A stretch of DNA of 41,642 nt from a virus (lineage: Duplodnaviria > Heunggongvirae > Uroviricota > Caudoviricetes). This document shows, piece after piece, positions 1-41,642 of the stretch; position 1 is the first letter of the stretch; every line of letters starts with the position of its first letter. The notes beneath the pieces are model-generated. The model had not been told where the DNA came from. It ran no database searches and saw nothing but the letters and a program-made list of their open reading frames with translations. The position numbers were made by a program, and so were the translations under genes. The DNA lies in IMG/VR virus record IMGVR_UViG_2541047897_000010; one strand, 5' to 3'.

Positions 1-474
1 ATGTACAGTCCGGTACAAATAGCCAATAAATTCATAACGTTGGGAAACCAACATCATAATCCTCTGACCCACATGCAACTGCAGAAGCTTACTTATATTG
101 CCCATGGTTACTATTTAGCATTAACAGGTAAGCCTTTGCTCAATGAATGTGTCTCCGCGTGGAAGTACGGTCCAGTTATTCCTGGAATGTACGATGCTTT
201 CAAAGACTATGGGAATAAACCTGTTACGAATGTAGCAGTAGCTCCTTTTGGTGGCATCGTTACTATGGATCCGCAAGCAGAGAGCATTATCGGGGCTGTT
301 TATAAGTTTTACGGCTCGAAAAATGGAATTGAGTTATCAACTCTAACTCATATGCCAGGTACGCCTTGGTCACAAGCTTATAATGGTATTGGCTCGTCAA
401 TCATCTCAAATGATGCGATCAAGGCTTATTATCATGATTTATTGAATAACCGACAGCAATGTCAGGGCCTCTGA
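1..474 (+). CDS. Panacea/DUF4065-domain protein (SocA/PanA-like putative antitoxin or Abi component); upstream context not visible
   Basis: 157-aa ORF with motifs recalled for DUF4065 (KLQKLTYIAHGYYLA, WKYGPVIPGMYD, THMPGTPW); AT-rich DNA. Confidence 0.6.
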   Translation: MYSPVQIANKFITLGNQHHNPLTHMQLQKLTYIAHGYYLALTGKPLLNECVSAWKYGPVIPGMYDAFKDYGNKPVTNVAVAPFGGIVTMDPQAESIIGAVYKFYGSKNGIELSTLTHMPGTPWSQAYNGIGSSIISNDAIKAYYHDLLNNRQQCQGL

Positions 475-495
475 AAAGTAATATTCAGGGATGAC

Positions 496-1044
496 ATGTC
501 TCACAATTCAGATATTTATAAACTTATCGGAGCGGCCGCAGGTGTTGAAAATGGTCGCTCTGAAGCATCCTTAAACTCTACTGACAGTCAAGAACAGGTT
601 TTTAAATCTGCATTTGAGCCGTCTAATCATGAGAGCGACGATGATTCTTCTTCAGAAAATAAAGCTATTCTGGAGGCAGAAGAGTTTGGTTCTAATACTG
701 GTGCATTGCATGAGTTTATGCAGCAGAACAGAATGGACAGTCTTCAAGCTCAGCTTGATATGCTCAAATCACAAGTACGGGATAAGATAGCTGACGCAAC
801 TGGTAAAGAAATAGACAATGAGCTTCGGACAAAAATGGCCTCATTCACGGTTTGGTTTATGTCGTGTTGGTGCTTATTCGTTGTCGCAATGTTTACATCG
901 TTTCTTATTGCACATGAAGGAAAGCCTCCAGTTGAAGCGATCGTTGCATTACTAGGTACAAGTACAATTAGTATTGTTGGTTTGGTTGGTTTCGTTGTTA
1001 GTGGATTGTTCAAATCAAGAAAAGATAGTGATAAAGAAAAATAA
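496..1044 (+). CDS. Small membrane protein, acidic N-terminal region and two C-terminal transmembrane helices; candidate toxin/effector partner of the Panacea protein
   Basis: 182-aa ORF 22 nt downstream of the Panacea gene; AGGGA SD 5 nt before ATG; hydrophobic stretches FTVWFMSCWCLFVVAMFTSFLIA and IVALLGTSTISIVGLVGFVV. Confidence 0.5.
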   Translation: MSHNSDIYKLIGAAAGVENGRSEASLNSTDSQEQVFKSAFEPSNHESDDDSSSENKAILEAEEFGSNTGALHEFMQQNRMDSLQAQLDMLKSQVRDKIADATGKEIDNELRTKMASFTVWFMSCWCLFVVAMFTSFLIAHEGKPPVEAIVALLGTSTISIVGLVGFVVSGLFKSRKDSDKEK

Positions 1045-1075
1045 CCCGTACATATACGGGTTATCCATAGTTTTA
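1043..1075. terminator. Bidirectional rho-independent terminator between convergent genes
   Basis: Perfect 8-bp stem AACCCGTA/TACGGGTT (1043-1050, 1055-1062) with 4-nt loop, T-rich on both sides. Confidence 0.5.
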
Positions 1076-1077
1076 GT

Positions 1078-1350
1078 TTAGTTATATTTTTGTTTTTCCG
1101 TTCTGACTTTTTCCCACTCAGCTCGCCCTTCTTCCCGTCTTTTGTCAATATATTCCGCAAGATCCTGAATGTTGATGCAGCGTTTTGCTTTTTGTGATGT
1201 ACCGATGCGATATGTAGGTACAGGCAACTTACAAGCGTTTGCTTTTGCTTCTGCTGTGGCTGGACTCATACCAAAGTATTTTTGACTAACTGCTGAGAGT
1301 TCAATGTTAGGGGTATTGAATTCAGCCATCAGTAAAAACAAGGTGTTCAT
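1078..1350 (-). CDS. PrtN-like / excisionase-like small DNA-binding protein
   Basis: ORF with start MNTLFLLMAEF at 1350 (GGAG 6 nt upstream); sequence pattern recalled for pyocin-activator PrtN family; ORF track gives a longer version from 1377. Confidence 0.45.
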   Translation of the reverse strand: MNTLFLLMAEFNTPNIELSAVSQKYFGMSPATAEAKANACKLPVPTYRIGTSQKAKRCINIQDLAEYIDKRREEGRAEWEKVRTEKQKYN

Positions 1351-1386
1351 AATTTTCTCCATCAAAACCGGCTGCACCCGGGAAAA

Positions 1387-1959
1387 TCATAATTCTGTGC
1401 TGGTGGCAGGAATTAATTTCTGCCAGATAGCGGAAACATATTTTGCCTGATGACGGGCATCGGCCAGGGCGTTGTGCCGTTCGCCATCGAAAGGCATGTC
1501 CATTTTGGGGTCGAATCCGATGGAACGCCCAAGCGTAACGATCGTGCGTACATCGTGGTCATTCCAGTATGCCCACGGGCAGATTTGTCCTGCTCGCTCG
1601 TAAGCTCCACGTAAAATTACGTTGTCGAAGGTGGCCCCGTTACCCCAGACTTTTAAATATTTTGTATTGTCTGCATGCTGATTAATGAAATGGCTCAGTT
1701 CAGAGAGTGCATCGCTGATCGACAAAGTATCATCAATACAGATTGCAGCTCGTGCTTCAGAGCTCTGTTTCAACCACCACAGGATGGTATCGCCGTCAGG
1801 TGTAGCTCCTTGCTTCATAGCACTGTCCAGGCTAACAACCGTATAGAATTCTTGTCCGATGTCTCCGGTTTCTGGAGTGAAGAACACCGCGCCAATGGAA
1901 ACGATCGGTGCATCCTTATTTTTCCCCATCGTCTCAAGGTCGATCATTAAGTTGTTCAT
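1387..1959 (-). CDS. DEDD-type 3'-5' exonuclease (DnaQ-like)
   Basis: N-terminal MIDLETMG motif (Exo I D-x-E), C-terminal H-x4-D motif region; ATG at 1959 with GAGGTGA SD. Confidence 0.6.
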   Translation of the reverse strand: MNNLMIDLETMGKNKDAPIVSIGAVFFTPETGDIGQEFYTVVSLDSAMKQGATPDGDTILWWLKQSSEARAAICIDDTLSISDALSELSHFINQHADNTKYLKVWGNGATFDNVILRGAYERAGQICPWAYWNDHDVRTIVTLGRSIGFDPKMDMPFDGERHNALADARHQAKYVSAIWQKLIPATSTEL

Positions 1960-2768
1960 CACTTCACCTCTTGTGATGGTTTTGCTGCAAAATACTCGAT
2001 ACCTTTATCCCAGATAGATTTTATGGTCGACCACGTGACTGGCACTTTAATTTCAATACGTCCGCTCCCGTCACAGGTATCGCAATCATCATCGCCAAAG
2101 CATTCCAGGCAGCTTATAAACGTAGTTTCTGAAAATTCACCGGATAGCGCCCCCTTAGCGCCGTTCTCGGCTGTTAGTCTCTTCGGCACCATAACCCAAC
2201 CATCCGGAGTTACCGGAGAGTTGCCAGACAGTGCGTTCTGCAATCGTTCCAGCTTAACGTATTCCTGAACCCTGTTTCCGTCGCACGCCTGAAGCCATTG
2301 CACAGCCTTTTGCGCATCAGTGTGAAAGGCACAAGTGCGACCGTCATCAAATTGCATTTCGTAGAGGTCAGCAACCTGTTTAAACTGCGTTTGTGGCAAC
2401 TTGTAAGCCTGGCTTGCAGGTACGGCACCATAGAGCATGGCAGCGCGGCAGGCGTTCCAGCCTTCATCAAAACCGACTATGCCATTATTTAAAGACGGAC
2501 GAGCATCTGGCACCACCGGCACTGGCTTGGCTATATATAGCGGCTGAACATACCAGCCCTTTGATAACCAACTGTCAGCAATGTTTTTACTCCTGGTTAT
2601 TGCCGGAATACCTAAGCCATTGTCTGAATGCAGCCATGCCACCGGATCCTCTTCCAGCGATGCCAGAGCAATTTCATAAGCACGGCGCTCAACATTGTCT
2701 CGCACGTCCATGCTGCTGATTCGTTCTTTGATTTCTTTAATCAGTTCTTTATCGGTAAATGTGGTCAT
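1959..2768 (-). CDS. Hypothetical phage early protein (Cys-rich C-terminus)
   Basis: 269-aa ORF, GGAG SD, start/stop overlaps with neighbours typical of an operon. Confidence 0.5.
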   Translation of the reverse strand: MTTFTDKELIKEIKERISSMDVRDNVERRAYEIALASLEEDPVAWLHSDNGLGIPAITRSKNIADSWLSKGWYVQPLYIAKPVPVVPDARPSLNNGIVGFDEGWNACRAAMLYGAVPASQAYKLPQTQFKQVADLYEMQFDDGRTCAFHTDAQKAVQWLQACDGNRVQEYVKLERLQNALSGNSPVTPDGWVMVPKRLTAENGAKGALSGEFSETTFISCLECFGDDDCDTCDGSGRIEIKVPVTWSTIKSIWDKGIEYFAAKPSQEVK

Positions 2769-3130
2769 TATGCTCCAGCCTCCGGTGCTTTTGGCATTAC
2801 TGCCCAGTGAGTGATGTTGACGTTTTCAAGGTCCCCGACCTGAAATATCCACTGCCATTCTCCGGTTTCTTTTTGCCCCCATGTATACCAGAGAGAACGC
2901 CAGCCAATCAGCCAGCCTTCTCCATTAGCATCAAATAACAGAACACTTTCATTCGCTGGCGGCAGTTCAGCTGACACTGGTATTACTTTGTTTTCCAGTG
3001 CTGCACATTTAGCTTCAAGCGCATCAAATTTACGCACCAGGTATTCAGCATCCGTTTCATTCACTTTCAGATCTCGCGGTACACATTTCCCGCGAAGAAA
3101 TCCTTCCATTTCGAAAACATTCATGCGCAT
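2768..3130 (-). CDS. DUF551-like hypothetical protein (CPS-53 YfdS-like by position and length)
   Basis: 120-aa ORF with Trp-rich C-terminal region (GWLIGW...WYTWGQ); overlapping stop/start with upstream gene. Confidence 0.5.
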   Translation of the reverse strand: MRMNVFEMEGFLRGKCVPRDLKVNETDAEYLVRKFDALEAKCAALENKVIPVSAELPPANESVLLFDANGEGWLIGWRSLWYTWGQKETGEWQWIFQVGDLENVNITHWAVMPKAPEAGA

Positions 3131-3657
3131 TTGCGTAACTCCGATAATTCGTTAAAGCGTTCCATAAACATCCCGTAGGCATGGCCTGGAGCCAGTGGAA
3201 TCACGTTGAACATCTCTGTTGCCGGGATACCTTCCAGTACAGGCCAGAAAGAGCCATCATCAAGCCCGAGATCGCGGCGTTCGGTTGCCAGCATGATGAG
3301 ATCGGCATATTTCACGGGCGTACTCATAACCGGTGGTAACCCGTATTTCTCACGGATTACGGCGTCTATTTTTTCTTCCATCCGTTTATAGTCAGGAAGA
3401 AGGCGTTTCAGTGGTGCGGGAATGTCCTGGCAATACGCTTCTGTTGCATCATGCATTAACGCTTCAAAAGCAAATTCCTGCGGCACCAGCTGGCTGCAAA
3501 GAACCGCATGTTGGGCGACGCTGTAGAAGTGCGAAAGATGACCGGCAAAGCGACAGATATTTGAAAGGGAAACCGCGATATCGTTAATATCGATGTCGTC
3601 TTTATTTATCCTGTCATAATAAAAATGCTTCCCGGAAAAAGTTTTAATAAATGACAT
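3121..3657 (-). CDS. yfdR: HD-domain phosphohydrolase (YfdR-like 5'-deoxynucleotidase)
   Basis: HD motif (ALMHDATEAY) and upstream His (FAGHLSHF); start chosen at MSFIKTF (ATG 3655-3657) giving 178 aa; ORF track extends to a GTG at 3684. Confidence 0.6.
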   Translation of the reverse strand: MSFIKTFSGKHFYYDRINKDDIDINDIAVSLSNICRFAGHLSHFYSVAQHAVLCSQLVPQEFAFEALMHDATEAYCQDIPAPLKRLLPDYKRMEEKIDAVIREKYGLPPVMSTPVKYADLIMLATERRDLGLDDGSFWPVLEGIPATEMFNVIPLAPGHAYGMFMERFNELSELRKCA

Positions 3658-3784
3658 TTTGTTTTCCACGTATATGCGCTGCACCGCGCTGAATTCTGCT
3701 AAAAAGAATCCCTCACCATCCGGTGATTATTGAGTTAATTACGTTTCCATAAATGCCCCCGCAGGGGCATTTGCAGTAATGAAA

Positions 3785-4609
3785 TCAGGCGGTGAAAGTA
3801 CCAATAAAGGTTTCTACTTTGCTGTCTTTGAATTTCTCAACAAGCAGATCACGAAATTCGTTAGCCATTTCTTCCTGCACCGCTTCCAGCTGAATAATGC
3901 GCAGAACCAGTACAGGACGATCGCCAGTGATAATGCTGAGGCGTAATTTAAACGGACGTTCTTTCAGACCTTCAAACGGAACGCATTTAAATTCAAATGC
4001 CACTGGCATAATGTCTTTGGTCTTCGCTTCGACAGACTCCATCAGGGAGCGTTTGCCGCTGAAGTCATTGTCTTCAAAATCAGCGGTCTGGTTCGCTTCA
4101 ATTGTGATTTTACGGATCGCCGCAGCCGCTTTGGTTGCCTGAATGGCGTCACCATTAGCATCAAAGCCCACAAGGTAGTCGGCCCAGTCTTCAATCCATT
4201 CTGCCAGTGACTTCTGGGAGTTACGCTCGCCATTAACAGACAACAGAGCAGAGAACGGTGCTGTCTTTTTCAGTTTGAGAGTGGCGGTGTTATCTGCGTG
4301 ACCTGGTTCATCAATAGTACCCAGGTTAAGCACACTGACGGCTCGCATATTATCGGCATCGATAAAGCAGCGGGTGCCTTCATCTGCAAGATCTTTAGAA
4401 TAACGGGTAAAGTCATCGATGCTGGCAGTGGAAAGTGCACCACGGAAACGGAAACGATTTAAATTAAATTTTTCCAGATCATGAATGCGGAAATTCTCAG
4501 GCAATGCCACAGCATCGGCACCAATCTTACTGATAATTTCATTAACACCCTGAGCAGAAATAAGGGCATGGATTTGATTAATTGCGGTTGCGTCTAAGTT
4601 CTGAGACAT
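3785..4609 (-). CDS. yfdQ: DUF2303 family protein (YfdQ-like)
   Basis: 274-aa ORF, GAGGA SD; length and sequence recalled as matching K-12 CPS-53 YfdQ. Confidence 0.55.
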
Positions 4610-4674
4610 AATAAGTCCTCACTATATAAAGATATTCAGTGATGAGATAAATAATCAGTTTATTAAGAACGATA

Positions 4675-5037
4675 TTAATGACCTGCTGCGCGGAGTTTTC
4701 CGTCAGGTTCACCGGCAAGAGTCAGTAATTGTCCCTGGTCTTCCTGCAGAATAGTCAGGCGGCCACCGCGATTGACATACATCGGCGTTTCGGTGGTGTC
4801 TTCTTCGGAAATTTTCCCGCGGTTAGTCGGGCGAACATATGAGAGTTTGTGTTTGATTTTCACACGGTTCTCATCAAATGGTTCGATTTCCAGGTTGAGC
4901 GAGACCTTACCTTTGGTTTTCGTGTTCATCACACCGGAAGCGACTTCACTGAGAACTGCGCCGATTTTGGTTTCAAATACGCCGCCGTCCAGCTCCCCGA
5001 TAAATGCCTGCACATCAGTACTGCGTTCGCTAGCCAT
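4675..5037 (-). CDS. Hypothetical early protein (YfdP-like); internal start chosen
   Basis: ATG at 5035-5037 preceded by AGGAG (7-nt spacing); 120 aa; longer ORF to 5223 lacks an SD and crosses hairpins. Confidence 0.5.
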   Translation of the reverse strand: MASERSTDVQAFIGELDGGVFETKIGAVLSEVASGVMNTKTKGKVSLNLEIEPFDENRVKIKHKLSYVRPTNRGKISEEDTTETPMYVNRGGRLTILQEDQGQLLTLAGEPDGKLRAAGH

Positions 5038-5085
5038 TTTGCTGCTCCTCATCATATCGACCCTGCAAGGTCGGTTAGTTTCTCC

Positions 5086-5174
5086 ACAAAACAGAGAAGA
5101 ACACCTGCGGTGGCAGCCGCCCGGATGGATTGGGTTATGAGCCCGTCGTCCGGTGATGCTCTTCTCTGTTTTGT
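5086..5174 (-). promoter_or_regulatory. Long RNA hairpin in early-left leader (15-bp stem ACAAAACAGAGAAGA / TCTTCTCTGTTTTGT)
   Basis: Perfect 15-bp inverted repeat 5086-5100 vs 5160-5174 with about 59-nt loop, upstream of first early-left gene. Confidence 0.4.
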
Positions 5175-5220
5175 AAAAAGAGCGGTACCAGCCGGAAGCA
5201 AGTGTACAAACTGGTACCGC
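5172..5220 (-). terminator. tL-like rho-independent terminator in the early-left leader
   Basis: 10-bp stem GCGGTACCAG/CTGGTACCGC (5182-5191, 5211-5220) followed on the minus strand by UCUUUUUA. Confidence 0.45.
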
Positions 5221-5651
5221 CAAAGCAGTGGCTGTTGTGGTGACCGGTGCTGATCTCCGGCTTGCGGTTATTTCAGACTCTCACGGGCGTTTAATTGCCC
5301 CGCCGAACAGCTCTTTTCCGCAATAGCTGCAATGTCTTTCGCGCATCAGCCTGCGCATTCACCACAACGCTGAGAGCACTTAGCCAGTTACGGCACCACA
5401 CTTTGTCGCGGTTCCATAAATGCCCTCATCGTTGCACCCTGGTCTCTTCCCAGGTGTCAAACCGAACCGCCACGCTGGTTAGGCGTCTTATCAGCATCAT
5501 CATTGACTTGCACATTCCGGCTACCTGGTTTGTTTGCCCGAGCAAGGAGTGGATTGTCCCCTTTAACGTCCCCAGACCGCTAACGACGCATGTGCCATAC
5601 GCCGTGTTACAACCAAATTTTGTTTAATCTTGCCTGTGACATGTTTCTTTT

Positions 5652-5668
5652 AGATACATTATGTATCT
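5652..5668. promoter_or_regulatory. Perfect 17-bp palindrome, candidate left operator (OL)
   Basis: AGATACAT-T-ATGTATCT just beyond the cI 3' end and terminator. Confidence 0.35.
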
Positions 5669-5688
5669 CAAGGGTACATTGTCAAGTA

Positions 5689-5712
5689 TAAAAAAACCTG
5701 CCGAAGCAGGTT
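5689..5712 (-). terminator. Rho-independent terminator of cI
   Basis: On minus strand: ACCTGC-TTCG-GCAGGT stem-loop followed by seven U; 12 nt after cI stop. Confidence 0.6.
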
Positions 5713-5723
5713 ATAAATATTGA

Positions 5724-6398
5724 TTAGGCCTTTATTTTGTATCTTCTTGGTTTTCCTGAGAAAATTACTGTACCAATTATAGAGCAATTACCGTTGATCT
5801 TAATGTAAGGTTCAGGCCAGTTTGGGTTTAATGCTTTGAGGTAACGCTGTGTTCCATCTTCTATCAACCGCTTAAAGGTGGTTTCGCCTGTATCGTGCAT
5901 CAATGCAATAACGTCGTCACCGTGGCAGGCAGGGACTTCAGGATCTACAAAAATCATGTCTCCCGGGCGGTACTCATCAATCATTGAATCACCAATCACC
6001 CGCAAGATATAAGTCATTTCGCCACAGGGTACAGGGCAGGGATAAGTTTCTGCTGTGCTCAAATCAACCTCAGAATAGCCAACTTCTTTCCATGCTCCGG
6101 CCTGTACCCATGATATGACAGGGACTAACGTTATTTGTTTGTTAGTAATTGAAACATCAGGTTTTTTTGTGATGTTTGTTGTCTGGTGTTCTTGATCAAG
6201 CCATCCGACAGGCAGGTCGAAACATTTTTCGATGTGCCGTGCCATGCTGTCACCGATATTTTTAGTAGCACCATCTCCCATAAACCTGCTGGTCTGGGTT
6301 GGCTCGCGATCAATCATGGTGGCAAAGGAAGAATTCCCGCCAACACCATCTCTCAGTTTTCTGGCGTTAGACCGCCGGATGTCATGGACTGTTTTCAT
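5724..6398 (-). CDS. cI: CI-type prophage repressor (HTH plus S24 LexA-like autopeptidase domain)
   Basis: 224 aa; C-terminal S24-like region (VIGDSM...GD.I.VD); divergent to cro-like gene. Confidence 0.75.
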   Translation of the reverse strand: MKTVHDIRRSNARKLRDGVGGNSSFATMIDREPTQTSRFMGDGATKNIGDSMARHIEKCFDLPVGWLDQEHQTTNITKKPDVSITNKQITLVPVISWVQAGAWKEVGYSEVDLSTAETYPCPVPCGEMTYILRVIGDSMIDEYRPGDMIFVDPEVPACHGDDVIALMHDTGETTFKRLIEDGTQRYLKALNPNWPEPYIKINGNCSIIGTVIFSGKPRRYKIKA

Positions 6399-6414
6399 AA
6401 CGAAATTAAAACCT

Positions 6415-6433
6415 TTGTACCGATAGGGTACAA
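6415..6433. promoter_or_regulatory. Candidate right operator palindrome
   Basis: TTGTACC-GATAG-GGTACAA inverted repeat in the cI-cro intergenic region; GGGTACA half-site also present near 5671. Confidence 0.4.
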
Positions 6434-6438
6434 GTATC

Positions 6439-6466
6439 TTGAAGGTTCATCTCAATCATGTAATAT
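6439..6466 (+). promoter_or_regulatory. Candidate PR-like promoter for cro
   Basis: -35 TTGAAG (6439-6444), 16-bp spacer, -10 TAATAT (6461-6466), about 23 nt before cro ATG. Confidence 0.35.
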
Positions 6467-6488
6467 GTATATCGGAGGTACATATTGT

Positions 6489-6689
6489 ATGAAAGCGTAT
6501 TGGGACTCTTTAACCAAAGAACAGCAGGGCGAGTTGGCCGGAAAAGTTGGCTCAACACCAGGCTACTTACGGCTGGTTTTCAATGGTTATAAAAAAGCCA
6601 GTTTTGTGCTGGCTAAAAAACTTGAGCAATGCACGTCAGGTGCAATTACGAAATCTGACTTAAGACCGGATATCTATCCGAAAGATTAA
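6489..6689 (+). CDS. cro: Cro/YdaS-like HTH regulator
   Basis: 66-aa ORF, GGAGG SD 9 nt upstream; C-terminal DLRPD motif recalled for YdaS/Cro-like family; divergent from cI. Confidence 0.6.
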   Translation: MKAYWDSLTKEQQGELAGKVGSTPGYLRLVFNGYKKASFVLAKKLEQCTSGAITKSDLRPDIYPKD

Positions 6690-6720
6690 CAGAACACCTT
6701 CAATTTTTAACCACAGAACG

Positions 6721-7284
6721 ATGAGGCTAACCGTGGGTAAGCATCACTGGAAAGTAGAAAAACAGCCTGAGTGGTACGTGAAAGCTGTCAGAAAAACTAT
6801 CGCGGCGTTGCCGGGGGGTTACGCTGAAGCTGCTGAGTGGCTGGATGTAACAGAGAACGCTTTATTCAACCGCCTTCGTGCAGATGGCGATCAGATTTTC
6901 CCGCTGGGATGGGCAATGATTTTACAGCGCGCGGCTGGCACTCACTACATTGCGGATGCTGTCGCACAGTCTGCTGGTGGGGTGTTTGTATCGCTTCCTG
7001 AAATTGAGGAAGTAGAGAACGCCGATATAAACCAGCGCCTGCTGGAAGTCATCGAACAGATCGGGAGTTACTCAAAGCAGATTCGTTCGGCAATCGAAGA
7101 TGGGGTAGTGGAGCCACACGAGCAGACAGCAATTAATGATGAGTTGTATCTGTCAATTTCGAAGCTCCAGGAGCATGCAGCACTGGTCTACAAAATCTTT
7201 TGCGCTCCAGAAAAGAGTGACGCCCGCGAGTGTGCAGCTCCGGGCGTCGTGGCGTTTTGTGTCTGTGGAGAAACTAACGCATGA
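6721..7284 (+). CDS. YdaT-like / CII-like regulatory protein (tentative)
   Basis: 187-aa ORF immediately after cro-like gene; family assignment from position and memory only. Confidence 0.4.
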   Translation: MRLTVGKHHWKVEKQPEWYVKAVRKTIAALPGGYAEAAEWLDVTENALFNRLRADGDQIFPLGWAMILQRAAGTHYIADAVAQSAGGVFVSLPEIEEVENADINQRLLEVIEQIGSYSKQIRSAIEDGVVEPHEQTAINDELYLSISKLQEHAALVYKIFCAPEKSDARECAAPGVVAFCVCGETNA

Positions 7285-8117
7285 ACAGTTTAACGGCAAA
7301 TAACCGTTTGTCGCAACAGCTGGTGGTCAGCGTCGCTGAACACCTGTTGTTACGGCATGAATGCAGATTACCAAATCACCTGGCTGTAAGTAACCACAGA
7401 GAACTTTACCTGACTGTGGGGGGCGAGTTGTGCAGGAACTTAACCGCTGGTTTCGTGACGGAAGAGGGCTTTATGTCCATGTTATTCGTTGGGAGCCAGA
7501 AACACAGCGCGTTATCTATCTTCGCAAAGACTACCCGCATGAGTGCTTTAGTCCTTTGTGGAAATTCAGGCGTGATTTTGTTGAGTGTGAAGGACCACCA
7601 GCACATTGATTCTGCCATTCCGGGACGTTACACTGTTCAGGCACCTTATAAAGCGGGTGACGGGATTGGCGTCCTGGAAATGTTATCGGCGATATATGAC
7701 GCGCCAGCGTCTTTTTTATCGTCTGTGTCTGTGCACACCCAAATTATGGTGGGCTGGACGGGGGCACCGAAAGGTGCGCCGGTTTCCGATAACGCCGGTT
7801 ACGCCAACCCCGTTCAGTTCACCACCAGCGAAATTGGCGTTTCCGGTGGTGAAGGTAATTCACTGTTATCGGAGGCTGCCATCATGGCTACTGTCCCAGC
7901 CCTCACTCGTCTGAATGATGAAGACTTACATAAACTCAGTTATGTAACAACTGCACTACGTGCTCTGCGCAAGGTAACTCTTTCGGATCCGCAGGCGCAT
8001 CAGGTTTTGGTAGAAACCCTTCTTAACTTGCAGGCTGAACGTATTCGTCTGGCGGATAAGGCTAATTTTCATATTCACCGTCTCCTGAATATCAGCGGAG
8101 GGCATCGTCATGCTTAA
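7281..8117 (+). CDS. Hypothetical early protein, no family recognised
   Basis: 278-aa ORF with ATGA stop/start overlap with upstream gene. Confidence 0.4.
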   Translation: MNSLTANNRLSQQLVVSVAEHLLLRHECRLPNHLAVSNHRELYLTVGGELCRNLTAGFVTEEGFMSMLFVGSQKHSALSIFAKTTRMSALVLCGNSGVILLSVKDHQHIDSAIPGRYTVQAPYKAGDGIGVLEMLSAIYDAPASFLSSVSVHTQIMVGWTGAPKGAPVSDNAGYANPVQFTTSEIGVSGGEGNSLLSEAAIMATVPALTRLNDEDLHKLSYVTTALRALRKVTLSDPQAHQVLVETLLNLQAERIRLADKANFHIHRLLNISGGHRHA

Positions 8118-8346
8118 TCCGTTGATCCTCAATATTTGCCGTTTGCTTCAGCGTAAAAAAACATCAATTCCTACAGTTGGGCAGTGGTACACCACGCCTG
8201 CAGGGCATGTTCTACGTGTTAGCCTGGTTGACCGTGAATGTCAGAAGGTGATTTGTGAACCGCTGGGCCGTAATTACCGCATCAGTATGCCGCTTATAGC
8301 CTTTTGCTCCGGAAAAAACATGAAGCATCTCGGAGGTGCAGCATGA
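8110..8346 (+). CDS. Hypothetical small protein
   Basis: 78-aa ORF overlapping previous stop; weak support. Confidence 0.3.
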   Translation: MLNPLILNICRLLQRKKTSIPTVGQWYTTPAGHVLRVSLVDRECQKVICEPLGRNYRISMPLIAFCSGKNMKHLGGAA

Positions 8347-9161
8347 GTATGGAGCTGATGGTTAAAGCGATGAAAATTCGAGTGGGTAATCCATTGCGAA
8401 AACTGGTTCTGATCAAGCTGGCTGATAATGCCAGCGATCAGGGTGAGTGCTGGCCCAGCTACCAGCATATTGCTGACCAGTGCGAGATTAGCAAACGTTC
8501 TGTGATGAATCATATTGCGGCCCTTTGTGATTCCGGGCTGGTAAAAAAAGTCACCCGGAAAGGTGAAAAAGGTAACTCAAGTAATATCTATCTCCTTCAT
8601 CTTGATGGTGCAGGAGATTCACTAGGGGGTAGTGCAAATAATTCACTATCTGGTGCAGCAAATTCACCAGGTAGTGCAGGAGTTGCACCAGGGGGTGGTG
8701 CAGGAGATTCACCCAGAACCAGTCACTCTTTTGAACCAGTCAAAGAACCAGTCAATGAACCAATAGCTGTTGGTGCATCAGTTGATGAGTCCGTGCGAGT
8801 TCGTTCAAACCGACCGGAATACTCTCCGGAGTTTGAGCAGGCATGGCTGGCATACCCCAAACGTGCTGGTGGCAATTCAAAATCTGCAGCCTTCAAAGCC
8901 TGGAAAGCCCGTTTGAATGAGGGGGTAAAACCCGAAACCATGCTGGAAGGTGTGAAACGCTACGCGGGCTGGGTATCTGCGATGGGTAACAGCGGCACAC
9001 AATTTGTGAAACAGGCTGTCACGTTCTTTGGTCCGGATCGTCATTTCGAAGAATCCTGGGAAGTTCCTGCGGTATCTGCAGCCAGACGCGAGGACCCGTA
9101 CTTCAAAGCCAGTTACGACAACGTGGACTACAGCCAGATCCCGGCAGGATTCAGGGGGTAA
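8343..9161 (+). CDS. Replication initiation protein with N-terminal HTH (O-like / HTH_36-type)
   Basis: ATG 8343 with GGAGG SD; N-terminal HTH-like region (LIKLADNASDQGECWPSYQHIADQCEISKRSVMNHIAAL); low-complexity central linker encoded by iteron-like repeats. Confidence 0.55.
   Translation: MSMELMVKAMKIRVGNPLRKLVLIKLADNASDQGECWPSYQHIADQCEISKRSVMNHIAALCDSGLVKKVTRKGEKGNSSNIYLLHLDGAGDSLGGSANNSLSGAANSPGSAGVAPGGGAGDSPRTSHSFEPVKEPVNEPIAVGASVDESVRVRSNRPEYSPEFEQAWLAYPKRAGGNSKSAAFKAWKARLNEGVKPETMLEGVKRYAGWVSAMGNSGTQFVKQAVTFFGPDRHFEESWEVPAVSAARREDPYFKASYDNVDYSQIPAGFRG
8607..8714. repeat. Five tandem 21-bp direct repeats (iteron-like, candidate ori)
   Basis: Repeats with core GTGCAG-A-ATTCAC at 8607, 8628, 8652, 8673, 8694 inside the O-like gene. 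Confidence 0.4.
8716..8766. repeat. 12-bp tandem repeats GAACCAGTCA (3-4 copies)
   Basis: GAACCAGTCA at 8716, 8733, 8745 and partial copy at 8757. Confidence 0.4.
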
Positions 9162-9163
9162 TC

Positions 9164-9652
9164 ATGAGTCTTTTGAATGAAGTTCAGAAATTCATTGAAG
9201 CCCATCCGGGGTGTACTTCCGGAGACATTGCAGATGCTTTTGCAGGTTACTCACGGCAGCGCGTTCTGCAGTCAGCAAGCAAGTTACGTCAGAGTGGGCG
9301 TGTGGCTCACCGTTGTGAAGGAGATACACGCAGACATTTCCCGCGCCTGACTGAGAGAGCGCAGGAGCCGGAACCACAACCAGTTCGTGAAACCAGACCT
9401 GTGCGCAATTTCTATGTCGGCACTAACGATCCCCGGGTAATTTTGTGCCTGACCCGCCAGGCTGAAGAACTGGAGTCCAGGGGCTTATACCGTCGTGCTG
9501 CAACGGTGTGGATGGCGGCATTCCGTGAAAGCCACTCCCAGCCAGAACGAAACAATTTTCTGGCGCGTCGTGAGCGGTGCTTACGGAAAAGCAGCAAGCG
9601 CGCTGTATCGGGTGAAGAGTGGTATCTGTCAGGGAATTACGTGGGGGCTTAA
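9164..9652 (+). CDS. PerC-like transcriptional regulator
   Basis: Motif AEELESRGLYRRAATVWMAAF matching the recalled PerC family signature. Confidence 0.45.
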   Translation: MSLLNEVQKFIEAHPGCTSGDIADAFAGYSRQRVLQSASKLRQSGRVAHRCEGDTRRHFPRLTERAQEPEPQPVRETRPVRNFYVGTNDPRVILCLTRQAEELESRGLYRRAATVWMAAFRESHSQPERNNFLARRERCLRKSSKRAVSGEEWYLSGNYVGA

Positions 9653-10305
9653 TGAGTAATAAATATTGCCAGGCGCTGGTGGAGCTGCGGAACAAACCAG
9701 CCCATGAACTGAAGGAAGTGGGCGATCAGTGGCGCACGCCGGATAACATTTTCTGGGGAATTAACACCCTGTTTGGCCCGTTTGTTCTGGATCTGTTCAC
9801 TGATGGTGATAACGCCAAATGTGCCGCTTATTACACTGCGGAAGACAACGCGCTGGCGCATGACTGGTCTGAACGTCTTGCGGAGCTTAAAGGTGCTGCC
9901 TTTGGTAATCCCCCGTACAGCCGCGCCAGTCAGCATGAAGGGCAATACATCACCGGCATGCGTTACATCATGAAGCATGCCAGTGCCATGCGTGATAAGG
10001 GCGGACGCTATGTTTTCCTGATCAAAGCTGCCACCAGCGAAGTGTGGTGGCCGGAAGATGCAGATCATATTGCTTTTATTCGCGGGCGTATTGGTTTTGA
10101 ACTGCCTGCCTGGTTTATCCCGAAGGACGAGAAGCAGGTGCCGACAGGCGCTTTCTTCGCTGGTGCTATTGCTGTTTTCGACAAGACCTGGAAGGGACCG
10201 GCAATCAGCTACATCGGGCGCGATGAACTTGAGGCATGTGGTGAGGCGTTTCTGGCGCAGGTTCGCCAGCAGGCAGAAAAACTGGTCAGGGAGATGGCGG
10301 CATGA
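9652..10305 (+). CDS. Phage DNA N6-adenine methyltransferase (Dam-type)
   Basis: NPPY catalytic motif (AFGNPPYS); TAATG overlap with upstream gene. Confidence 0.7.
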   Translation: MSNKYCQALVELRNKPAHELKEVGDQWRTPDNIFWGINTLFGPFVLDLFTDGDNAKCAAYYTAEDNALAHDWSERLAELKGAAFGNPPYSRASQHEGQYITGMRYIMKHASAMRDKGGRYVFLIKAATSEVWWPEDADHIAFIRGRIGFELPAWFIPKDEKQVPTGAFFAGAIAVFDKTWKGPAISYIGRDELEACGEAFLAQVRQQAEKLVREMAA

Positions 10306-10628
10306 CGACGTTAACTCAATGCCAGCAGCAGGTGCTGGATATGCTGATTTCTTATCAGAAAGAACGTGGCTTCCCGCCAACCAATCAGGAGGTGGCAACC
10401 ATGCTGGGATACCGTTCGGTGAATGCAGCGGTGGAGCATCTTCGCGCACTGGAGAAAAAAGGCGTCATCACGATAAAGCGTGGCGTGGCCCGGGGCATCA
10501 CGCTTCATACCGCGGTGAAGGACGACGGCAGCGAGGCGGTCGGGATTATCCGCGCACTGCTTGCCGGTGAGGAAAACGCCAGGCTGCGTGCAGCCCACTG
10601 GTTACATGAGAGGGGGCTGAAAGTATGA
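10302..10628 (+). CDS. LexA N-terminal DNA-binding-domain homologue lacking the S24 peptidase domain
   Basis: 108 aa; residues QQQVLDML...GFPPTNQEVA..LGYRSVNAAVEHLRALEKKGVI...RGITL align with the LexA winged-helix N-domain; no cleavage-site/Ser-Lys domain. Confidence 0.55.
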   Translation: MTTLTQCQQQVLDMLISYQKERGFPPTNQEVATMLGYRSVNAAVEHLRALEKKGVITIKRGVARGITLHTAVKDDGSEAVGIIRALLAGEENARLRAAHWLHERGLKV

Positions 10629-11014
10629 AGCTAATACTGCCTTTCCCGCCCAGCGTGAACACGTACTGGCGACACCCCAACAAAGGGGCGTTTGCTGGTA
10701 AGAGCCTGATAAGCGCGGCGGGGCGAAAATTCCAGAGCGCGGCGTGTGCAGCAATAGTTGAGCAGTTACGTCGTCTGCCAAAACCAACGTCGGCACCTGC
10801 TTCAGTGGAGATCGTGTTGTTTCCTCCGGATAACCGGATCCGCGATCTGGACAACTATAACAAGGCGCTGTTTGACGCCCTGACCCACGCGGGGGTGTGG
10901 GAAGACGACAGACAGGTGAAAAGAATGCTGGTGGAGTGGGGACCGGTTATCCCGAAAGGGAAGGTCGAGATCACTATCAGTAAGTACAAGAAAACGGCGG
11001 GTGCAGCCGCCTGA
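10625..11014 (+). CDS. rusA: RusA Holliday-junction resolvase
   Basis: 129 aa; N-terminal LPFPPSVNTYW and acidic catalytic region typical of RusA. Confidence 0.8.
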   Translation: MKLILPFPPSVNTYWRHPNKGAFAGKSLISAAGRKFQSAACAAIVEQLRRLPKPTSAPASVEIVLFPPDNRIRDLDNYNKALFDALTHAGVWEDDRQVKRMLVEWGPVIPKGKVEITISKYKKTAGAAA

Positions 11015-11033
11015 TTAAGAGGAGAAACGAAGT

Positions 11034-11843
11034 ATGAATAATCTGATGGTCATTGATGGTATTGAAGTTCGTCGTGATGCTTATGGTCGTTACAGCCTGA
11101 ACGATCTGCACAGGGCAGCCGGGGGAGAACAAAAAAACCGCCCGAAATACTGGCTCTCCAATAAGCAAACCTGTGAATTGATTGAACAACTTTTCACCGA
11201 GGGTGGAATTCCGCCTCTGGAACAAAATCAACCAGTTAGCGTCATTAATGGCGGAAATAACCAGGGGACGTATGTCTGCAAAGAACTGGTGTATGCCTAT
11301 GCAATGTGGATCAGCCCGTCATTCCATCTGAAGGTGATCCGTACTTTCGATATGGTAACCAGCGCACCGGAAAAATTATCCGGGCAGGCTGCTGACAAGA
11401 TGCAGGCTGGTGTGATTCTGCTGGACTTTATGCGTCGGGAATTAAACCTGTCTAACTCATCTGTGCTTGGGGCTTGTCAGAAACTCCAGGAGGCTGTTGG
11501 CTTACCGAATCTGGCTCCGCGCTATGCAATTGATGCTCCTGCCGATGCACCCGATGGCTCAAGTCGCCCTACGCTGTCACTGAGTGCACTGCTGAAGCAG
11601 TATGGTATCCGCCTGACGGCTAATCAGGCATATCACCAGATGGTGAAGCTGGGGATCGTCGAGCAGCGCGAACGATACAGCCGTACCGCGATTAACAACA
11701 TCAAAAAATTCTGGTCGCTGACAGCGAAAGGCTGCATGTTCGGCAAGAACATCACCAGTCCCGCAAATCCGCGCGAGACGCAGCCGCATTTCTTCGAATC
11801 CCGATTCCCTGAGCTGTTAAAGCTGCTCGATACCGTTCATTGA
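11034..11843 (+). CDS. KilA-N domain protein (possible antirepressor)
   Basis: AGGAG SD; N-terminal KilA-N-like region (YSLNDLHRAAGG...RPKYWL). Confidence 0.6.
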   Translation: MNNLMVIDGIEVRRDAYGRYSLNDLHRAAGGEQKNRPKYWLSNKQTCELIEQLFTEGGIPPLEQNQPVSVINGGNNQGTYVCKELVYAYAMWISPSFHLKVIRTFDMVTSAPEKLSGQAADKMQAGVILLDFMRRELNLSNSSVLGACQKLQEAVGLPNLAPRYAIDAPADAPDGSSRPTLSLSALLKQYGIRLTANQAYHQMVKLGIVEQRERYSRTAINNIKKFWSLTAKGCMFGKNITSPANPRETQPHFFESRFPELLKLLDTVH

Positions 11844-11844
11844 G

Positions 11845-12840
11845 GTGACCGTGAGAGCATTACTGACCCCTGAAATTGCCCCGCGTATGGGGATCGTATT
11901 GTTCAGACCCGGTTCAGAGCTGATGCCCCTGTTTATGCAGGGGCGTGTCCTGCTGGAGCCTGAGCCAGAACGTTATTCATCTTTTGCCAGTGGTGCCGTT
12001 CCGGCGGCATCACAACCGCTGGCGGATGATCCTGCTGTTCGGGCCGTGTTCCGCAATGAGGCAGTGATCCGTCGTGCTGGTGGCGTGGAATGTCTTGAAA
12101 GCTGGTTACTTCGTGAAAAAGGCTGCCAGTGGCCTCATTCCGACTGGCACAGCGAGAACATGACAACAATGCGACACGCTCCGGGCGCAATCCGTCTGTG
12201 CTGGCACTGCGATAACCAGCTGCGCGATCAGTTCACGGAACGGCTGGAATCAATGGCAACGGATAACTGTGCCCGCTGGGTGTTGTCTGTTGTGCGTCGG
12301 GATCTCGGTTTTGATGACAGTCACGTTGTGACAATGCCGGAACTGTGCTGGTGGCTGGTTCGTAATGATCTGGCGGATGCCTTACCGGAAAGCGCAGCCC
12401 GTAAGGCACTGAGATTACCGAATCCTGTTGTGCCGTCTGTCACCCGGGAAAGTGACCTTGTGCCTTCGGTTCCTGCCACCAGCATCATCCAGGATAAGGC
12501 GAAAAAGGTGCTGGCGCTGAAAGTGGATCCGGAGTCGCCGGAGTCTTTTATGTTACGCCCAAAACGTCGCCGCTGGGTTAATGAAAAGTACACGCGCTGG
12601 GTTAAGACACAGCCGTGCGCATGTTGTGGAAAGCCTGCTGATGATCCTCACCACCTGATAGGCCACGGTCAGGGGGGAATGGGTACAAAAGCGCATGACC
12701 TCTTTGTGTTGCCTTTGTGCAGAAAGCATCACGACGAGCTGCATGCGGATACCGTGGCATTTGAAGAGAAGTATGGCTCCCAGCTGGAGCTGATATTTCG
12801 TTTTATCGATCGTGCGCTGGCAATAGGCGTACTGGCGTAA
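11845..12840 (+). CDS. DUF968-domain protein (HNH-like Cys/His C-terminus)
   Basis: C-terminal CACCGKPADDPHHLIGHG...CRKHHDELH; start uncertain (GTG 11845 or 11851). Confidence 0.5.
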   Translation: MTVRALLTPEIAPRMGIVLFRPGSELMPLFMQGRVLLEPEPERYSSFASGAVPAASQPLADDPAVRAVFRNEAVIRRAGGVECLESWLLREKGCQWPHSDWHSENMTTMRHAPGAIRLCWHCDNQLRDQFTERLESMATDNCARWVLSVVRRDLGFDDSHVVTMPELCWWLVRNDLADALPESAARKALRLPNPVVPSVTRESDLVPSVPATSIIQDKAKKVLALKVDPESPESFMLRPKRRRWVNEKYTRWVKTQPCACCGKPADDPHHLIGHGQGGMGTKAHDLFVLPLCRKHHDELHADTVAFEEKYGSQLELIFRFIDRALAIGVLA

Positions 12841-12853
12841 GTGGAGAACGAGC

Positions 12854-13606
12854 ATGAACCTTGAAGCCTTACCAAAATATTACTCCCCAAAATCTCCAAA
12901 ACTGAGCGATGACGCACCGGCGACAGGCTCGGGTGGTTTAACGATTACGGATGTGATGGCTGCGCAGGGGATGGTGCAGTCGAAAGCACCGCTTGGGTTT
13001 GCCTTATTTCTGGCAAAAGTTGGTGTTCAGGATCCTCAGTTTGCGATTGAAGGTCTGCTCAATTACGCGATGGCACTGGATAACCCGACATTGAACAAAT
13101 TGAGTGAAGAAACCCGGTTACAGATCATCCCTTACCTTGTGAATTTTGCCTTTGCTGATTATTCCAGGTCTGCGGCAAGTAAGGCTCGCTGTGGGCATTG
13201 TGCTGGTACTGGATTTCATAATGTATTGCGCGAAGTGGTGAAACACTACAGACGCGGGGAATCTGTTATCAAGGAAGAGTGGGTGAAGGAACTATGTCAG
13301 CATTGCCATGGTAAGGGAGAAGTCAGCACAGCGTGCAGAGGGTGTAAGGGTAAAGGTATTGTCCTGGATGAAAAAAGGACCCGGCTTCATGGCACGCCTG
13401 TTTATAAGATTTGTGGGCGTTGCAATGGAAACCGGTTTAGCCGTTTACCAACCACACTGGCGCGGCATCATGTCCAGAAGCTGGTACCAGACCTGACGGA
13501 TTATCAGTGGTACAAAGGATATGCAGATGTCATTGATAAACTGGTGACAAAGTGCTGGCAGGAAGAAGCATATGCTGAGGCGCAATTAAGAAAAGTGACG
13601 AGATAA
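12854..13606 (+). CDS. Late-gene antiterminator Q-like protein
   Basis: Multiple CxxC/HxxC zinc-binding pairs (CGHCAGTG, CQHCHGKG, CRGCKGKG, CGRCNGN); position before lysis genes and PR'-like promoter/terminator. Confidence 0.6.
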   Translation: MNLEALPKYYSPKSPKLSDDAPATGSGGLTITDVMAAQGMVQSKAPLGFALFLAKVGVQDPQFAIEGLLNYAMALDNPTLNKLSEETRLQIIPYLVNFAFADYSRSAASKARCGHCAGTGFHNVLREVVKHYRRGESVIKEEWVKELCQHCHGKGEVSTACRGCKGKGIVLDEKRTRLHGTPVYKICGRCNGNRFSRLPTTLARHHVQKLVPDLTDYQWYKGYADVIDKLVTKCWQEEAYAEAQLRKVTR

Positions 13607-13638
13607 ATGATTTTCGCCGAAGATAGCGACATGATTCT

Positions 13639-13673
13639 TGCATTTTTCAAAAAATCTGGTTAGGATTCTCCTA
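13639..13673 (+). promoter_or_regulatory. Candidate late promoter (PR'-like)
   Basis: TTGCAT - 17 bp - TAGGAT about 45 nt upstream of the terminator hairpin. Confidence 0.25.
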
Positions 13674-13716
13674 ACGATGGGCTTTGTATGTCTGCCGTTA
13701 ACGAAATCATAACAAA

Positions 13717-13737
13717 CCTCGCTTCGGCGGGGTTTTT
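13717..13737 (+). terminator. tR'-like rho-independent terminator (target for Q antitermination)
   Basis: CCTCGC-TTCG-GCGGGG stem-loop followed by TTTTT. Confidence 0.5.
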
Positions 13738-13756
13738 GCTTTTCTGGAGGTCAATA

Positions 13757-14014
13757 ATGCAGGGCGAAAAGCAGCAGCCATATTTTTTTAATCCTGGTAT
13801 GACTGTTGAACAGCTTGAAGACTGGCTGGAGCAGCAAAAGCTTCATCTAAGCCGCTATAGCCGTCTGGTAAAAGAAAAAGCAGAGCTTGAAGAACGGCTC
13901 AGTGATATTTCTGTGGAAATTGAACGAATGTCTGCTGGTGGTTTTAACGGAAAGTTGAGTTTCCCTTGGGAGTCAAGTTCGCTTCTGAGAAATCATCAAC
14001 AGGGTAGTATTTGA
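13757..14014 (+). CDS. Hypothetical coiled-coil protein at start of late operon
   Basis: ATG 13757 with GGAGG SD (6-nt spacing); ORF track version from 13688 would cross the terminator. Confidence 0.4.
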   Translation: MQGEKQQPYFFNPGMTVEQLEDWLEQQKLHLSRYSRLVKEKAELEERLSDISVEIERMSAGGFNGKLSFPWESSSLLRNHQQGSI

Positions 14015-14093
14015 CTGAAATAATAAACAGACTGTCATTAAGATCCCTTCCCCTCATATCTGAGAGGACCAACAGCAATTAAGAGGGGGCTAA

Positions 14094-14480
14094 ATGTCCG
14101 ATCCGATTTCCGGTACTGGGCTGGCTGGTGGTGCCCTGACGGGTGCCAGTGTTTATGGACTGCTGACCGGAACTGATTACGGCGTTGTATTTGGCGCATT
14201 TGCAGGGGCTGTATTCTACATAGCAACAGCAGCAGATCTGAGTGCATCGCGCCGACTGGCATATTTTATTGTGTCATATATTGCCGGGATTCTTTGCTCT
14301 GGGTTGGTTGGCTCCAAGCTGGCGAACTTGACCGGATACAGTGATAAACCTCTGGATGCTATTGGTGCCGTAATCGTCTCTGCTTTAGCCGTTAAAATCC
14401 TGACGTTCCTGAATAATCAGGATATCGGCTCGCTGGTGGCGCTCATAACGCGCCGGGGAGGTTCAGGTGGAGCTAAATGA
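14094..14480 (+). CDS. Holin-like multi-pass membrane protein
   Basis: 128 aa, strong SD (AAGAGGGGG), Gly/Ala-rich hydrophobic segments, first gene of lysis cassette. Confidence 0.5.
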   Translation: MSDPISGTGLAGGALTGASVYGLLTGTDYGVVFGAFAGAVFYIATAADLSASRRLAYFIVSYIAGILCSGLVGSKLANLTGYSDKPLDAIGAVIVSALAVKILTFLNNQDIGSLVALITRRGGSGGAK

Positions 14481-14748
14481 CCCGACAGCAACTATAAATG
14501 CGCTGTTATGTGCTTGTGTTGTTATTACTCTGATGTTTTATCGTCGTGGTGATTCGCGGCATCGTCCTTGGGTTTCACGTTTAGCCTGGCTGATTACTGT
14601 TACATACAGTGCTGTTCCGTTGGCCTATCTCTGTGGGATTTATCCTCATTCCTCATGGCCCATTATCGTGGCGAACACTATTTTTCTTTCCGTGCTGGTG
14701 GCCGTCAGAGGCAACGTTGCACGTCTGGTTGATCATCTGAGGCACTAA
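14467..14748 (+). CDS. Second holin/antiholin-like small membrane protein (3 predicted TM)
   Basis: 93 aa, GTG start with GGGGAGG SD, overlaps previous gene, precedes endolysin. Confidence 0.45.
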   Translation: MELNDPTATINALLCACVVITLMFYRRGDSRHRPWVSRLAWLITVTYSAVPLAYLCGIYPHSSWPIIVANTIFLSVLVAVRGNVARLVDHLRH

Positions 14749-15362
14749 TGAACCAACAATTATTTCAAAAGGCGGCTGGTATTAGCGCCGGGCTGGCTGC
14801 GCGCTGGTTTCCGCACATTGATGCGGCGATGAAGGAATTCGGCATTACAGCACCAGCGGATCAGGCAATGTTTATCGCTCAGGTAGGCCATGAGTCGATG
14901 GGGTTTAGCGCCGTAGTTGAAAATTTTAACTACACACCATCTGCGCTGGTGGCGACGTTCGGAAAGAGGATCACACAGCAGCAGGCTGATGCCCTTGGCA
15001 GAACATCCGGACATGCAGCTCGTCAGGATGCTATTGCCAATCTGGTGTATAGCAACAGACTGGGTAACAAAGCACCAGGTGATGGCTGGAAATATCGTGG
15101 TAGAGGATTAATTCAAATCACTGGCCTCCATAATTATCGCATCTGTGGCGCGGCGCTGAAGTTAGATCTGGTGACTTCACCTGAACAACTGGAACAGGAA
15201 CTACAGGCTGCGCGCTCAGCTGCATGGTTCTACACCTCTAAAGGTTGCATGATCTACGGTGCCGATATTAACCGTGTTACGCGCATCATTAACGGCGGTT
15301 TGAACGGTATTGAGGATCGTAAGGTCCGATACAACAAGGCGCGGGCGGCGCTGCTGGTATGA
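14748..15362 (+). CDS. Endolysin, glycoside hydrolase family 19 (chitinase-like lysozyme)
   Basis: 204 aa with GH19-like motifs (FIAQVGHES, NYRICGAALKLDL, GRGLIQITG). Confidence 0.75.
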   Translation: MNQQLFQKAAGISAGLAARWFPHIDAAMKEFGITAPADQAMFIAQVGHESMGFSAVVENFNYTPSALVATFGKRITQQQADALGRTSGHAARQDAIANLVYSNRLGNKAPGDGWKYRGRGLIQITGLHNYRICGAALKLDLVTSPEQLEQELQAARSAAWFYTSKGCMIYGADINRVTRIINGGLNGIEDRKVRYNKARAALLV

Positions 15363-15751
15363 AGATGAGTTATTGGGCGCTCATTTTAACGTTTATTGCT
15401 TGTGTCGCTGGTGGTCTTGTCTGGTCAGCGAATCACTATCATGGAAAGTTTCTGGAGGAGCAGAAGCGTGCTGATGCTGCGGAACAGCGAGCTGATTCTA
15501 CTGAGGCTATCACCGCGAATGTTCTGCGTACTATGGCAATAACGAACATCATTCAGGAGGCGAATCAACATGCAAAACAGCAGATCGCACTGGAGTCACA
15601 GAGAACCCAGGAAGATATCAAAGTGGCTGTTGCGGATGATGATTGTGCTTCACGTCCTGTGCCTGCTGCCGCTGCTGACCGGTTGCGGAAGTACGCGAAC
15701 AGTTTACGTCCAGGTTCCGGTAGTTCCGTTACCAGCCAGCCTGACGGCTGA
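15359..15751 (+). CDS. i-spanin (Rz-like)
   Basis: N-terminal TM then coiled-coil; ATGA overlap with endolysin stop. Confidence 0.6.
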   Translation: MKMSYWALILTFIACVAGGLVWSANHYHGKFLEEQKRADAAEQRADSTEAITANVLRTMAITNIIQEANQHAKQQIALESQRTQEDIKVAVADDDCASRPVPAAAADRLRKYANSLRPGSGSSVTSQPDG

Positions 15752-15905
15752 AACCCCTCAGCCTGATTTACCTGATCATTTTACGTGGGGCTCGAGCTTA
15801 GATCTGAATGTCGCCTTGTTGTCTGCATTGGCGCAGTGTAATACCGATAAAGCTGACATCAGAAGGATTGAAGTTGAGCGTGGTCACATCATGCAAAAAA
15901 AATGA
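15636..15905 (+). CDS. o-spanin lipoprotein (Rz1-like), overlapping Rz in +1 frame
   Basis: Signal peptide with lipobox LLTGC; Pro-rich; partly embedded in Rz gene. Confidence 0.6.
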   Translation: MMIVLHVLCLLPLLTGCGSTRTVYVQVPVVPLPASLTAETPQPDLPDHFTWGSSLDLNVALLSALAQCNTDKADIRRIEVERGHIMQKK

Positions 15906-15997
15906 TGTTAACTTTGTTTTGTTCCTTGATTTGATATGTGATGGCCCAATAGATACAAAGCACCTGATTTTGGTGACTCTTTTAAAGGGCTTTACAC

Positions 15998-16318
15998 ATG
16001 AAAGATGGTATCTATTTTGTTGTTTTCAGAAGCAATCAACGTGATTTTGGTAATGGTACCGTAGTTGTCAAAAACAATGCAGTAAACGGCGGAGATTTTG
16101 GTTTTACGTATCAGGGAAAAATTGACGGTAGCCAACTTATTCTGCGCGTATCGCAGCATGATTTAAATGTCACCTCGGTTTTCCCTGGGGTAAAGAACTT
16201 TGAATTGAGTCTTTCTTTGCAGGAACGAGGACGTGATTACCTGTTAAATGGATCTGTGGTCGGAATGCCTCAGATGCAGATTTCAATTAGTGCAAAATAC
16301 ATTGGTGATCTGATTTAG
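15998..16318 (+). CDS. Moron-encoded hypothetical protein (predicted beta-rich, no signal peptide)
   Basis: 106-aa ORF in sharply AT-rich insert between lysis cassette and HNH/terminase, followed by its own terminator. Confidence 0.5.
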   Translation: MKDGIYFVVFRSNQRDFGNGTVVVKNNAVNGGDFGFTYQGKIDGSQLILRVSQHDLNVTSVFPGVKNFELSLSLQERGRDYLLNGSVVGMPQMQISISAKYIGDLI

Positions 16319-16338
16319 TTTATCGAGATGATAATTGA

Positions 16339-16359
16339 ACCGCCTCCGGGCGGTTTTTT
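16339..16359 (+). terminator. Rho-independent terminator of moron
   Basis: ACCGCC-TCCG-GGCGGT stem-loop followed by TTTTTT. Confidence 0.55.
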
Positions 16360-16410
16360 ATTGCCATTTCTATGGTCTGTTCCATCGTAATAACTTAAAG
16401 GGAAGCATTA

Positions 16411-16761
16411 ATGCCGCCACGAACCCCGAAAGCCTGCCGTGTTCGCGGCTGCCGCCATACCACTACTGACCCTTCAGGCTACTGCGAAAGCCACAAAAGC
16501 GAAGGCTGGAAGCAATACAAACCTGGACAATCCCGTCATCAGCGCGGCTACGGTTCGAAGTGGGACAGTATCCGCGCGCGTGTTCTGAAGCGTGACAAAG
16601 GTCTGTGTCAGTTATGTCTGCGTGCTGGTGTGGTGCGTGAGGCGAAAACTGTTGACCACATCATCCCTAAAGCGCATGGCGGCACTGATGCTGACAGTAA
16701 TCTGCAGAGTCTGTGCTGGCCGTGTCATAAGGCGAAGACGGCCCGTGAACGGTTAAAGTGA
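16411..16761 (+). CDS. HNH endonuclease (terminase-associated)
   Basis: Cys pairs CRVRGC / CQLC and HNH core (VDHIIPKAHGG...CWPCH). Confidence 0.75.
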   Translation: MPPRTPKACRVRGCRHTTTDPSGYCESHKSEGWKQYKPGQSRHQRGYGSKWDSIRARVLKRDKGLCQLCLRAGVVREAKTVDHIIPKAHGGTDADSNLQSLCWPCHKAKTARERLK

Positions 16762-16787
16762 TAATAATTCTCAACTGTCTGAGGGGA

Positions 16788-16850
16788 GGGGCGGGTCAAA
16801 TCCCTGCAGCCTGACGTCTTCCGGACTGCCCGCCCCATCGTTTTTTTATA
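16788..16850. other. GC-rich inverted repeat with T-run between HNH and terminase small subunit; candidate cos-region element or terminator
   Basis: GGGGCGGG (16788-16795) and CCCGCCCC (16829-16836) followed by T7. Confidence 0.3.
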
Positions 16851-16886
16851 CCCGCGAAAAATGAAATTTAACCAGGAGTGCCGCAT

Positions 16887-17372
16887 ATGGCTGGAACGGC
16901 GGGGCGTTCCGGGCGTCGCCCCAAGCCAACGGCGCGCAAGGCGCTGGCCGGAAACCCCGGCAAGCGAGCCCTGAATAAAGATGAACCTGTTTTTACGCCC
17001 ATCAAAGGTGTTGAGCCACCGGAGTGGTTCGCAGAAGAAAATCTCCCTCTCGCCACGATCATGTGGCAACTGACAACCAAAGAACTCTGCGGTCAGGGCC
17101 TGTTGTGCGTGACTGACCTCGCGGTGCTTGAGCGGTGGTGCGTGGCCTACGAGTTCTGGCGACGTGCCGTGAAAAATATTGCCAGACAGGGCAACACCAT
17201 CACCGGTGCAATGGGCGGCAGGGTCAAAAATCCGGAGCTGACCGCCAAAAAAGAACAGGAGTCCGAGATGAGCAGTACGGGGGCAATGCTCGGACTCGAC
17301 CCCAGCAGCCGCCAGCGTCTGATTGGCCTGGCGGGGAAGAAGAAAGCCACTAACCCGTTTCTGACAATCTGA
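16887..17372 (+). CDS. Terminase small subunit (P27-like)
   Basis: ATG 16887 with AGGAG SD; position before large terminase; basic N-terminus. Confidence 0.65.
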
Positions 17373-17385
17373 AAATCATCGAATC

Positions 17386-19119
17386 ATGAGCCGGAAATCT
17401 TACCCCAACGTAAATGCTGCCAATCAGTATGCCCGGAATGTCGTGCGCGGAAAGATTGTGGCCTGCCAGTTTGTGATTCAGGCCTGCCAGCGCCATCTTG
17501 ATGACCTGATGGCGGAAAAAAGTAAGTCGTTTCGTTACCGCTTCGACAAGGACCTGGCTGAACGGGCCGCGAAATTTATTCAGCTGTTGCCGCACACCAA
17601 GGGGGAGTGGGCATTCAAACGGATGCCCATCACGCTGGAGCCGTGGCAGCTATTTGTGATCTGCTGTGCGTTTGGCTGGGTCAATAAAGGCACCCGGTTG
17701 CGCCGCTTCCGGGAGGTGTACACCGAAATCCCCCGTAAGAACGGCAAATCAGCAATCTCTGCCGGTGTTGCCCTGTATTGTTTTGCCTGTGATAACGAGT
17801 TTGGCGCGGAAGTGTATTCCGGTGCCACGACAGAGAAACAGGCGTGGGAAGTCTTTCGCCCGGCGCGACTGATGTGTAAACGCACACCCATGCTGACGGA
17901 AGCGTTCGGGATTGAGGTTAACGCCTCAAACATGAACCGTCCGGAGGATGGCGCGCGGTTTGAACCGCTGATCGGCAACCCCGGTGATGGCTCATCACCC
18001 CACTGTGCGGTGGTGGATGAATATCACGAGCATGCCACCGATGCGCTTTATACCACAATGCTTACCGGGATGGGGGCGCGACGTCAGCCACTGATGTGGG
18101 CCATCACCACCGCCGGGTACAACATTGAGGGGCCGTGCTACGACAAGCGGCGGGAAGTCATCGAGATGCTCAACGGCTCGGTGCCTAACGATGAACTGTT
18201 CGGGATCATCTATACCGTTGATGAAGGTGACGACTGGACCGACCCGCAGGTGCTGGAAAAAGCCAATCCAAATATTGGCGTGTCGGTTTATCGCGAATTT
18301 TTGTTAAGTCAGCAGCAGCGTGCGAAAAATAACGCCCGTCTGGCAAACGTCTTTAAAACAAAACACCTCAATATCTGGGTGTCGGCGCGTTCGGCGTATT
18401 TCAACCTGGTGAGCTGGCAGAGCTGCGAGGATAAATCACTGACCCTTGAGCAGTTCGAGGGGCAGCCGTGCATTCTGGCCTTTGACCTGGCGCGTAAGCT
18501 GGATATGAACAGCATGGCGCGACTTTATACCCGCGAGATTGACGGTAAAACGCATTACTACAGTGTGGCCCCGCGCTTCTGGGTACCGTATGACACGGTG
18601 TACAGCGTCGAGAAAAATGAAGATAGACGGACAGCCGAACGCTTTCAGAAATGGGTGGAAATGGGCGTCCTGACCGTTACCGATGGTGCAGAGGTGGATT
18701 ATCGCTACATCCTCGAGGAGGCCAAAGCGGCGAACAAAATCAGCCCGGTCAGTGAGTCACCCATCGACCCCTTCGGGGCGACCGGGCTGTCACATGACCT
18801 TGCTGATGAAGATCTGAATCCCGTCACTATCGTCCAGAACTTCGCCAATATGTCCGATCCGATGAAAGAGCTGGAAGCAGCGATTGAATCGGGACGCTTT
18901 CATCATGACGGCAATCCCATCATGACCTGGTGTATCGGCAATGTGGTCGGCAAAAACATGCCAGGTAACGATGATGTGGTGAAGCCCGTCAAAGAGCAGG
19001 CGGAAAACAAAATCGATGGTGCAGTTGCGCTGATTATGGCGGTTGGCAGAGCCATGCTGTACGAGAAAGAAGACACGCTGTCTGACCACATTGAGTCCTA
19101 TGGGATCCGCTCGCTTTAA
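17386..19119 (+). CDS. Terminase large subunit
   Basis: 577 aa; ATPase Walker-type region and nuclease region; synteny terS-terL-portal. Confidence 0.85.
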
Positions 19120-19130
19120 CTGAGGTAATT

Positions 19131-19313
19131 ATGATCATGCTGATTCTCGCGCCTCTGGTGGGCGTGCTGGGGGCGCTTTTGCTGGCGTATGGTGCCTGGC
19201 TGATTTATCCCCCGGCGGGGTTTGTTGTTGCCGGGGCGTTGTGCCTGTTCTGGTCGTGGCTGGTGGCGCGATATCTCGACCGTACACAGTCGTCTGTCGG
19301 CGGAGGTAAATAG
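19131..19313 (+). CDS. Small hydrophobic membrane protein
   Basis: 60-aa ORF, two hydrophobic helices, between terL and portal. Confidence 0.35.
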
Positions 19314-20554
19314 TGTTCTTTTCGGGATTATTTCAACGAAAAAGTGACGCACCGGTGACCACGCCAGCAGAGCTGGCGGATGCTATCGGGTTGTCCTACG
19401 ACACCTATACCGGAAAGCAGATCAGCAGCCAGCGGGCCATGCGACTGACGGCGGTTTTTTCCTGTGTCAGGGTGCTGGCGGAGTCGGTCGGGATGTTGCC
19501 CTGCAATCTGTATCACCTGAACGGCAGCCTTAAACAGAGAGCCACCGGCGAACGTCTGCATAAGCTGATCTCCACGCATCCCAATGGCTATATGACGCCG
19601 CAGGAGTTCTGGGAGCTGGTGGTCACCTGTCTGTGCCTGAGGGGAAACTTTTACGCCTACAAAGTGAAAGCATTTGGCGAAGTGGCTGAACTGCTGCCCG
19701 TCGATCCCGGCTGTGTGGTACCGAAGCTTAACAGTAGCTGGGAACCGGTCTATCAGGTCACATTCCCGGATGGCTCCGCGGATGTACTGAGCCAGGAGGA
19801 TATCTGGCATGTGCGCACGCTGACGCTGGACGGACTGGTGGGGCTGAATCCCATCGCCTATGCCCGCGAGGCAATATCGCTGGCGGCAGCGACCGAAGAG
19901 CACGGGGCCAGACTGTTCAGCAATGGCGCGGTGACGTCGGGTGTGTTGCGTACAGAGCAGACGCTGTCAGATCAGGCTTATGAGCGCCTGAAGAAAGATT
20001 TTGAGGAGCGTCACACCGGGCTTGGCAATGCTCACCGCCCGATGATCCTTGAGATGGGGCTGGACTGGAAGTCGATGGCGCTGAACGCCGAGGACAGCCA
20101 GTTCCTGGAAACCCGCAAGTTTCAGCTTGAAGAAATCTGTCGTCTGTTCCGGGTGCCGTTGCACATGGTGCAGAACACCGATCGCGCCACCTTCAACAAT
20201 ATCGAAGAGCTGGGGCTGGGATTTATCAACTATTCACTGGTGCCGTATCTGACCCGCATCGAACAGCGGATCAACACCGGACTGGTACGAAAAAGTAAGC
20301 AGGGCGTTTATTACGCCAAATTTAACGCCGGGGCGTTACTGCGCGGGGATATGAAGTCCCGTTTTGAAGCCTACGCCACCGGGATCAACTGGGGAATTTA
20401 CTCTCCCAATGACTGCCGCGACCTGGAAGATATGAATCCACGACCCGGTGGTGATGTCTATCTCACACCGATGAACATGACCACGAAACCCTCCGATGGC
20501 AGTAAAGCCGGTAAGCAGAAGGATAACGCCAATGCAGACGAAACAACGTCTTGA
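19313..20554 (+). CDS. Portal protein (HK97 family)
   Basis: 413 aa; GTG start with GGAGG SD; synteny. Confidence 0.8.
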   Translation: MFFSGLFQRKSDAPVTTPAELADAIGLSYDTYTGKQISSQRAMRLTAVFSCVRVLAESVGMLPCNLYHLNGSLKQRATGERLHKLISTHPNGYMTPQEFWELVVTCLCLRGNFYAYKVKAFGEVAELLPVDPGCVVPKLNSSWEPVYQVTFPDGSADVLSQEDIWHVRTLTLDGLVGLNPIAYAREAISLAAATEEHGARLFSNGAVTSGVLRTEQTLSDQAYERLKKDFEERHTGLGNAHRPMILEMGLDWKSMALNAEDSQFLETRKFQLEEICRLFRVPLHMVQNTDRATFNNIEELGLGFINYSLVPYLTRIEQRINTGLVRKSKQGVYYAKFNAGALLRGDMKSRFEAYATGINWGIYSPNDCRDLEDMNPRPGGDVYLTPMNMTTKPSDGSKAGKQKDNANADETTS

Positions 20555-21182
20555 TGTACCGCTGAGTCTGAAATCTGTCAGTGACTCCGGTGAGTTTGAA
20601 GGGTATGGCTCCGTCTTTGGTGTAAAGGACAGCCACGATGATGTGGTGATGTCCGGGGCATTTGCTGCTTCCCTGCGGGCGTGGAGTGACAGAAAAGCGT
20701 TACCTGCGCTGCTCTGGCAGCACCGCATGGATGAACCCATCGGTGTTTACACCGAAATGAAGGAAGACGATGTCGGGCTTTACGTCAGGGGACGGTTGCT
20801 TATTGATGATGATCCCCTCGCAAAACGCGCACATGCACACATGAAGGCCGGTTCGTTAACCGGCCTTTCTATTGGGTACGTCCTGAAAGACTGGGAATAC
20901 GACCGGAGCAAAGAAGCCTTTCTGCTGAAAGAAATCGACCTCTGGGAAGTCAGCCTGGTGACGTTCCCGTCTAACGACGAGGCGCGGATCAGCGACGTCA
21001 AGAACGCACTGGCCCGCGGGGAAATCCCCGAACAGAAAAAAATCGAAAGAGTCCTGCGTGATGTCGGACTCTCCCGTACCCAGGCCAAAGCATTCATGGC
21101 CGGGGGCTATGGCGCACTGTCCCTGCGCGACGCTGAGGATGTGGGCTCTGCACTGAATGCACTGAAAAATCTGAACTTCTAA
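20532..21182 (+). CDS. Prohead maturation protease (HK97/S78 family)
   Basis: ATG 20532 overlapping portal 3' end; conserved N-terminal region GYGSVFG...D..V..GAF. Confidence 0.7.
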   Translation: MQTKQRLDVPLSLKSVSDSGEFEGYGSVFGVKDSHDDVVMSGAFAASLRAWSDRKALPALLWQHRMDEPIGVYTEMKEDDVGLYVRGRLLIDDDPLAKRAHAHMKAGSLTGLSIGYVLKDWEYDRSKEAFLLKEIDLWEVSLVTFPSNDEARISDVKNALARGEIPEQKKIERVLRDVGLSRTQAKAFMAGGYGALSLRDAEDVGSALNALKNLNF

Positions 21183-21196
21183 TCAGGAGAAATACG

Positions 21197-22402
21197 ATGG
21201 CGGTTGATATTAAAGATGTCGAACAGGTCGCGCAGGAGCTGCAGCAGAAGTTTGACGACTTCAAAGCAAAGAACGACAAGCGCGTGGATGCGATTGAGCA
21301 GGAAAAAGGCAAGCTTGCCGGGCAGGTGGAAACCCTGAACGGGAAACTCAGCGAGCTGGAAAATCTCAAAAGCGACCTTGAAAAAGAGCTGCTTGAGCTG
21401 AAACGTCCGGCAGGTGGTGCGCAAAATAAACTGGCCACCGAGCATAAAGAGGCGTTTGTGGGCTTCCTGCGTAAAGGCCGTGAAGACGGTCTGCGCGATC
21501 TGGAGCGTAAGGCATTGCAGGTGGGTACCGATGAAGACGGTGGCTACGCCGTGCCGGAAGAACTGGATCGCAACATTCTTAACCTGCTGAAAGATGAAGT
21601 GGTGATGCGTCAGGAAGCCACGGTGATCACCGTTGGCGGTTCCGACTACAAAAAACTGGTGAATCTGGGCGGTACGGCTTCCGGATGGGTGGGGGAAACG
21701 GATACGCGATCCCAGACTGCCACCTCCAGACTGGAGCTGATTGAACCTCTCATGGGGGAAATTTACGGCAACCCGCAGGCTACCCAGAAAATGCTGGACG
21801 ATGCCTTCTTCAACGTGGAGGCCTGGATCAACAGCGAGCTGGCAACCGAATTTGCCGAACAGGAAGAAATTGCCTTTACCTCAGGCGATGGCACCAAGAA
21901 GCCGAAAGGGTTCCTGGCGTATGAATCCACTGATGAAACCGACAAGGTCCGGGCGTTCGGCAAACTTCAGCATATTGTATCCGGCGAAGCGACCGCGGTG
22001 ACCGCAGACGCCATTATCAAACTGATTTACACGCTGCGTAAGGCACACCGCACTGGCGCGAAGTTCATGATGAACAACAACAGCCTGTTTGCCATCCGTC
22101 TGCTGAAAGACACCGAGGGTAACTATCTGTGGCGTCCTGGGCTGGAACTGGGGCAGCCATCCTCTCTGGCGGGTTACGGTATCGCTGAAAACGAGCAGAT
22201 GCCGGATATTGCCGCGGATGCGAAAGCCATTGCATTTGGTAACTTCAAACGGGGTTACACCATCGTTGACCGTATCGGTACCCGCATTCTTCGCGATCCG
22301 TACACCAATAAACCGTTTGTCGGTTTTTATACCACCAAGCGCACCGGCGGCATGCTGGTCGATTCGCAGGCCATCAAACTGCTGAAGATTGCAGCGGCGT
22401 AA
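21197..22402 (+). CDS. Major capsid protein (HK97 fold, N-terminal coiled-coil delta domain)
   Basis: 401 aa; coiled-coil N-terminus then capsid domain; follows protease. Confidence 0.8.
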   Translation: MAVDIKDVEQVAQELQQKFDDFKAKNDKRVDAIEQEKGKLAGQVETLNGKLSELENLKSDLEKELLELKRPAGGAQNKLATEHKEAFVGFLRKGREDGLRDLERKALQVGTDEDGGYAVPEELDRNILNLLKDEVVMRQEATVITVGGSDYKKLVNLGGTASGWVGETDTRSQTATSRLELIEPLMGEIYGNPQATQKMLDDAFFNVEAWINSELATEFAEQEEIAFTSGDGTKKPKGFLAYESTDETDKVRAFGKLQHIVSGEATAVTADAIIKLIYTLRKAHRTGAKFMMNNNSLFAIRLLKDTEGNYLWRPGLELGQPSSLAGYGIAENEQMPDIAADAKAIAFGNFKRGYTIVDRIGTRILRDPYTNKPFVGFYTTKRTGGMLVDSQAIKLLKIAAA

Positions 22403-22409
22403 TCACTCA

Positions 22410-22429
22410 GGGGCGCGGAACCGCGCCCC
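22410..22429 (+). promoter_or_regulatory. Strong GC hairpin just after the capsid gene (attenuator/mRNA stabiliser)
   Basis: GGGGCGCGG-AA-CCGCGCCCC, no trailing U-run. Confidence 0.35.
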
Positions 22430-22451
22430 CTGTTCTGACGGGTGAAGAATC

Positions 22452-22652
22452 ATGATCCTGAAACAAGATCTGAAATGGTCACCGGACGGTATGCGTGTTG
22501 AGGTCATTCGGGCCGGTGAGTATGACGACGGGGCGCTTCCTGCCCGGGTGCAGGAGATTGCACTTCAGGCCGGGTTAGCAGAGCGCGGAACCAGTGCAAA
22601 AAGCAGTAAAGCGACAAAAGAGAAAAAAGCCACGACCAGTAAAGAGGGCTGA
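22452..22652 (+). CDS. Hypothetical small head-associated protein
   Basis: 66-aa ORF with Lys/Ser-rich tail. Confidence 0.4.
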   Translation: MILKQDLKWSPDGMRVEVIRAGEYDDGALPARVQEIALQAGLAERGTSAKSSKATKEKKATTSKEG

Positions 22653-22654
22653 GT

Positions 22655-22978
22655 ATGCTTCTGACAATGGAAGAGATTAAAGCCCAACTCCGGCTGGATG
22701 AGGATTTCGATGCTGATGACCGCCATCTGCAACTGCTGGCCTGTGCGGCGCAAAAGCGGACGGAAACGTATCTGAACCGGAAGCTCTATGCTCCGGATGA
22801 AACCATTCCGGACAGCGATCCGGACGGGCTGCACCTGCCGGATGATATTCGTCTGGGGATGCTGATGCTTATCAGCCATTTTTACGAAAATCGCTCGTCG
22901 GTTACAGACGTTGAGAAAATGGAGTTGCCAATGAGCTTTAACTGGCTTGTCGGCCCGTACAGGTATTTCCCGCAATGA
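22655..22978 (+). CDS. Head-tail connector protein (gp6-like)
   Basis: N-terminal MEEIKAQLRLD motif recalled for Phage_connect_1. Confidence 0.6.
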   Translation: MLLTMEEIKAQLRLDEDFDADDRHLQLLACAAQKRTETYLNRKLYAPDETIPDSDPDGLHLPDDIRLGMLMLISHFYENRSSVTDVEKMELPMSFNWLVGPYRYFPQ

Positions 22979-23385
22979 AAATTCGTCAGGCGCAGACCAG
23001 CGCAACCTACATTCTGCCGGACCCCGGTGAACTGAATAAACGCGTCCTGATCCGCCAGCGGGTGGATATGCCCGCGGATAACTTTGGCGTGGAGCCTCAA
23101 TACCCGGTTACGTTCCGGACATGGGCGAAGGTTATCCAGACCAGTGCCACCACCTGGCAGGAAACCGCGCAGACCGGGGACGCCATCACCCATTACATCA
23201 CCATTCGTTACCGCCGGGGGATCACCGCTGATTATGAGGTGGTCTTCGGTGACAGTGTGTACCGGGTGAAACGTCAGCGCGATCTGAACGGGGCGCGGCG
23301 CTTTCTGCTGCTGGAGTGTACGGAGCTGGGCGAATGTAGGCAGAGTCACGGAGGCAACAATGACGACTTCCTTTTTGCACGTTGA
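22975..23385 (+). CDS. Head-tail joining / head closure protein
   Basis: 136 aa, pattern ITIRYRRGI...YRV resembling Phage_H_T_join. Confidence 0.55.
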   Translation: MKIRQAQTSATYILPDPGELNKRVLIRQRVDMPADNFGVEPQYPVTFRTWAKVIQTSATTWQETAQTGDAITHYITIRYRRGITADYEVVFGDSVYRVKRQRDLNGARRFLLLECTELGECRQSHGGNNDDFLFAR

Positions 23386-23866
23386 TTTTCAGCAGCCCGC
23401 GGAGATGCGCTTTAACCGCGCCCGTGTCCGGCGGGCGTTTGTCACGATTGGTCAGCGTCATATGCGTGATGCCCGTCGGCTGGTGATGCGCCGTGCGCGG
23501 TCGGCACCGGGTGAAAACCCCGGTTATCAGACCGGACGCCTGGCTCGTTCAATTGGTTACATGGTACCCAGAGCCAGTAAACATCGCCCTGGTTTTATGG
23601 CACGTATAGCCCCTAACCAGCGTAATGGAGAGGGAAACCGCCGTATCACCGGTGATTTTTATCCGGCTTTTTTGTTCTATGGCGTGAGGCGAGGGGCAAA
23701 GCGTCGTCGCGGCCATCATCGTGGTGCATCCGGTGGCAGCGGCTGGCGACTGGCTCCACGTAATAACTTCATGGTGGAAACTCTTGAAAAGAACCGCAGC
23801 TGGACACGCTATTTTCTGGCGCGGGAATTGCGTAAATCACTGAAGCCGGAGCGACGACACAGATGA
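23360..23866 (+). CDS. HK97 gp10-like tail component protein
   Basis: 168-aa basic protein; GGAGG SD; synteny. Confidence 0.5.
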   Translation: MTTSFLHVDFQQPAEMRFNRARVRRAFVTIGQRHMRDARRLVMRRARSAPGENPGYQTGRLARSIGYMVPRASKHRPGFMARIAPNQRNGEGNRRITGDFYPAFLFYGVRRGAKRRRGHHRGASGGSGWRLAPRNNFMVETLEKNRSWTRYFLARELRKSLKPERRHR

Positions 23867-24423
23867 AACTGACGCCCGTTATTGCTGCACTGCGTGCCCG
23901 CTGTCCGTATTTTGAAAACCGGGTGGCAGGCGCGGCACAGTTCAAAAATCTGCCGGAGGTCGGAAAGCTGAGACTCCCGGCGGCGTATGTGGTACCGGGT
24001 GATGATTCTCCGGGAGAAAACAAAAGCCAGACCGACTACTGGCAGGAGCTGAAAGAGGGTTTCTCCGTGGTTGTCATACTGAGTAACGGGCGTGATGAGC
24101 GCGGTCAGTTTGCCTCGTATGATGTGGTGGACGATGTCCGGCAGATGCTCTTTAAGGCTCTGCTGGGCTGGAACCCGGAGGCGTGCGGTAACCCGATTAC
24201 CTATGACGGCGGCACGCTGCTGGATCTGAATCGTCATGAGCTGATTTATCAGTTCGATTTTTCGGTCATCAGCGAGCTGACCGAAGACGATACCCGCCAG
24301 CAGGATGACCTGAACAGTCTGGATGAACTGCGAACGCTGGCGATTGATGTTGATTATCTCGATCCCGGTAACGGGCCTGACGGCGATATCGAACATCACA
24401 CCGAAATAACCCTTCCTACCTGA
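23863..24423 (+). CDS. Tail completion/terminator protein (Mu Gp37-like, tentative)
   Basis: 186 aa; position before DUF2635 and sheath. Confidence 0.45.
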   Translation: MKLTPVIAALRARCPYFENRVAGAAQFKNLPEVGKLRLPAAYVVPGDDSPGENKSQTDYWQELKEGFSVVVILSNGRDERGQFASYDVVDDVRQMLFKALLGWNPEACGNPITYDGGTLLDLNRHELIYQFDFSVISELTEDDTRQQDDLNSLDELRTLAIDVDYLDPGNGPDGDIEHHTEITLPT

Positions 24424-24431
24424 GAATCTTC

Positions 24432-24602
24432 ATGTTTGTGAAACCTGTTAAAGGGCGGTCAGTTCCTGACCCTGCCCGCGGCGACCTTTTGCCCGCCGAA
24501 GGGCGAAATGTTGACGAGAACAACTACTGGCTGCGCCGTGAAGCAGCGGGTGATATCCGGCGCGTGAATAAAAAGGTGAATACCGATGACGATAAGCTTT
24601 AA
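24432..24602 (+). CDS. DUF2635-like small protein preceding tail sheath (not in ORF track, under 60 aa)
   Basis: 56-aa ORF translated by hand (MFVKPVKGRSVPDPARGDLLPAEGRNVDENNYWLRREAAGDIRRVNKKVNTDDDKL); overlaps sheath start. Confidence 0.45.
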   Translation: MFVKPVKGRSVPDPARGDLLPAEGRNVDENNYWLRREAAGDIRRVNKKVNTDDDKL

Positions 24603-26082
24603 CACCATTCCGTCGAATACGCTGGTTCCGTTGTTTTATGCGGAAATGGATAACCAGGCGGCGAATACTGCACAGGACAGCGGAGCATCGCTGCTGATTG
24701 GTCATGCCAATAACGGTGCAGAGATTGTTGCCAACAGTCTGGTACTGATGCCGTCGGCAGACTATGCACGCCAGATTTGTGGTGCGGGAAGTCAGCTGGC
24801 GCGTATGGTCGAGGCTTATCGCCAGACTGACCCGTTTGGCGAGCTGTATGTGATTGCCGTTCCTGAATCCACAGGCGCGGCGGCAACAGTTACGCTGACG
24901 GTGACCGGGGCAGCAACCGAAACCGGCACGGTGAATGTTTATGTGGGACGTACCCGCGTGCAGGCACCGGTGACCAACGGCGATAACGTCGCGACGATTG
25001 CCAGCAGTATCAAAGATGCCATCAATGCCGTTCCGGCCCTGCCGTTTACGGCCTCATCTTCGGCTGGTGTGGTTACATTGACCGCTCGCCATAAGGGGCT
25101 TTGCGGGAATGAAATTCCTGTCAGCCTCAATTACTACGGCTTTGGTGGGGGCGAAGTGCTGCCAGCGGGCGTACAGATTGCCGTGGCGACGGGTACCGCC
25201 GGAACGGGTGCTCCGGTTCTCACCGGCGCGGTGGCTGCAATGGCGGATGAGCCGTTTGATTATATCGGCCTGCCGTTCAACGACACGGCCTCCGTTAACA
25301 CGCTGGTGACCGAGATGAACGATACCAGCGGTCGCTGGAGCTATGCGCGTCAGCTGTATGGTCATGTGTATACGGCAAAGATCGGCACGCTGTCAGAACT
25401 GGTGACCGCAGGTGACCAGTTTAACCAGCAGCACATTACCCTGGCGGGGTACGAAAAAGAGACCCAGACGCCTGCCGACGAGCTGGCGGCAAGCCGTACC
25501 GCCCGCGCAGCGGTGTTTATCCGCAACGATCCGGCACGTCCCACGCAGACCGGTGAGCTGGTGGGTATGCTGCCTGCGCCGAAGGGGAAACGGTTCACGA
25601 TGACCGAACAACAGACCCTGCTGTCTCATGGCGTGGCAACGGCGTATGTCGAAAGCGGGGTACTGCGCATTCAGCGTGATGTCACCACGTACAGGAAAAA
25701 CGCTTACGGGGTTGCGGATAACAGCTACCTCGACAGCGAGACGCTGCATACCAGTGCGTATGTACTGCGCAAACTGAAATCCGTCATTACCAGTAAGTAC
25801 GGGCGTCACAAGCTTGCCAGCGACGGTACCCGCTTTGGTCCCGGTCAGGCGATTGTCACCCCGGCGGTGATCAAAGGGGAACTGCTGGCAACCTACCGTC
25901 AGCTTGAGCGTGCGGGGATCGTGGAAAACTACGAACTTTTTAAGCAGTACCTGGTTGTGGAGCGTGATGCCAGCGATCCGAACCGCCTGAACACGCTGTT
26001 CCCGCCTGACTATGTTAACCAGTTGCGTGTCTTTGCCGTGGTTAACCAGTTCCGTCTTCAGTATTCAGAGGAGTCCGCATAA
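24586..26082 (+). CDS. Contractile tail sheath protein
   Basis: 498 aa; size and position typical of Mu gpL-like sheath. Confidence 0.8.
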   Translation: MTISFNTIPSNTLVPLFYAEMDNQAANTAQDSGASLLIGHANNGAEIVANSLVLMPSADYARQICGAGSQLARMVEAYRQTDPFGELYVIAVPESTGAAATVTLTVTGAATETGTVNVYVGRTRVQAPVTNGDNVATIASSIKDAINAVPALPFTASSSAGVVTLTARHKGLCGNEIPVSLNYYGFGGGEVLPAGVQIAVATGTAGTGAPVLTGAVAAMADEPFDYIGLPFNDTASVNTLVTEMNDTSGRWSYARQLYGHVYTAKIGTLSELVTAGDQFNQQHITLAGYEKETQTPADELAASRTARAAVFIRNDPARPTQTGELVGMLPAPKGKRFTMTEQQTLLSHGVATAYVESGVLRIQRDVTTYRKNAYGVADNSYLDSETLHTSAYVLRKLKSVITSKYGRHKLASDGTRFGPGQAIVTPAVIKGELLATYRQLERAGIVENYELFKQYLVVERDASDPNRLNTLFPPDYVNQLRVFAVVNQFRLQYSEESA

Positions 26083-26438
26083 TGGCCCGTATCGGGGGAA
26101 CCTGTTATTTCAAAATTGACGGTCAGCAGCTATCGCTGACCGGCGGCATTGAGGTGCCCATGAACAGGACGGTCAATGATGACATCATCGGCCTGGACGG
26201 TTCAGTGGACCGCAAGGAAACTCACCGTGCGCCTTATGTTAAAGAGACCTTCAAGGTGCCGAAGAATTTTCCGGTGAGCAAAATCACCTCGTCTGATGAG
26301 ATGACCATCACAGCCGAGCTGGCGAACGGTCAGGTCTATGTACTGTCGTCTGCCTGGCTGCACGGCGAAGCAAACCATAATGCCGAAGAAGGGACGGTTG
26401 ATCTTGAGTTCCACGGTGAAGAAGGGGATTACCAGTAA
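26082..26438 (+). CDS. Tail tube protein
   Basis: 118 aa immediately after sheath. Confidence 0.7.
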   Translation: MARIGGTCYFKIDGQQLSLTGGIEVPMNRTVNDDIIGLDGSVDRKETHRAPYVKETFKVPKNFPVSKITSSDEMTITAELANGQVYVLSSAWLHGEANHNAEEGTVDLEFHGEEGDYQ

Positions 26439-26707
26439 TGAAAGAGCTTGAGTTAAAGAAACCGATTACCGCTCATGGCGAGACACTCTCCGTACTGGAG
26501 TTTGATGAGCCCACCGGGAAAGATGTCCGCGAGCTGGGGTATCCCTACCAGATGAATCAGGATGAGTCCGTCAGACTTCTGGCGCATGTGGTATCGAAAT
26601 ACATTGTGCGGCTGGCGAAAGTGCCGCAAAGCTCTGTCGACCAGATGTCTCCGGCAGACCTGAATGCAGCGGCGTGGCTTGTGGCTGGTTTTTTCCTCCA
26701 GGCCTGA
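26438..26707 (+). CDS. Tail assembly chaperone (short form)
   Basis: 89-aa ORF between tube and tape measure with overlapping -1 frame ORF. Confidence 0.6.
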   Translation: MKELELKKPITAHGETLSVLEFDEPTGKDVRELGYPYQMNQDESVRLLAHVVSKYIVRLAKVPQSSVDQMSPADLNAAAWLVAGFFLQA

Positions 26708-26856
26708 CGGCTGAATACCTCACTGATCGCTTCTTTGACTGCGCCAGTTACTGGCGCATTAATCCTTTCGAATTGCTGAATATGCCGATCAGTGAAATTC
26801 CCTTACTGGTCAGTCAGGCAAACAGGATAGAGCAGGAGAAACGCACACATGGCTGA
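26438..26856 (+). CDS. Tail assembly chaperone, -1 programmed frameshift fusion product (slip at 26689-26695)
   Basis: Slippery heptamer T_TTT_TTC in zero frame; -1 frame ORF continues to 26856, overlapping tape measure start. Confidence 0.5.
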
Positions 26857-28681
26857 ATTTGAGCTTAAGGCGTTGATCACCGGTGTCGACAGGCTTTCTC
26901 CCGCGCTGTCGAAAATGCAAAAGAAAATCCGGGGATTTAAACGCCAGGCGGAAGAAGCGTCACAGGGTGGGCTGGCGCTTGGTGGCGGACTGGCAGCGGG
27001 TCTGACGCTTTCCCTGAAATCTTATGCCGATCAGGAAAACGCCGCCACCGGGCTGAAAGTCGCTATGATGGATGCGAACGGCGAGATTGGAAAGCGCTTT
27101 CAGGACATCAATAAACTGGCTATTGGCCTGGGTAACCAGCTACCCGGTACAACGGCTGATTTCCAGAACATGATGCAGATGCTGGTGCGTCAGGGGATCC
27201 CGGCAGAAAACATTCTGAGTGGTGTGGGTAAAGCGACAGCTTATCTTGCGGTACAACTGAAAAAAACACCGGAAGCGGCTGCTGAGTTTGCTGCAAAGAT
27301 GCAGGATGCTACCGGAACGGCGTCAGAAGACATGATGGGGCTGTTCGACACTATCCAGAAGGCGTTTTATCTGGGCGTGGACGATACCAACATGTTGTCC
27401 TTCTTCACTAAAACCAGCTCTGTTCTGAAGATGGTGAACAAGGACGGTCTTCAGGCTGCACAGAGCCTTGCCCCCATCAGCGTCATGATGGATCAGATGG
27501 GGATGAACGGGGAGTCGGCAGGTAACGCCCTGCGAAAAGTTATCCAGTCCGGATTAAGCGTTAAGAAAATCAGGGACGTCAATAAAATCATGGCCCGCCA
27601 GAAACTCGGGGTACAGCTCGATTTTACTGACGGCAAAGGGAGTTTTGGCGGTCTTGATAACATGTTCAGGCAACTGGCAAAGCTGCGAAAACTGACCGAC
27701 GTTAAACGAACTGGTGTACTTAAGGCAATATTTGGTGATGATGCCGAAACCCTTCAGGTGGTCAATGCACTAATCGATAAAGGAAAGGATGGCTACGATC
27801 AGATCCAGCAGAAGATGAATAAACAGGCCAGCCTGAATAAACGTGTTCAGGCACAGCTTGGTACGCTGTCCAACCTGTGGGAGGCAATGACAGGGACCGC
27901 AACTAACGGCCTTGCGGCTATTGGCGGCGCATTTTCTGGTGACGCTAAAAATATCACGCAATGGCTGGGGGAGTTGGGGGAGAAATTCACGAAGTTTGCG
28001 GATGAAAATCCCCGGGTTATTCGCGGCGTCGTCGGGCTTGCTGCTGGTCTTGCGATTCTGAAACTGGGATTGATGGGCGTTGGCGGTGCCATCAGTATTG
28101 TCAGCAGGATCATGTCGATGACGCCGATTGGCATGATTGCGACGGCGATAGCCCTGGCTGCGGGATTAATTATCACTAACTGGGATGTTGTCGGACCTTA
28201 TTTTAAGAAACTCTGGGAAACCATTGGTCCTTATTTTGAGGCTGGCTGGGAACTCCTTAAGAAAGTTTTTGCCTGGTCGCCGCTGGGGATGGTGATCAAT
28301 AACTGGGGGCCGGTTGTTAAGTGGTTTCAGGATATGTGGGACAAGCTGAAGCCAATTATTGAGTGGTTTACCGACAGTTCCGGTGACACGGTCGATGCCA
28401 TTAACTCTGCGCAGTGGGGCGCGGGTGCTTATGATGCTTATGGGACGGGAATACCGGCGCGGGGATACACACCTTATCCGGCGGTAGATCCGGCTCAGTC
28501 AAACAACGCCTCCGGTGCCACAGGCCCGAATCCCTTCATGATTAACAAAGCTTCTGCGCCAAAAGTTGATGGTGAGATCAAGGTCTCTTTTATGAATTCG
28601 CCTCCGGGTATGCGGGTTATGGAAACGCGATCCAGCGGTTTTGATGTCAGCCATGATGTTGGCTATACGCGGTTCAGGTAG
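26849..28681 (+). CDS. Tail tape measure protein
   Basis: 610 aa, helical/Gly-Ala-rich, follows chaperone. Confidence 0.8.
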   Translation: MAEFELKALITGVDRLSPALSKMQKKIRGFKRQAEEASQGGLALGGGLAAGLTLSLKSYADQENAATGLKVAMMDANGEIGKRFQDINKLAIGLGNQLPGTTADFQNMMQMLVRQGIPAENILSGVGKATAYLAVQLKKTPEAAAEFAAKMQDATGTASEDMMGLFDTIQKAFYLGVDDTNMLSFFTKTSSVLKMVNKDGLQAAQSLAPISVMMDQMGMNGESAGNALRKVIQSGLSVKKIRDVNKIMARQKLGVQLDFTDGKGSFGGLDNMFRQLAKLRKLTDVKRTGVLKAIFGDDAETLQVVNALIDKGKDGYDQIQQKMNKQASLNKRVQAQLGTLSNLWEAMTGTATNGLAAIGGAFSGDAKNITQWLGELGEKFTKFADENPRVIRGVVGLAAGLAILKLGLMGVGGAISIVSRIMSMTPIGMIATAIALAAGLIITNWDVVGPYFKKLWETIGPYFEAGWELLKKVFAWSPLGMVINNWGPVVKWFQDMWDKLKPIIEWFTDSSGDTVDAINSAQWGAGAYDAYGTGIPARGYTPYPAVDPAQSNNASGATGPNPFMINKASAPKVDGEIKVSFMNSPPGMRVMETRSSGFDVSHDVGYTRFR

Positions 28682-28780
28682 TGTACAAAATGATTAATGT
28701 GTTTTTGTCTGGCATAATTTGGGTTTTCAGCTTTAAGTAGTTAATATAATCATTCCTTACAAATGATTGAAGGGATGATT

Positions 28781-29275
28781 ATGCGTATCTTTGTTTTTTT
28801 TATATCTGCACTTTTATCTTTTAACTTGGCTGCGGAAGAGTGTAAGTTCAGCTTTAATGAGTCAGAATTAATCTCTTCTATAGGTATTGCACCAGTTAAG
28901 CAAGAGATAATAAAGGACGAAGGAATAACTAAGCGGCAATATGAATTCAGAAGAGAATTATCTTCTGAAGAAATGCTTAGTGATGACGCTGATGAAAAAT
29001 ATGAGCCGCAGTTTTATATATCTGTTTATAATCCATCATGCCCACAAAAGGTTATTGTTTGGTTTTTCAAAGACAATAAAAACACAATGGATTTAAGTAA
29101 TGAGGTCCTTGCTGGTAGAGCGTTCAAGTATTTAACTGGTGTTAATGAAAGTATTTTTGAAAATAAAATGAAAAAGTTTTTAAAGGTACAGTCATTTGAA
29201 TCTTTTGATGAAAGGACAGATTCTAAATTTATAAAGAGTGGTGATATTTATTCCATTGATGTTCAACTCAGATAG
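28781..29275 (+). CDS. Moron-encoded secreted protein with N-terminal signal peptide
   Basis: AT-rich insert; start MRIFVFFISALLSFNLAAEE (AGGGA SD); own TATAAT box (28745-28750) and downstream terminator. Confidence 0.5.
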   Translation: MRIFVFFISALLSFNLAAEECKFSFNESELISSIGIAPVKQEIIKDEGITKRQYEFRRELSSEEMLSDDADEKYEPQFYISVYNPSCPQKVIVWFFKDNKNTMDLSNEVLAGRAFKYLTGVNESIFENKMKKFLKVQSFESFDERTDSKFIKSGDIYSIDVQLR

Positions 29276-29294
29276 TAATTAAAAATATTAGGTT

Positions 29295-29350
29295 CCCGCC
29301 ACATCTTCTGCGATGTAAATAACTGACAAAGCAGATTTGGCGGGTTTTTT
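29295..29350 (+). terminator. Terminator-like structure after moron
   Basis: CCCGCCA ... TGGCGGG stem with internal ACATC/GATGT hairpin, followed by TTTTTT. Confidence 0.35.
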
Positions 29351-29365
29351 GTATCCGGAGTTTAT

Positions 29366-30694
29366 ATGACGTGGAAAGACAGGCTTCAGGATGCGTCATT
29401 TCGCGGCGTACCGTTTAAGGTTGAAGAAGAAAGTGCGGGAACCGGTCGCCGTGTGGAAACACACGAATATCCGAACCGCGACAAGCCCTATACCGAAGAT
29501 CTGGGAAAAGTCACTTTCCGCCCGTCCATCACAGCTTATGTGGTGGGAGATGACTGCTTTGACCAGCGCGATCGCCTGATTGACGCGCTGAATAAACCCG
29601 GTCCCGGCACGCTTGTCCACCCGACATATGGTGAGCTGAAAGTCTGTGTTGACGGGGAAGTTCGGGTCAGCACATCGAAAAGTGAAGGGCGTATTGTCCG
29701 CTTTGACCTGAAGTTTGTCGAAGCAGGAGAACTCTCTTACCCCACATCAGGTGCGGCGACGGCGCAGACGCTGATGTCATCCTGTTCTGCACTGGATGAC
29801 TGCATCAGTGACAGCTTCAGCGGTTTCAGTATCGATGGCGTGGCGGATTTCGTGCAGAACGACGTTATCGGTAATGCCAGCATAATGCTGGGGTATGTTT
29901 CTGATGCGATGAAAGTGGTGGATTCTGCCGTATCGGATGCCGCCAGGCTGTTGCAGGGGGATATCTCGGTACTTCTGCCGCCGCCATCGTCAGGCAAAAA
30001 TTTCGTTGAGCAGGTGCAGAAAATGTGGCGTACCGGGAAACGCCTTTATGGTAACGCCAGCGACCTGGTCACCATGATCAAAACGCTTTCCGGTGTCAGC
30101 CTCGGCAGCGATCTGCAACCGCGCGGCGTCTGGAAAACGGACAGTAAAACCACCGCCACGGCGACGCAGCAGCGTAACGTGGTTGCCAGCACCCTTCGTA
30201 CGACCGCAATCAGCGAAGCGGCGTATGCCGTCACCCGATTGCCTGCGCCAACAACTTCCGCGGTGATGCAGAATTCCGCAGTGGGGCAGGCAACAACACC
30301 CGCGCAGAGCACTGGCTGGCCTTCCGTCACGCATCCGGCACTGAACAATGCACCGGCGGTGAAAAACACGGTTGACCTGCCGACGTGGGAAGAACTGACT
30401 GACATTCGCGACACACTGAATACGGCAATTGATAAGGAGTTGTCCCGTACAACCAGCGATGCGCTGTTTCTGGCGCTGCGCCGGGTGAAAGCAGATCTGA
30501 ATGCGGATATCAACACGCGCCTTGAACAGTCTGCACGGATCATTCAGCGCACACCGGATGAGGTTTTACCCGCGCTGGTGCTGGCGGCGACCTGGTTTGA
30601 TAACGCGGCGCGTGACGCGGACATTATCCGGCGTAATGCCATTACGCATCCCGGCTTTGTGCCGGTGATCCCTCTGAAGGTGCCAGTGCAATGA
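29366..30694 (+). CDS. DNA circulation protein (Mu gpN-like)
   Basis: 442 aa, GGAG SD, position after tape measure. Confidence 0.65.
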   Translation: MTWKDRLQDASFRGVPFKVEEESAGTGRRVETHEYPNRDKPYTEDLGKVTFRPSITAYVVGDDCFDQRDRLIDALNKPGPGTLVHPTYGELKVCVDGEVRVSTSKSEGRIVRFDLKFVEAGELSYPTSGAATAQTLMSSCSALDDCISDSFSGFSIDGVADFVQNDVIGNASIMLGYVSDAMKVVDSAVSDAARLLQGDISVLLPPPSSGKNFVEQVQKMWRTGKRLYGNASDLVTMIKTLSGVSLGSDLQPRGVWKTDSKTTATATQQRNVVASTLRTTAISEAAYAVTRLPAPTTSAVMQNSAVGQATTPAQSTGWPSVTHPALNNAPAVKNTVDLPTWEELTDIRDTLNTAIDKELSRTTSDALFLALRRVKADLNADINTRLEQSARIIQRTPDEVLPALVLAATWFDNAARDADIIRRNAITHPGFVPVIPLKVPVQ

Positions 30695-31770
30695 ACGACA
30701 ATGTCACGCTACGGGTAAATGGCCGGGAGTGGAATGGCTGGACATCGGTGCGCATCGGTGCCGGTATTGAACGGCTGGCGCGGGATTTCAGTGTGGAGAT
30801 CACCCGCCAGTGGCCGGGAGATGAGGGTATCACCACGCTTCAGCCGCGCATTAAAAACGGTTCAAAAGTGGAGGTGCTGATTGGTGATGAGCTGGTGATC
30901 ACCGGCTGGGTGGAGGCGACGCCCGTTCGTTACGATGCCCGTTCGGTCAGCACCGGTATTGCCGGACGCAGTCTGACCGCTGACCTGATTGACTGTGCAG
31001 CCGAACCGACACAGTTTAATGGACGATCGCTGGTACAGATTGCGCAGGCGCTTGCTGCGCCTTTCGGCATTGAGGTGGTGAACAACGGTGCGCCGTCGGG
31101 TGTTATTCCTGATGTCCAGCCTGATCACGGTGAAACGGTGATTGAGGTAATCAACAAAATACTCGGTCAGCAGCAGGCACTGGCTTACGACGACCCGCAC
31201 GGCAGGCTGGTGATTGGCGGTATTGGCTCAACGCGGGCACATACTGCGCTGGTACTCGGGGAAAACATCCTTTCCTGCGATACGGAGAAGAGTATCCGGG
31301 AGCGGTTTTCTGTTTACCAGGTGGCGGGGCAGCGTGCCGGAAACGACGATGATTTCGGTGAGGCCACCACCACCGCGCTGCGGGCCCGCACAGAGGACGC
31401 ATTTATTGCCCGTTACCGTCCGATGTATATCAGGCAGACAGGGCAGGCTACGGGGGCAGGCTGTATTGCCCGTGCGGACTTTGAAGCCCGACAACGGGCG
31501 GCGCGGACGGATGAAACCACCTATGTGGTGCAGGGCTGGCGACAGGGTAACGGTACGCTGTGGCAGCCCAACCAGCGGGTGATTGTCTTTGATCCGGTCT
31601 GTGGTTTCGACAATACCGAACTGCTTGTTTCGGAAGTCACGTTTACTCAGGACCAGAACGGCACCCTGACGGAAATCCGTGTCGGCCCACCTGATGCTTA
31701 TCTGCCTGAACCCGAAGCCCCCGGCGCGCGGAAAAAGAAAAAAGCCAGAGTACAGGAGGACCCGTTCTGA
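30691..31770 (+). CDS. Baseplate hub protein (Mu gpP / P2 gpD-like)
   Basis: 359 aa; synteny in Mu-like baseplate block. Confidence 0.6.
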   Translation: MNDNVTLRVNGREWNGWTSVRIGAGIERLARDFSVEITRQWPGDEGITTLQPRIKNGSKVEVLIGDELVITGWVEATPVRYDARSVSTGIAGRSLTADLIDCAAEPTQFNGRSLVQIAQALAAPFGIEVVNNGAPSGVIPDVQPDHGETVIEVINKILGQQQALAYDDPHGRLVIGGIGSTRAHTALVLGENILSCDTEKSIRERFSVYQVAGQRAGNDDDFGEATTTALRARTEDAFIARYRPMYIRQTGQATGAGCIARADFEARQRAARTDETTYVVQGWRQGNGTLWQPNQRVIVFDPVCGFDNTELLVSEVTFTQDQNGTLTEIRVGPPDAYLPEPEAPGARKKKKARVQEDPF

Positions 31771-32318
31771 TGAGGACGATTGAAGCCATGCAGCGACAAC
31801 TCCTCGGCCTGATTGGGCGGGCCGTGGTGAAAAGCATCAGTGCCGCCACGAAATGTCAGACCGTGGATGTGTCCCTGATTGCCGGTGAACCCAAAGCCGG
31901 GGTTGAACATCTTGAACCCTACGGTTTTACCTCAAGGGCAAACAGCGGTGCGGAAGCGGTGGTGTTGTTTCCGGATGGCGACCGTTCTCATGCGGTGGTT
32001 GTTACGGTGTCGGACCGGCGCTACCGCCTGAAAGGGCTGCAGACGGGTGAGGTGGCTGTCTATGACGATCAGGGGCAGTCCGTGACGCTGACCCGGGAGG
32101 GGATCGTGGTGGACGGTGCAGGTAAAACGATCACGTTTCGCAATGCACCTGAAGCACGTTTTGAAATGGACCTGGAAGTGACAGGACAGGTGAAAGACCT
32201 GTGCGACTCCGGCGGCACCACCATGTCAGCGATGCGGCTTGCCTATAACGGGCATCGTCACAGAGAGAACGGTCAGGGCAGTAACACCGACAAACCGGAT
32301 AAAGCGATGGAGGCATGA
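31770..32318 (+). CDS. Baseplate assembly protein V-like (spike)
   Basis: 182 aa; synteny. Confidence 0.6.
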   Translation: MRTIEAMQRQLLGLIGRAVVKSISAATKCQTVDVSLIAGEPKAGVEHLEPYGFTSRANSGAEAVVLFPDGDRSHAVVVTVSDRRYRLKGLQTGEVAVYDDQGQSVTLTREGIVVDGAGKTITFRNAPEARFEMDLEVTGQVKDLCDSGGTTMSAMRLAYNGHRHRENGQGSNTDKPDKAMEA

Positions 32319-32743
32319 TGGAACTGTGGCTGACGGTGAACGGTAAACGCACCTGCGCCAGCGCACCGCTGGATCCGCTGACCCGCTCCGTGGTGATTTC
32401 CCTGTTTACCTGGCGGCGGGCGGAGCCTGATGACAACGCCGACGTCCCGATGGGATGGTGGGGGGATACCTGGCCTGCGGTACAGAATGACCGTTACGGC
32501 TCCCGACTGTGGCTGCTTCAGCGCAGCAAACTGACCAATCAGCTGGTGCAGACGGTAAGGGGGTATATCCGCGAATGCCTGCAATGGATGATTGATGATG
32601 GCGTGGTGTCCCGTATTGATCTGGATATCCGCCGCACCGGGATTAATGAACTGGGTAACAGTATCACTCTCTGGCGTCGTGACGGACCGGTAATGATTTC
32701 TTTTGATGATCTGTGGAGTGCGATAACGCATGGCGGACAGTGA
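32315..32743 (+). CDS. GP46-family baseplate protein
   Basis: 142 aa; synteny. Confidence 0.55.
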   Translation: MMELWLTVNGKRTCASAPLDPLTRSVVISLFTWRRAEPDDNADVPMGWWGDTWPAVQNDRYGSRLWLLQRSKLTNQLVQTVRGYIRECLQWMIDDGVVSRIDLDIRRTGINELGNSITLWRRDGPVMISFDDLWSAITHGGQ

Positions 32744-33788
32744 ATTTCAGCGCCCGACGCTGGCAGAAAATATCAGTATGCTCCGTAACGATTTATTCGC
32801 CAGGCTGGACGTCAGCGACACGCTCCGGCGCATGGATGAAGACGTGCGGGCAAAGGTGTATGCGGCGGCGCTGCATACGGTTTACGGGTACATCGATTAT
32901 CTGGCAATGAACATGCTGCCTGACCTGTGCGATGAGTCCTGGCTGGCGCGACATGCTGCGATGAAACGGTGTCCGCGCAAGGGGGCCACGGCTGCCAGCG
33001 GGTATATGCGCTGGGAAGGTGTCAGCGATGGCCTGAAGGTGACTGCCGGGAGCGTGATTCAGCGCGATGACCTGGTTCAGTACACGGCAACTGCCGATGC
33101 AACCAGCTCCGGTGGTGTCCTGCGTGTGCCGATCGCCTGCTCAAATGCAGGCGCGGTCGGTAACACTGACGACGGTACGGCATTAATCCTGGTCACGCCG
33201 GTGAATGGTCTGCCGTCTTCCGGTGTGGCTGACACCCTGACAGGCGGATTTGATACTGAAGATCTGGAAACGTGGCGCGCCCGCGTCATTGAGCGGTATT
33301 ACTGGACGCCTCAGGGCGGGGCTGACGGGGACTATGTCGTCTGGGCTAAAGAAGTGCCCGGCATTACCCGCGCATGGACATACCGACACTGGATGGGAAC
33401 GGGGACTGTCGGTGTGATGATTGCCAGCAGTGACCTGATTAATCCCATTCCGGAAGAGTCAACGGAAACGTCGGCAAGACAACATATCGAGCCACTGGCC
33501 CCGGTGGCAGGCTCTGATTTGTATGTATTCAGGCCGGTGGCGCATAAAGTGGATTTTCATATCCGCGTGACGCCGGACACACCGGAAATACGGGCTGCCA
33601 TCACCGCGGAGTTGCGTTCGTTCCTGCTGCGTGATGGTTATCCGCAGGGAGAACTGAAGGTGTCACGTATCAGTGAAGCGATTTCCGGTGCGAACGGGGA
33701 ATACAGCCATCAGTTGCTTGCCCCGGCGGACAATATCTCCATTGCGAAAAATGAACTGGCGGTTCTGGGGACGATTTCATGGACGTGA
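32730..33788 (+). CDS. Baseplate J-like protein
   Basis: 352 aa; synteny and size. Confidence 0.7.
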
Positions 33789-34363
33789 CAAACGATGATT
33801 ACATCCGTCTGTTGTCGGCACTGTTGCCCCCTGGTCCGGCGTGGTCAGCCAGCGATCCGGCGATTGCCGGTGCAGCACCGTCATTAACCCGCGTTCATCA
33901 GCGTGCGGATGCCCTGATGCGGGAGCTGGATCCGCGCACCACCACTGAACTGATAAACCGCTGGGAGCGTCTGTGCGGTCTGCCGGATGAATGTATTCCG
34001 GCGGTAACGCAGACCCTTCGCCAGCGTCAGCAACGGCTGGATGCGAAGGTTAACCTGGCGGGCGGCATCAACGAGGATTTTTACCTTGCACAGCTTGCTG
34101 CCCTGGGCAGACCAGACGCTACCATCACGCGATACGACAAAAGCATGTTCACCTGCTCATCGGCCTGTACTGACGCGGTGAATGCGCCGGAATGGCGGTA
34201 TTACTGGCAGGTCAACATGCCAGCAGCCACCAACACCACCTGGATGACATGTGGCGATCCCTGTGATTCCGCGCTGCGTATCTGGGGTGACACCGTTGTC
34301 GAGTGTGTGCTTAACAAACTCTGCCCGTCGCATACCTACGTAATTTTTAAATATCCGGAGTAA
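33779..34363 (+). CDS. Tail protein, DUF2313 (Mu gp48 / YmfQ-like)
   Basis: 194 aa; precedes tail fibre. Confidence 0.6.
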
Positions 34364-34366
34364 TCC

Positions 34367-35491
34367 ATGCATCGTATAGACACGAAAACCGCGCAGAAGG
34401 ATAAGTTCGGCGCGGGTAAGAACGGTTTTACCCGTGGTAACCCCCAGACTGGCACGCCTGCCACCGATCTGGATGATGACTACTTTGACATGTTGCAGGA
34501 AGAACTTTGTAGCGTTGTTGAGGCATCCGGTGCCAGTCTGGAGAAGGCGCGGCACGACCAGCTGCTTACCGCGCTTCGTGCGCTGCTGTTAAGCCGCAAG
34601 AATCCGTTTGGCGATATCAAATCGGATGGCACTGTGCAAACGGCTCTCGAAAACCTTGGTTTGGGAACACTGCAATCATCCTTCACAGATAAAACGGGTA
34701 AAATTGCATTAAATGGCGGGTGGGGGCTTGGGATAAAGGCAGACCAGGTAAGCGGAACTATGGCGGCGTTGGACGTCAGTCGCTTTGATTATTTTGCCCC
34801 TGCAGATAATATCGGTCCTTATCCTGGGCAGTGGGCTGGTGGTATTTCATTTGCTAACTCAGGTTCAACCGGGTGGCAAATCTGCGGTGCGTCTCTCGGT
34901 TCCATTCCTGACTTTAGTGTGAGGATAAAAACGAATCAGACTGCATTTTCTGACTGGTATAAGTTGTACCACACAGGATTTAAACCCACTCCCGCTGATA
35001 TAAACGCTATCCAACGTGATGCGTGTGATGTGGCTGGGTTTATTTCCAACAATCAACAAGACCCATACATGAGGCATTCGGCATCGAATAACATCATACA
35101 GCTTGCCACTCGTCAGTTTGTTTCTCAATCTATTTCCAGCCTCAGTCTGGGTACAGCAGCAACAAAAAATGTGGGTACAGGTGCTGGACAAATACCGGAT
35201 ATGTCTAGTTTTACGAGTGGTACCGGCTGGGCATCTTTACCGGGTGGGACTATTATCCAGTGGGGTATTGCAGCCTCTGGTCAAATTGGCGATCCGCAGA
35301 CAATCAATTTCCCCGTACCTTTTACAAATTACAGTACAGTTCAGCTTGTTGCTTCATATGATAACGCTGGCGCTTCAGGTGCACCTTATAGCTTTGCAGC
35401 TCAACCTATCAGTAATACCCAGTTCAAATTATTAAATTCAACATCATCATCAGCCGTTATTTACGCTCGGTGGATTGCGATCGGGAGATAA
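34367..35491 (+). CDS. Tail fibre protein (constant N-terminus joined to currently expressed variable C-terminus)
   Basis: Conserved N-terminus [22 protein letters not shown]...; crossover site inside gene; C-terminal part AT-richer. Confidence 0.75.
34645..34670. repeat. Left inversion crossover site (gix/hix-like)
   Basis: TCTCGAAAACCTTGGTTTGGGAACAC; inverted copy at 37024-37049. Confidence 0.55.
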
Positions 35492-35496
35492 TTAGA

Positions 35497-35940
35497 ATGA
35501 ATAAATATTTTTATGATGTATCTACAAATGCTTTCTATCCGATAGCTATGAAGGAAATTTATGAATCAAATGGAATTAATTTTGACAATGCTAAGGAGGT
35601 TGATGAAAAACTATTTATTGAGTATTCAGGCGAACCACCGAAAGGGAAAATCCGCATTGCTGGTGAAGATGGTTTTCCTGCCTGGGGTGATATTCCGCCG
35701 CCAACGCACGATAAACTTGTTGCAGCAACTGAAGCACAAAAACAACTGCTAATCGACCAGGCTAACGAGTACATGAACAGCAAGCAATGGCCGGGAAAAG
35801 CTGCAATGGGACGGCTGAAAGATGCCGAAAAGGTACAGTATAACGCGTGGCTGGATTACCTGGACGCACTGGAGCTGGTTGATCCCTCCAGTGCTCCAGA
35901 TATTGAATGGCCTACGCCTCCGGCAGTTCAGGCCAGATGA
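35497..35940 (+). CDS. Tail fibre assembly protein (Tfa), expressed orientation
   Basis: ATG 35497; C-terminal conserved Tfa-like region (...YNAWLDYLDALELVD...). Confidence 0.65.
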   Translation: MNKYFYDVSTNAFYPIAMKEIYESNGINFDNAKEVDEKLFIEYSGEPPKGKIRIAGEDGFPAWGDIPPPTHDKLVAATEAQKQLLIDQANEYMNSKQWPGKAAMGRLKDAEKVQYNAWLDYLDALELVDPSSAPDIEWPTPPAVQAR

Positions 35941-36505
35941 CATTCGGCGCGGTGCTGGTATCTGTTGCCGTCACCGCGTCAATGTAATCCAGCACAGCGT
36001 TAAGCCGGGTTGTTTCTGCCTGCATCAGCTTCCGTCCGGCCTGTGATTTCAGTTGAATCAGACTGATGGAAGCCATTGCAGCATCAATCAGCGACTGGCG
36101 CTGTGCTTCTGCCGCTTCTACTGCGGCGCTATGCTGTGCCTCGGTATCCGTCACCCATTTCTCACCATCCCATTTATCGTATGGCGTTAACGGTGAAAGC
36201 GTGACATAACCGTCTTTGATGGCACCGATATAATCCACTGTAACAGCTGCGCCATTTTCAGTTGAGTAAACGGTCTCATTGCGATGGTCTTCTTCATGGC
36301 TCCATCCCTTACCCGTAAATACTGCCACTTTTCCCGGAATGTTTTCGCCCGGGTCAATACCAGTGGAACAGGCGGGTATACTTACGCCAGTATTAATATA
36401 TTCATCAGACCAGCCGGTATATTCATACGTTACTGCATTATAATAAAAACAACGCATATCGCCCGGCACTGTAGCCAGCCCATTTTCATCAAAAACAGGT
36501 TTCAT
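35912..36505 (-). CDS. Alternative tail fibre assembly protein (Tfa prime), silent orientation
   Basis: 197 aa on opposite strand; C-terminal region (...LNAVLDYIDAVTATD...) parallels Tfa. Confidence 0.6.
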   Translation of the reverse strand: MKPVFDENGLATVPGDMRCFYYNAVTYEYTGWSDEYINTGVSIPACSTGIDPGENIPGKVAVFTGKGWSHEEDHRNETVYSTENGAAVTVDYIGAIKDGYVTLSPLTPYDKWDGEKWVTDTEAQHSAAVEAAEAQRQSLIDAAMASISLIQLKSQAGRKLMQAETTRLNAVLDYIDAVTATDTSTAPNVIWPELPEA

Positions 36506-37077
36506 TATTTAGCCCTCACCAGAAAGTTAAATGCAATATTTCGTGGACGGGTTTCTGTACCTACATGTCCACTAATTTCACCATAACGTTTAACACTACG
36601 AGAGCTAAGAGCTCGTAGTGAGGAAGGCACCTTAAGACCGGGTTCGTCCGTTTTAACTATTCCCCCGTCACCATATGTAGCCAGTATTCCTGGGTTTACT
36701 CCTTCCCGTGCACTTCCTGCAGCAAGCCCGTCCCCCGTCCACAATTCCATATTGTGTGCATGATCCATAATTGTGTGTGATTGCCCTGAAAGTAGGGTAC
36801 GTCCGACATCAATCCCGCGCCCATCATCCCAGATACGAATGAAATCACCCCGTGCGTCAGGTAATGCTAGCGCCGGAAACACTTTCGCCAGCACAGGGTA
36901 ATCAGTGGCAGAGAATTTCGCGCCGTTGAACTTCAAAAACACCATACTGGACCAACTGTCGATTACAGTATTTGGCATTGCGGCGGACGGCCAGAAGAAC
37001 GGAACGCCAATAGCTGGAGCACCTTCTCCCAAACCAACGTTTAAGAAAATGCAGAGATTATGGCTAACTGGCATCAT
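36505..37077 (-). CDS. Alternative tail-fibre C-terminal coding segment (promoterless; fused to constant N-terminus after inversion)
   Basis: Reverse ORF whose N-terminal codons (..NVGLGEG..) are encoded by the right crossover site, mirroring ENLGLGT at the left site. Confidence 0.5.
   Translation of the reverse strand: MMPVSHNLCIFLNVGLGEGAPAIGVPFFWPSAAMPNTVIDSWSSMVFLKFNGAKFSATDYPVLAKVFPALALPDARGDFIRIWDDGRGIDVGRTLLSGQSHTIMDHAHNMELWTGDGLAAGSAREGVNPGILATYGDGGIVKTDEPGLKVPSSLRALSSRSVKRYGEISGHVGTETRPRNIAFNFLVRAK
37024..37049. repeat. Right inversion crossover site (gix/hix-like)
   Basis: TTCTCCCAAACCAACGTTTAAGAAAA, reverse complement of left site with identical core CCCAAACCAA-G-TTT. Confidence 0.55.
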
Positions 37078-37104
37078 CCCCGGTTTTTACTCAGGGGAAT
37101 GCTC

Positions 37105-37662
37105 ATGCTTATTGGCTATGTCCGCGTATCAACAAATGACCAGAATACGGAATTGCAGCGTAATGCGCTGGAGTGTGCAGGATGTGAGCTGATTTTTGAA
37201 GATAAGATCAGCGGCACTAAGTCCGACCGACCGGGACTGAAAAAACTGCTCAGAACATTATCAGCAGGTGACACTCTGGTAGTCTGGAAACTGGACCGAC
37301 TGGGGCGCAGTATGCGGCATCTTGTCGTGCTGGTGGAGGAGTTGCGCGAACGTGGCGTTAATTTTCGCAGCCTGACGGATGCTATTGATACCAGCACACC
37401 AATGGGGCGCTTTTTCTTTCATGTGATGGGTGCCCTGGCTGAAATGGAGCGAGAGCTTATTGTCGAACGTACTAGGGCGGGCTTTGCCGCAGCACGACAA
37501 GAAGGGAGGAATGGTGGGCGAAAGCCAAAGCTGACAGTAGAACAATGGGAGCAGGCTGGCAGGTTGATTGAATCGGGAATATATCAGCAGCAAGTCGCAC
37601 TGATTTATGATCTGGGTATTTCAACGGTGTATAAAAAATTCCCTGTAGCAAGTAAACCATAA
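37105..37662 (+). CDS. pin: Serine DNA invertase (Gin/Pin/Hin family)
   Basis: N-terminus MLIGYVRVSTNDQNT...; near-collinear with recalled Gin/Pin sequences; C-terminal HTH. Confidence 0.85.
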   Translation: MLIGYVRVSTNDQNTELQRNALECAGCELIFEDKISGTKSDRPGLKKLLRTLSAGDTLVVWKLDRLGRSMRHLVVLVEELRERGVNFRSLTDAIDTSTPMGRFFFHVMGALAEMERELIVERTRAGFAAARQEGRNGGRKPKLTVEQWEQAGRLIESGIYQQQVALIYDLGISTVYKKFPVASKP

Positions 37663-37688
37663 CCTTACGCCACATTGATGATCGCGGA

Positions 37689-38384
37689 TTATGCACTATT
37701 TTTAGGTCTTGTAACCCGAGGTGGGAGTTGTTTGGTTATATGTTCAAGTGATTTTTTGCCCAAGATAGTTCTTTGGACAAAACTTTCTATAGCTTCTAGC
37801 ATTTGTTCGAACTCACTTTTATTCGGGCTCCAACTGCGATGTGCGGCGGCGTTTCCTGCATCAATTACAGAAGATATAACGCATGCCTCAGTGTCGCCTA
37901 TGACTCCATCTTGTTTTAATTTTTCAACTTTTTCACCAAGCGGCAAACCGGGGTGAATTTGTAACAGTTCAGCAGTTCGATCAAAAATCGTCCGTAAACC
38001 GATGGACGAAAGGATGAAATGGTCAGAAGTATATGAAGAATACATTTCATTAAATATTTGAAAGAGCTGACGATCAACTGATTCAAGCTTGGATAACCAT
38101 ATCGGAGCTTGAAATGTTTCAGCGGCAGGATAGGTAGTGATCATATCTATAGGCGTTTCTACAAATTCACCATCACGATATTCGTGGGTAGTATGCTCAC
38201 TGAAGTGTTCGTTGTGGTGATAGAAGACAGTATCACAGCCATTGCATTGGAGTAGGTGATGGTAATGGTACCCATAAACTGGATATTGGGAATCCTCCCA
38301 GCTAGTGGTTAGCTTCCCATGCACAGTGCAGTTACGTAACCCACCGCATGTAGGGCAAAGAGCCTTGAGTATTTCCTTTTTCAT
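37689..38384 (-). CDS. Zinc-ribbon + DUF4145-like protein; candidate phage-defence/exclusion gene
   Basis: 231 aa in AT-rich island between invertase and dinI/int; N-terminal CPTC...CNGC; C-terminal helical domain with IDAGNAAAH motif recalled for DUF4145. Confidence 0.5.
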   Translation of the reverse strand: MKKEILKALCPTCGGLRNCTVHGKLTTSWEDSQYPVYGYHYHHLLQCNGCDTVFYHHNEHFSEHTTHEYRDGEFVETPIDMITTYPAAETFQAPIWLSKLESVDRQLFQIFNEMYSSYTSDHFILSSIGLRTIFDRTAELLQIHPGLPLGEKVEKLKQDGVIGDTEACVISSVIDAGNAAAHRSWSPNKSEFEQMLEAIESFVQRTILGKKSLEHITKQLPPRVTRPKNSA

Positions 38385-38732
38385 AAAGTCTCTGATTCTA
38401 TATGTAGGTTAAGACCACTATTAGCTATACGGACCTAATAATCAATCGTGTGCAGATACAAAAAAGCCCGTATAGCGGGATTTCATGTCACTAAGGGCCG
38501 CGGCTACTTTGCGTATCTTTTTTGTCTTCTCACCGTCTGGCCGGTATTTTGCTGAGACTGCTTATTTCCAGTTTTTACTAGTGCTGTACTGGTACTGCCC
38601 AATCATGATTGGTGGGGGACGGAGTTGAAACCGCAGCCACGTCGTATGCAAGAACGCGCTGCGGTTGGCTGGTGAACTTTCGATAGTGCGAGTATTGAAT
38701 GATTTCCAGCCGTTACAGATTTTACGTGTTTA

Positions 38733-38981
38733 TTAGTGAACAAACCACTCGTCAGCAGATTCCCAGGTATCTTTCAGAGTCTCCTGAACAAAAGTTTTTG
38801 CAGAATCCTTATCTGCGGTGCGTGTAACAGAAAGGCCATCATTGCTGGTGGCTTTTACTAACACCTCAACATCGTCATAACGCTTACTGATGCGTCGGGT
38901 TAATTCTTCCTTTAACGCATCCACAGCACCGGTTGGCATTTTAGTCATTTTTTCTTTGGCTATGCAGATTTCAATACGCAT
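38733..38981 (-). CDS. dinI: DinI-like SOS-regulated protein
   Basis: 82 aa; MRIEI...[12 protein letters not shown] closely parallels DinI; tandem LexA boxes immediately upstream. Confidence 0.75.
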
Positions 38982-38994
38982 AAAAGTCCCTCCA

Positions 38995-39014
38995 TACTGT
39001 GTTTGTATACAGTA
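38995..39014. promoter_or_regulatory. LexA (SOS) box 1
   Basis: TACTGTGTTTGTATACAGTA, perfect CTGT-N8-ACAG. Confidence 0.65.
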
Positions 39015-39022
39015 TTATTTTT

Positions 39023-39042
39023 AACTGTATGGATAAACAGTG
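39023..39042. promoter_or_regulatory. LexA (SOS) box 2
   Basis: AACTGTATGGATAAACAGTG, CTGT-N8-ACAG; 9 bp from box 1. Confidence 0.6.
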
Positions 39043-40140
39043 TCAAGAGGTCTTATTTCTGCTCCTTTGGAGCTCTTCAAAACGATTATGTAAAGATTTC
39101 GGATACAGTTCGGTATATACCTGCCATAGCACGTTTAATGAACGATGCCCTGTAACCTGGGCGACTTCCTCAATACTAAAACCAGCCTCAAATAAGCGAC
39201 TTGCCCCTTCTCTACGCAAATCATGGTATCGCAGATCCTTAATACCTAATTTGCTTCTTACTCTCTGAAATCCCGCAGTAACAGAAGTGCTGTTATATGG
39301 AAAAATGAATTCCGATTTTTGGGGCTGTCGTTGGACGATATCCCAGGCTTCCCCAAGCAAGGCTACTTTCATGTGGTTGCCTTCCTTTTTGCGTGGATCT
39401 TTCCTGTCTCTTACGAGTATAGATTTTTGTTCCTGGTCGAGATCTTCCCATCGTAACCGGCATACTTCTCCGATTCGCATACAGGACCATACAGAAAATT
39501 TGAGGATATCAACGAACGGAATTTTTGAGCATTTATGAGTAGATCGTTGTTGAAGGCCTGCAATGAGCATGTCCAGTTCATCAGATGCTGGTCTACGATT
39601 ACGACGGTTTGATTTACCAATCAAACCAAGTTTAAGTAGATATGGGCGAGCGCTTTTCGCCGGGTTTGATGTGTAATTAATTCCGTATACAGGTTTGGCC
39701 GCATCCAGAACACTGCCAAGATAACTAACATCGTGGCTGACTGTTGCAGGACCTGCACCAGCGTTGTTTCTTAGCCTGCAATGTTCAATTACGTCATTTT
39801 CTGTCAGTTCAGATAGTTTGATCGCGGAGATGTCACTATCCATAAGCAGTTCCAGCACATATCTTTTAGTACGGCCTGCTTTACCTCCGGCATTTGGGTC
39901 ATTTAAATATTTGTGTAGTAAGTCACGGACTGTAAGTCCGTCAACTGCATTTGATGATGGAATGCCATATAGATCTAATTCCATCACTTTCTGTGTGCCC
40001 CATGTTTTGGCATGAGCATGTTTAGGGAATGTTTTGCTTTCCCTGTAAGTGATAACACCTTTTTCTTTGATAATCACATTACAGCGATAGCGTGGTGTGC
40101 CATCGGATTTTAGTCGTTTCTCTATGTTATAGTACGCCAT
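39043..40140 (-). CDS. int: Tyrosine integrase, dusA-associated type
   Basis: 365 aa with catalytic R...HDLRR...GHRSL...Y residues; divergent from and adjacent to dusA. Confidence 0.85.
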   Translation of the reverse strand: MAYYNIEKRLKSDGTPRYRCNVIIKEKGVITYRESKTFPKHAHAKTWGTQKVMELDLYGIPSSNAVDGLTVRDLLHKYLNDPNAGGKAGRTKRYVLELLMDSDISAIKLSELTENDVIEHCRLRNNAGAGPATVSHDVSYLGSVLDAAKPVYGINYTSNPAKSARPYLLKLGLIGKSNRRNRRPASDELDMLIAGLQQRSTHKCSKIPFVDILKFSVWSCMRIGEVCRLRWEDLDQEQKSILVRDRKDPRKKEGNHMKVALLGEAWDIVQRQPQKSEFIFPYNSTSVTAGFQRVRSKLGIKDLRYHDLRREGASRLFEAGFSIEEVAQVTGHRSLNVLWQVYTELYPKSLHNRFEELQRSRNKTS

Positions 40141-40160
40141 TACACGACCTCGTTATTTCG

Positions 40161-40195
40161 GGTTCCCATAAAACGTGGGAACCTGTGCGGGAACC
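40161..40195. promoter_or_regulatory. Inverted plus direct repeats in int-dusA intergenic region (candidate integrase/regulator binding sites)
   Basis: GGTTCCCA-7nt-TGGGAACC then GGGAACC. Confidence 0.3.
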
Positions 40196-40228
40196 TAACG
40201 CGAGAAAAATAGCCTGAAATGTTCAAAA

Positions 40229-41266
40229 ATGCACGATAATCATGAAACAAAAAAAATTAATCAAACCAGCGTGATGCCTGAAAAAACTGGTGTTTACTGG
40301 AATTCTCGGTTTAGCATTGCTCCTATGCTCGACTGGACGGACAGACATTGCCGTTATTTCCTGCGTCTGCTTTCCCGCAATACGTTGCTGTATACCGAAA
40401 TGGTGACCACAGGGGCGATTATTCACGGTAAAGGTGATTACCTGGCGTACAGTGAAGAAGAACATCCGGTAGCGTTGCAACTCGGGGGTAGCGATCCGGC
40501 GGCGCTGGCACAGTGTGCGAAGCTGGCAGAAGCGCGTGGATACGATGAGATCAACCTGAATGTCGGCTGCCCGTCTGACCGGGTGCAGAACGGCATGTTT
40601 GGTGCGTGTCTGATGGGTAATGCGCAGCTGGTTGCCGACTGCGTGAAAGCGATGCGCGATGTGGTGTCGATTCCGGTGACGGTGAAGACGCGTATTGGCA
40701 TCGATGATCAGGACAGCTATGAATTTCTCTGCGATTTCATCAACACCGTTTCCGGCAAAGGTGAGTGTGAGATGTTCATCATCCACGCACGTAAAGCCTG
40801 GCTTTCTGGGTTAAGTCCGAAAGAAAACCGTGAGATCCCGCCGCTCGATTATCCGCGTGTGTATCAACTGAAGCGTGACTTTCCGCATCTGACGATGTCG
40901 ATTAACGGTGGTATCAAGTCGCTGGAAGAAGCTAAAGCGCATTTGCAACATATGGATGGCGTGATGGTCGGGCGCGAGGCGTATCAGAATCCGGGTATTC
41001 TGGCGGCGGTAGACCGAGAGATTTTTGGTTCCTCGGATATTGATGCCGATCCGGTGGCGGTAGTGCGCGCCATGTATCCGTACATTGAGCGTGAACTCAG
41101 CCAGGGTACGTATCTCGGCCATATTACCCGGCATATGCTGGGCTTGTTCCAGGGTATTCCTGGCGCGCGGCAGTGGCGGCGTTATTTAAGTGAAAATGCC
41201 CATAAAGCGGGTGCAGACATTAATGTGCTGGAACACGCGCTCAAACTGGTGGCGGATAAGCGTTAA
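40229..41266 (+). CDS. dusA: tRNA-dihydrouridine synthase A
   Basis: 345-aa ORF with Dus TIM-barrel motifs ([21 protein letters not shown]); alternative start at 40274 (MPEKT) possible; 5' end may be phage-supplied. Confidence 0.85.
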
Positions 41267-41399
41267 CTTTTCACCAAAAAGTAGTCAAATTCACCACGCC
41301 CTGCGCACCGTCGCGGGGCGTTTTGCTGTTAAATCAACAGATTATTTTTGGCATGATTCTTGTAATGCCAGCAAGAGATTTCATATTTGGGAGAGCATC

Positions 41400-41642
41400 A
41401 TGCTGGAACTACTTTTTGTAATTGGCTTTTTTGTCATGCTGATGGTCACCGGTGTTTCGTTGTTGGGTATTATCGCCGCGCTGATTGTGGCGACGGCCTT
41501 TATGTTCCTCGGCGGTATGCTGGCATTGATGATTAAGTTGCTGCCGTGGCTGCTGTTGGCGGTTGCGGTGGTGTGGGTGATCAGGGCGATTAAAGCACCA
41601 AAAGTGCCGAAATATCAGCGTTATGACCGCTGGCGTTACTAA
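41400..41642 (+). CDS. pspG: Phage shock protein G
   Basis: 80-aa hydrophobic protein (MLELLFVIGFFVML...) downstream of dusA as in E. coli; track ORF from 41190 trimmed to ATG 41400. Confidence 0.7.
   Translation: MLELLFVIGFFVMLMVTGVSLLGIIAALIVATAFMFLGGMLALMIKLLPWLLLAVAVVWVIRAIKAPKVPKYQRYDRWRY

Follow-up and report, generated by a model that had tools for sequence, protein, structure and literature searches.

We identified a prophage gene that probably encodes an abortive-infection-type phage-defence protein, a variant of the RAZR type that lacks the catalytic arginine. We make this assignment because the protein is a remote sister of RAZR, also known as PD-T7-4, an RNase with characterised anti-phage activity. 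The gene lies in a window of 41,642 nucleotides (IMG/VR record IMGVR_UViG_2541047897_000010), the whole stretch of DNA that was analysed, at the integrase end of a prophage whose host is Escherichia coli. It is a complete entry in the open reading frame list, with 231 codons and a stop (37689..38384, minus strand), and its product matches phrog_1305 over the full length (E = 5e-43). An earlier note on this DNA had given exactly this position, strand and length. The corresponding RefSeq entry is WP_001514810.1, annotated as a "DUF4145 domain-containing protein". Our preferred reading, to which we give a probability of about 0.6, is that the gene is a "moron" that stands alone in the prophage and encodes a RAZR-type sensor and effector in one protein, which works by the mechanism proposed below.

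The protein joins an N-terminal zinc ribbon to a C-terminal HEPN domain. Residues 1-85 (38130..38384; this and the following protein features are all on the minus strand) form an all-beta zinc-ribbon domain that we regard as a putative sensor. Its two zinc knuckles, C10-P-T-C13 (38346..38357) and C47-N-G-C50 (38235..38246), align with the CPxC and the second CxxC of the RAZR family. The earlier note had recognised a four-cysteine ribbon here, and among 121 diverse relatives (25-69% identity) C47 is kept in all and each of the other three cysteines in 120. A linker of residues 86-96 (38097..38129), in which P86, P94 and W96 are near-invariant, leads to the putative RNase effector, a HEPN-fold (DUF4145) domain spanning residues 97-211 (37752..38096). 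The DUF4145 assignment suggested in the earlier note was borne out by a match to Pfam PF13643 (E = 8.8e-10; 39.0 bits, where the gathering cut-off is 23.1) that places residues 115-199 on profile positions 4-87 of 88. The domain is helical and has the four-helix up-down arrangement of the HEPN fold. Its closest solved structures are MNT-HEPN toxins, and its structural neighbours include the non-catalytic MtlR, sacsin and KNTase C-terminal domains.

RAZR, the ring-activated zinc-finger RNase, is PD-T7-4 from E. coli UMB1727 (Vassallo 2022, PMC9519451; Zhang 2026, PMC13017515; RAZR-Ec accession RRL46918.1, solved structures 9Y9C and 9Y6U). It consists of an N-terminal Cys4 zinc finger and a C-terminal DUF4145/HEPN RNase (PMC13017515, PMC9519451). 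The zinc finger is of the TFIIS/RPB9 zinc-ribbon type and senses infection by binding phage ring proteins, either portal or Erf-like rings. RAZR must homo-oligomerise to function; it forms higher-order oligomers, including a 24-mer ring on portal or Erf-like rings, and acts as an abortive-infection RNase that cleaves ssRNA nonspecifically (PMC13017515). The earlier note knew of no characterised system with the zinc ribbon-DUF4145 architecture, but RAZR has this same architecture, and DS-38, described below, is a second validated zinc finger-HEPN protein from E. coli.

We compared the zinc-ribbon/HEPN family with the RAZR family by hhalign, which aligned the two over 197 collinear columns (93.5%, E = 2.3e-7, about 17% identity). 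These columns run from the first CxxC through the linker and the HEPN core to the C-terminal tail, and the linker falls on the conserved "P.PN.DMP" segment that joins the two domains in RAZR-family proteins. The RAZR control alignment was built from the family of the Streptococcus phage phi891591 protein AGF87590.1, which was reached through weak tblastn bridges. PADLOC assigns AGF87590.1 as a full-length PD-T7-4 member, and all 33 proteins in the control were PD-T7-4 positive (best 2.7e-94). The PADLOC check proposed in the earlier note gave the opposite outcome for the protein studied here: no model matched, and the PD-T7-4 model (PDLC04109) gave nothing at E <= 1. None of the 121 relatives was matched by any PADLOC model either, and PDLC04109 found 0/121 of them at E <= 0.01 as against 33/33 controls. 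Matches to this model were marginal only and came from three divergent relatives (E from 4e-4 to 9e-3). A word-indexed search with a broad profile brought up no other family. We place the homology to RAZR at the level of the superfamily and not of the family because BLASTP to a true RAZR-family member was not significant (E = 0.28). By these comparisons, the protein is a distant sister of RAZR and not a member of the RAZR family.

The two families nonetheless share a common plan. Each protein is a single chain of about 220-240 residues with a Cys4 ribbon, a conserved proline-rich linker and a C-terminal DUF4145/HEPN domain, and members of both families are found beside integrases and on mobile elements. 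The G-N-x-A-x-H core and the catalytic histidine are retained, as is an invariant arginine in the second HEPN helix (R131 here), which is aligned to the invariant R136 of the RAZR family.

The families differ at the HEPN active site. The fixed site of the zinc-ribbon/HEPN family consists of R131, D135, H182, R183 and W185, which fall in an R131-T-I-F-D135-R136 motif of the second HEPN helix (37977..37994) and in an active-site-like segment, I174-D-A-G-N-A-A-A-H182-R183-S-W185-S-P187 (37824..37865). Among the 121 relatives, R131, H182 and W185 are present in every protein, R183 in 117 and D135 in 116, with glutamate in the other 5; A176, G177, A179-A181, R183 and W185 are each kept in at least 110. 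This His-centred site is under strong purifying selection. The Rx4-6H motif (R-x7-H in DUF4145 and RAZR) is absent from the protein, which has no arginine at H-4 to H-8. The H-8 residue is I174 in the query and threonine (41), valine (40), isoleucine (33), alanine (6) or leucine (1) among the relatives; arginine occupies this column in 0/121 of them as opposed to 33/33 RAZR-family proteins, and a single relative has an arginine at H-7. The earlier note had taken IDAGNAAAH for the DUF4145 signature, and this holds for the G-N-x-A-x-H core but not for the canonical arginine at H-8. The protein thus passes the Pfam threshold yet falls in the minority of DUF4145 proteins without an Rx4-6H-type arginine.

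Because the position of R146, which is essential in RAZR, is occupied by I174 here and by arginine in none of the relatives, the domain could be catalytically different or inactive. In RAZR, both R146 and H154 are required for defence, and the R146A substitution abolishes it (PMC13017515). About 20% of DUF4145 members do not have Rx4-6H, and some HEPN families keep the histidine without the arginine (PMC3710099). These observations, together with the PHROG label of the family ("DNA binding protein") and the non-catalytic folds among the structural neighbours, would fit a dead HEPN domain in a non-enzymatic protein, for instance a zinc-ribbon binder of nucleic acids or proteins that halts some step in the development of superinfecting phages (classical superinfection exclusion) or regulates prophage or host RNA, with neither RNA cleavage nor abortive infection. 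We consider this unlikely. An invariant H182 with conserved flanks is a pattern typical of an active site and not of a degenerate one, and the core is kept as it is in RAZR. We treat the PHROG label as unverified; the zinc ribbon probably gave rise to it. The residue at H+1 is an invariant proline in RAZR and a near-invariant arginine (R183) in this family, and this new arginine suggests that the catalytic residue was relocated and not lost. We propose that R183, R131 or both replace the missing H-8 arginine.

Other DUF4145 and HEPN proteins offer further points of comparison. Fusions of zinc ribbons to DUF4145, and their associations with phages and restriction-modification (R-M) loci, were catalogued in 2013 (Anantharaman et al., PMC3710099). 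DS-38, a single E. coli protein found by DefensePredictor, combines a HEPN domain that aligns with PD-T7-4 and a distinct, divergent zinc finger; it is called "novel" in that it escapes DefenseFinder and PADLOC profiles, and its anti-phage activity was validated from the native promoter (bioRxiv 10.1101/2025.01.08.631726). Our protein agrees with DS-38 on every descriptive feature, a comparison made by description only. The zinc-ribbon/HEPN family may be the same as the DS-38 family, or DS-38 may represent a third zinc finger-HEPN family. The protein differs from MNT-HEPN (HepT), the C-terminal HEPN of AbiA, AbiV, Csm6/Csx1 and RnlA/LsoA in that its putative sensor is a fused zinc ribbon; it has no MNT antitoxin, no CARF or other sensor partner, and no Rx4-6H. 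BxaP (PMC10799925) and Ishtar1 (bioRxiv 10.64898/2026.07.06.735840) use DUF4145 HEPN domains in anti-phage or anti-plasmid immunity, but theirs are N-terminal, joined to unrelated C-terminal domains and without a zinc ribbon.

The gene sits next to the lysogeny genes dinI and int. Its left neighbour is a tail-fibre DNA invertase of the Hin/Gin type (37060..37662, plus strand; Pfam Resolvase at 174 bits, with HTH_7), to which it is convergent, with 26 nt between its 3' end and the invertase. On the other side lie a dinI-like gene (38733..38981, minus strand; Pfam DinI) and a dusA-specific tyrosine integrase (39043..40140, minus strand; Pfam Phage_integrase and RefSeq contexts) that marks the right end of the prophage. 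The host dusA gene, the integration target, follows (40229..41266, plus strand; RefSeq annotation of identical contexts). As the earlier note had described, the gene runs against the late genes, between the invertase and dinI/int, in an AT-rich island (regional G+C of 0.41, compared with 0.55-0.61 in the late genes). It shares its orientation with dinI and int. Its product is identical and intact in prophages that already carry frameshifts in the invertase and tail-fibre genes.

Comparison with related genomes revealed a lineage-specific, single-gene cargo cassette of about 0.8 kb (37663..38460). The cassette is missing from the otherwise collinear phage SKA5, in which the invertase-dinI gap is just 143 nt, and the gene is not present in mEp460. 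Alignment to SKA5, mEp460 and Lys8385Vzw picks up again at 38624-38631. Partial upstream homology in other genomes begins at 38461, and the stretch 38461-38623 is common to 15 gene-less genomes at about 91%. The dusA-integrase/dinI module is carried by 722 of 5,426 E. coli genomes, 34 of which have the zinc-ribbon/HEPN gene; a DNA-level search found no diverged paralogues in E. coli. We also considered pSX12-2 as an excised or plasmid form of the prophage and rejected it, because it carries dusA, dnaB and alr and is a mis-binned chromosomal piece. The site had been described as a classic slot for defence cargo. It is a polymorphic accessory site, and in strain AH02 a type II R-M system occupies it, but in other E. 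coli genomes it holds the T3SS effectors NleG and IpaH, or nothing. These genomes document the invertase-dinI junction as a slot in which R-M systems, T3SS effectors and the zinc-ribbon/HEPN gene are swapped.

The upstream region gave few indications of how the gene is controlled. Within the cassette, the 76-nt 5' region (38385..38460, minus strand; boundary set by homology) contains a weak promoter-like pair, TTGATT-17-AATAGT, that matches at 8/12 positions by eye, and a weak Shine-Dalgarno sequence, AGAGA. Because a promoter scan returned no consensus sigma-70 promoter directly upstream of the gene, we can only infer its expression in the lysogen. The upstream stretch had been called hairpin-rich, a description that did not hold: its 246 nt fold no better than shuffled sequences (z = 0.16; 120 of 200 shuffles were as good), and 9-nt inverted repeats occur at chance level. 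A structured 5' leader, riboswitch or sRNA was rejected on this fold score and on finding no Rfam family. The sole structure that stands out upstream is a terminator-like hairpin, cccgCTATAcggg, followed by cttttttgt (38458..38479, minus strand; from the sequence and a scan), which lies outside the cassette proper. It belongs to the flanking 3' region of dinI, which gene-less genomes share, and transcription of dinI probably stops there. Control of the gene itself by the SOS response was likewise rejected. No LexA box lies upstream of it, and the box that can be read from the sequence, TACTGTATACAAACACAGTA (about 38995-39014), belongs to the dinI-like gene, as does a promoter-like site at 39017-39046 found by the promoter scan.

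Relatives of the protein are widespread on mobile elements. The family comprises at least 287 clusters at 50% identity from Proteobacteria, Acidobacteriota, Bacteroidota and Chloroflexota. Relatives occur at the att-proximal ends of three Enterobacter prophage types and of Citrobacter prophages, in a P4-like satellite, in a mobilisable island, on an ICE spreading among Sphingomonadales and on plasmids, including the Yersinia pestis virulence plasmid pMT1. Others lie in defence islands with Gabija-like, RT, Lit, SIR2 and IetAS-like genes, and one adjoins a housekeeping gyrB/parE-like gene. Relatives are carried by 47 IMG/VR contigs and lie at about 130 genomic loci, and tblastn of 50,697 sequenced phage genomes found no homologue encoded. 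One phage-plasmid carries a member of this family and a member of the RAZR clade 5 kb apart.

The candidacy of the gene for an anti-phage or exclusion role, raised in the earlier note, is strengthened by the Pfam match, the HEPN fold, the RAZR homology, the polymorphism of the slot and the mobile and defence contexts of relatives, but not by the slot as such, which is not specific to defence. In the mechanism we propose, the Cys4 zinc-ribbon domain would recognise a protein of a superinfecting phage. Recognition would switch on the HEPN domain, most likely by its assembly into dimers or larger oligomers, which is how other HEPN RNases are activated. The activated domain would then cut cellular and phage RNA, so that translation stops and the infection is aborted, which would protect the lysogen population and hence the prophage.

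Several alternatives to this defence reading assign the gene another benefit or another target. The product might be a toxin for addiction or stabilisation, or a general stress-activated RNase, whose benefit to the mobile element comes through post-segregational killing. MNT-HEPN toxins are its closest solved structures, the family occurs on prophages, plasmids, an ICE and a satellite, and RelE/Phd (on an E. kobei phage-plasmid), PemK and PIN genes lie near some loci. We regard this as improbable, since the cassette is monocistronic (76 nt upstream, 26 nt downstream) with no cognate antitoxin gene, an MNT neighbour was found in none of 14 loci inspected, and RAZR is non-toxic when overproduced without its trigger (PMC13017515). 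There is only a slim chance that the protein is a counter-defence or phage-benefit factor, either a decoy against RAZR-type immunity of the host or an RNase of the lytic cycle. It is encoded by a phage and has a relative among host immune proteins, RAZR homo-oligomerisation could be disrupted by a defective homologue, and the two clades do co-occur on one phage-plasmid; however, co-assembly with RAZR is unlikely because the families share 17% identity, many relatives lie in non-phage defence islands, an ICE and plasmids, the gene is oriented with dinI and int against the late operon, and it is dispensable in the viable relatives SKA5 and mEp460. A primary target among other mobile elements is just as improbable: Ishtar1/2, with N-terminal DUF4145/DUF3644 HEPN domains, block RP4 conjugation (bioRxiv 10.64898/2026.07.06.735840) and relatives occur on plasmids and an ICE, but the Ishtar domain order is reversed, the C-terminal domain differs, and RAZR, with which the protein is homologous and collinear over the full length, acts against phages.

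If the gene is defensive, as we favour, it would represent a widespread single-gene immune module that PADLOC-type annotation misses and that many phyla carry on their prophages, satellites, ICEs and plasmids. For HEPN catalysis, the two collinear families provide a natural experiment, with the same G-N-x-A-x-H core and the essential arginine placed differently; comparing this placement could clarify the positioning and activation of RAZR-type RNases. A new phage trigger might come to light through the enlarged, divergent zinc-ribbon domain. We suggest more tentatively, and at somewhat less than even odds, that the protein is the founding member of a large family, sister to RAZR and so far overlooked, that has a rebuilt "H-R-G-W" HEPN site and a different trigger. 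In such a sister family, the catalytic arginine would have moved from H-8 to H+1, or R131 would supply it, and the enlarged zinc-ribbon beta-domain would sense another class of phage or plasmid trigger. If this is true, zinc finger-HEPN immunity would gain an active-site configuration and a trigger specificity that are both new, in a family that current annotation tools miss.

We examined the 231-codon ORF at 37689..38384 on the minus strand, whose coordinates in an earlier note were exactly right. Its placement was also as described: in the window annotation it is flanked by the tail-fibre invertase (37060-37662, plus strand) on one side and by dinI (38733-38981, minus strand) on the other, with the integrase (39043-40140, minus strand) and host dusA beyond. 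The AT-rich setting is evident from a G+C of 0.41 across the gene versus 0.55-0.61 in the late genes of the window. The product (WP_001514810.1) is labelled 'DUF4145 domain-containing protein' by RefSeq and matches phrog_1305 over its full length. C10-P-T-C13 and C47-N-G-C50 form the two CxxC knuckles of its proposed N-terminal 4-Cys ribbon, whose four Cys residues are kept in 120-121 of 121 diverse relatives (25-69% identity). The DUF4145 assignment made in the note is borne out by a Pfam DUF4145 match at residues 115-199 (39 bits, E=8.8e-10; curated threshold, 23.1). R131, H182, and W185 are present in 121/121 relatives and R183 in 117/121, and every one of them has T, V, I, A, or L at position 174. 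Because they are conserved across the 121 relatives, the Cys knuckles and the DUF4145 features are not chance resemblances. An AlphaFold2 model (mean pLDDT 83) places a short linker between an all-beta N-terminal domain (5-85) and a helical bundle (97-219). This C-terminal domain, helical as the note had stated, has a HEPN fold, and Foldseek concurs.

The earlier note knew of no characterised system with this architecture, but one exists: PD-T7-4, which emerged from an E. coli functional screen and was listed as 'Zn finger-HEPN' (PMC9519451). Later renamed RAZR, it joins an N-terminal Cys4 zinc finger to a C-terminal DUF4145/HEPN RNase (PMC13017515). RAZR binds phage portal or Erf-like rings through its zinc-finger domain, forms a 24-mer assembly, cleaves ssRNA, and aborts the infection. 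R146 and H154 are both essential, and R146A abolishes defence (PMC13017515). Zinc ribbon-DUF4145 fusions had already been catalogued in 2013, and about 20% of the DUF4145 members in that catalogue lack the Arg-His motif. DefensePredictor validated another ZnF-HEPN protein of E. coli, DS-38; its HEPN domain superposes on that of PD-T7-4, whereas its zinc finger does not. Going by the descriptions, DS-38 may be the window protein itself.

We compared the window protein with the RAZR family. It did not match the PADLOC PD-T7-4 model (PDLC04109) at E<=1, and 0/121 relatives matched at E<=0.01. We represented the RAZR family by relatives of AGF87590.1 from Streptococcus phage phi891591, which was reached via weak tblastn bridges and is a full-length PD-T7-4 family member (PADLOC E=5.4e-67). 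Its 513 matches yielded a 33-sequence alignment in which all 33 members match the PD-T7-4 model (best 2.7e-94). This family carries the signature D-x-V-R-V-I-G-N-N-A-V-H-P-G, with an invariant Arg and His eight residues apart, in agreement with R146/H154 of RAZR. AGF87590.1 itself is named 'hypothetical protein' and is encoded at 2959-3678 of KC348602.1, with the lysogeny regulators on one side, the integrase on the other, and a PemK-like toxin gene nearby. Since it is a full-length family member, Gram-positive temperate phages also carry RAZR homologues.

By BLASTP, the window protein and AGF87590.1 do not match significantly. Profile-profile alignment of the two families gave a probability of 93.5% (E=2.3e-7), with 17% identity across 197 collinear columns that begin at the first CxxC, take in the second knuckle, a Pro-rich linker, and the HEPN core, and reach the C-terminal tail. 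In this alignment, H182 of the window protein falls on the catalytic His of the RAZR family, R131 on another invariant Arg, I174 on the catalytic Arg, and R183 on an invariant Pro. The same residue register was obtained in independent multiple alignments with two proteins that carry the RAZR-type Arg, one from a Sinorhizobium plasmid and one that is the product of the second of two DUF4145 genes on an E. kobei phage-plasmid. Both families share the G-N-x-A-x-H core and its His; the window family differs in lacking the canonical Arg, in having a fixed H-R-G-W-x-P motif instead, and in its different, larger putative sensor domain. The absence and the gain follow from position 174 never being Arg and from the near-fixation of R183. 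In both families, conservation is lower in the N-terminal domain than in the HEPN domain. For the window family the gap is modest, with a mean identity to the query of 31% versus 37% and a lower N-terminal information content among the 121 relatives. These profile comparisons indicate that the window protein is a remote sister of RAZR that lies outside the RAZR family.

The element that carries the gene looks like an intact temperate myovirus of ~36 kb integrated at dusA. Its genes include a repressor, a Q-like antiterminator, a lysis cassette, terminase, portal, HK97 capsid, sheath/tube, and a Mu-like baseplate. Phages SKA5, mEp460, and Lys8385Vzw are homologous as far as 38624-38631, and 15 E. 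coli genomes that lack the DUF4145 gene show partial homology as far as 38461; a cassette of ~0.8 kb (37663-38460) is therefore lineage-specific. Phage SKA5 has the identical baseplate-fibre-invertase and dinI-int-dusA' order with only 143 nt at the cassette site, and the slot is empty in this way in some genomes. The dinI-int module occurs in 722 of 5,426 complete E. coli genomes. The cassette, found in 34 of these 722, is always >=99.4% identical and always in the invertase/dinI-int-dusA context, making it a rare cargo within a common module. Other genes occupy the position beside dinI elsewhere. E. coli AH02 (NZ_CP081701.1, 742-3418) has a type II R-M system, both genes of which are frameshifted, and a GIY-YIG gene, with int and dusA next. 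Phage Lys8385Vzw (2358-3071) has an NleG effector followed by int, and FDAARGOS_944 (1386-3137) has an IpaH T3SS effector with a different dinI allele, by yecD/aspS rather than dusA. The junction is thus an exchange or moron hotspot that is open to defence genes yet not limited to them.

In E. coli 720632 and 47-1826 (3110-5974), the adjoining invertase is frameshifted, and 720632 also has a truncated phage tail protein gene. The DUF4145 protein is identical in both strains, which hints that the cargo is kept in decaying prophages. The 55.6-kb E. coli SX12 record pSX12-2 (NZ_CP142787.1) is annotated as a plasmid, but we rejected its reading as a plasmid or excised phage: it holds dusA, pspG, qorA, dnaB, and alr with the prophage end and is probably a piece of chromosome that was mis-assigned or duplicated.

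The region upstream of the gene had been described as hairpin-rich, but shuffled versions of the 246 nt 5' of it fold just as well (z = 0.16). No Rfam family was found in the upstream region, and no consensus promoter was detected within the 76-nt upstream part of the cassette. The sole notable element is a terminator-like hairpin with a T-run (38458-38479) in flanking sequence that is also present in genomes without the gene. dinI is probably SOS-induced, since a near-perfect LexA box, TACTGTATACAAACACAGTA (~38995-39014, minus strand), and a TTGACA-type promoter (39017-39046, minus strand) lie upstream of it. Read-through beyond the weak terminator could make the DUF4145 gene partly SOS-responsive.

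The prophage has other features of interest. At its zur-proximal end, a SocA/Panacea-domain antitoxin-like gene (1-474, plus strand; Pfam E=6e-18), truncated where the window begins, is followed by a 182-aa ORF with no Pfam match (496-1044, plus strand). They form a probable PanA-type toxin-antitoxin pair and a candidate second defence or addiction cargo. In the early region, an isrK Hfq-binding RNA (7641-7717, plus strand; Rfam, 55 bits) directly followed by a C4 antisense RNA (7742-7829, plus strand; 83 bits) points to a P1/P7-type antisense-controlled module.

An exhaustive profile search recovered 2,693 clusters at 50% identity with a cut-off of E<=1e-3 and 287 with one of E<=1e-30; almost all of them match across both domains. 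At least 136 species-representative genomes carry the exact H-R motif, drawn from Gamma-, Beta-, and Alphaproteobacteria, Acidobacteriota, Bacteroidota, and Chloroflexota, as do 47 IMG/VR contigs. The inspected contexts of the family are overwhelmingly mobile or defensive. Two results point in the opposite direction: one context is neutral, and by tblastn 0 of 50,697 sequenced phage genomes encode a homologue. Citrobacter relatives lie at prophage ends adjoining int, umuD-like, dinI, and gtr genes. In Enterobacter, prophages of P2-like, lambda-like, and P22-like types all carry one protein, together with its upstream 130 nt, at their att-proximal end. A Pantoea relative sits between int and primase of a P4-like satellite, and a Cedecea relative is on a mobilisable island. 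Others are in defence islands with Gabija-like, RT/PRTase, Lit, SIR2, IetAS-like, AAA_13, and PLD genes.

The family is also found on 69 plasmids, including Y. pestis pMT1, and 51 Yersinia plasmids carry a copy. In KIM10+ pMT-1 (pMT1/pFra; NC_004838.1, 6001-6723), the gene for a 41%-identical member (WP_002224263.1) comes just after phage tail-fibre genes; IS100 and IS256 flank it, and the ymt phospholipase D gene is ~5 kb away. The E. kobei phage-plasmid NZ_CP156932.1 carries both zinc ribbon-DUF4145 clades 5 kb apart (1571-2260 and 6938-7699), and RelE/Phd, UmuDC, and SRAP genes share their accessory region; one belongs to the window family, and the other has the RAZR-type Arg and a weak PD-T7-4 match (E=2e-5). 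In Sphingomonadales, a block of at least 9 kb (~7000-16675) is 97.5-99.97% identical in 10/12 records compared, across about eleven taxa of several genera, including Aurantiacibacter, Novosphingobium, Qipengyuania, and Citromicrobium. Its start lies 150-990 bp before the family member; a TraF conjugative-transfer gene is found on the upstream side and EmrAB-TolC-like efflux genes on the downstream side, and the block looks like a recently spreading ICE.

Homology and context make a RAZR-like single-protein sensor-effector the most likely explanation for the window protein. Expressed in the lysogen, its zinc-ribbon domain would detect a phage-encoded protein, and the HEPN domain, as dimers or higher oligomers, would cleave RNA and so abort infection. 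We put the probability of anti-phage (or anti-mobile-element) defence via an activated HEPN nuclease at roughly 0.6; the ring-assembly mechanism specific to RAZR is much less probable here. Because R146A abolishes RAZR defence and this Arg is missing, the window family must either use R183 and/or R131 in its place or work differently. That H182 and its neighbours are invariant speaks for a live site, and a rival reading is that the protein is a non-catalytic exclusion factor or regulator. It might also act as an addiction toxin or a counter-defence decoy, or provide anti-plasmid immunity.

ZnF-HEPN immunity is already known and mechanistically dissected, so the system type is not new. The window family is distinct and large, with a rebuilt active-site motif and a putative sensor domain of its own. 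It is missed by defence-annotation profiles, and the window protein is a good, cheap experimental target, though no surprise.

Follow-up and report, generated by a model that had tools for sequence, protein, structure and literature searches.

Tandem predicted LexA operators on the promoter of a dinI cassette in an Escherichia coli prophage

[quoted passage not shown] The LexA box adjacent to Gifsy dinI controls the dinI-antirepressor-irsA operon, its replacement abolishes induction by mitomycin C, and Gifsy DinI accumulates after DNA damage (PMC3121763). By RNA-seq in Salmonella, transcripts of all three Gifsy dinI genes rose 5- to 23-fold after DNA damage (PMC8072944). In coliphage 186, tum is transcribed from the LexA-repressed p95 promoter and its product has a DinI-like half (PMC3121763). 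The dinI-DinR locus of Klebsiella pneumoniae also has a LexA-controlled dinI, with a box over the start site, LexA bound at the promoter by ChIP and a 3' end that has an extra function (PMC10907235). As for the protein, E. coli DinI holds the L2 loop and the basic patch of RecA by means of residues L13, L21, W71, W77, F78, E24, E69 and D76, and the RecA groove that it binds is also used by LexA, UmuD and lambda CI (PMC9926225). The same cassette as the one described here is present in public records of mEp460 (gp21; NC_019716), SKA5, VT1-Sakai (H0001; AP000400) and many Stx1 and Stx2 phages. The VT1-Sakai record carries the annotations "putative promoter" and "LexA protein, putative SOS box" at the position of what we call below the proximal box. 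Our survey of the literature found no experimental study of this E. coli lambdoid-phage dinI cassette itself.

Here, we have analyzed a 41,642-nt stretch of DNA (IMG/VR record IMGVR_UViG_2541047897_000010; hereafter, the window), which proved to be a segment of the E. coli chromosome with dusA at 40229-41266 and a complete-looking prophage. The regulation genes of the prophage are lambdoid (CI-like repressor, CII-like activator, Q-like antiterminator and excisionase) and its tail is contractile (sheath, tape measure, baseplate and tail fibres, plus a tail-fibre invertase). The prophage is inserted at the 5' end of dusA, and its integrase gene points away from dusA (40141-41266). Such an arrangement is known from dusA-targeting integrases, where a substitute 5' end for dusA comes from the phage, and a separate study has reportedly dealt with dusA integration by one integrase family. 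That dusA is a target of one integrase family has been documented (PMC6328086). It was also observed that a Hin/Gin/Pin-type serine invertase gene (37060-37662, plus strand) adjoins opposed tail-fibre C-terminal and assembly cassettes (35912-37077, minus strand), and 35470-37662 looks like an invertible host-range segment. The genes around the locus of interest are as follows:

39043-40140, minus strand: tyrosine integrase of the dusA-associated type (365 aa), the upstream neighbour, transcribed towards dinI
38733-38981, minus strand: dinI-like gene (82 aa), identified by PF06183 and a DinI structure match
37689-38384, minus strand: DUF4145 gene (231 aa), the downstream neighbour, probably separate cargo outside the shared cassette

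Between the end of the integrase ORF (39043) and the start of the dinI-like ORF (38981), both on the minus strand, lies an intergenic gap of 61 bp (38982-39042). The original prediction, made before this analysis, placed two CTGT-N8-ACAG sites in this gap, and both were indeed located there with perfect cores, CTGTGTTTGTATACAG at 38997-39012 and CTGTATGGATAAACAG at 39025-39040. The two corresponding 20-mers together span exactly 38995-39042, as originally delimited. The proposed spacing of 9 bp needed correction, as the actual distance is 12 bp between the 16-bp cores and 8 bp between the 20-mers; measured from centre to centre, the boxes are 28 bp apart. Together with the predicted promoter, the elements of this region are, in the direction of the gene:

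39041-39046, minus strand: predicted -35 hexamer of the dinI promoter, TTGACA, a consensus match with TTGA-A invariant in relatives
39023-39042, minus strand: predicted distal LexA box, CACTGTTTATCCATACAGTT (read in gene direction, 39042-39023)
39018-39023, minus strand: predicted -10 hexamer, TAAAAA, after a 17-nt spacer, a consensus match only (4 of 6 positions)
38995-39014, minus strand: predicted proximal LexA box, TACTGTATACAAACACAGTA (read in gene direction, 39014-38995)
38988-38993, minus strand: Shine-Dalgarno sequence GGAGGG, 6 nt before the ATG, read from the sequence

Each of the two boxes overlaps the predicted promoter or its start site, which is the placement expected of an SOS box. 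The distal box shares its first two bases with the end of the -35 hexamer and fills the promoter spacer, and the proximal box begins 4 nt past the -10 hexamer and spans the predicted transcription start, expected near 39009-39013. The -35 hexamer in turn contains the stop codon of the integrase gene (TGA, 39045-39043). With regard to the -10 element, the promoter scan favored AAAAAT at 39022-39017 with an 18-nt spacer, which together with TTGACA matches the consensus at 10 of 12 positions; this TTGACA-18-AAAAAT combination was the one strong promoter-like site that the consensus scan found here. The record of mEp460 (NC_019716) has a promoter annotated at the same place with a 17-nt spacer. 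A plus-strand promoter using the same boxes was also considered and rejected, as none was found by scan or by eye. No terminator separates the integrase gene from dinI; at the predicted occupancy, integrase transcripts would enter LexA-occupied operators, where LexA might conceivably act as a roadblock.

To compare the boxes with other sites in the window, we used an approximate heterology-index matrix based on a set of 28 SOS boxes of E. coli, and all values given here are approximate as well; they ran about 1.5-3 units under most published values, and 2 of the 13 values checked deviated the opposite way. Both 20-mers resemble the E. coli-type SOS box TACTGTATATATATACAGTA and have a perfect 16-bp palindromic core. 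The approximate index was 3.3 for the proximal box, the best in the window, and 5.2 for the distal box, and the next-best site in the 41.6 kb (10.9) was found in a coding region. LexA-binding sites have indices below about 12.6 on the published scale. Both boxes fall below this limit, bearing in mind that the matrix is approximate and runs low. The E. coli chromosomal dinI gene has a single SOS box, ACCTGTATAAATAACCAGTA, which is weaker than the proximal box of the window. Over the whole window, three CTGT-N8-ACAG matches were observed against 0.57 expected from shuffled sequences. The third match (7384-7399) lies within an ORF and has a poor heterology-index score, and was dismissed as a chance occurrence. 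As judged by their scores, the two boxes of the gap are the sole strong LexA-like sites within the window, and the index scan found no further LexA site elsewhere in its 41.6 kb.

The protein encoded behind these boxes matched the Pfam DinI family (PF06183) over the entire profile (positions 1-63 of 63; E-value 1.1e-19; 71 bits against a cut-off of 24.2) and E. coli DinI (1GHH/7YWA) over its full length (residues 1-81; E-value 3.8e-13). The counterparts of the RecA-contact residues in the window protein are M15, L23, W73, W79, F80, E26, D71 and E78, five of which are identical (L23, W73, W79, F80 and E26) and three conservative (M15, D71 and E78). Compared with the chromosomal DinI of E. coli K-12 (1GHH, 7YWA), the phage protein has the same fold, a similar length, the same RecA-contact positions and a C-terminal acidic helix; on the other hand, the two proteins are only about 49% identical and the phage protein has a two-residue insertion after K9. 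Identity to Gifsy DinI is only about 43%. On the strength of these matches, the window ORF can be regarded as a true DinI. The chromosomal dinI of K-12 is LexA-regulated, as is predicted for the gene in the window.

The occurrence of the tandem boxes was then followed in relatives of increasing distance. In near-identical IMG/VR loci with enough upstream sequence, both perfect cores were present in all 61, and the substitutions were in the flanks; this first scan covered relatives of at least 99% identity only, and diversity came from a tblastn search of phages and a profile scan of species representatives. In the tblastn sample, diverged phage dinI genes mostly had one box at the start site, as in Gifsy-2, SPN3UB, SEN34, Klebsiella phages, PHB10 and an Aeromonas phage, and a group of coliphages with dinI at the genome end had two. 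In addition, we examined 80 DinI-family loci from different Enterobacterales, drawn from a genome collection in which each species is represented once. Within 120 nt upstream of the gene, 61 of them had one LexA box, 12 had two and 7 had none, so that 73 had at least one. Tandem boxes were confined to the loci closest to the window DinI (Escherichia, Shigella, Erwinia, Pantoea and Mixta), where the distal box was always fused to TTGACA and the proximal box lay about 33 nt before the ATG. When 12 diverged promoters from E. coli, Shigella, Erwinia and Mixta were aligned, CTG and CAG/CA proved invariant in the boxes; the complete set of invariant columns was TTGA-A, distal CTG...CA, -10 AAA and proximal CTG...CAGT, and the rest drifts. 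The centre-to-centre spacing of the boxes varied from 24 to 28 bp among relatives, and therefore cooperative binding of LexA on one face of the DNA, which depends on phase, seems unlikely, and two independent blocks are favored. Overall, the alignments show the tandem layout to be conserved throughout the 82-aa DinI subfamily, from E. coli as far as Erwinia and Mixta. It should be noted that enterobacterial-type DinI loci also appeared in assemblies labelled Chryseobacterium, Saccharibacteria, Wohlfahrtiimonas and Vagococcus (L101, L102, L103 and L144), which are probably contamination or mis-binned contigs.

The distribution of the boxes also bears on the simplest objection, namely that both palindromes are chance matches or relics that have no regulatory role, in favor of which it may be said that LexA binding at the window locus is a prediction. 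The probability of this appears close to negligible. By arithmetic from the shuffle rate, a single given gap of 61 bp should contain only about 3.5e-7 such pairs, and the pair found here is placed exactly on the promoter. Moreover, the contact bases are invariant across genera whereas the flanks drift, and the same arrangement is found upstream of 73 of the 80 DinI-family genes.

Promoter, operators, dinI and a terminal hairpin make up a single cassette (38627-39046, minus strand) with sharp boundaries. One of them is found only a few bases ahead of the -35 hexamer, and the other directly behind the hairpin, about 105 nt beyond the stop codon. At least 80% of its length was found in 1,409 of 5,426 complete E. 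coli genomes, in up to eight places per genome, and 149 phage records match part of the query. The region from the integrase gene to dinI has 98% nucleotide identity to SKA5 and mEp460, and many Stx1 and Stx2 phages share 38627-39046 alone, at 91-94% identity. With a promoter of its own, a hairpin at its end (hairpin B below, whose U-tract is degenerate in this copy) and sharp boundaries at about 38627 and 39046 across the 149 phage records and 1,409 genomes, the cassette is a self-contained phage moron. The distal box is unannotated in the records of mEp460 and VT1-Sakai; it is perfect in the window, whereas it reads CTGG...ACAG in VT1-Sakai and is degenerate in BP-4795. In PhiR12_5 (L083, 230-548), the promoter-operator region is 92% identical to that of the window, the dinI coding sequence is 76% identical and the tail is unrelated. 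Such mosaic identities suggest that the operator region and the dinI gene can recombine separately.

The original prediction had also pointed out that the gene lies close to the integration module. The same integrase precedes the cassette in 46 of 50 of the closest relatives. In contrast with the window, where the cassette directly follows the dusA-type integrase gene, the cassettes of Stx phages lie beside the att site, nleC or a YkgJ-like gene and have no adjacent integrase. Thus, no functional link to the integrase is supported, and the adjacency reflects the att-proximal genome position of the cassette rather than a demonstrated function.

Downstream of dinI, a gap of 348 nt precedes the DUF4145 gene and contains the following elements:

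38667-38711, minus strand: hairpin A of the dinI 3' tail, whose loop hardly varies between relatives
38629-38666, minus strand: hairpin B, a probable intrinsic terminator (dG -19.6 kcal/mol), with the cassette boundary just beyond (about 38627)
38460-38484, minus strand: second terminator-like site, CCCG-loop-CGGG followed by U6 (dG -11.1 kcal/mol), outside the cassette

In eight relatives, four compensatory changes preserve the pairing of hairpin B, and a T-run comes after the hairpin. The U-tract has at least five residues in relatives and only UUUC in this copy. The original prediction had suggested that the dinI promoter might read through into the DUF4145 gene. This would amount to an SOS-controlled dinI-DUF4145 operon, in which the LexA-controlled transcript crosses the 348-nt gap and both genes are damage-inducible. 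The two genes are on the same strand, the scan gave no strong promoter before the DUF4145 gene, and the shortened U-tract means that termination at hairpin B may leak. However, both terminator-like hairpins (38629-38666 and 38460-38484) intervene, a weak candidate promoter (TTGATT-17-AATAGT) follows the second of them, and the cassette ends at about 38627. Beyond this boundary, none of the related phage records contains the DUF4145 segment, and the layout seen here occurs in only 29 of the 5,426 E. coli genomes. Given the hairpins and the cassette boundary between the two genes, read-through into the DUF4145 gene is unsupported, and we consider a common operon unlikely. The DUF4145 protein has an N-terminal CxxC...CxxC motif, and its gene lies between the invertase gene and the dinI cassette. 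A PADLOC scan of this protein, DinI and two ORFs of the left end gave no matches.

The 3' tail of dinI, about 105 nt with two hairpins (38629-38732, minus strand), was observed to be conserved beyond the silent sites of dinI. The tail was also seen on its own, with no dinI, at cryptic prophage ends, among them that of Qin (NC_000913.3, about 1632446-1632575; L177, 2947-3076) and a lambda att-region remnant. One might consider that this tail is a 3'-UTR-derived small RNA released from the LexA-controlled transcript, for which the Klebsiella DinR, processed from the dinI mRNA, provides a precedent (PMC10907235). The tail is 76% identical in the relative L101 as compared with 41% at third positions of the coding sequence, the loop of hairpin A is nearly invariant, and the survival of the tail alone at cryptic prophage ends, including Qin of K-12, would agree with such a role. 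On the other hand, recent descent or a role in termination could explain its conservation, this copy has only a short U-tail, no Rfam family reached threshold on this strand, and at the Qin remnant the MG1655 record shows no small RNA. DinR pairs through a region specific to Klebsiella, and the window tail has no special complementarity to ftsZ. A DinR-like action on ftsZ was rejected, since the duplex predicted with the start region of E. coli ftsZ (-28.6 kcal/mol) is no better than that of shuffled tails (-31.6 +/- 4.6 kcal/mol). Taken together, a small RNA from the tail appears quite improbable. The Rfam search of the region gave nothing at threshold, the best match noted being CssrB at 21 bits against a cut-off of 76. 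This sub-threshold match to a Shigella small RNA (38540-38663, plus strand) involves only its 3' hairpin, which is the complement of hairpin B, and thus hairpin B may terminate transcripts from both directions in some relatives.

A further question is how the prophage itself is induced. In its repressor (5724-6398), the C-terminal domain is S24/UmuD-like and contains AG, GDSM and K motifs, and the C-terminal half matches repressor, UmuD-like and CI-like PHROG families. On the basis of this domain and these motifs, induction probably occurs through RecA-stimulated self-cleavage of the repressor, and DinI would act on the same RecA filament. An alternative modelled on Gifsy and phage 186 is that a small antirepressor made together with DinI triggers induction. 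[quoted passage not shown] However, the two loci differ from the window in several respects. In Gifsy, a single box is found in the nin region after a terminator, the downstream antirepressor drives induction and the repressors are uncleaved, whereas in the window tandem boxes stand beside the integrase gene and att site, dinI is alone and the repressor has an S24 domain. Similarly, Tum is an antirepressor fused to a DinI-like part, whereas the window DinI stands alone with a repressor of the self-cleaving type. Neither an adjacent or fused antirepressor nor a repressor lacking a self-cleavage domain was found here. No conserved ORF follows dinI, as the tail consists of 105 nt of hairpins in which the only frames are TTG-started ones of 46 and 32 aa that have no support. 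The self-cleavage domain of the repressor would make an antirepressor unneeded, and there is no other LexA site in the window. An antirepressor module of this type was therefore rejected as very improbable, in view of the absence of an ORF after dinI, the S24 repressor and the lack of a further LexA site.

We therefore favor, with a probability of about 85%, the explanation that the cassette is a LexA-repressed moron in which two operators on the dinI promoter make DinI inducible by DNA damage. The original prediction of SOS control over a prophage DinI homologue thus holds up, insofar as sequence, conservation and experiments on homologues agree. Directly observed were the sites and where they lie on the predicted promoter, how well they are conserved and which protein is encoded. 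LexA binding and DNA-damage induction of the window dinI are what we would infer from its homologues. In an undamaged lysogen, host LexA dimers would sit on both operators, the distal one overlapping the -35 hexamer and filling the spacer and the proximal one covering the start site. Either LexA site would exclude RNA polymerase, and DinI would not be made. Because both sites are near consensus and both would block the promoter, dinI should be kept tightly off, in the manner of an SOS gene under strong repression. Once the DNA is damaged, RecA filaments would form and stimulate LexA self-cleavage, both sites would clear and the 82-aa DinI would be made. Bound in the RecA groove, DinI would then alter filament stability and co-protease output while the CI-type repressor of the prophage is being cleaved.

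What the phage gains from dinI can only be inferred. Since the groove bound by DinI is common to LexA, UmuD and lambda CI, it is plausible that the phage DinI tunes filament stability and the cleavage of the repressor and UmuD during induction. In Gifsy, however, non-polar deletions of dinI had no measurable effect on prophage induction (PMC3121763), and the benefit of a phage DinI is thus unproven. A more specific but rather unlikely possibility is that the double LexA lock confines DinI to deep SOS and so tunes the induction threshold, or alternatively that the tail is an SOS-induced regulatory RNA. If DinI were confined to deep SOS, it would appear as CI-type repressors are being cleaved and could slow or sharpen the cleavage of its own repressor or that of a co-resident prophage.

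With respect to LexA repression of the moron as such, the cassette and its SOS box are already known from public records, in which the SOS box was annotated in 2000. What the present analysis adds is small: a second box, fused to the -35 hexamer, is shown by the alignments to be conserved in this DinI subfamily. As existing records annotate only one box or none, this detail of the tandem operator is modestly useful. More generally, a very common E. coli prophage cassette would appear, from its sequence and its homologues, to be wired to the host SOS response. It is present in about a quarter of complete E. coli genomes, often in several copies and including Shiga-toxin phages. Because DinI shares the RecA groove with CI-type repressors, dinI cassettes could influence the induction of Stx prophages.

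Follow-up and report, generated by a model that had tools for sequence, protein, structure and literature searches.

Described dusA-specific elements

The elements closest to the locus considered here are those carrying a dusA-associated integrase (DAI). In this family, the int gene lies beside the start of dusA and is read in the opposite direction, dusA receives a replacement 5′ end and promoter from the element, semi-conserved att repeats of about 21 bp flank the element, and the integrases have the RHRH residues and Tyr; excision as a circle that restores native dusA was demonstrated for islands of Acinetobacter and Pseudomonas, and the members include the phage mEp460 and, in Table S1, the dusA island of EC4115 at 5179273..5190127 (Farrugia et al. 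2015, PMC4482086). Among individual phages a near case is Φ1720a-02 (KF030445), an Stx2dact phage that integrates 100 bp into dusA and whose delta-int mutant yields no attP, showing that Int is needed for excision from dusA; GGGTTCCCATAAAACGTGGG and CTTTGGATAGGTTCCCAATAGGC are the published outward attP primers (Balasubramanian et al. 2019, PMC6328086). In work on IMEVchUSA3 and other dusA-specific islands of Vibrio, excision of a dusA-specific element was found to require RdfN, and dusA was shown to gain a new promoter and to have its reading frame restored (Durand et al. 2021, PMC8409611).

The int–dusA junction

The window, meaning the whole stretch of 41,642 nucleotides that was analysed, ends in a closely comparable arrangement. 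Positions 39043-41266 almost certainly represent the right-hand junction (attR) of an SfV-like temperate phage of about 40.6 kb, inserted in the 5′ end of dusA, a tRNA-modification gene of E. coli. The relevant features are as follows.

39043-40140, minus strand: dusA-associated tyrosine integrase (DAI), 365 aa, identified by Pfam PF00589 and by family comparison
40229-41266, plus strand: dusA ORF, 345 codons, intact, with full-length matches to Pfam Dus and NCBIfam DusA
40229-40324, plus strand: dusA′, the substitute 5′ end of the gene contributed by the phage, 32 codons continuing in frame into the host part
40325-40332, no strand: att core or crossover interval ATGCTCGA, 8 bp, dusA nt 97-104
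40333-41266, plus strand: host-derived remainder of dusA, 97-99% identical to prophage-free E. coli, with pspG downstream

The first-pass annotation had proposed a prophage placed in the 5′ end of dusA by a dusA-associated integrase, and this is borne out by the integrase comparisons, by the breakpoint in dusA and by a matching attP, all described below; its reading of an integrase divergent from dusA at 88 bp from the start agrees exactly with the measured spacer (40141-40228). The integrase matches the Pfam Phage_integrase profile PF00589 (E = 8e-21, profile positions 7-169 of 172), and alignment to XerA (5hxy) places its catalytic residues at R222, H306, R309, H332 and Y342, so that the complete RHRH tetrad and nucleophilic tyrosine of the tyrosine recombinases are present. 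It is identical at 362 of 365 residues to the dusA-island integrase of EC4115 (O157:H7), an island whose end coordinate in Table S1 of Farrugia et al. corresponds to dusA nt 104, and it shares 98.6% identity with the mEp460 integrase and 99.2-99.5% with those of phages 1720a-02, Lys8385Vzw, PhiR40_1 and phiSTEC1575-Stx2k. On these sequence comparisons it is a member of the DAI family, and it must be said that this class of junction has already been described and experimentally tested by others, there being nothing new in the arrangement itself.

Aligning the 5′ end of dusA to that of prophage-free K-12, as had been suggested beforehand, reveals a sharp identity breakpoint at nt 96/97. Over nt 1-96 the identity is 80.2% (19 mismatches in 96 nt), as against 96.9% over nt 97-1038 (29 mismatches in 942 nt), a contrast in mismatches before and after the core that is highly significant by Fisher's exact test (p = 5e-9); at the protein level, DusA differs from its K-12 counterpart at 11 positions, 10 of them within residues 1-30. 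The expectation that the element brings its own version of the dusA 5′ end is thus upheld (80% against 97% identity, with the ORF intact), and a nearly identical dusA′ is found in the attP of the free phage mEp460. Some 15-30 phage-supplied codons had been predicted; the stretch measures 32 codons as the ORF is annotated, and 17 should translation in fact begin at Met16. The att core had been expected within those codons, and the alignments place it at the very end of the stretch (nt 97-104) rather than in the middle. Its boundaries follow from the two junctions, since attR departs from K-12 only through nt 96 and attL only from nt 105 on, and it lies inside a semi-conserved att site at 40317-40339. 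Beyond it, the gene order dusA, pspG, qorA is syntenic with K-12. The site at 40317-40339, i.e. attR, is the only att-like site in the window: a search of its whole length with a degenerate 23-mer, allowing up to 3 mismatches, found no second one, and attL must therefore lie outside.

Repeats on the two arms of attP

The spacer contains an inverted pair of repeats (GGTTCCCA at 40161-40168 and TGGGAACC at 40176-40183) and a direct pair (GGGAACCT at 40177-40184 and 40189-40196). Such repeats had been noted earlier as possible integrase or regulator sites; they are indeed present, and the comparative evidence supports a role of this kind.

40161-40196, no strand: three putative integrase arm-type sites of the P arm, GGTTCCC (inverted) at −164 and GGGAACC at −148 and −136 from the core start

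In the window as a whole the repeat 7-mer is not over-represented (7 found, 4.5 expected); the occurrence of three copies inside 36 bp, for which only about 4e-4 cases would be expected per window, is far above chance. Two further copies, at +51 and +62, lie on the other arm of attP. The arm repeats and the core are identical between the window and the attP of mEp460, the positions in both being −164/−148/−136/+51/+62, while the corresponding positions are −163/−148/−136/+50/+61 in YeP1 and −147/−136/+61 in SMHB1. The repeat sequences themselves vary among these elements (GGGAACC, GGGGTGC, GGGAGACT), further variants being found at matching positions in four more loci (L023, L067, L068 and L009), in one of which, L009, there is a compensatory change within the inverted pair.

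The most likely interpretation of the GGTTCCCA/GGGAACC repeats is that they are arm-type sites, which the N-terminal domain of the integrase would bind in a lambda-like intasome. The integrase carries about 60 extra residues at its N-terminus, with a conserved motif Y-I-E-x-R...RYRC-V...RE-x-x-TF-K, and the variable positions of this motif differ between repeat classes. A search of residues 1-120 against Pfam at E <= 1 returned no match and hence no recognised arm-binding domain; sequence and profile searches of the PDB with the integrase returned only matches to XerA-like catalytic domains and none for the N-domain; and a single-sequence AlphaFold2 model of residues 1-64 was unusable (pLDDT 52.5).

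It could be argued instead that the repeats are operators, either for RdfN (the excision factor described in the next section) or for some transcriptional regulator acting on the two diverging promoters, those of int and dusA′. They are located in a divergent-promoter spacer, one pair of them forms a perfect palindrome, and perfect palindromes are typical of dimeric regulators. Neither Pfam nor the PDB profile search gave the integrase an arm-binding domain, and as RdfN has also diverged between the window and YeP1 (54% identity), co-variation cannot tell Int from RdfN. Operators would, however, have to be reconciled with repeat copies that occur on both attP arms at distances to the core conserved to the base pair in three genera. 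Copies on both arms at fixed distances from the core are characteristic of arm-type sites, RDF sites being normally confined to a single arm. A further point against operators is the N-terminal addition of some 60 residues, with a conserved motif whose variable positions differ from one repeat class to another. The operator reading is accordingly considered unlikely. If they are arm-type sites, the co-varying repeats would offer ready specificity variants with which to dissect intasome assembly in this integrase family.

Attachment sites, phage body and mobility

The relations between the three attachment sites were established by taking attR from the window, attL from the genomes of relatives and attP from mEp460. 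Two further features are needed here.

1-40324, no strand: prophage DNA, an SfV/SfI-like lambdoid myovirus mosaic, with the left end and attL about 305 bp beyond position 1
1078-1350, minus strand: rdfN homologue, a PrtN-family recombination directionality factor (excisionase), PF11112 E = 4e-23, phrog_1300 ‘excisionase’ E = 8e-40

The first-pass annotation had suggested looking for the same core at the left prophage boundary, and a second copy does occur there in strains 19-5 and VG888-46E9, some 305 bp to the left of window position 1; in both strains the leftmost 3 kb are 100% identical to the window and the prophages are shorter. In these two strains and in EC4115, attL consists of a 105-nt dusA 5′ pseudogene, which matches K-12 exactly as far as nt 104 and then gives way to phage DNA. 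The attP of the free phage mEp460 equals the window's left arm, the core and the right arm of attL, and the record of phage 1720a-02, which stops at the core, is identical to window positions 40141-40333 at 192 of 193 nucleotides; the Φ1720a-02 attP qPCR primer GGGTTCCCATAAAACGTGGG (PMC6328086) corresponds to window positions 40160-40179. The same int–dusA junction is present in 741 of 5426 complete E. coli genomes (about 1 in 7), and none of these 5426 genomes covers at least 80% of positions 34300-40400.

As to the phage body, the nearest deposited phage is Escherichia phage SKA5, and most of the window is 97-98% identical to SKA5, SfI, SfII and SfV; the replication, lysis, head and tail modules are complete, again at 97-98% identity to known phages. 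In the excised circle rdfN sits across attP from int, and the same rdfN family adjoins attP in mEp460 and YeP1. The cargo between the invertase and int varies, a DUF4145 gene of the window being missing from 19-5 and VG888-46E9; PADLOC gave no matches for the DUF4145 protein, the Panacea-domain protein or the latter's neighbour.

Given such a junction, the prophage might nevertheless be a fixed remnant, its int gene and att sites being relics and no working module surviving. Precedents for decay do exist: the EC4115 island, a remnant of the same element, measures 10.9 kb and has many pseudogenes, decayed integrases are found in Intestinirhabdus (L060) and Silvania (L071), and related prophages contain a few pseudogenes. 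Set against these are a full-length integrase ORF, 99% identical to those of the plaque-forming or inducible phages mEp460, SKA5, PhiR40_1, Lys8385Vzw and 1720a-02, an intact rdfN, arm repeats and core that match the mEp460 attP, and complete phage modules, all of which makes a remnant improbable, and we infer that the prophage is probably still mobile. The notion that an integrase happens to lie beside an unmodified native dusA with no insertion, for which adjacency alone would count, is already refuted by the sharp breakpoint at nt 96/97, by the displaced native 5′ end at attL and by the dusA′ carried in free phage genomes.

Promoter region and the 5′ end of dusA in K-12

A candidate for the promoter supplied by the phage lies just outside the spacer.

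40125-40133, plus strand: TGTTATAGT, an extended −10-like element, candidate phage-supplied dusA promoter

It falls on the opening codons of int, which is read from the opposite strand (complement of the int ATG at 40138-40140). In the native dusA loci of about 70 species of Enterobacteriaceae, TGCTATAGT is found at −97 to −105 from the core, and in element-type loci TGnTATAGT or TGTTATAAT is found at about −200, overlapping the int start in every case. These positions suggest that TGTTATAGT may serve as the replacement dusA promoter. A scan of 38900-40500 for consensus sigma-70 two-hexamer promoters found none in the 88-bp spacer, the only one detected being that of the DinI gene, at 39046-39017, for which mEp460 has an annotation. 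The TATAGTA shared by the upstream regions of K-12 and the window was at one stage taken for a relic of an int start; that reading was given up, and TATAGTA is taken for a conserved −10 element of the dusA promoter, since it also occurs in native loci free of prophage.

Some observations on dusA alleles at large belong here. A short DusA N-terminus (M-x-x-ES-x-T...RFSIAPMLD), with zur next to the gene, is found in native Enterobacteriaceae, in 21% of E. coli genomes, and in E. albertii and E. whittamii; the long MHxNxE... form of DusA is otherwise confined to genes that lie downstream of a DAI integrase or of a decayed remnant of one. When K-12-type and native E. coli dusA alleles are compared, they cannot be aligned before the att core and are 97% identical after it, with the switch exactly at the core. 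K-12-type loci further show a 15-residue N-terminal extension, a leader of about 90 nt and a yjbL/yjbM (DUF2713) segment of 35% GC, which together make up the candidate fossil considered next.

Two points go beyond what was found in the literature. One is a reading of the K-12-type dusA 5′ end, which K-12 shares with most other E. coli, as itself the fossil of an older dusA-specific element; the other is a fixed five-site arm architecture, common to all these elements, which, together with a replacement dusA promoter lying over the int start codon, possibly couples occupancy by Int to expression of int and dusA. Taken jointly, these two readings are judged to have slightly better than even prospects of being right. 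A native dusA 5′ fragment beside zur in K-12, which would complete a fossil attL, was sought and not found, and the corresponding loci of 80 other species contained no DUF2713 homologues. Should the fossil reading be true, it would mean that neither the N-terminus of the reference DusA nor its promoter is ancestral.

Proposed mechanism

In the scheme that these data suggest, the phage tyrosine integrase would recombine attP, which sits within a phage-borne mimic of the dusA 5′ end, with the chromosomal attB at dusA nt 97-104 (ATGCTCGA). The host promoter and the first 104 nt of the original dusA would thereby come to lie in attL, at the opposite prophage end. At attR the phage promoter region and 32 substitute codons are joined in frame to the remainder of the gene, which still encodes an intact DusA. 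The N-terminal domain of the integrase would presumably bind GGTTCCC/GGGAACC on both arms of attP in assembling a lambda-like intasome, and excision would be expected to require both the integrase and the PrtN-family RdfN from the opposite end of the prophage (1078-1350). Near-identical or homologous elements provide precedents, namely Int-dependent excision to attP (PMC6328086) and, for RdfN, the need for it together with a new dusA promoter and frame (PMC8409611).

In practical terms, the prophage boundary should be annotated at 40332, inside dusA. As the dusA-specific family is already published and widespread in E. coli, several Stx2 phages making use of it, it is mainly for such boundary annotation that the finding is useful.

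Comparison with known systems

Compared with the DAI family as described (PMC4482086), the divergent int, the in-frame replacement 5′ end of dusA and the catalytic residues match, an att site stands at the right end of the element, its left counterpart being seen in relatives, and there is no essential difference, the present case being a prophage member in E. coli. The likeness to Φ1720a-02 is close but confined to the integration module, which is all that the two have in common: the integrase is 99.2% identical, the int–dusA′ arm agrees at 192 of 193 positions, the core and its position in dusA are the same, and both have an in-frame phage dusA′. Φ1720a-02, however, is an Stx2-converting lambdoid phage with a different body, whereas the window has an SfV/SfI-type myovirus body in which no stx was noticed. 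The integrases of mEp460 and SKA5 are 98.6-99.2% identical to that of the window; with SKA5 the resemblance extends to most of the phage body (97-98% identity), while mEp460 has a lambda-like side tail fibre, and its structural module therefore differs.

With the IMEVchUSA3-type islands the locus shares the integration site and a PrtN-family RdfN across attP from int. Those islands, on the other hand, are SGI1-like and mobilisable, with rdfN driven by IncC AcaCD, whereas here the element is a prophage in which rdfN is presumably driven from the phage early-left operon. Finally, the resemblance to the Int/attP system of lambda lies in short repeats on both arms, each at a set spacing from a short core, and in a separate RDF, and by analogy it is proposed that the integrase works in a lambda-like manner as a heterobivalent arm-binder. 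Unlike in lambda, attP has the RDF gene on one side and int on the other and is set within a gene mimic, and the integrase is of another lineage, the DAIs having been placed nearest to Rci (Farrugia et al. 2015, PMC4482086).

Integrase, dusA and the attachment site

The window DNA is that of E. coli, and pspG lies downstream of its dusA, as in K-12. The pair of genes at the right-hand end of the prophage is arranged as follows.

39043-40140, minus strand: integrase ORF, 365 aa (Pfam Phage_integrase, E = 8e-21)
40229-41266, plus strand: dusA ORF, 345 aa (end-to-end match to Pfam Dus and NCBIfam DusA)

The two are on opposite strands with a gap of exactly 88 bp, bearing out the divergent arrangement described in the first-pass annotation. 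When 39900-40700 was used as a query, its dusA portion was matched by all of the 5426 complete E. coli genomes (5426/5426), and the integrase-dusA junction was spanned in only 741 of them. Alignment with the prophage-free K-12 derivative TG1, taken as the reference, places the anticipated identity breakpoint at dusA nt 96/97: nt 1-96 contain 19 mismatches (80.2% identity) against 29 in the 942 nt of nt 97-1038 (96.9%; Fisher's exact test, p = 5e-9). Residues 1-30 hold 10 of the 11 amino-acid differences between the window and K-12 DusA proteins, and the reading frame is intact.

At the other end, window 1-3000 is 100% identical to the left prophage ends of E. coli strains 19-5 and VG888-46E9, in both of which RefSeq records a 105-nt pseudogene ("tRNA-dihydrouridine synthase, missing C-terminus") about 300 bp to the left of the equivalent of window base 1. 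This attL pseudogene matches K-12 dusA to nt 104, with phage DNA beyond. Given that attR is non-host up to nt 96 and attL non-host from nt 105, the crossover interval must be nt 97-104, that is ATGCTCGA at window 40325-40332. A degenerate search of the window found no second att site; the left prophage boundary lies outside it, and it is there, in 19-5 and VG888-46E9, that the predicted second copy of the core was found. The element, measured from the inferred attL core to 40332, is about 40.6 kb long. The proposal that the phage supplies the start of dusA is upheld as to origin, the number of codons being 32 instead of roughly 15-30; the core, which had been expected within them, is at the end of this stretch.

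Repeats in the spacer

The repeats noticed between int and dusA are present where they had been mapped.

40161-40168 and 40176-40183: inverted pair, GGTTCCCA and TGGGAACC
40177 and 40189: direct pair, GGGAACCT

Across the whole window the heptamer is not enriched (7 copies found, 4.5 expected); for three copies within 36 bp the expectation is about 4e-4 per window.

Repeat positions in attP, counted from the core as origin (the window attP is a composite of the window and 19-5)
Window / phage mEp460; integrase, reference; GGGAACC; -164 (inverted), -148, -136, +51, +62
Yersinia phage YeP1; integrase, 68% identity; GGGGTGC; -163, -148, -136, +50, +61
Salinivibrio phage SMHB1; integrase, 55% identity; GGGAGACT; -147, -136, +61, degenerate copy near +50

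The same P-arm positions carry GGTGT(A/C)C in Pluralibacter (L023) and Silvania (L071) and GGGA(A/G)CC in Kosakonia (L067) and Phytobacter (L068), and in Escherichia sp. MOD1-EC7003 (L009:~1150-1200) the inverted pair shows a compensatory double change, GGTCCCC/GGGGACC. Geometry that is kept on both arms while the sequence varies with the integrase is what marks out arm-type integrase sites. The first-pass annotation had allowed for either integrase or regulator sites, and this two-arm co-variation supports that reading; comparison of sequences indicates that the GGGAACC-type repeats are probably Int arm-type sites, binding by RdfN (the PrtN-family excision factor) or another regulator being a minority alternative. 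Some 60 integrase residues precede the core-binding region and include a conserved motif, the variable positions of which differ between repeat classes. Neither Pfam nor the PDB gave a match to an arm-binding fold in this N-terminus, and a single-sequence AlphaFold model of it had a pLDDT of 52.

Native and element-type dusA starts

About 70 of 80 Enterobacteriaceae species have a short native DusA N-terminus, with zur adjoining dusA; in these native loci TGCTATAGT and a GC-rich discriminator are conserved 97-105 nt before the core. A long N-terminus (MHxNxE...) occurs with a dusA-associated integrase (DAI) upstream in L009, L023, L067 and L068, with a decayed integrase in L060 (Intestinirhabdus alba) and L071 (Silvania hatchlandensis), and with a small insertion and no integrase in comparison loci L021, L033 and L069 and in K-12-type E. 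coli. In L060 and L071 the decayed ORFs, of 43 and 31 codons, adjoin a dusA 5' end of the element type, and the two loci are intermediate stages of element decay.

Element-type loci have TGnTATAGT or TGTTATAAT about 200 nt before the core, represented in the window by one feature.

40125-40133, dusA strand: extended -10-like element, TGTTATAGT

In all element-type loci this element overlaps the start of int, here the first five codons on the opposite strand (40125-40140). It was not flagged by a two-hexamer promoter scan; it may be a replacement promoter for dusA that is coupled to the start of int.

The native short type, with zur adjacent, is also found in 1123 of the 5426 E. coli genomes, as well as in E. 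albertii, E. whittamii and most other Enterobacteriaceae. Native E. coli alleles share 33% identity with K-12 (equivalent to random) over the 96 nt before the core and 96.8% after it; comparing L001:1406-3099 (K-12 TG1) with L004:2869-3010 (GPEC606), the two types cannot be aligned as far as the att core (window 40325) and are 97% identical from exactly that point on. The K-12-specific 1.7-kb segment, which contains DUF2713 yjbL/yjbM, has 35% GC as against 52-55% in its neighbours, and the K-12-type N-terminus is long (MHGNSE...), resembling element-supplied 5' ends. Taken together, the switch at the core, the low-GC insert and the element-like N-terminus suggest that an earlier dusA-specific element left the K-12-type start behind as a fossil. 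No native dusA 5' fragment was found next to zur in K-12. The present prophage would then have re-used the same site, displacing the fossil K-12-type 5' end to attL.

Prophage body and cargo

The body of the prophage is that of an SfV/SfI/SfII-like lambdoid myovirus (97-98% identity), the closest deposited genome being Escherichia phage SKA5, which has the same integrase.

1-474, plus strand: Panacea (SocA-like antitoxin) domain protein, next to attL
496-1044, plus strand: 182-aa protein (best Pfam E = 0.0085, well below the family cut-off and unconvincing)
1078-1350, minus strand: RdfN homologue (PF11112, 4e-23; PHROG "excisionase", 8e-40)
35912-37077, minus strand: tail-fibre and tail-fibre-assembly ORFs, adjoining the invertase in opposite orientation
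37060-37662: serine DNA invertase (Resolvase and HTH_7)
within 37689-38981, minus strand, between the tail-fibre invertase and int: DUF4145 protein (231 aa; PHROG "DNA binding protein") and DinI-like protein

The RdfN homologue lies across attP from int, as it does in mEp460, YeP1 and the island remnant of O157:H7 EC4115. The Panacea-domain and 182-aa genes run opposite to the early-left operon and are candidates for a toxin-antitoxin or defence moron; PADLOC returned no match for either protein. The segment 35912-37662 resembles an invertible host-range segment of the Gin/Pin type, the orientation of which may be why no complete E. coli genome gave a contiguous match to 34300-40400. Cargo between the invertase and int varies among related prophages: the DUF4145 gene is missing from the otherwise similar prophages of 19-5 and VG888-46E9, and the interval is therefore a variable cargo slot. 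A separate promoter, at 39046-39017, serves the DinI-like gene.

Comparison with known dusA-specific elements

Overall, the observation first made on this DNA is confirmed and its interpretation supported. Within the literature searched, the side observations have modest novelty: the papers returned by a full-text search for dusA arm-type sites were all unrelated.

Among phage integrases, identity to that of the window is (by tblastn) 99.5% in Lys8385Vzw and PhiR40_1, 99.2% in 1720a-02, SKA5 and phiSTEC1575-Stx2k, and 98.6% in mEp460. The mEp460 attP runs from a window-type int-dusA' arm (dusA' being the phage-supplied 5' end) through the core to the right arm of attL, just as site-specific attP x attB recombination predicts, and the deposited 1720a-02 genome, which starts at the core, agrees with window 40141-40333 in 192 of 193 positions.

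The dusA-associated integrases were defined by Farrugia et al. 2015 (PMC4482086), who reported more than 200 bacteria with int at the dusA 5' end, a new 5' end and putative promoter coming from the element, and 21-bp semi-conserved att repeats at its flanks, with excision verified by PCR; mEp460 is among the phage hits they name, and their Table S1 includes E. coli prophages and the EC4115 remnant (5179273..5190127). In the EC4115 genome that island starts at the end of a dusA pseudogene and ends at dusA nt 104, and its integrase is identical to that of the window at 362 of 365 positions. The insertion of Φ1720a-02 in Citrobacter rodentium is 100 bp into dusA, its core has 7 bases, the phage "ΦdusA'" is in frame, and deletion of int abolishes attP formation (Balasubramanian et al. 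2019, PMC6328086); one of the attP primers published there is identical to window 40160-40179. According to Durand et al. 2021 (PMC8409611), dusA-specific elements have the PrtN-domain protein RdfN as their excision factor, and on integrating they give dusA a new promoter and put it back in frame. The system in the window is one already known, and its experimental characterisation was done with an integrase 99% identical to this one.
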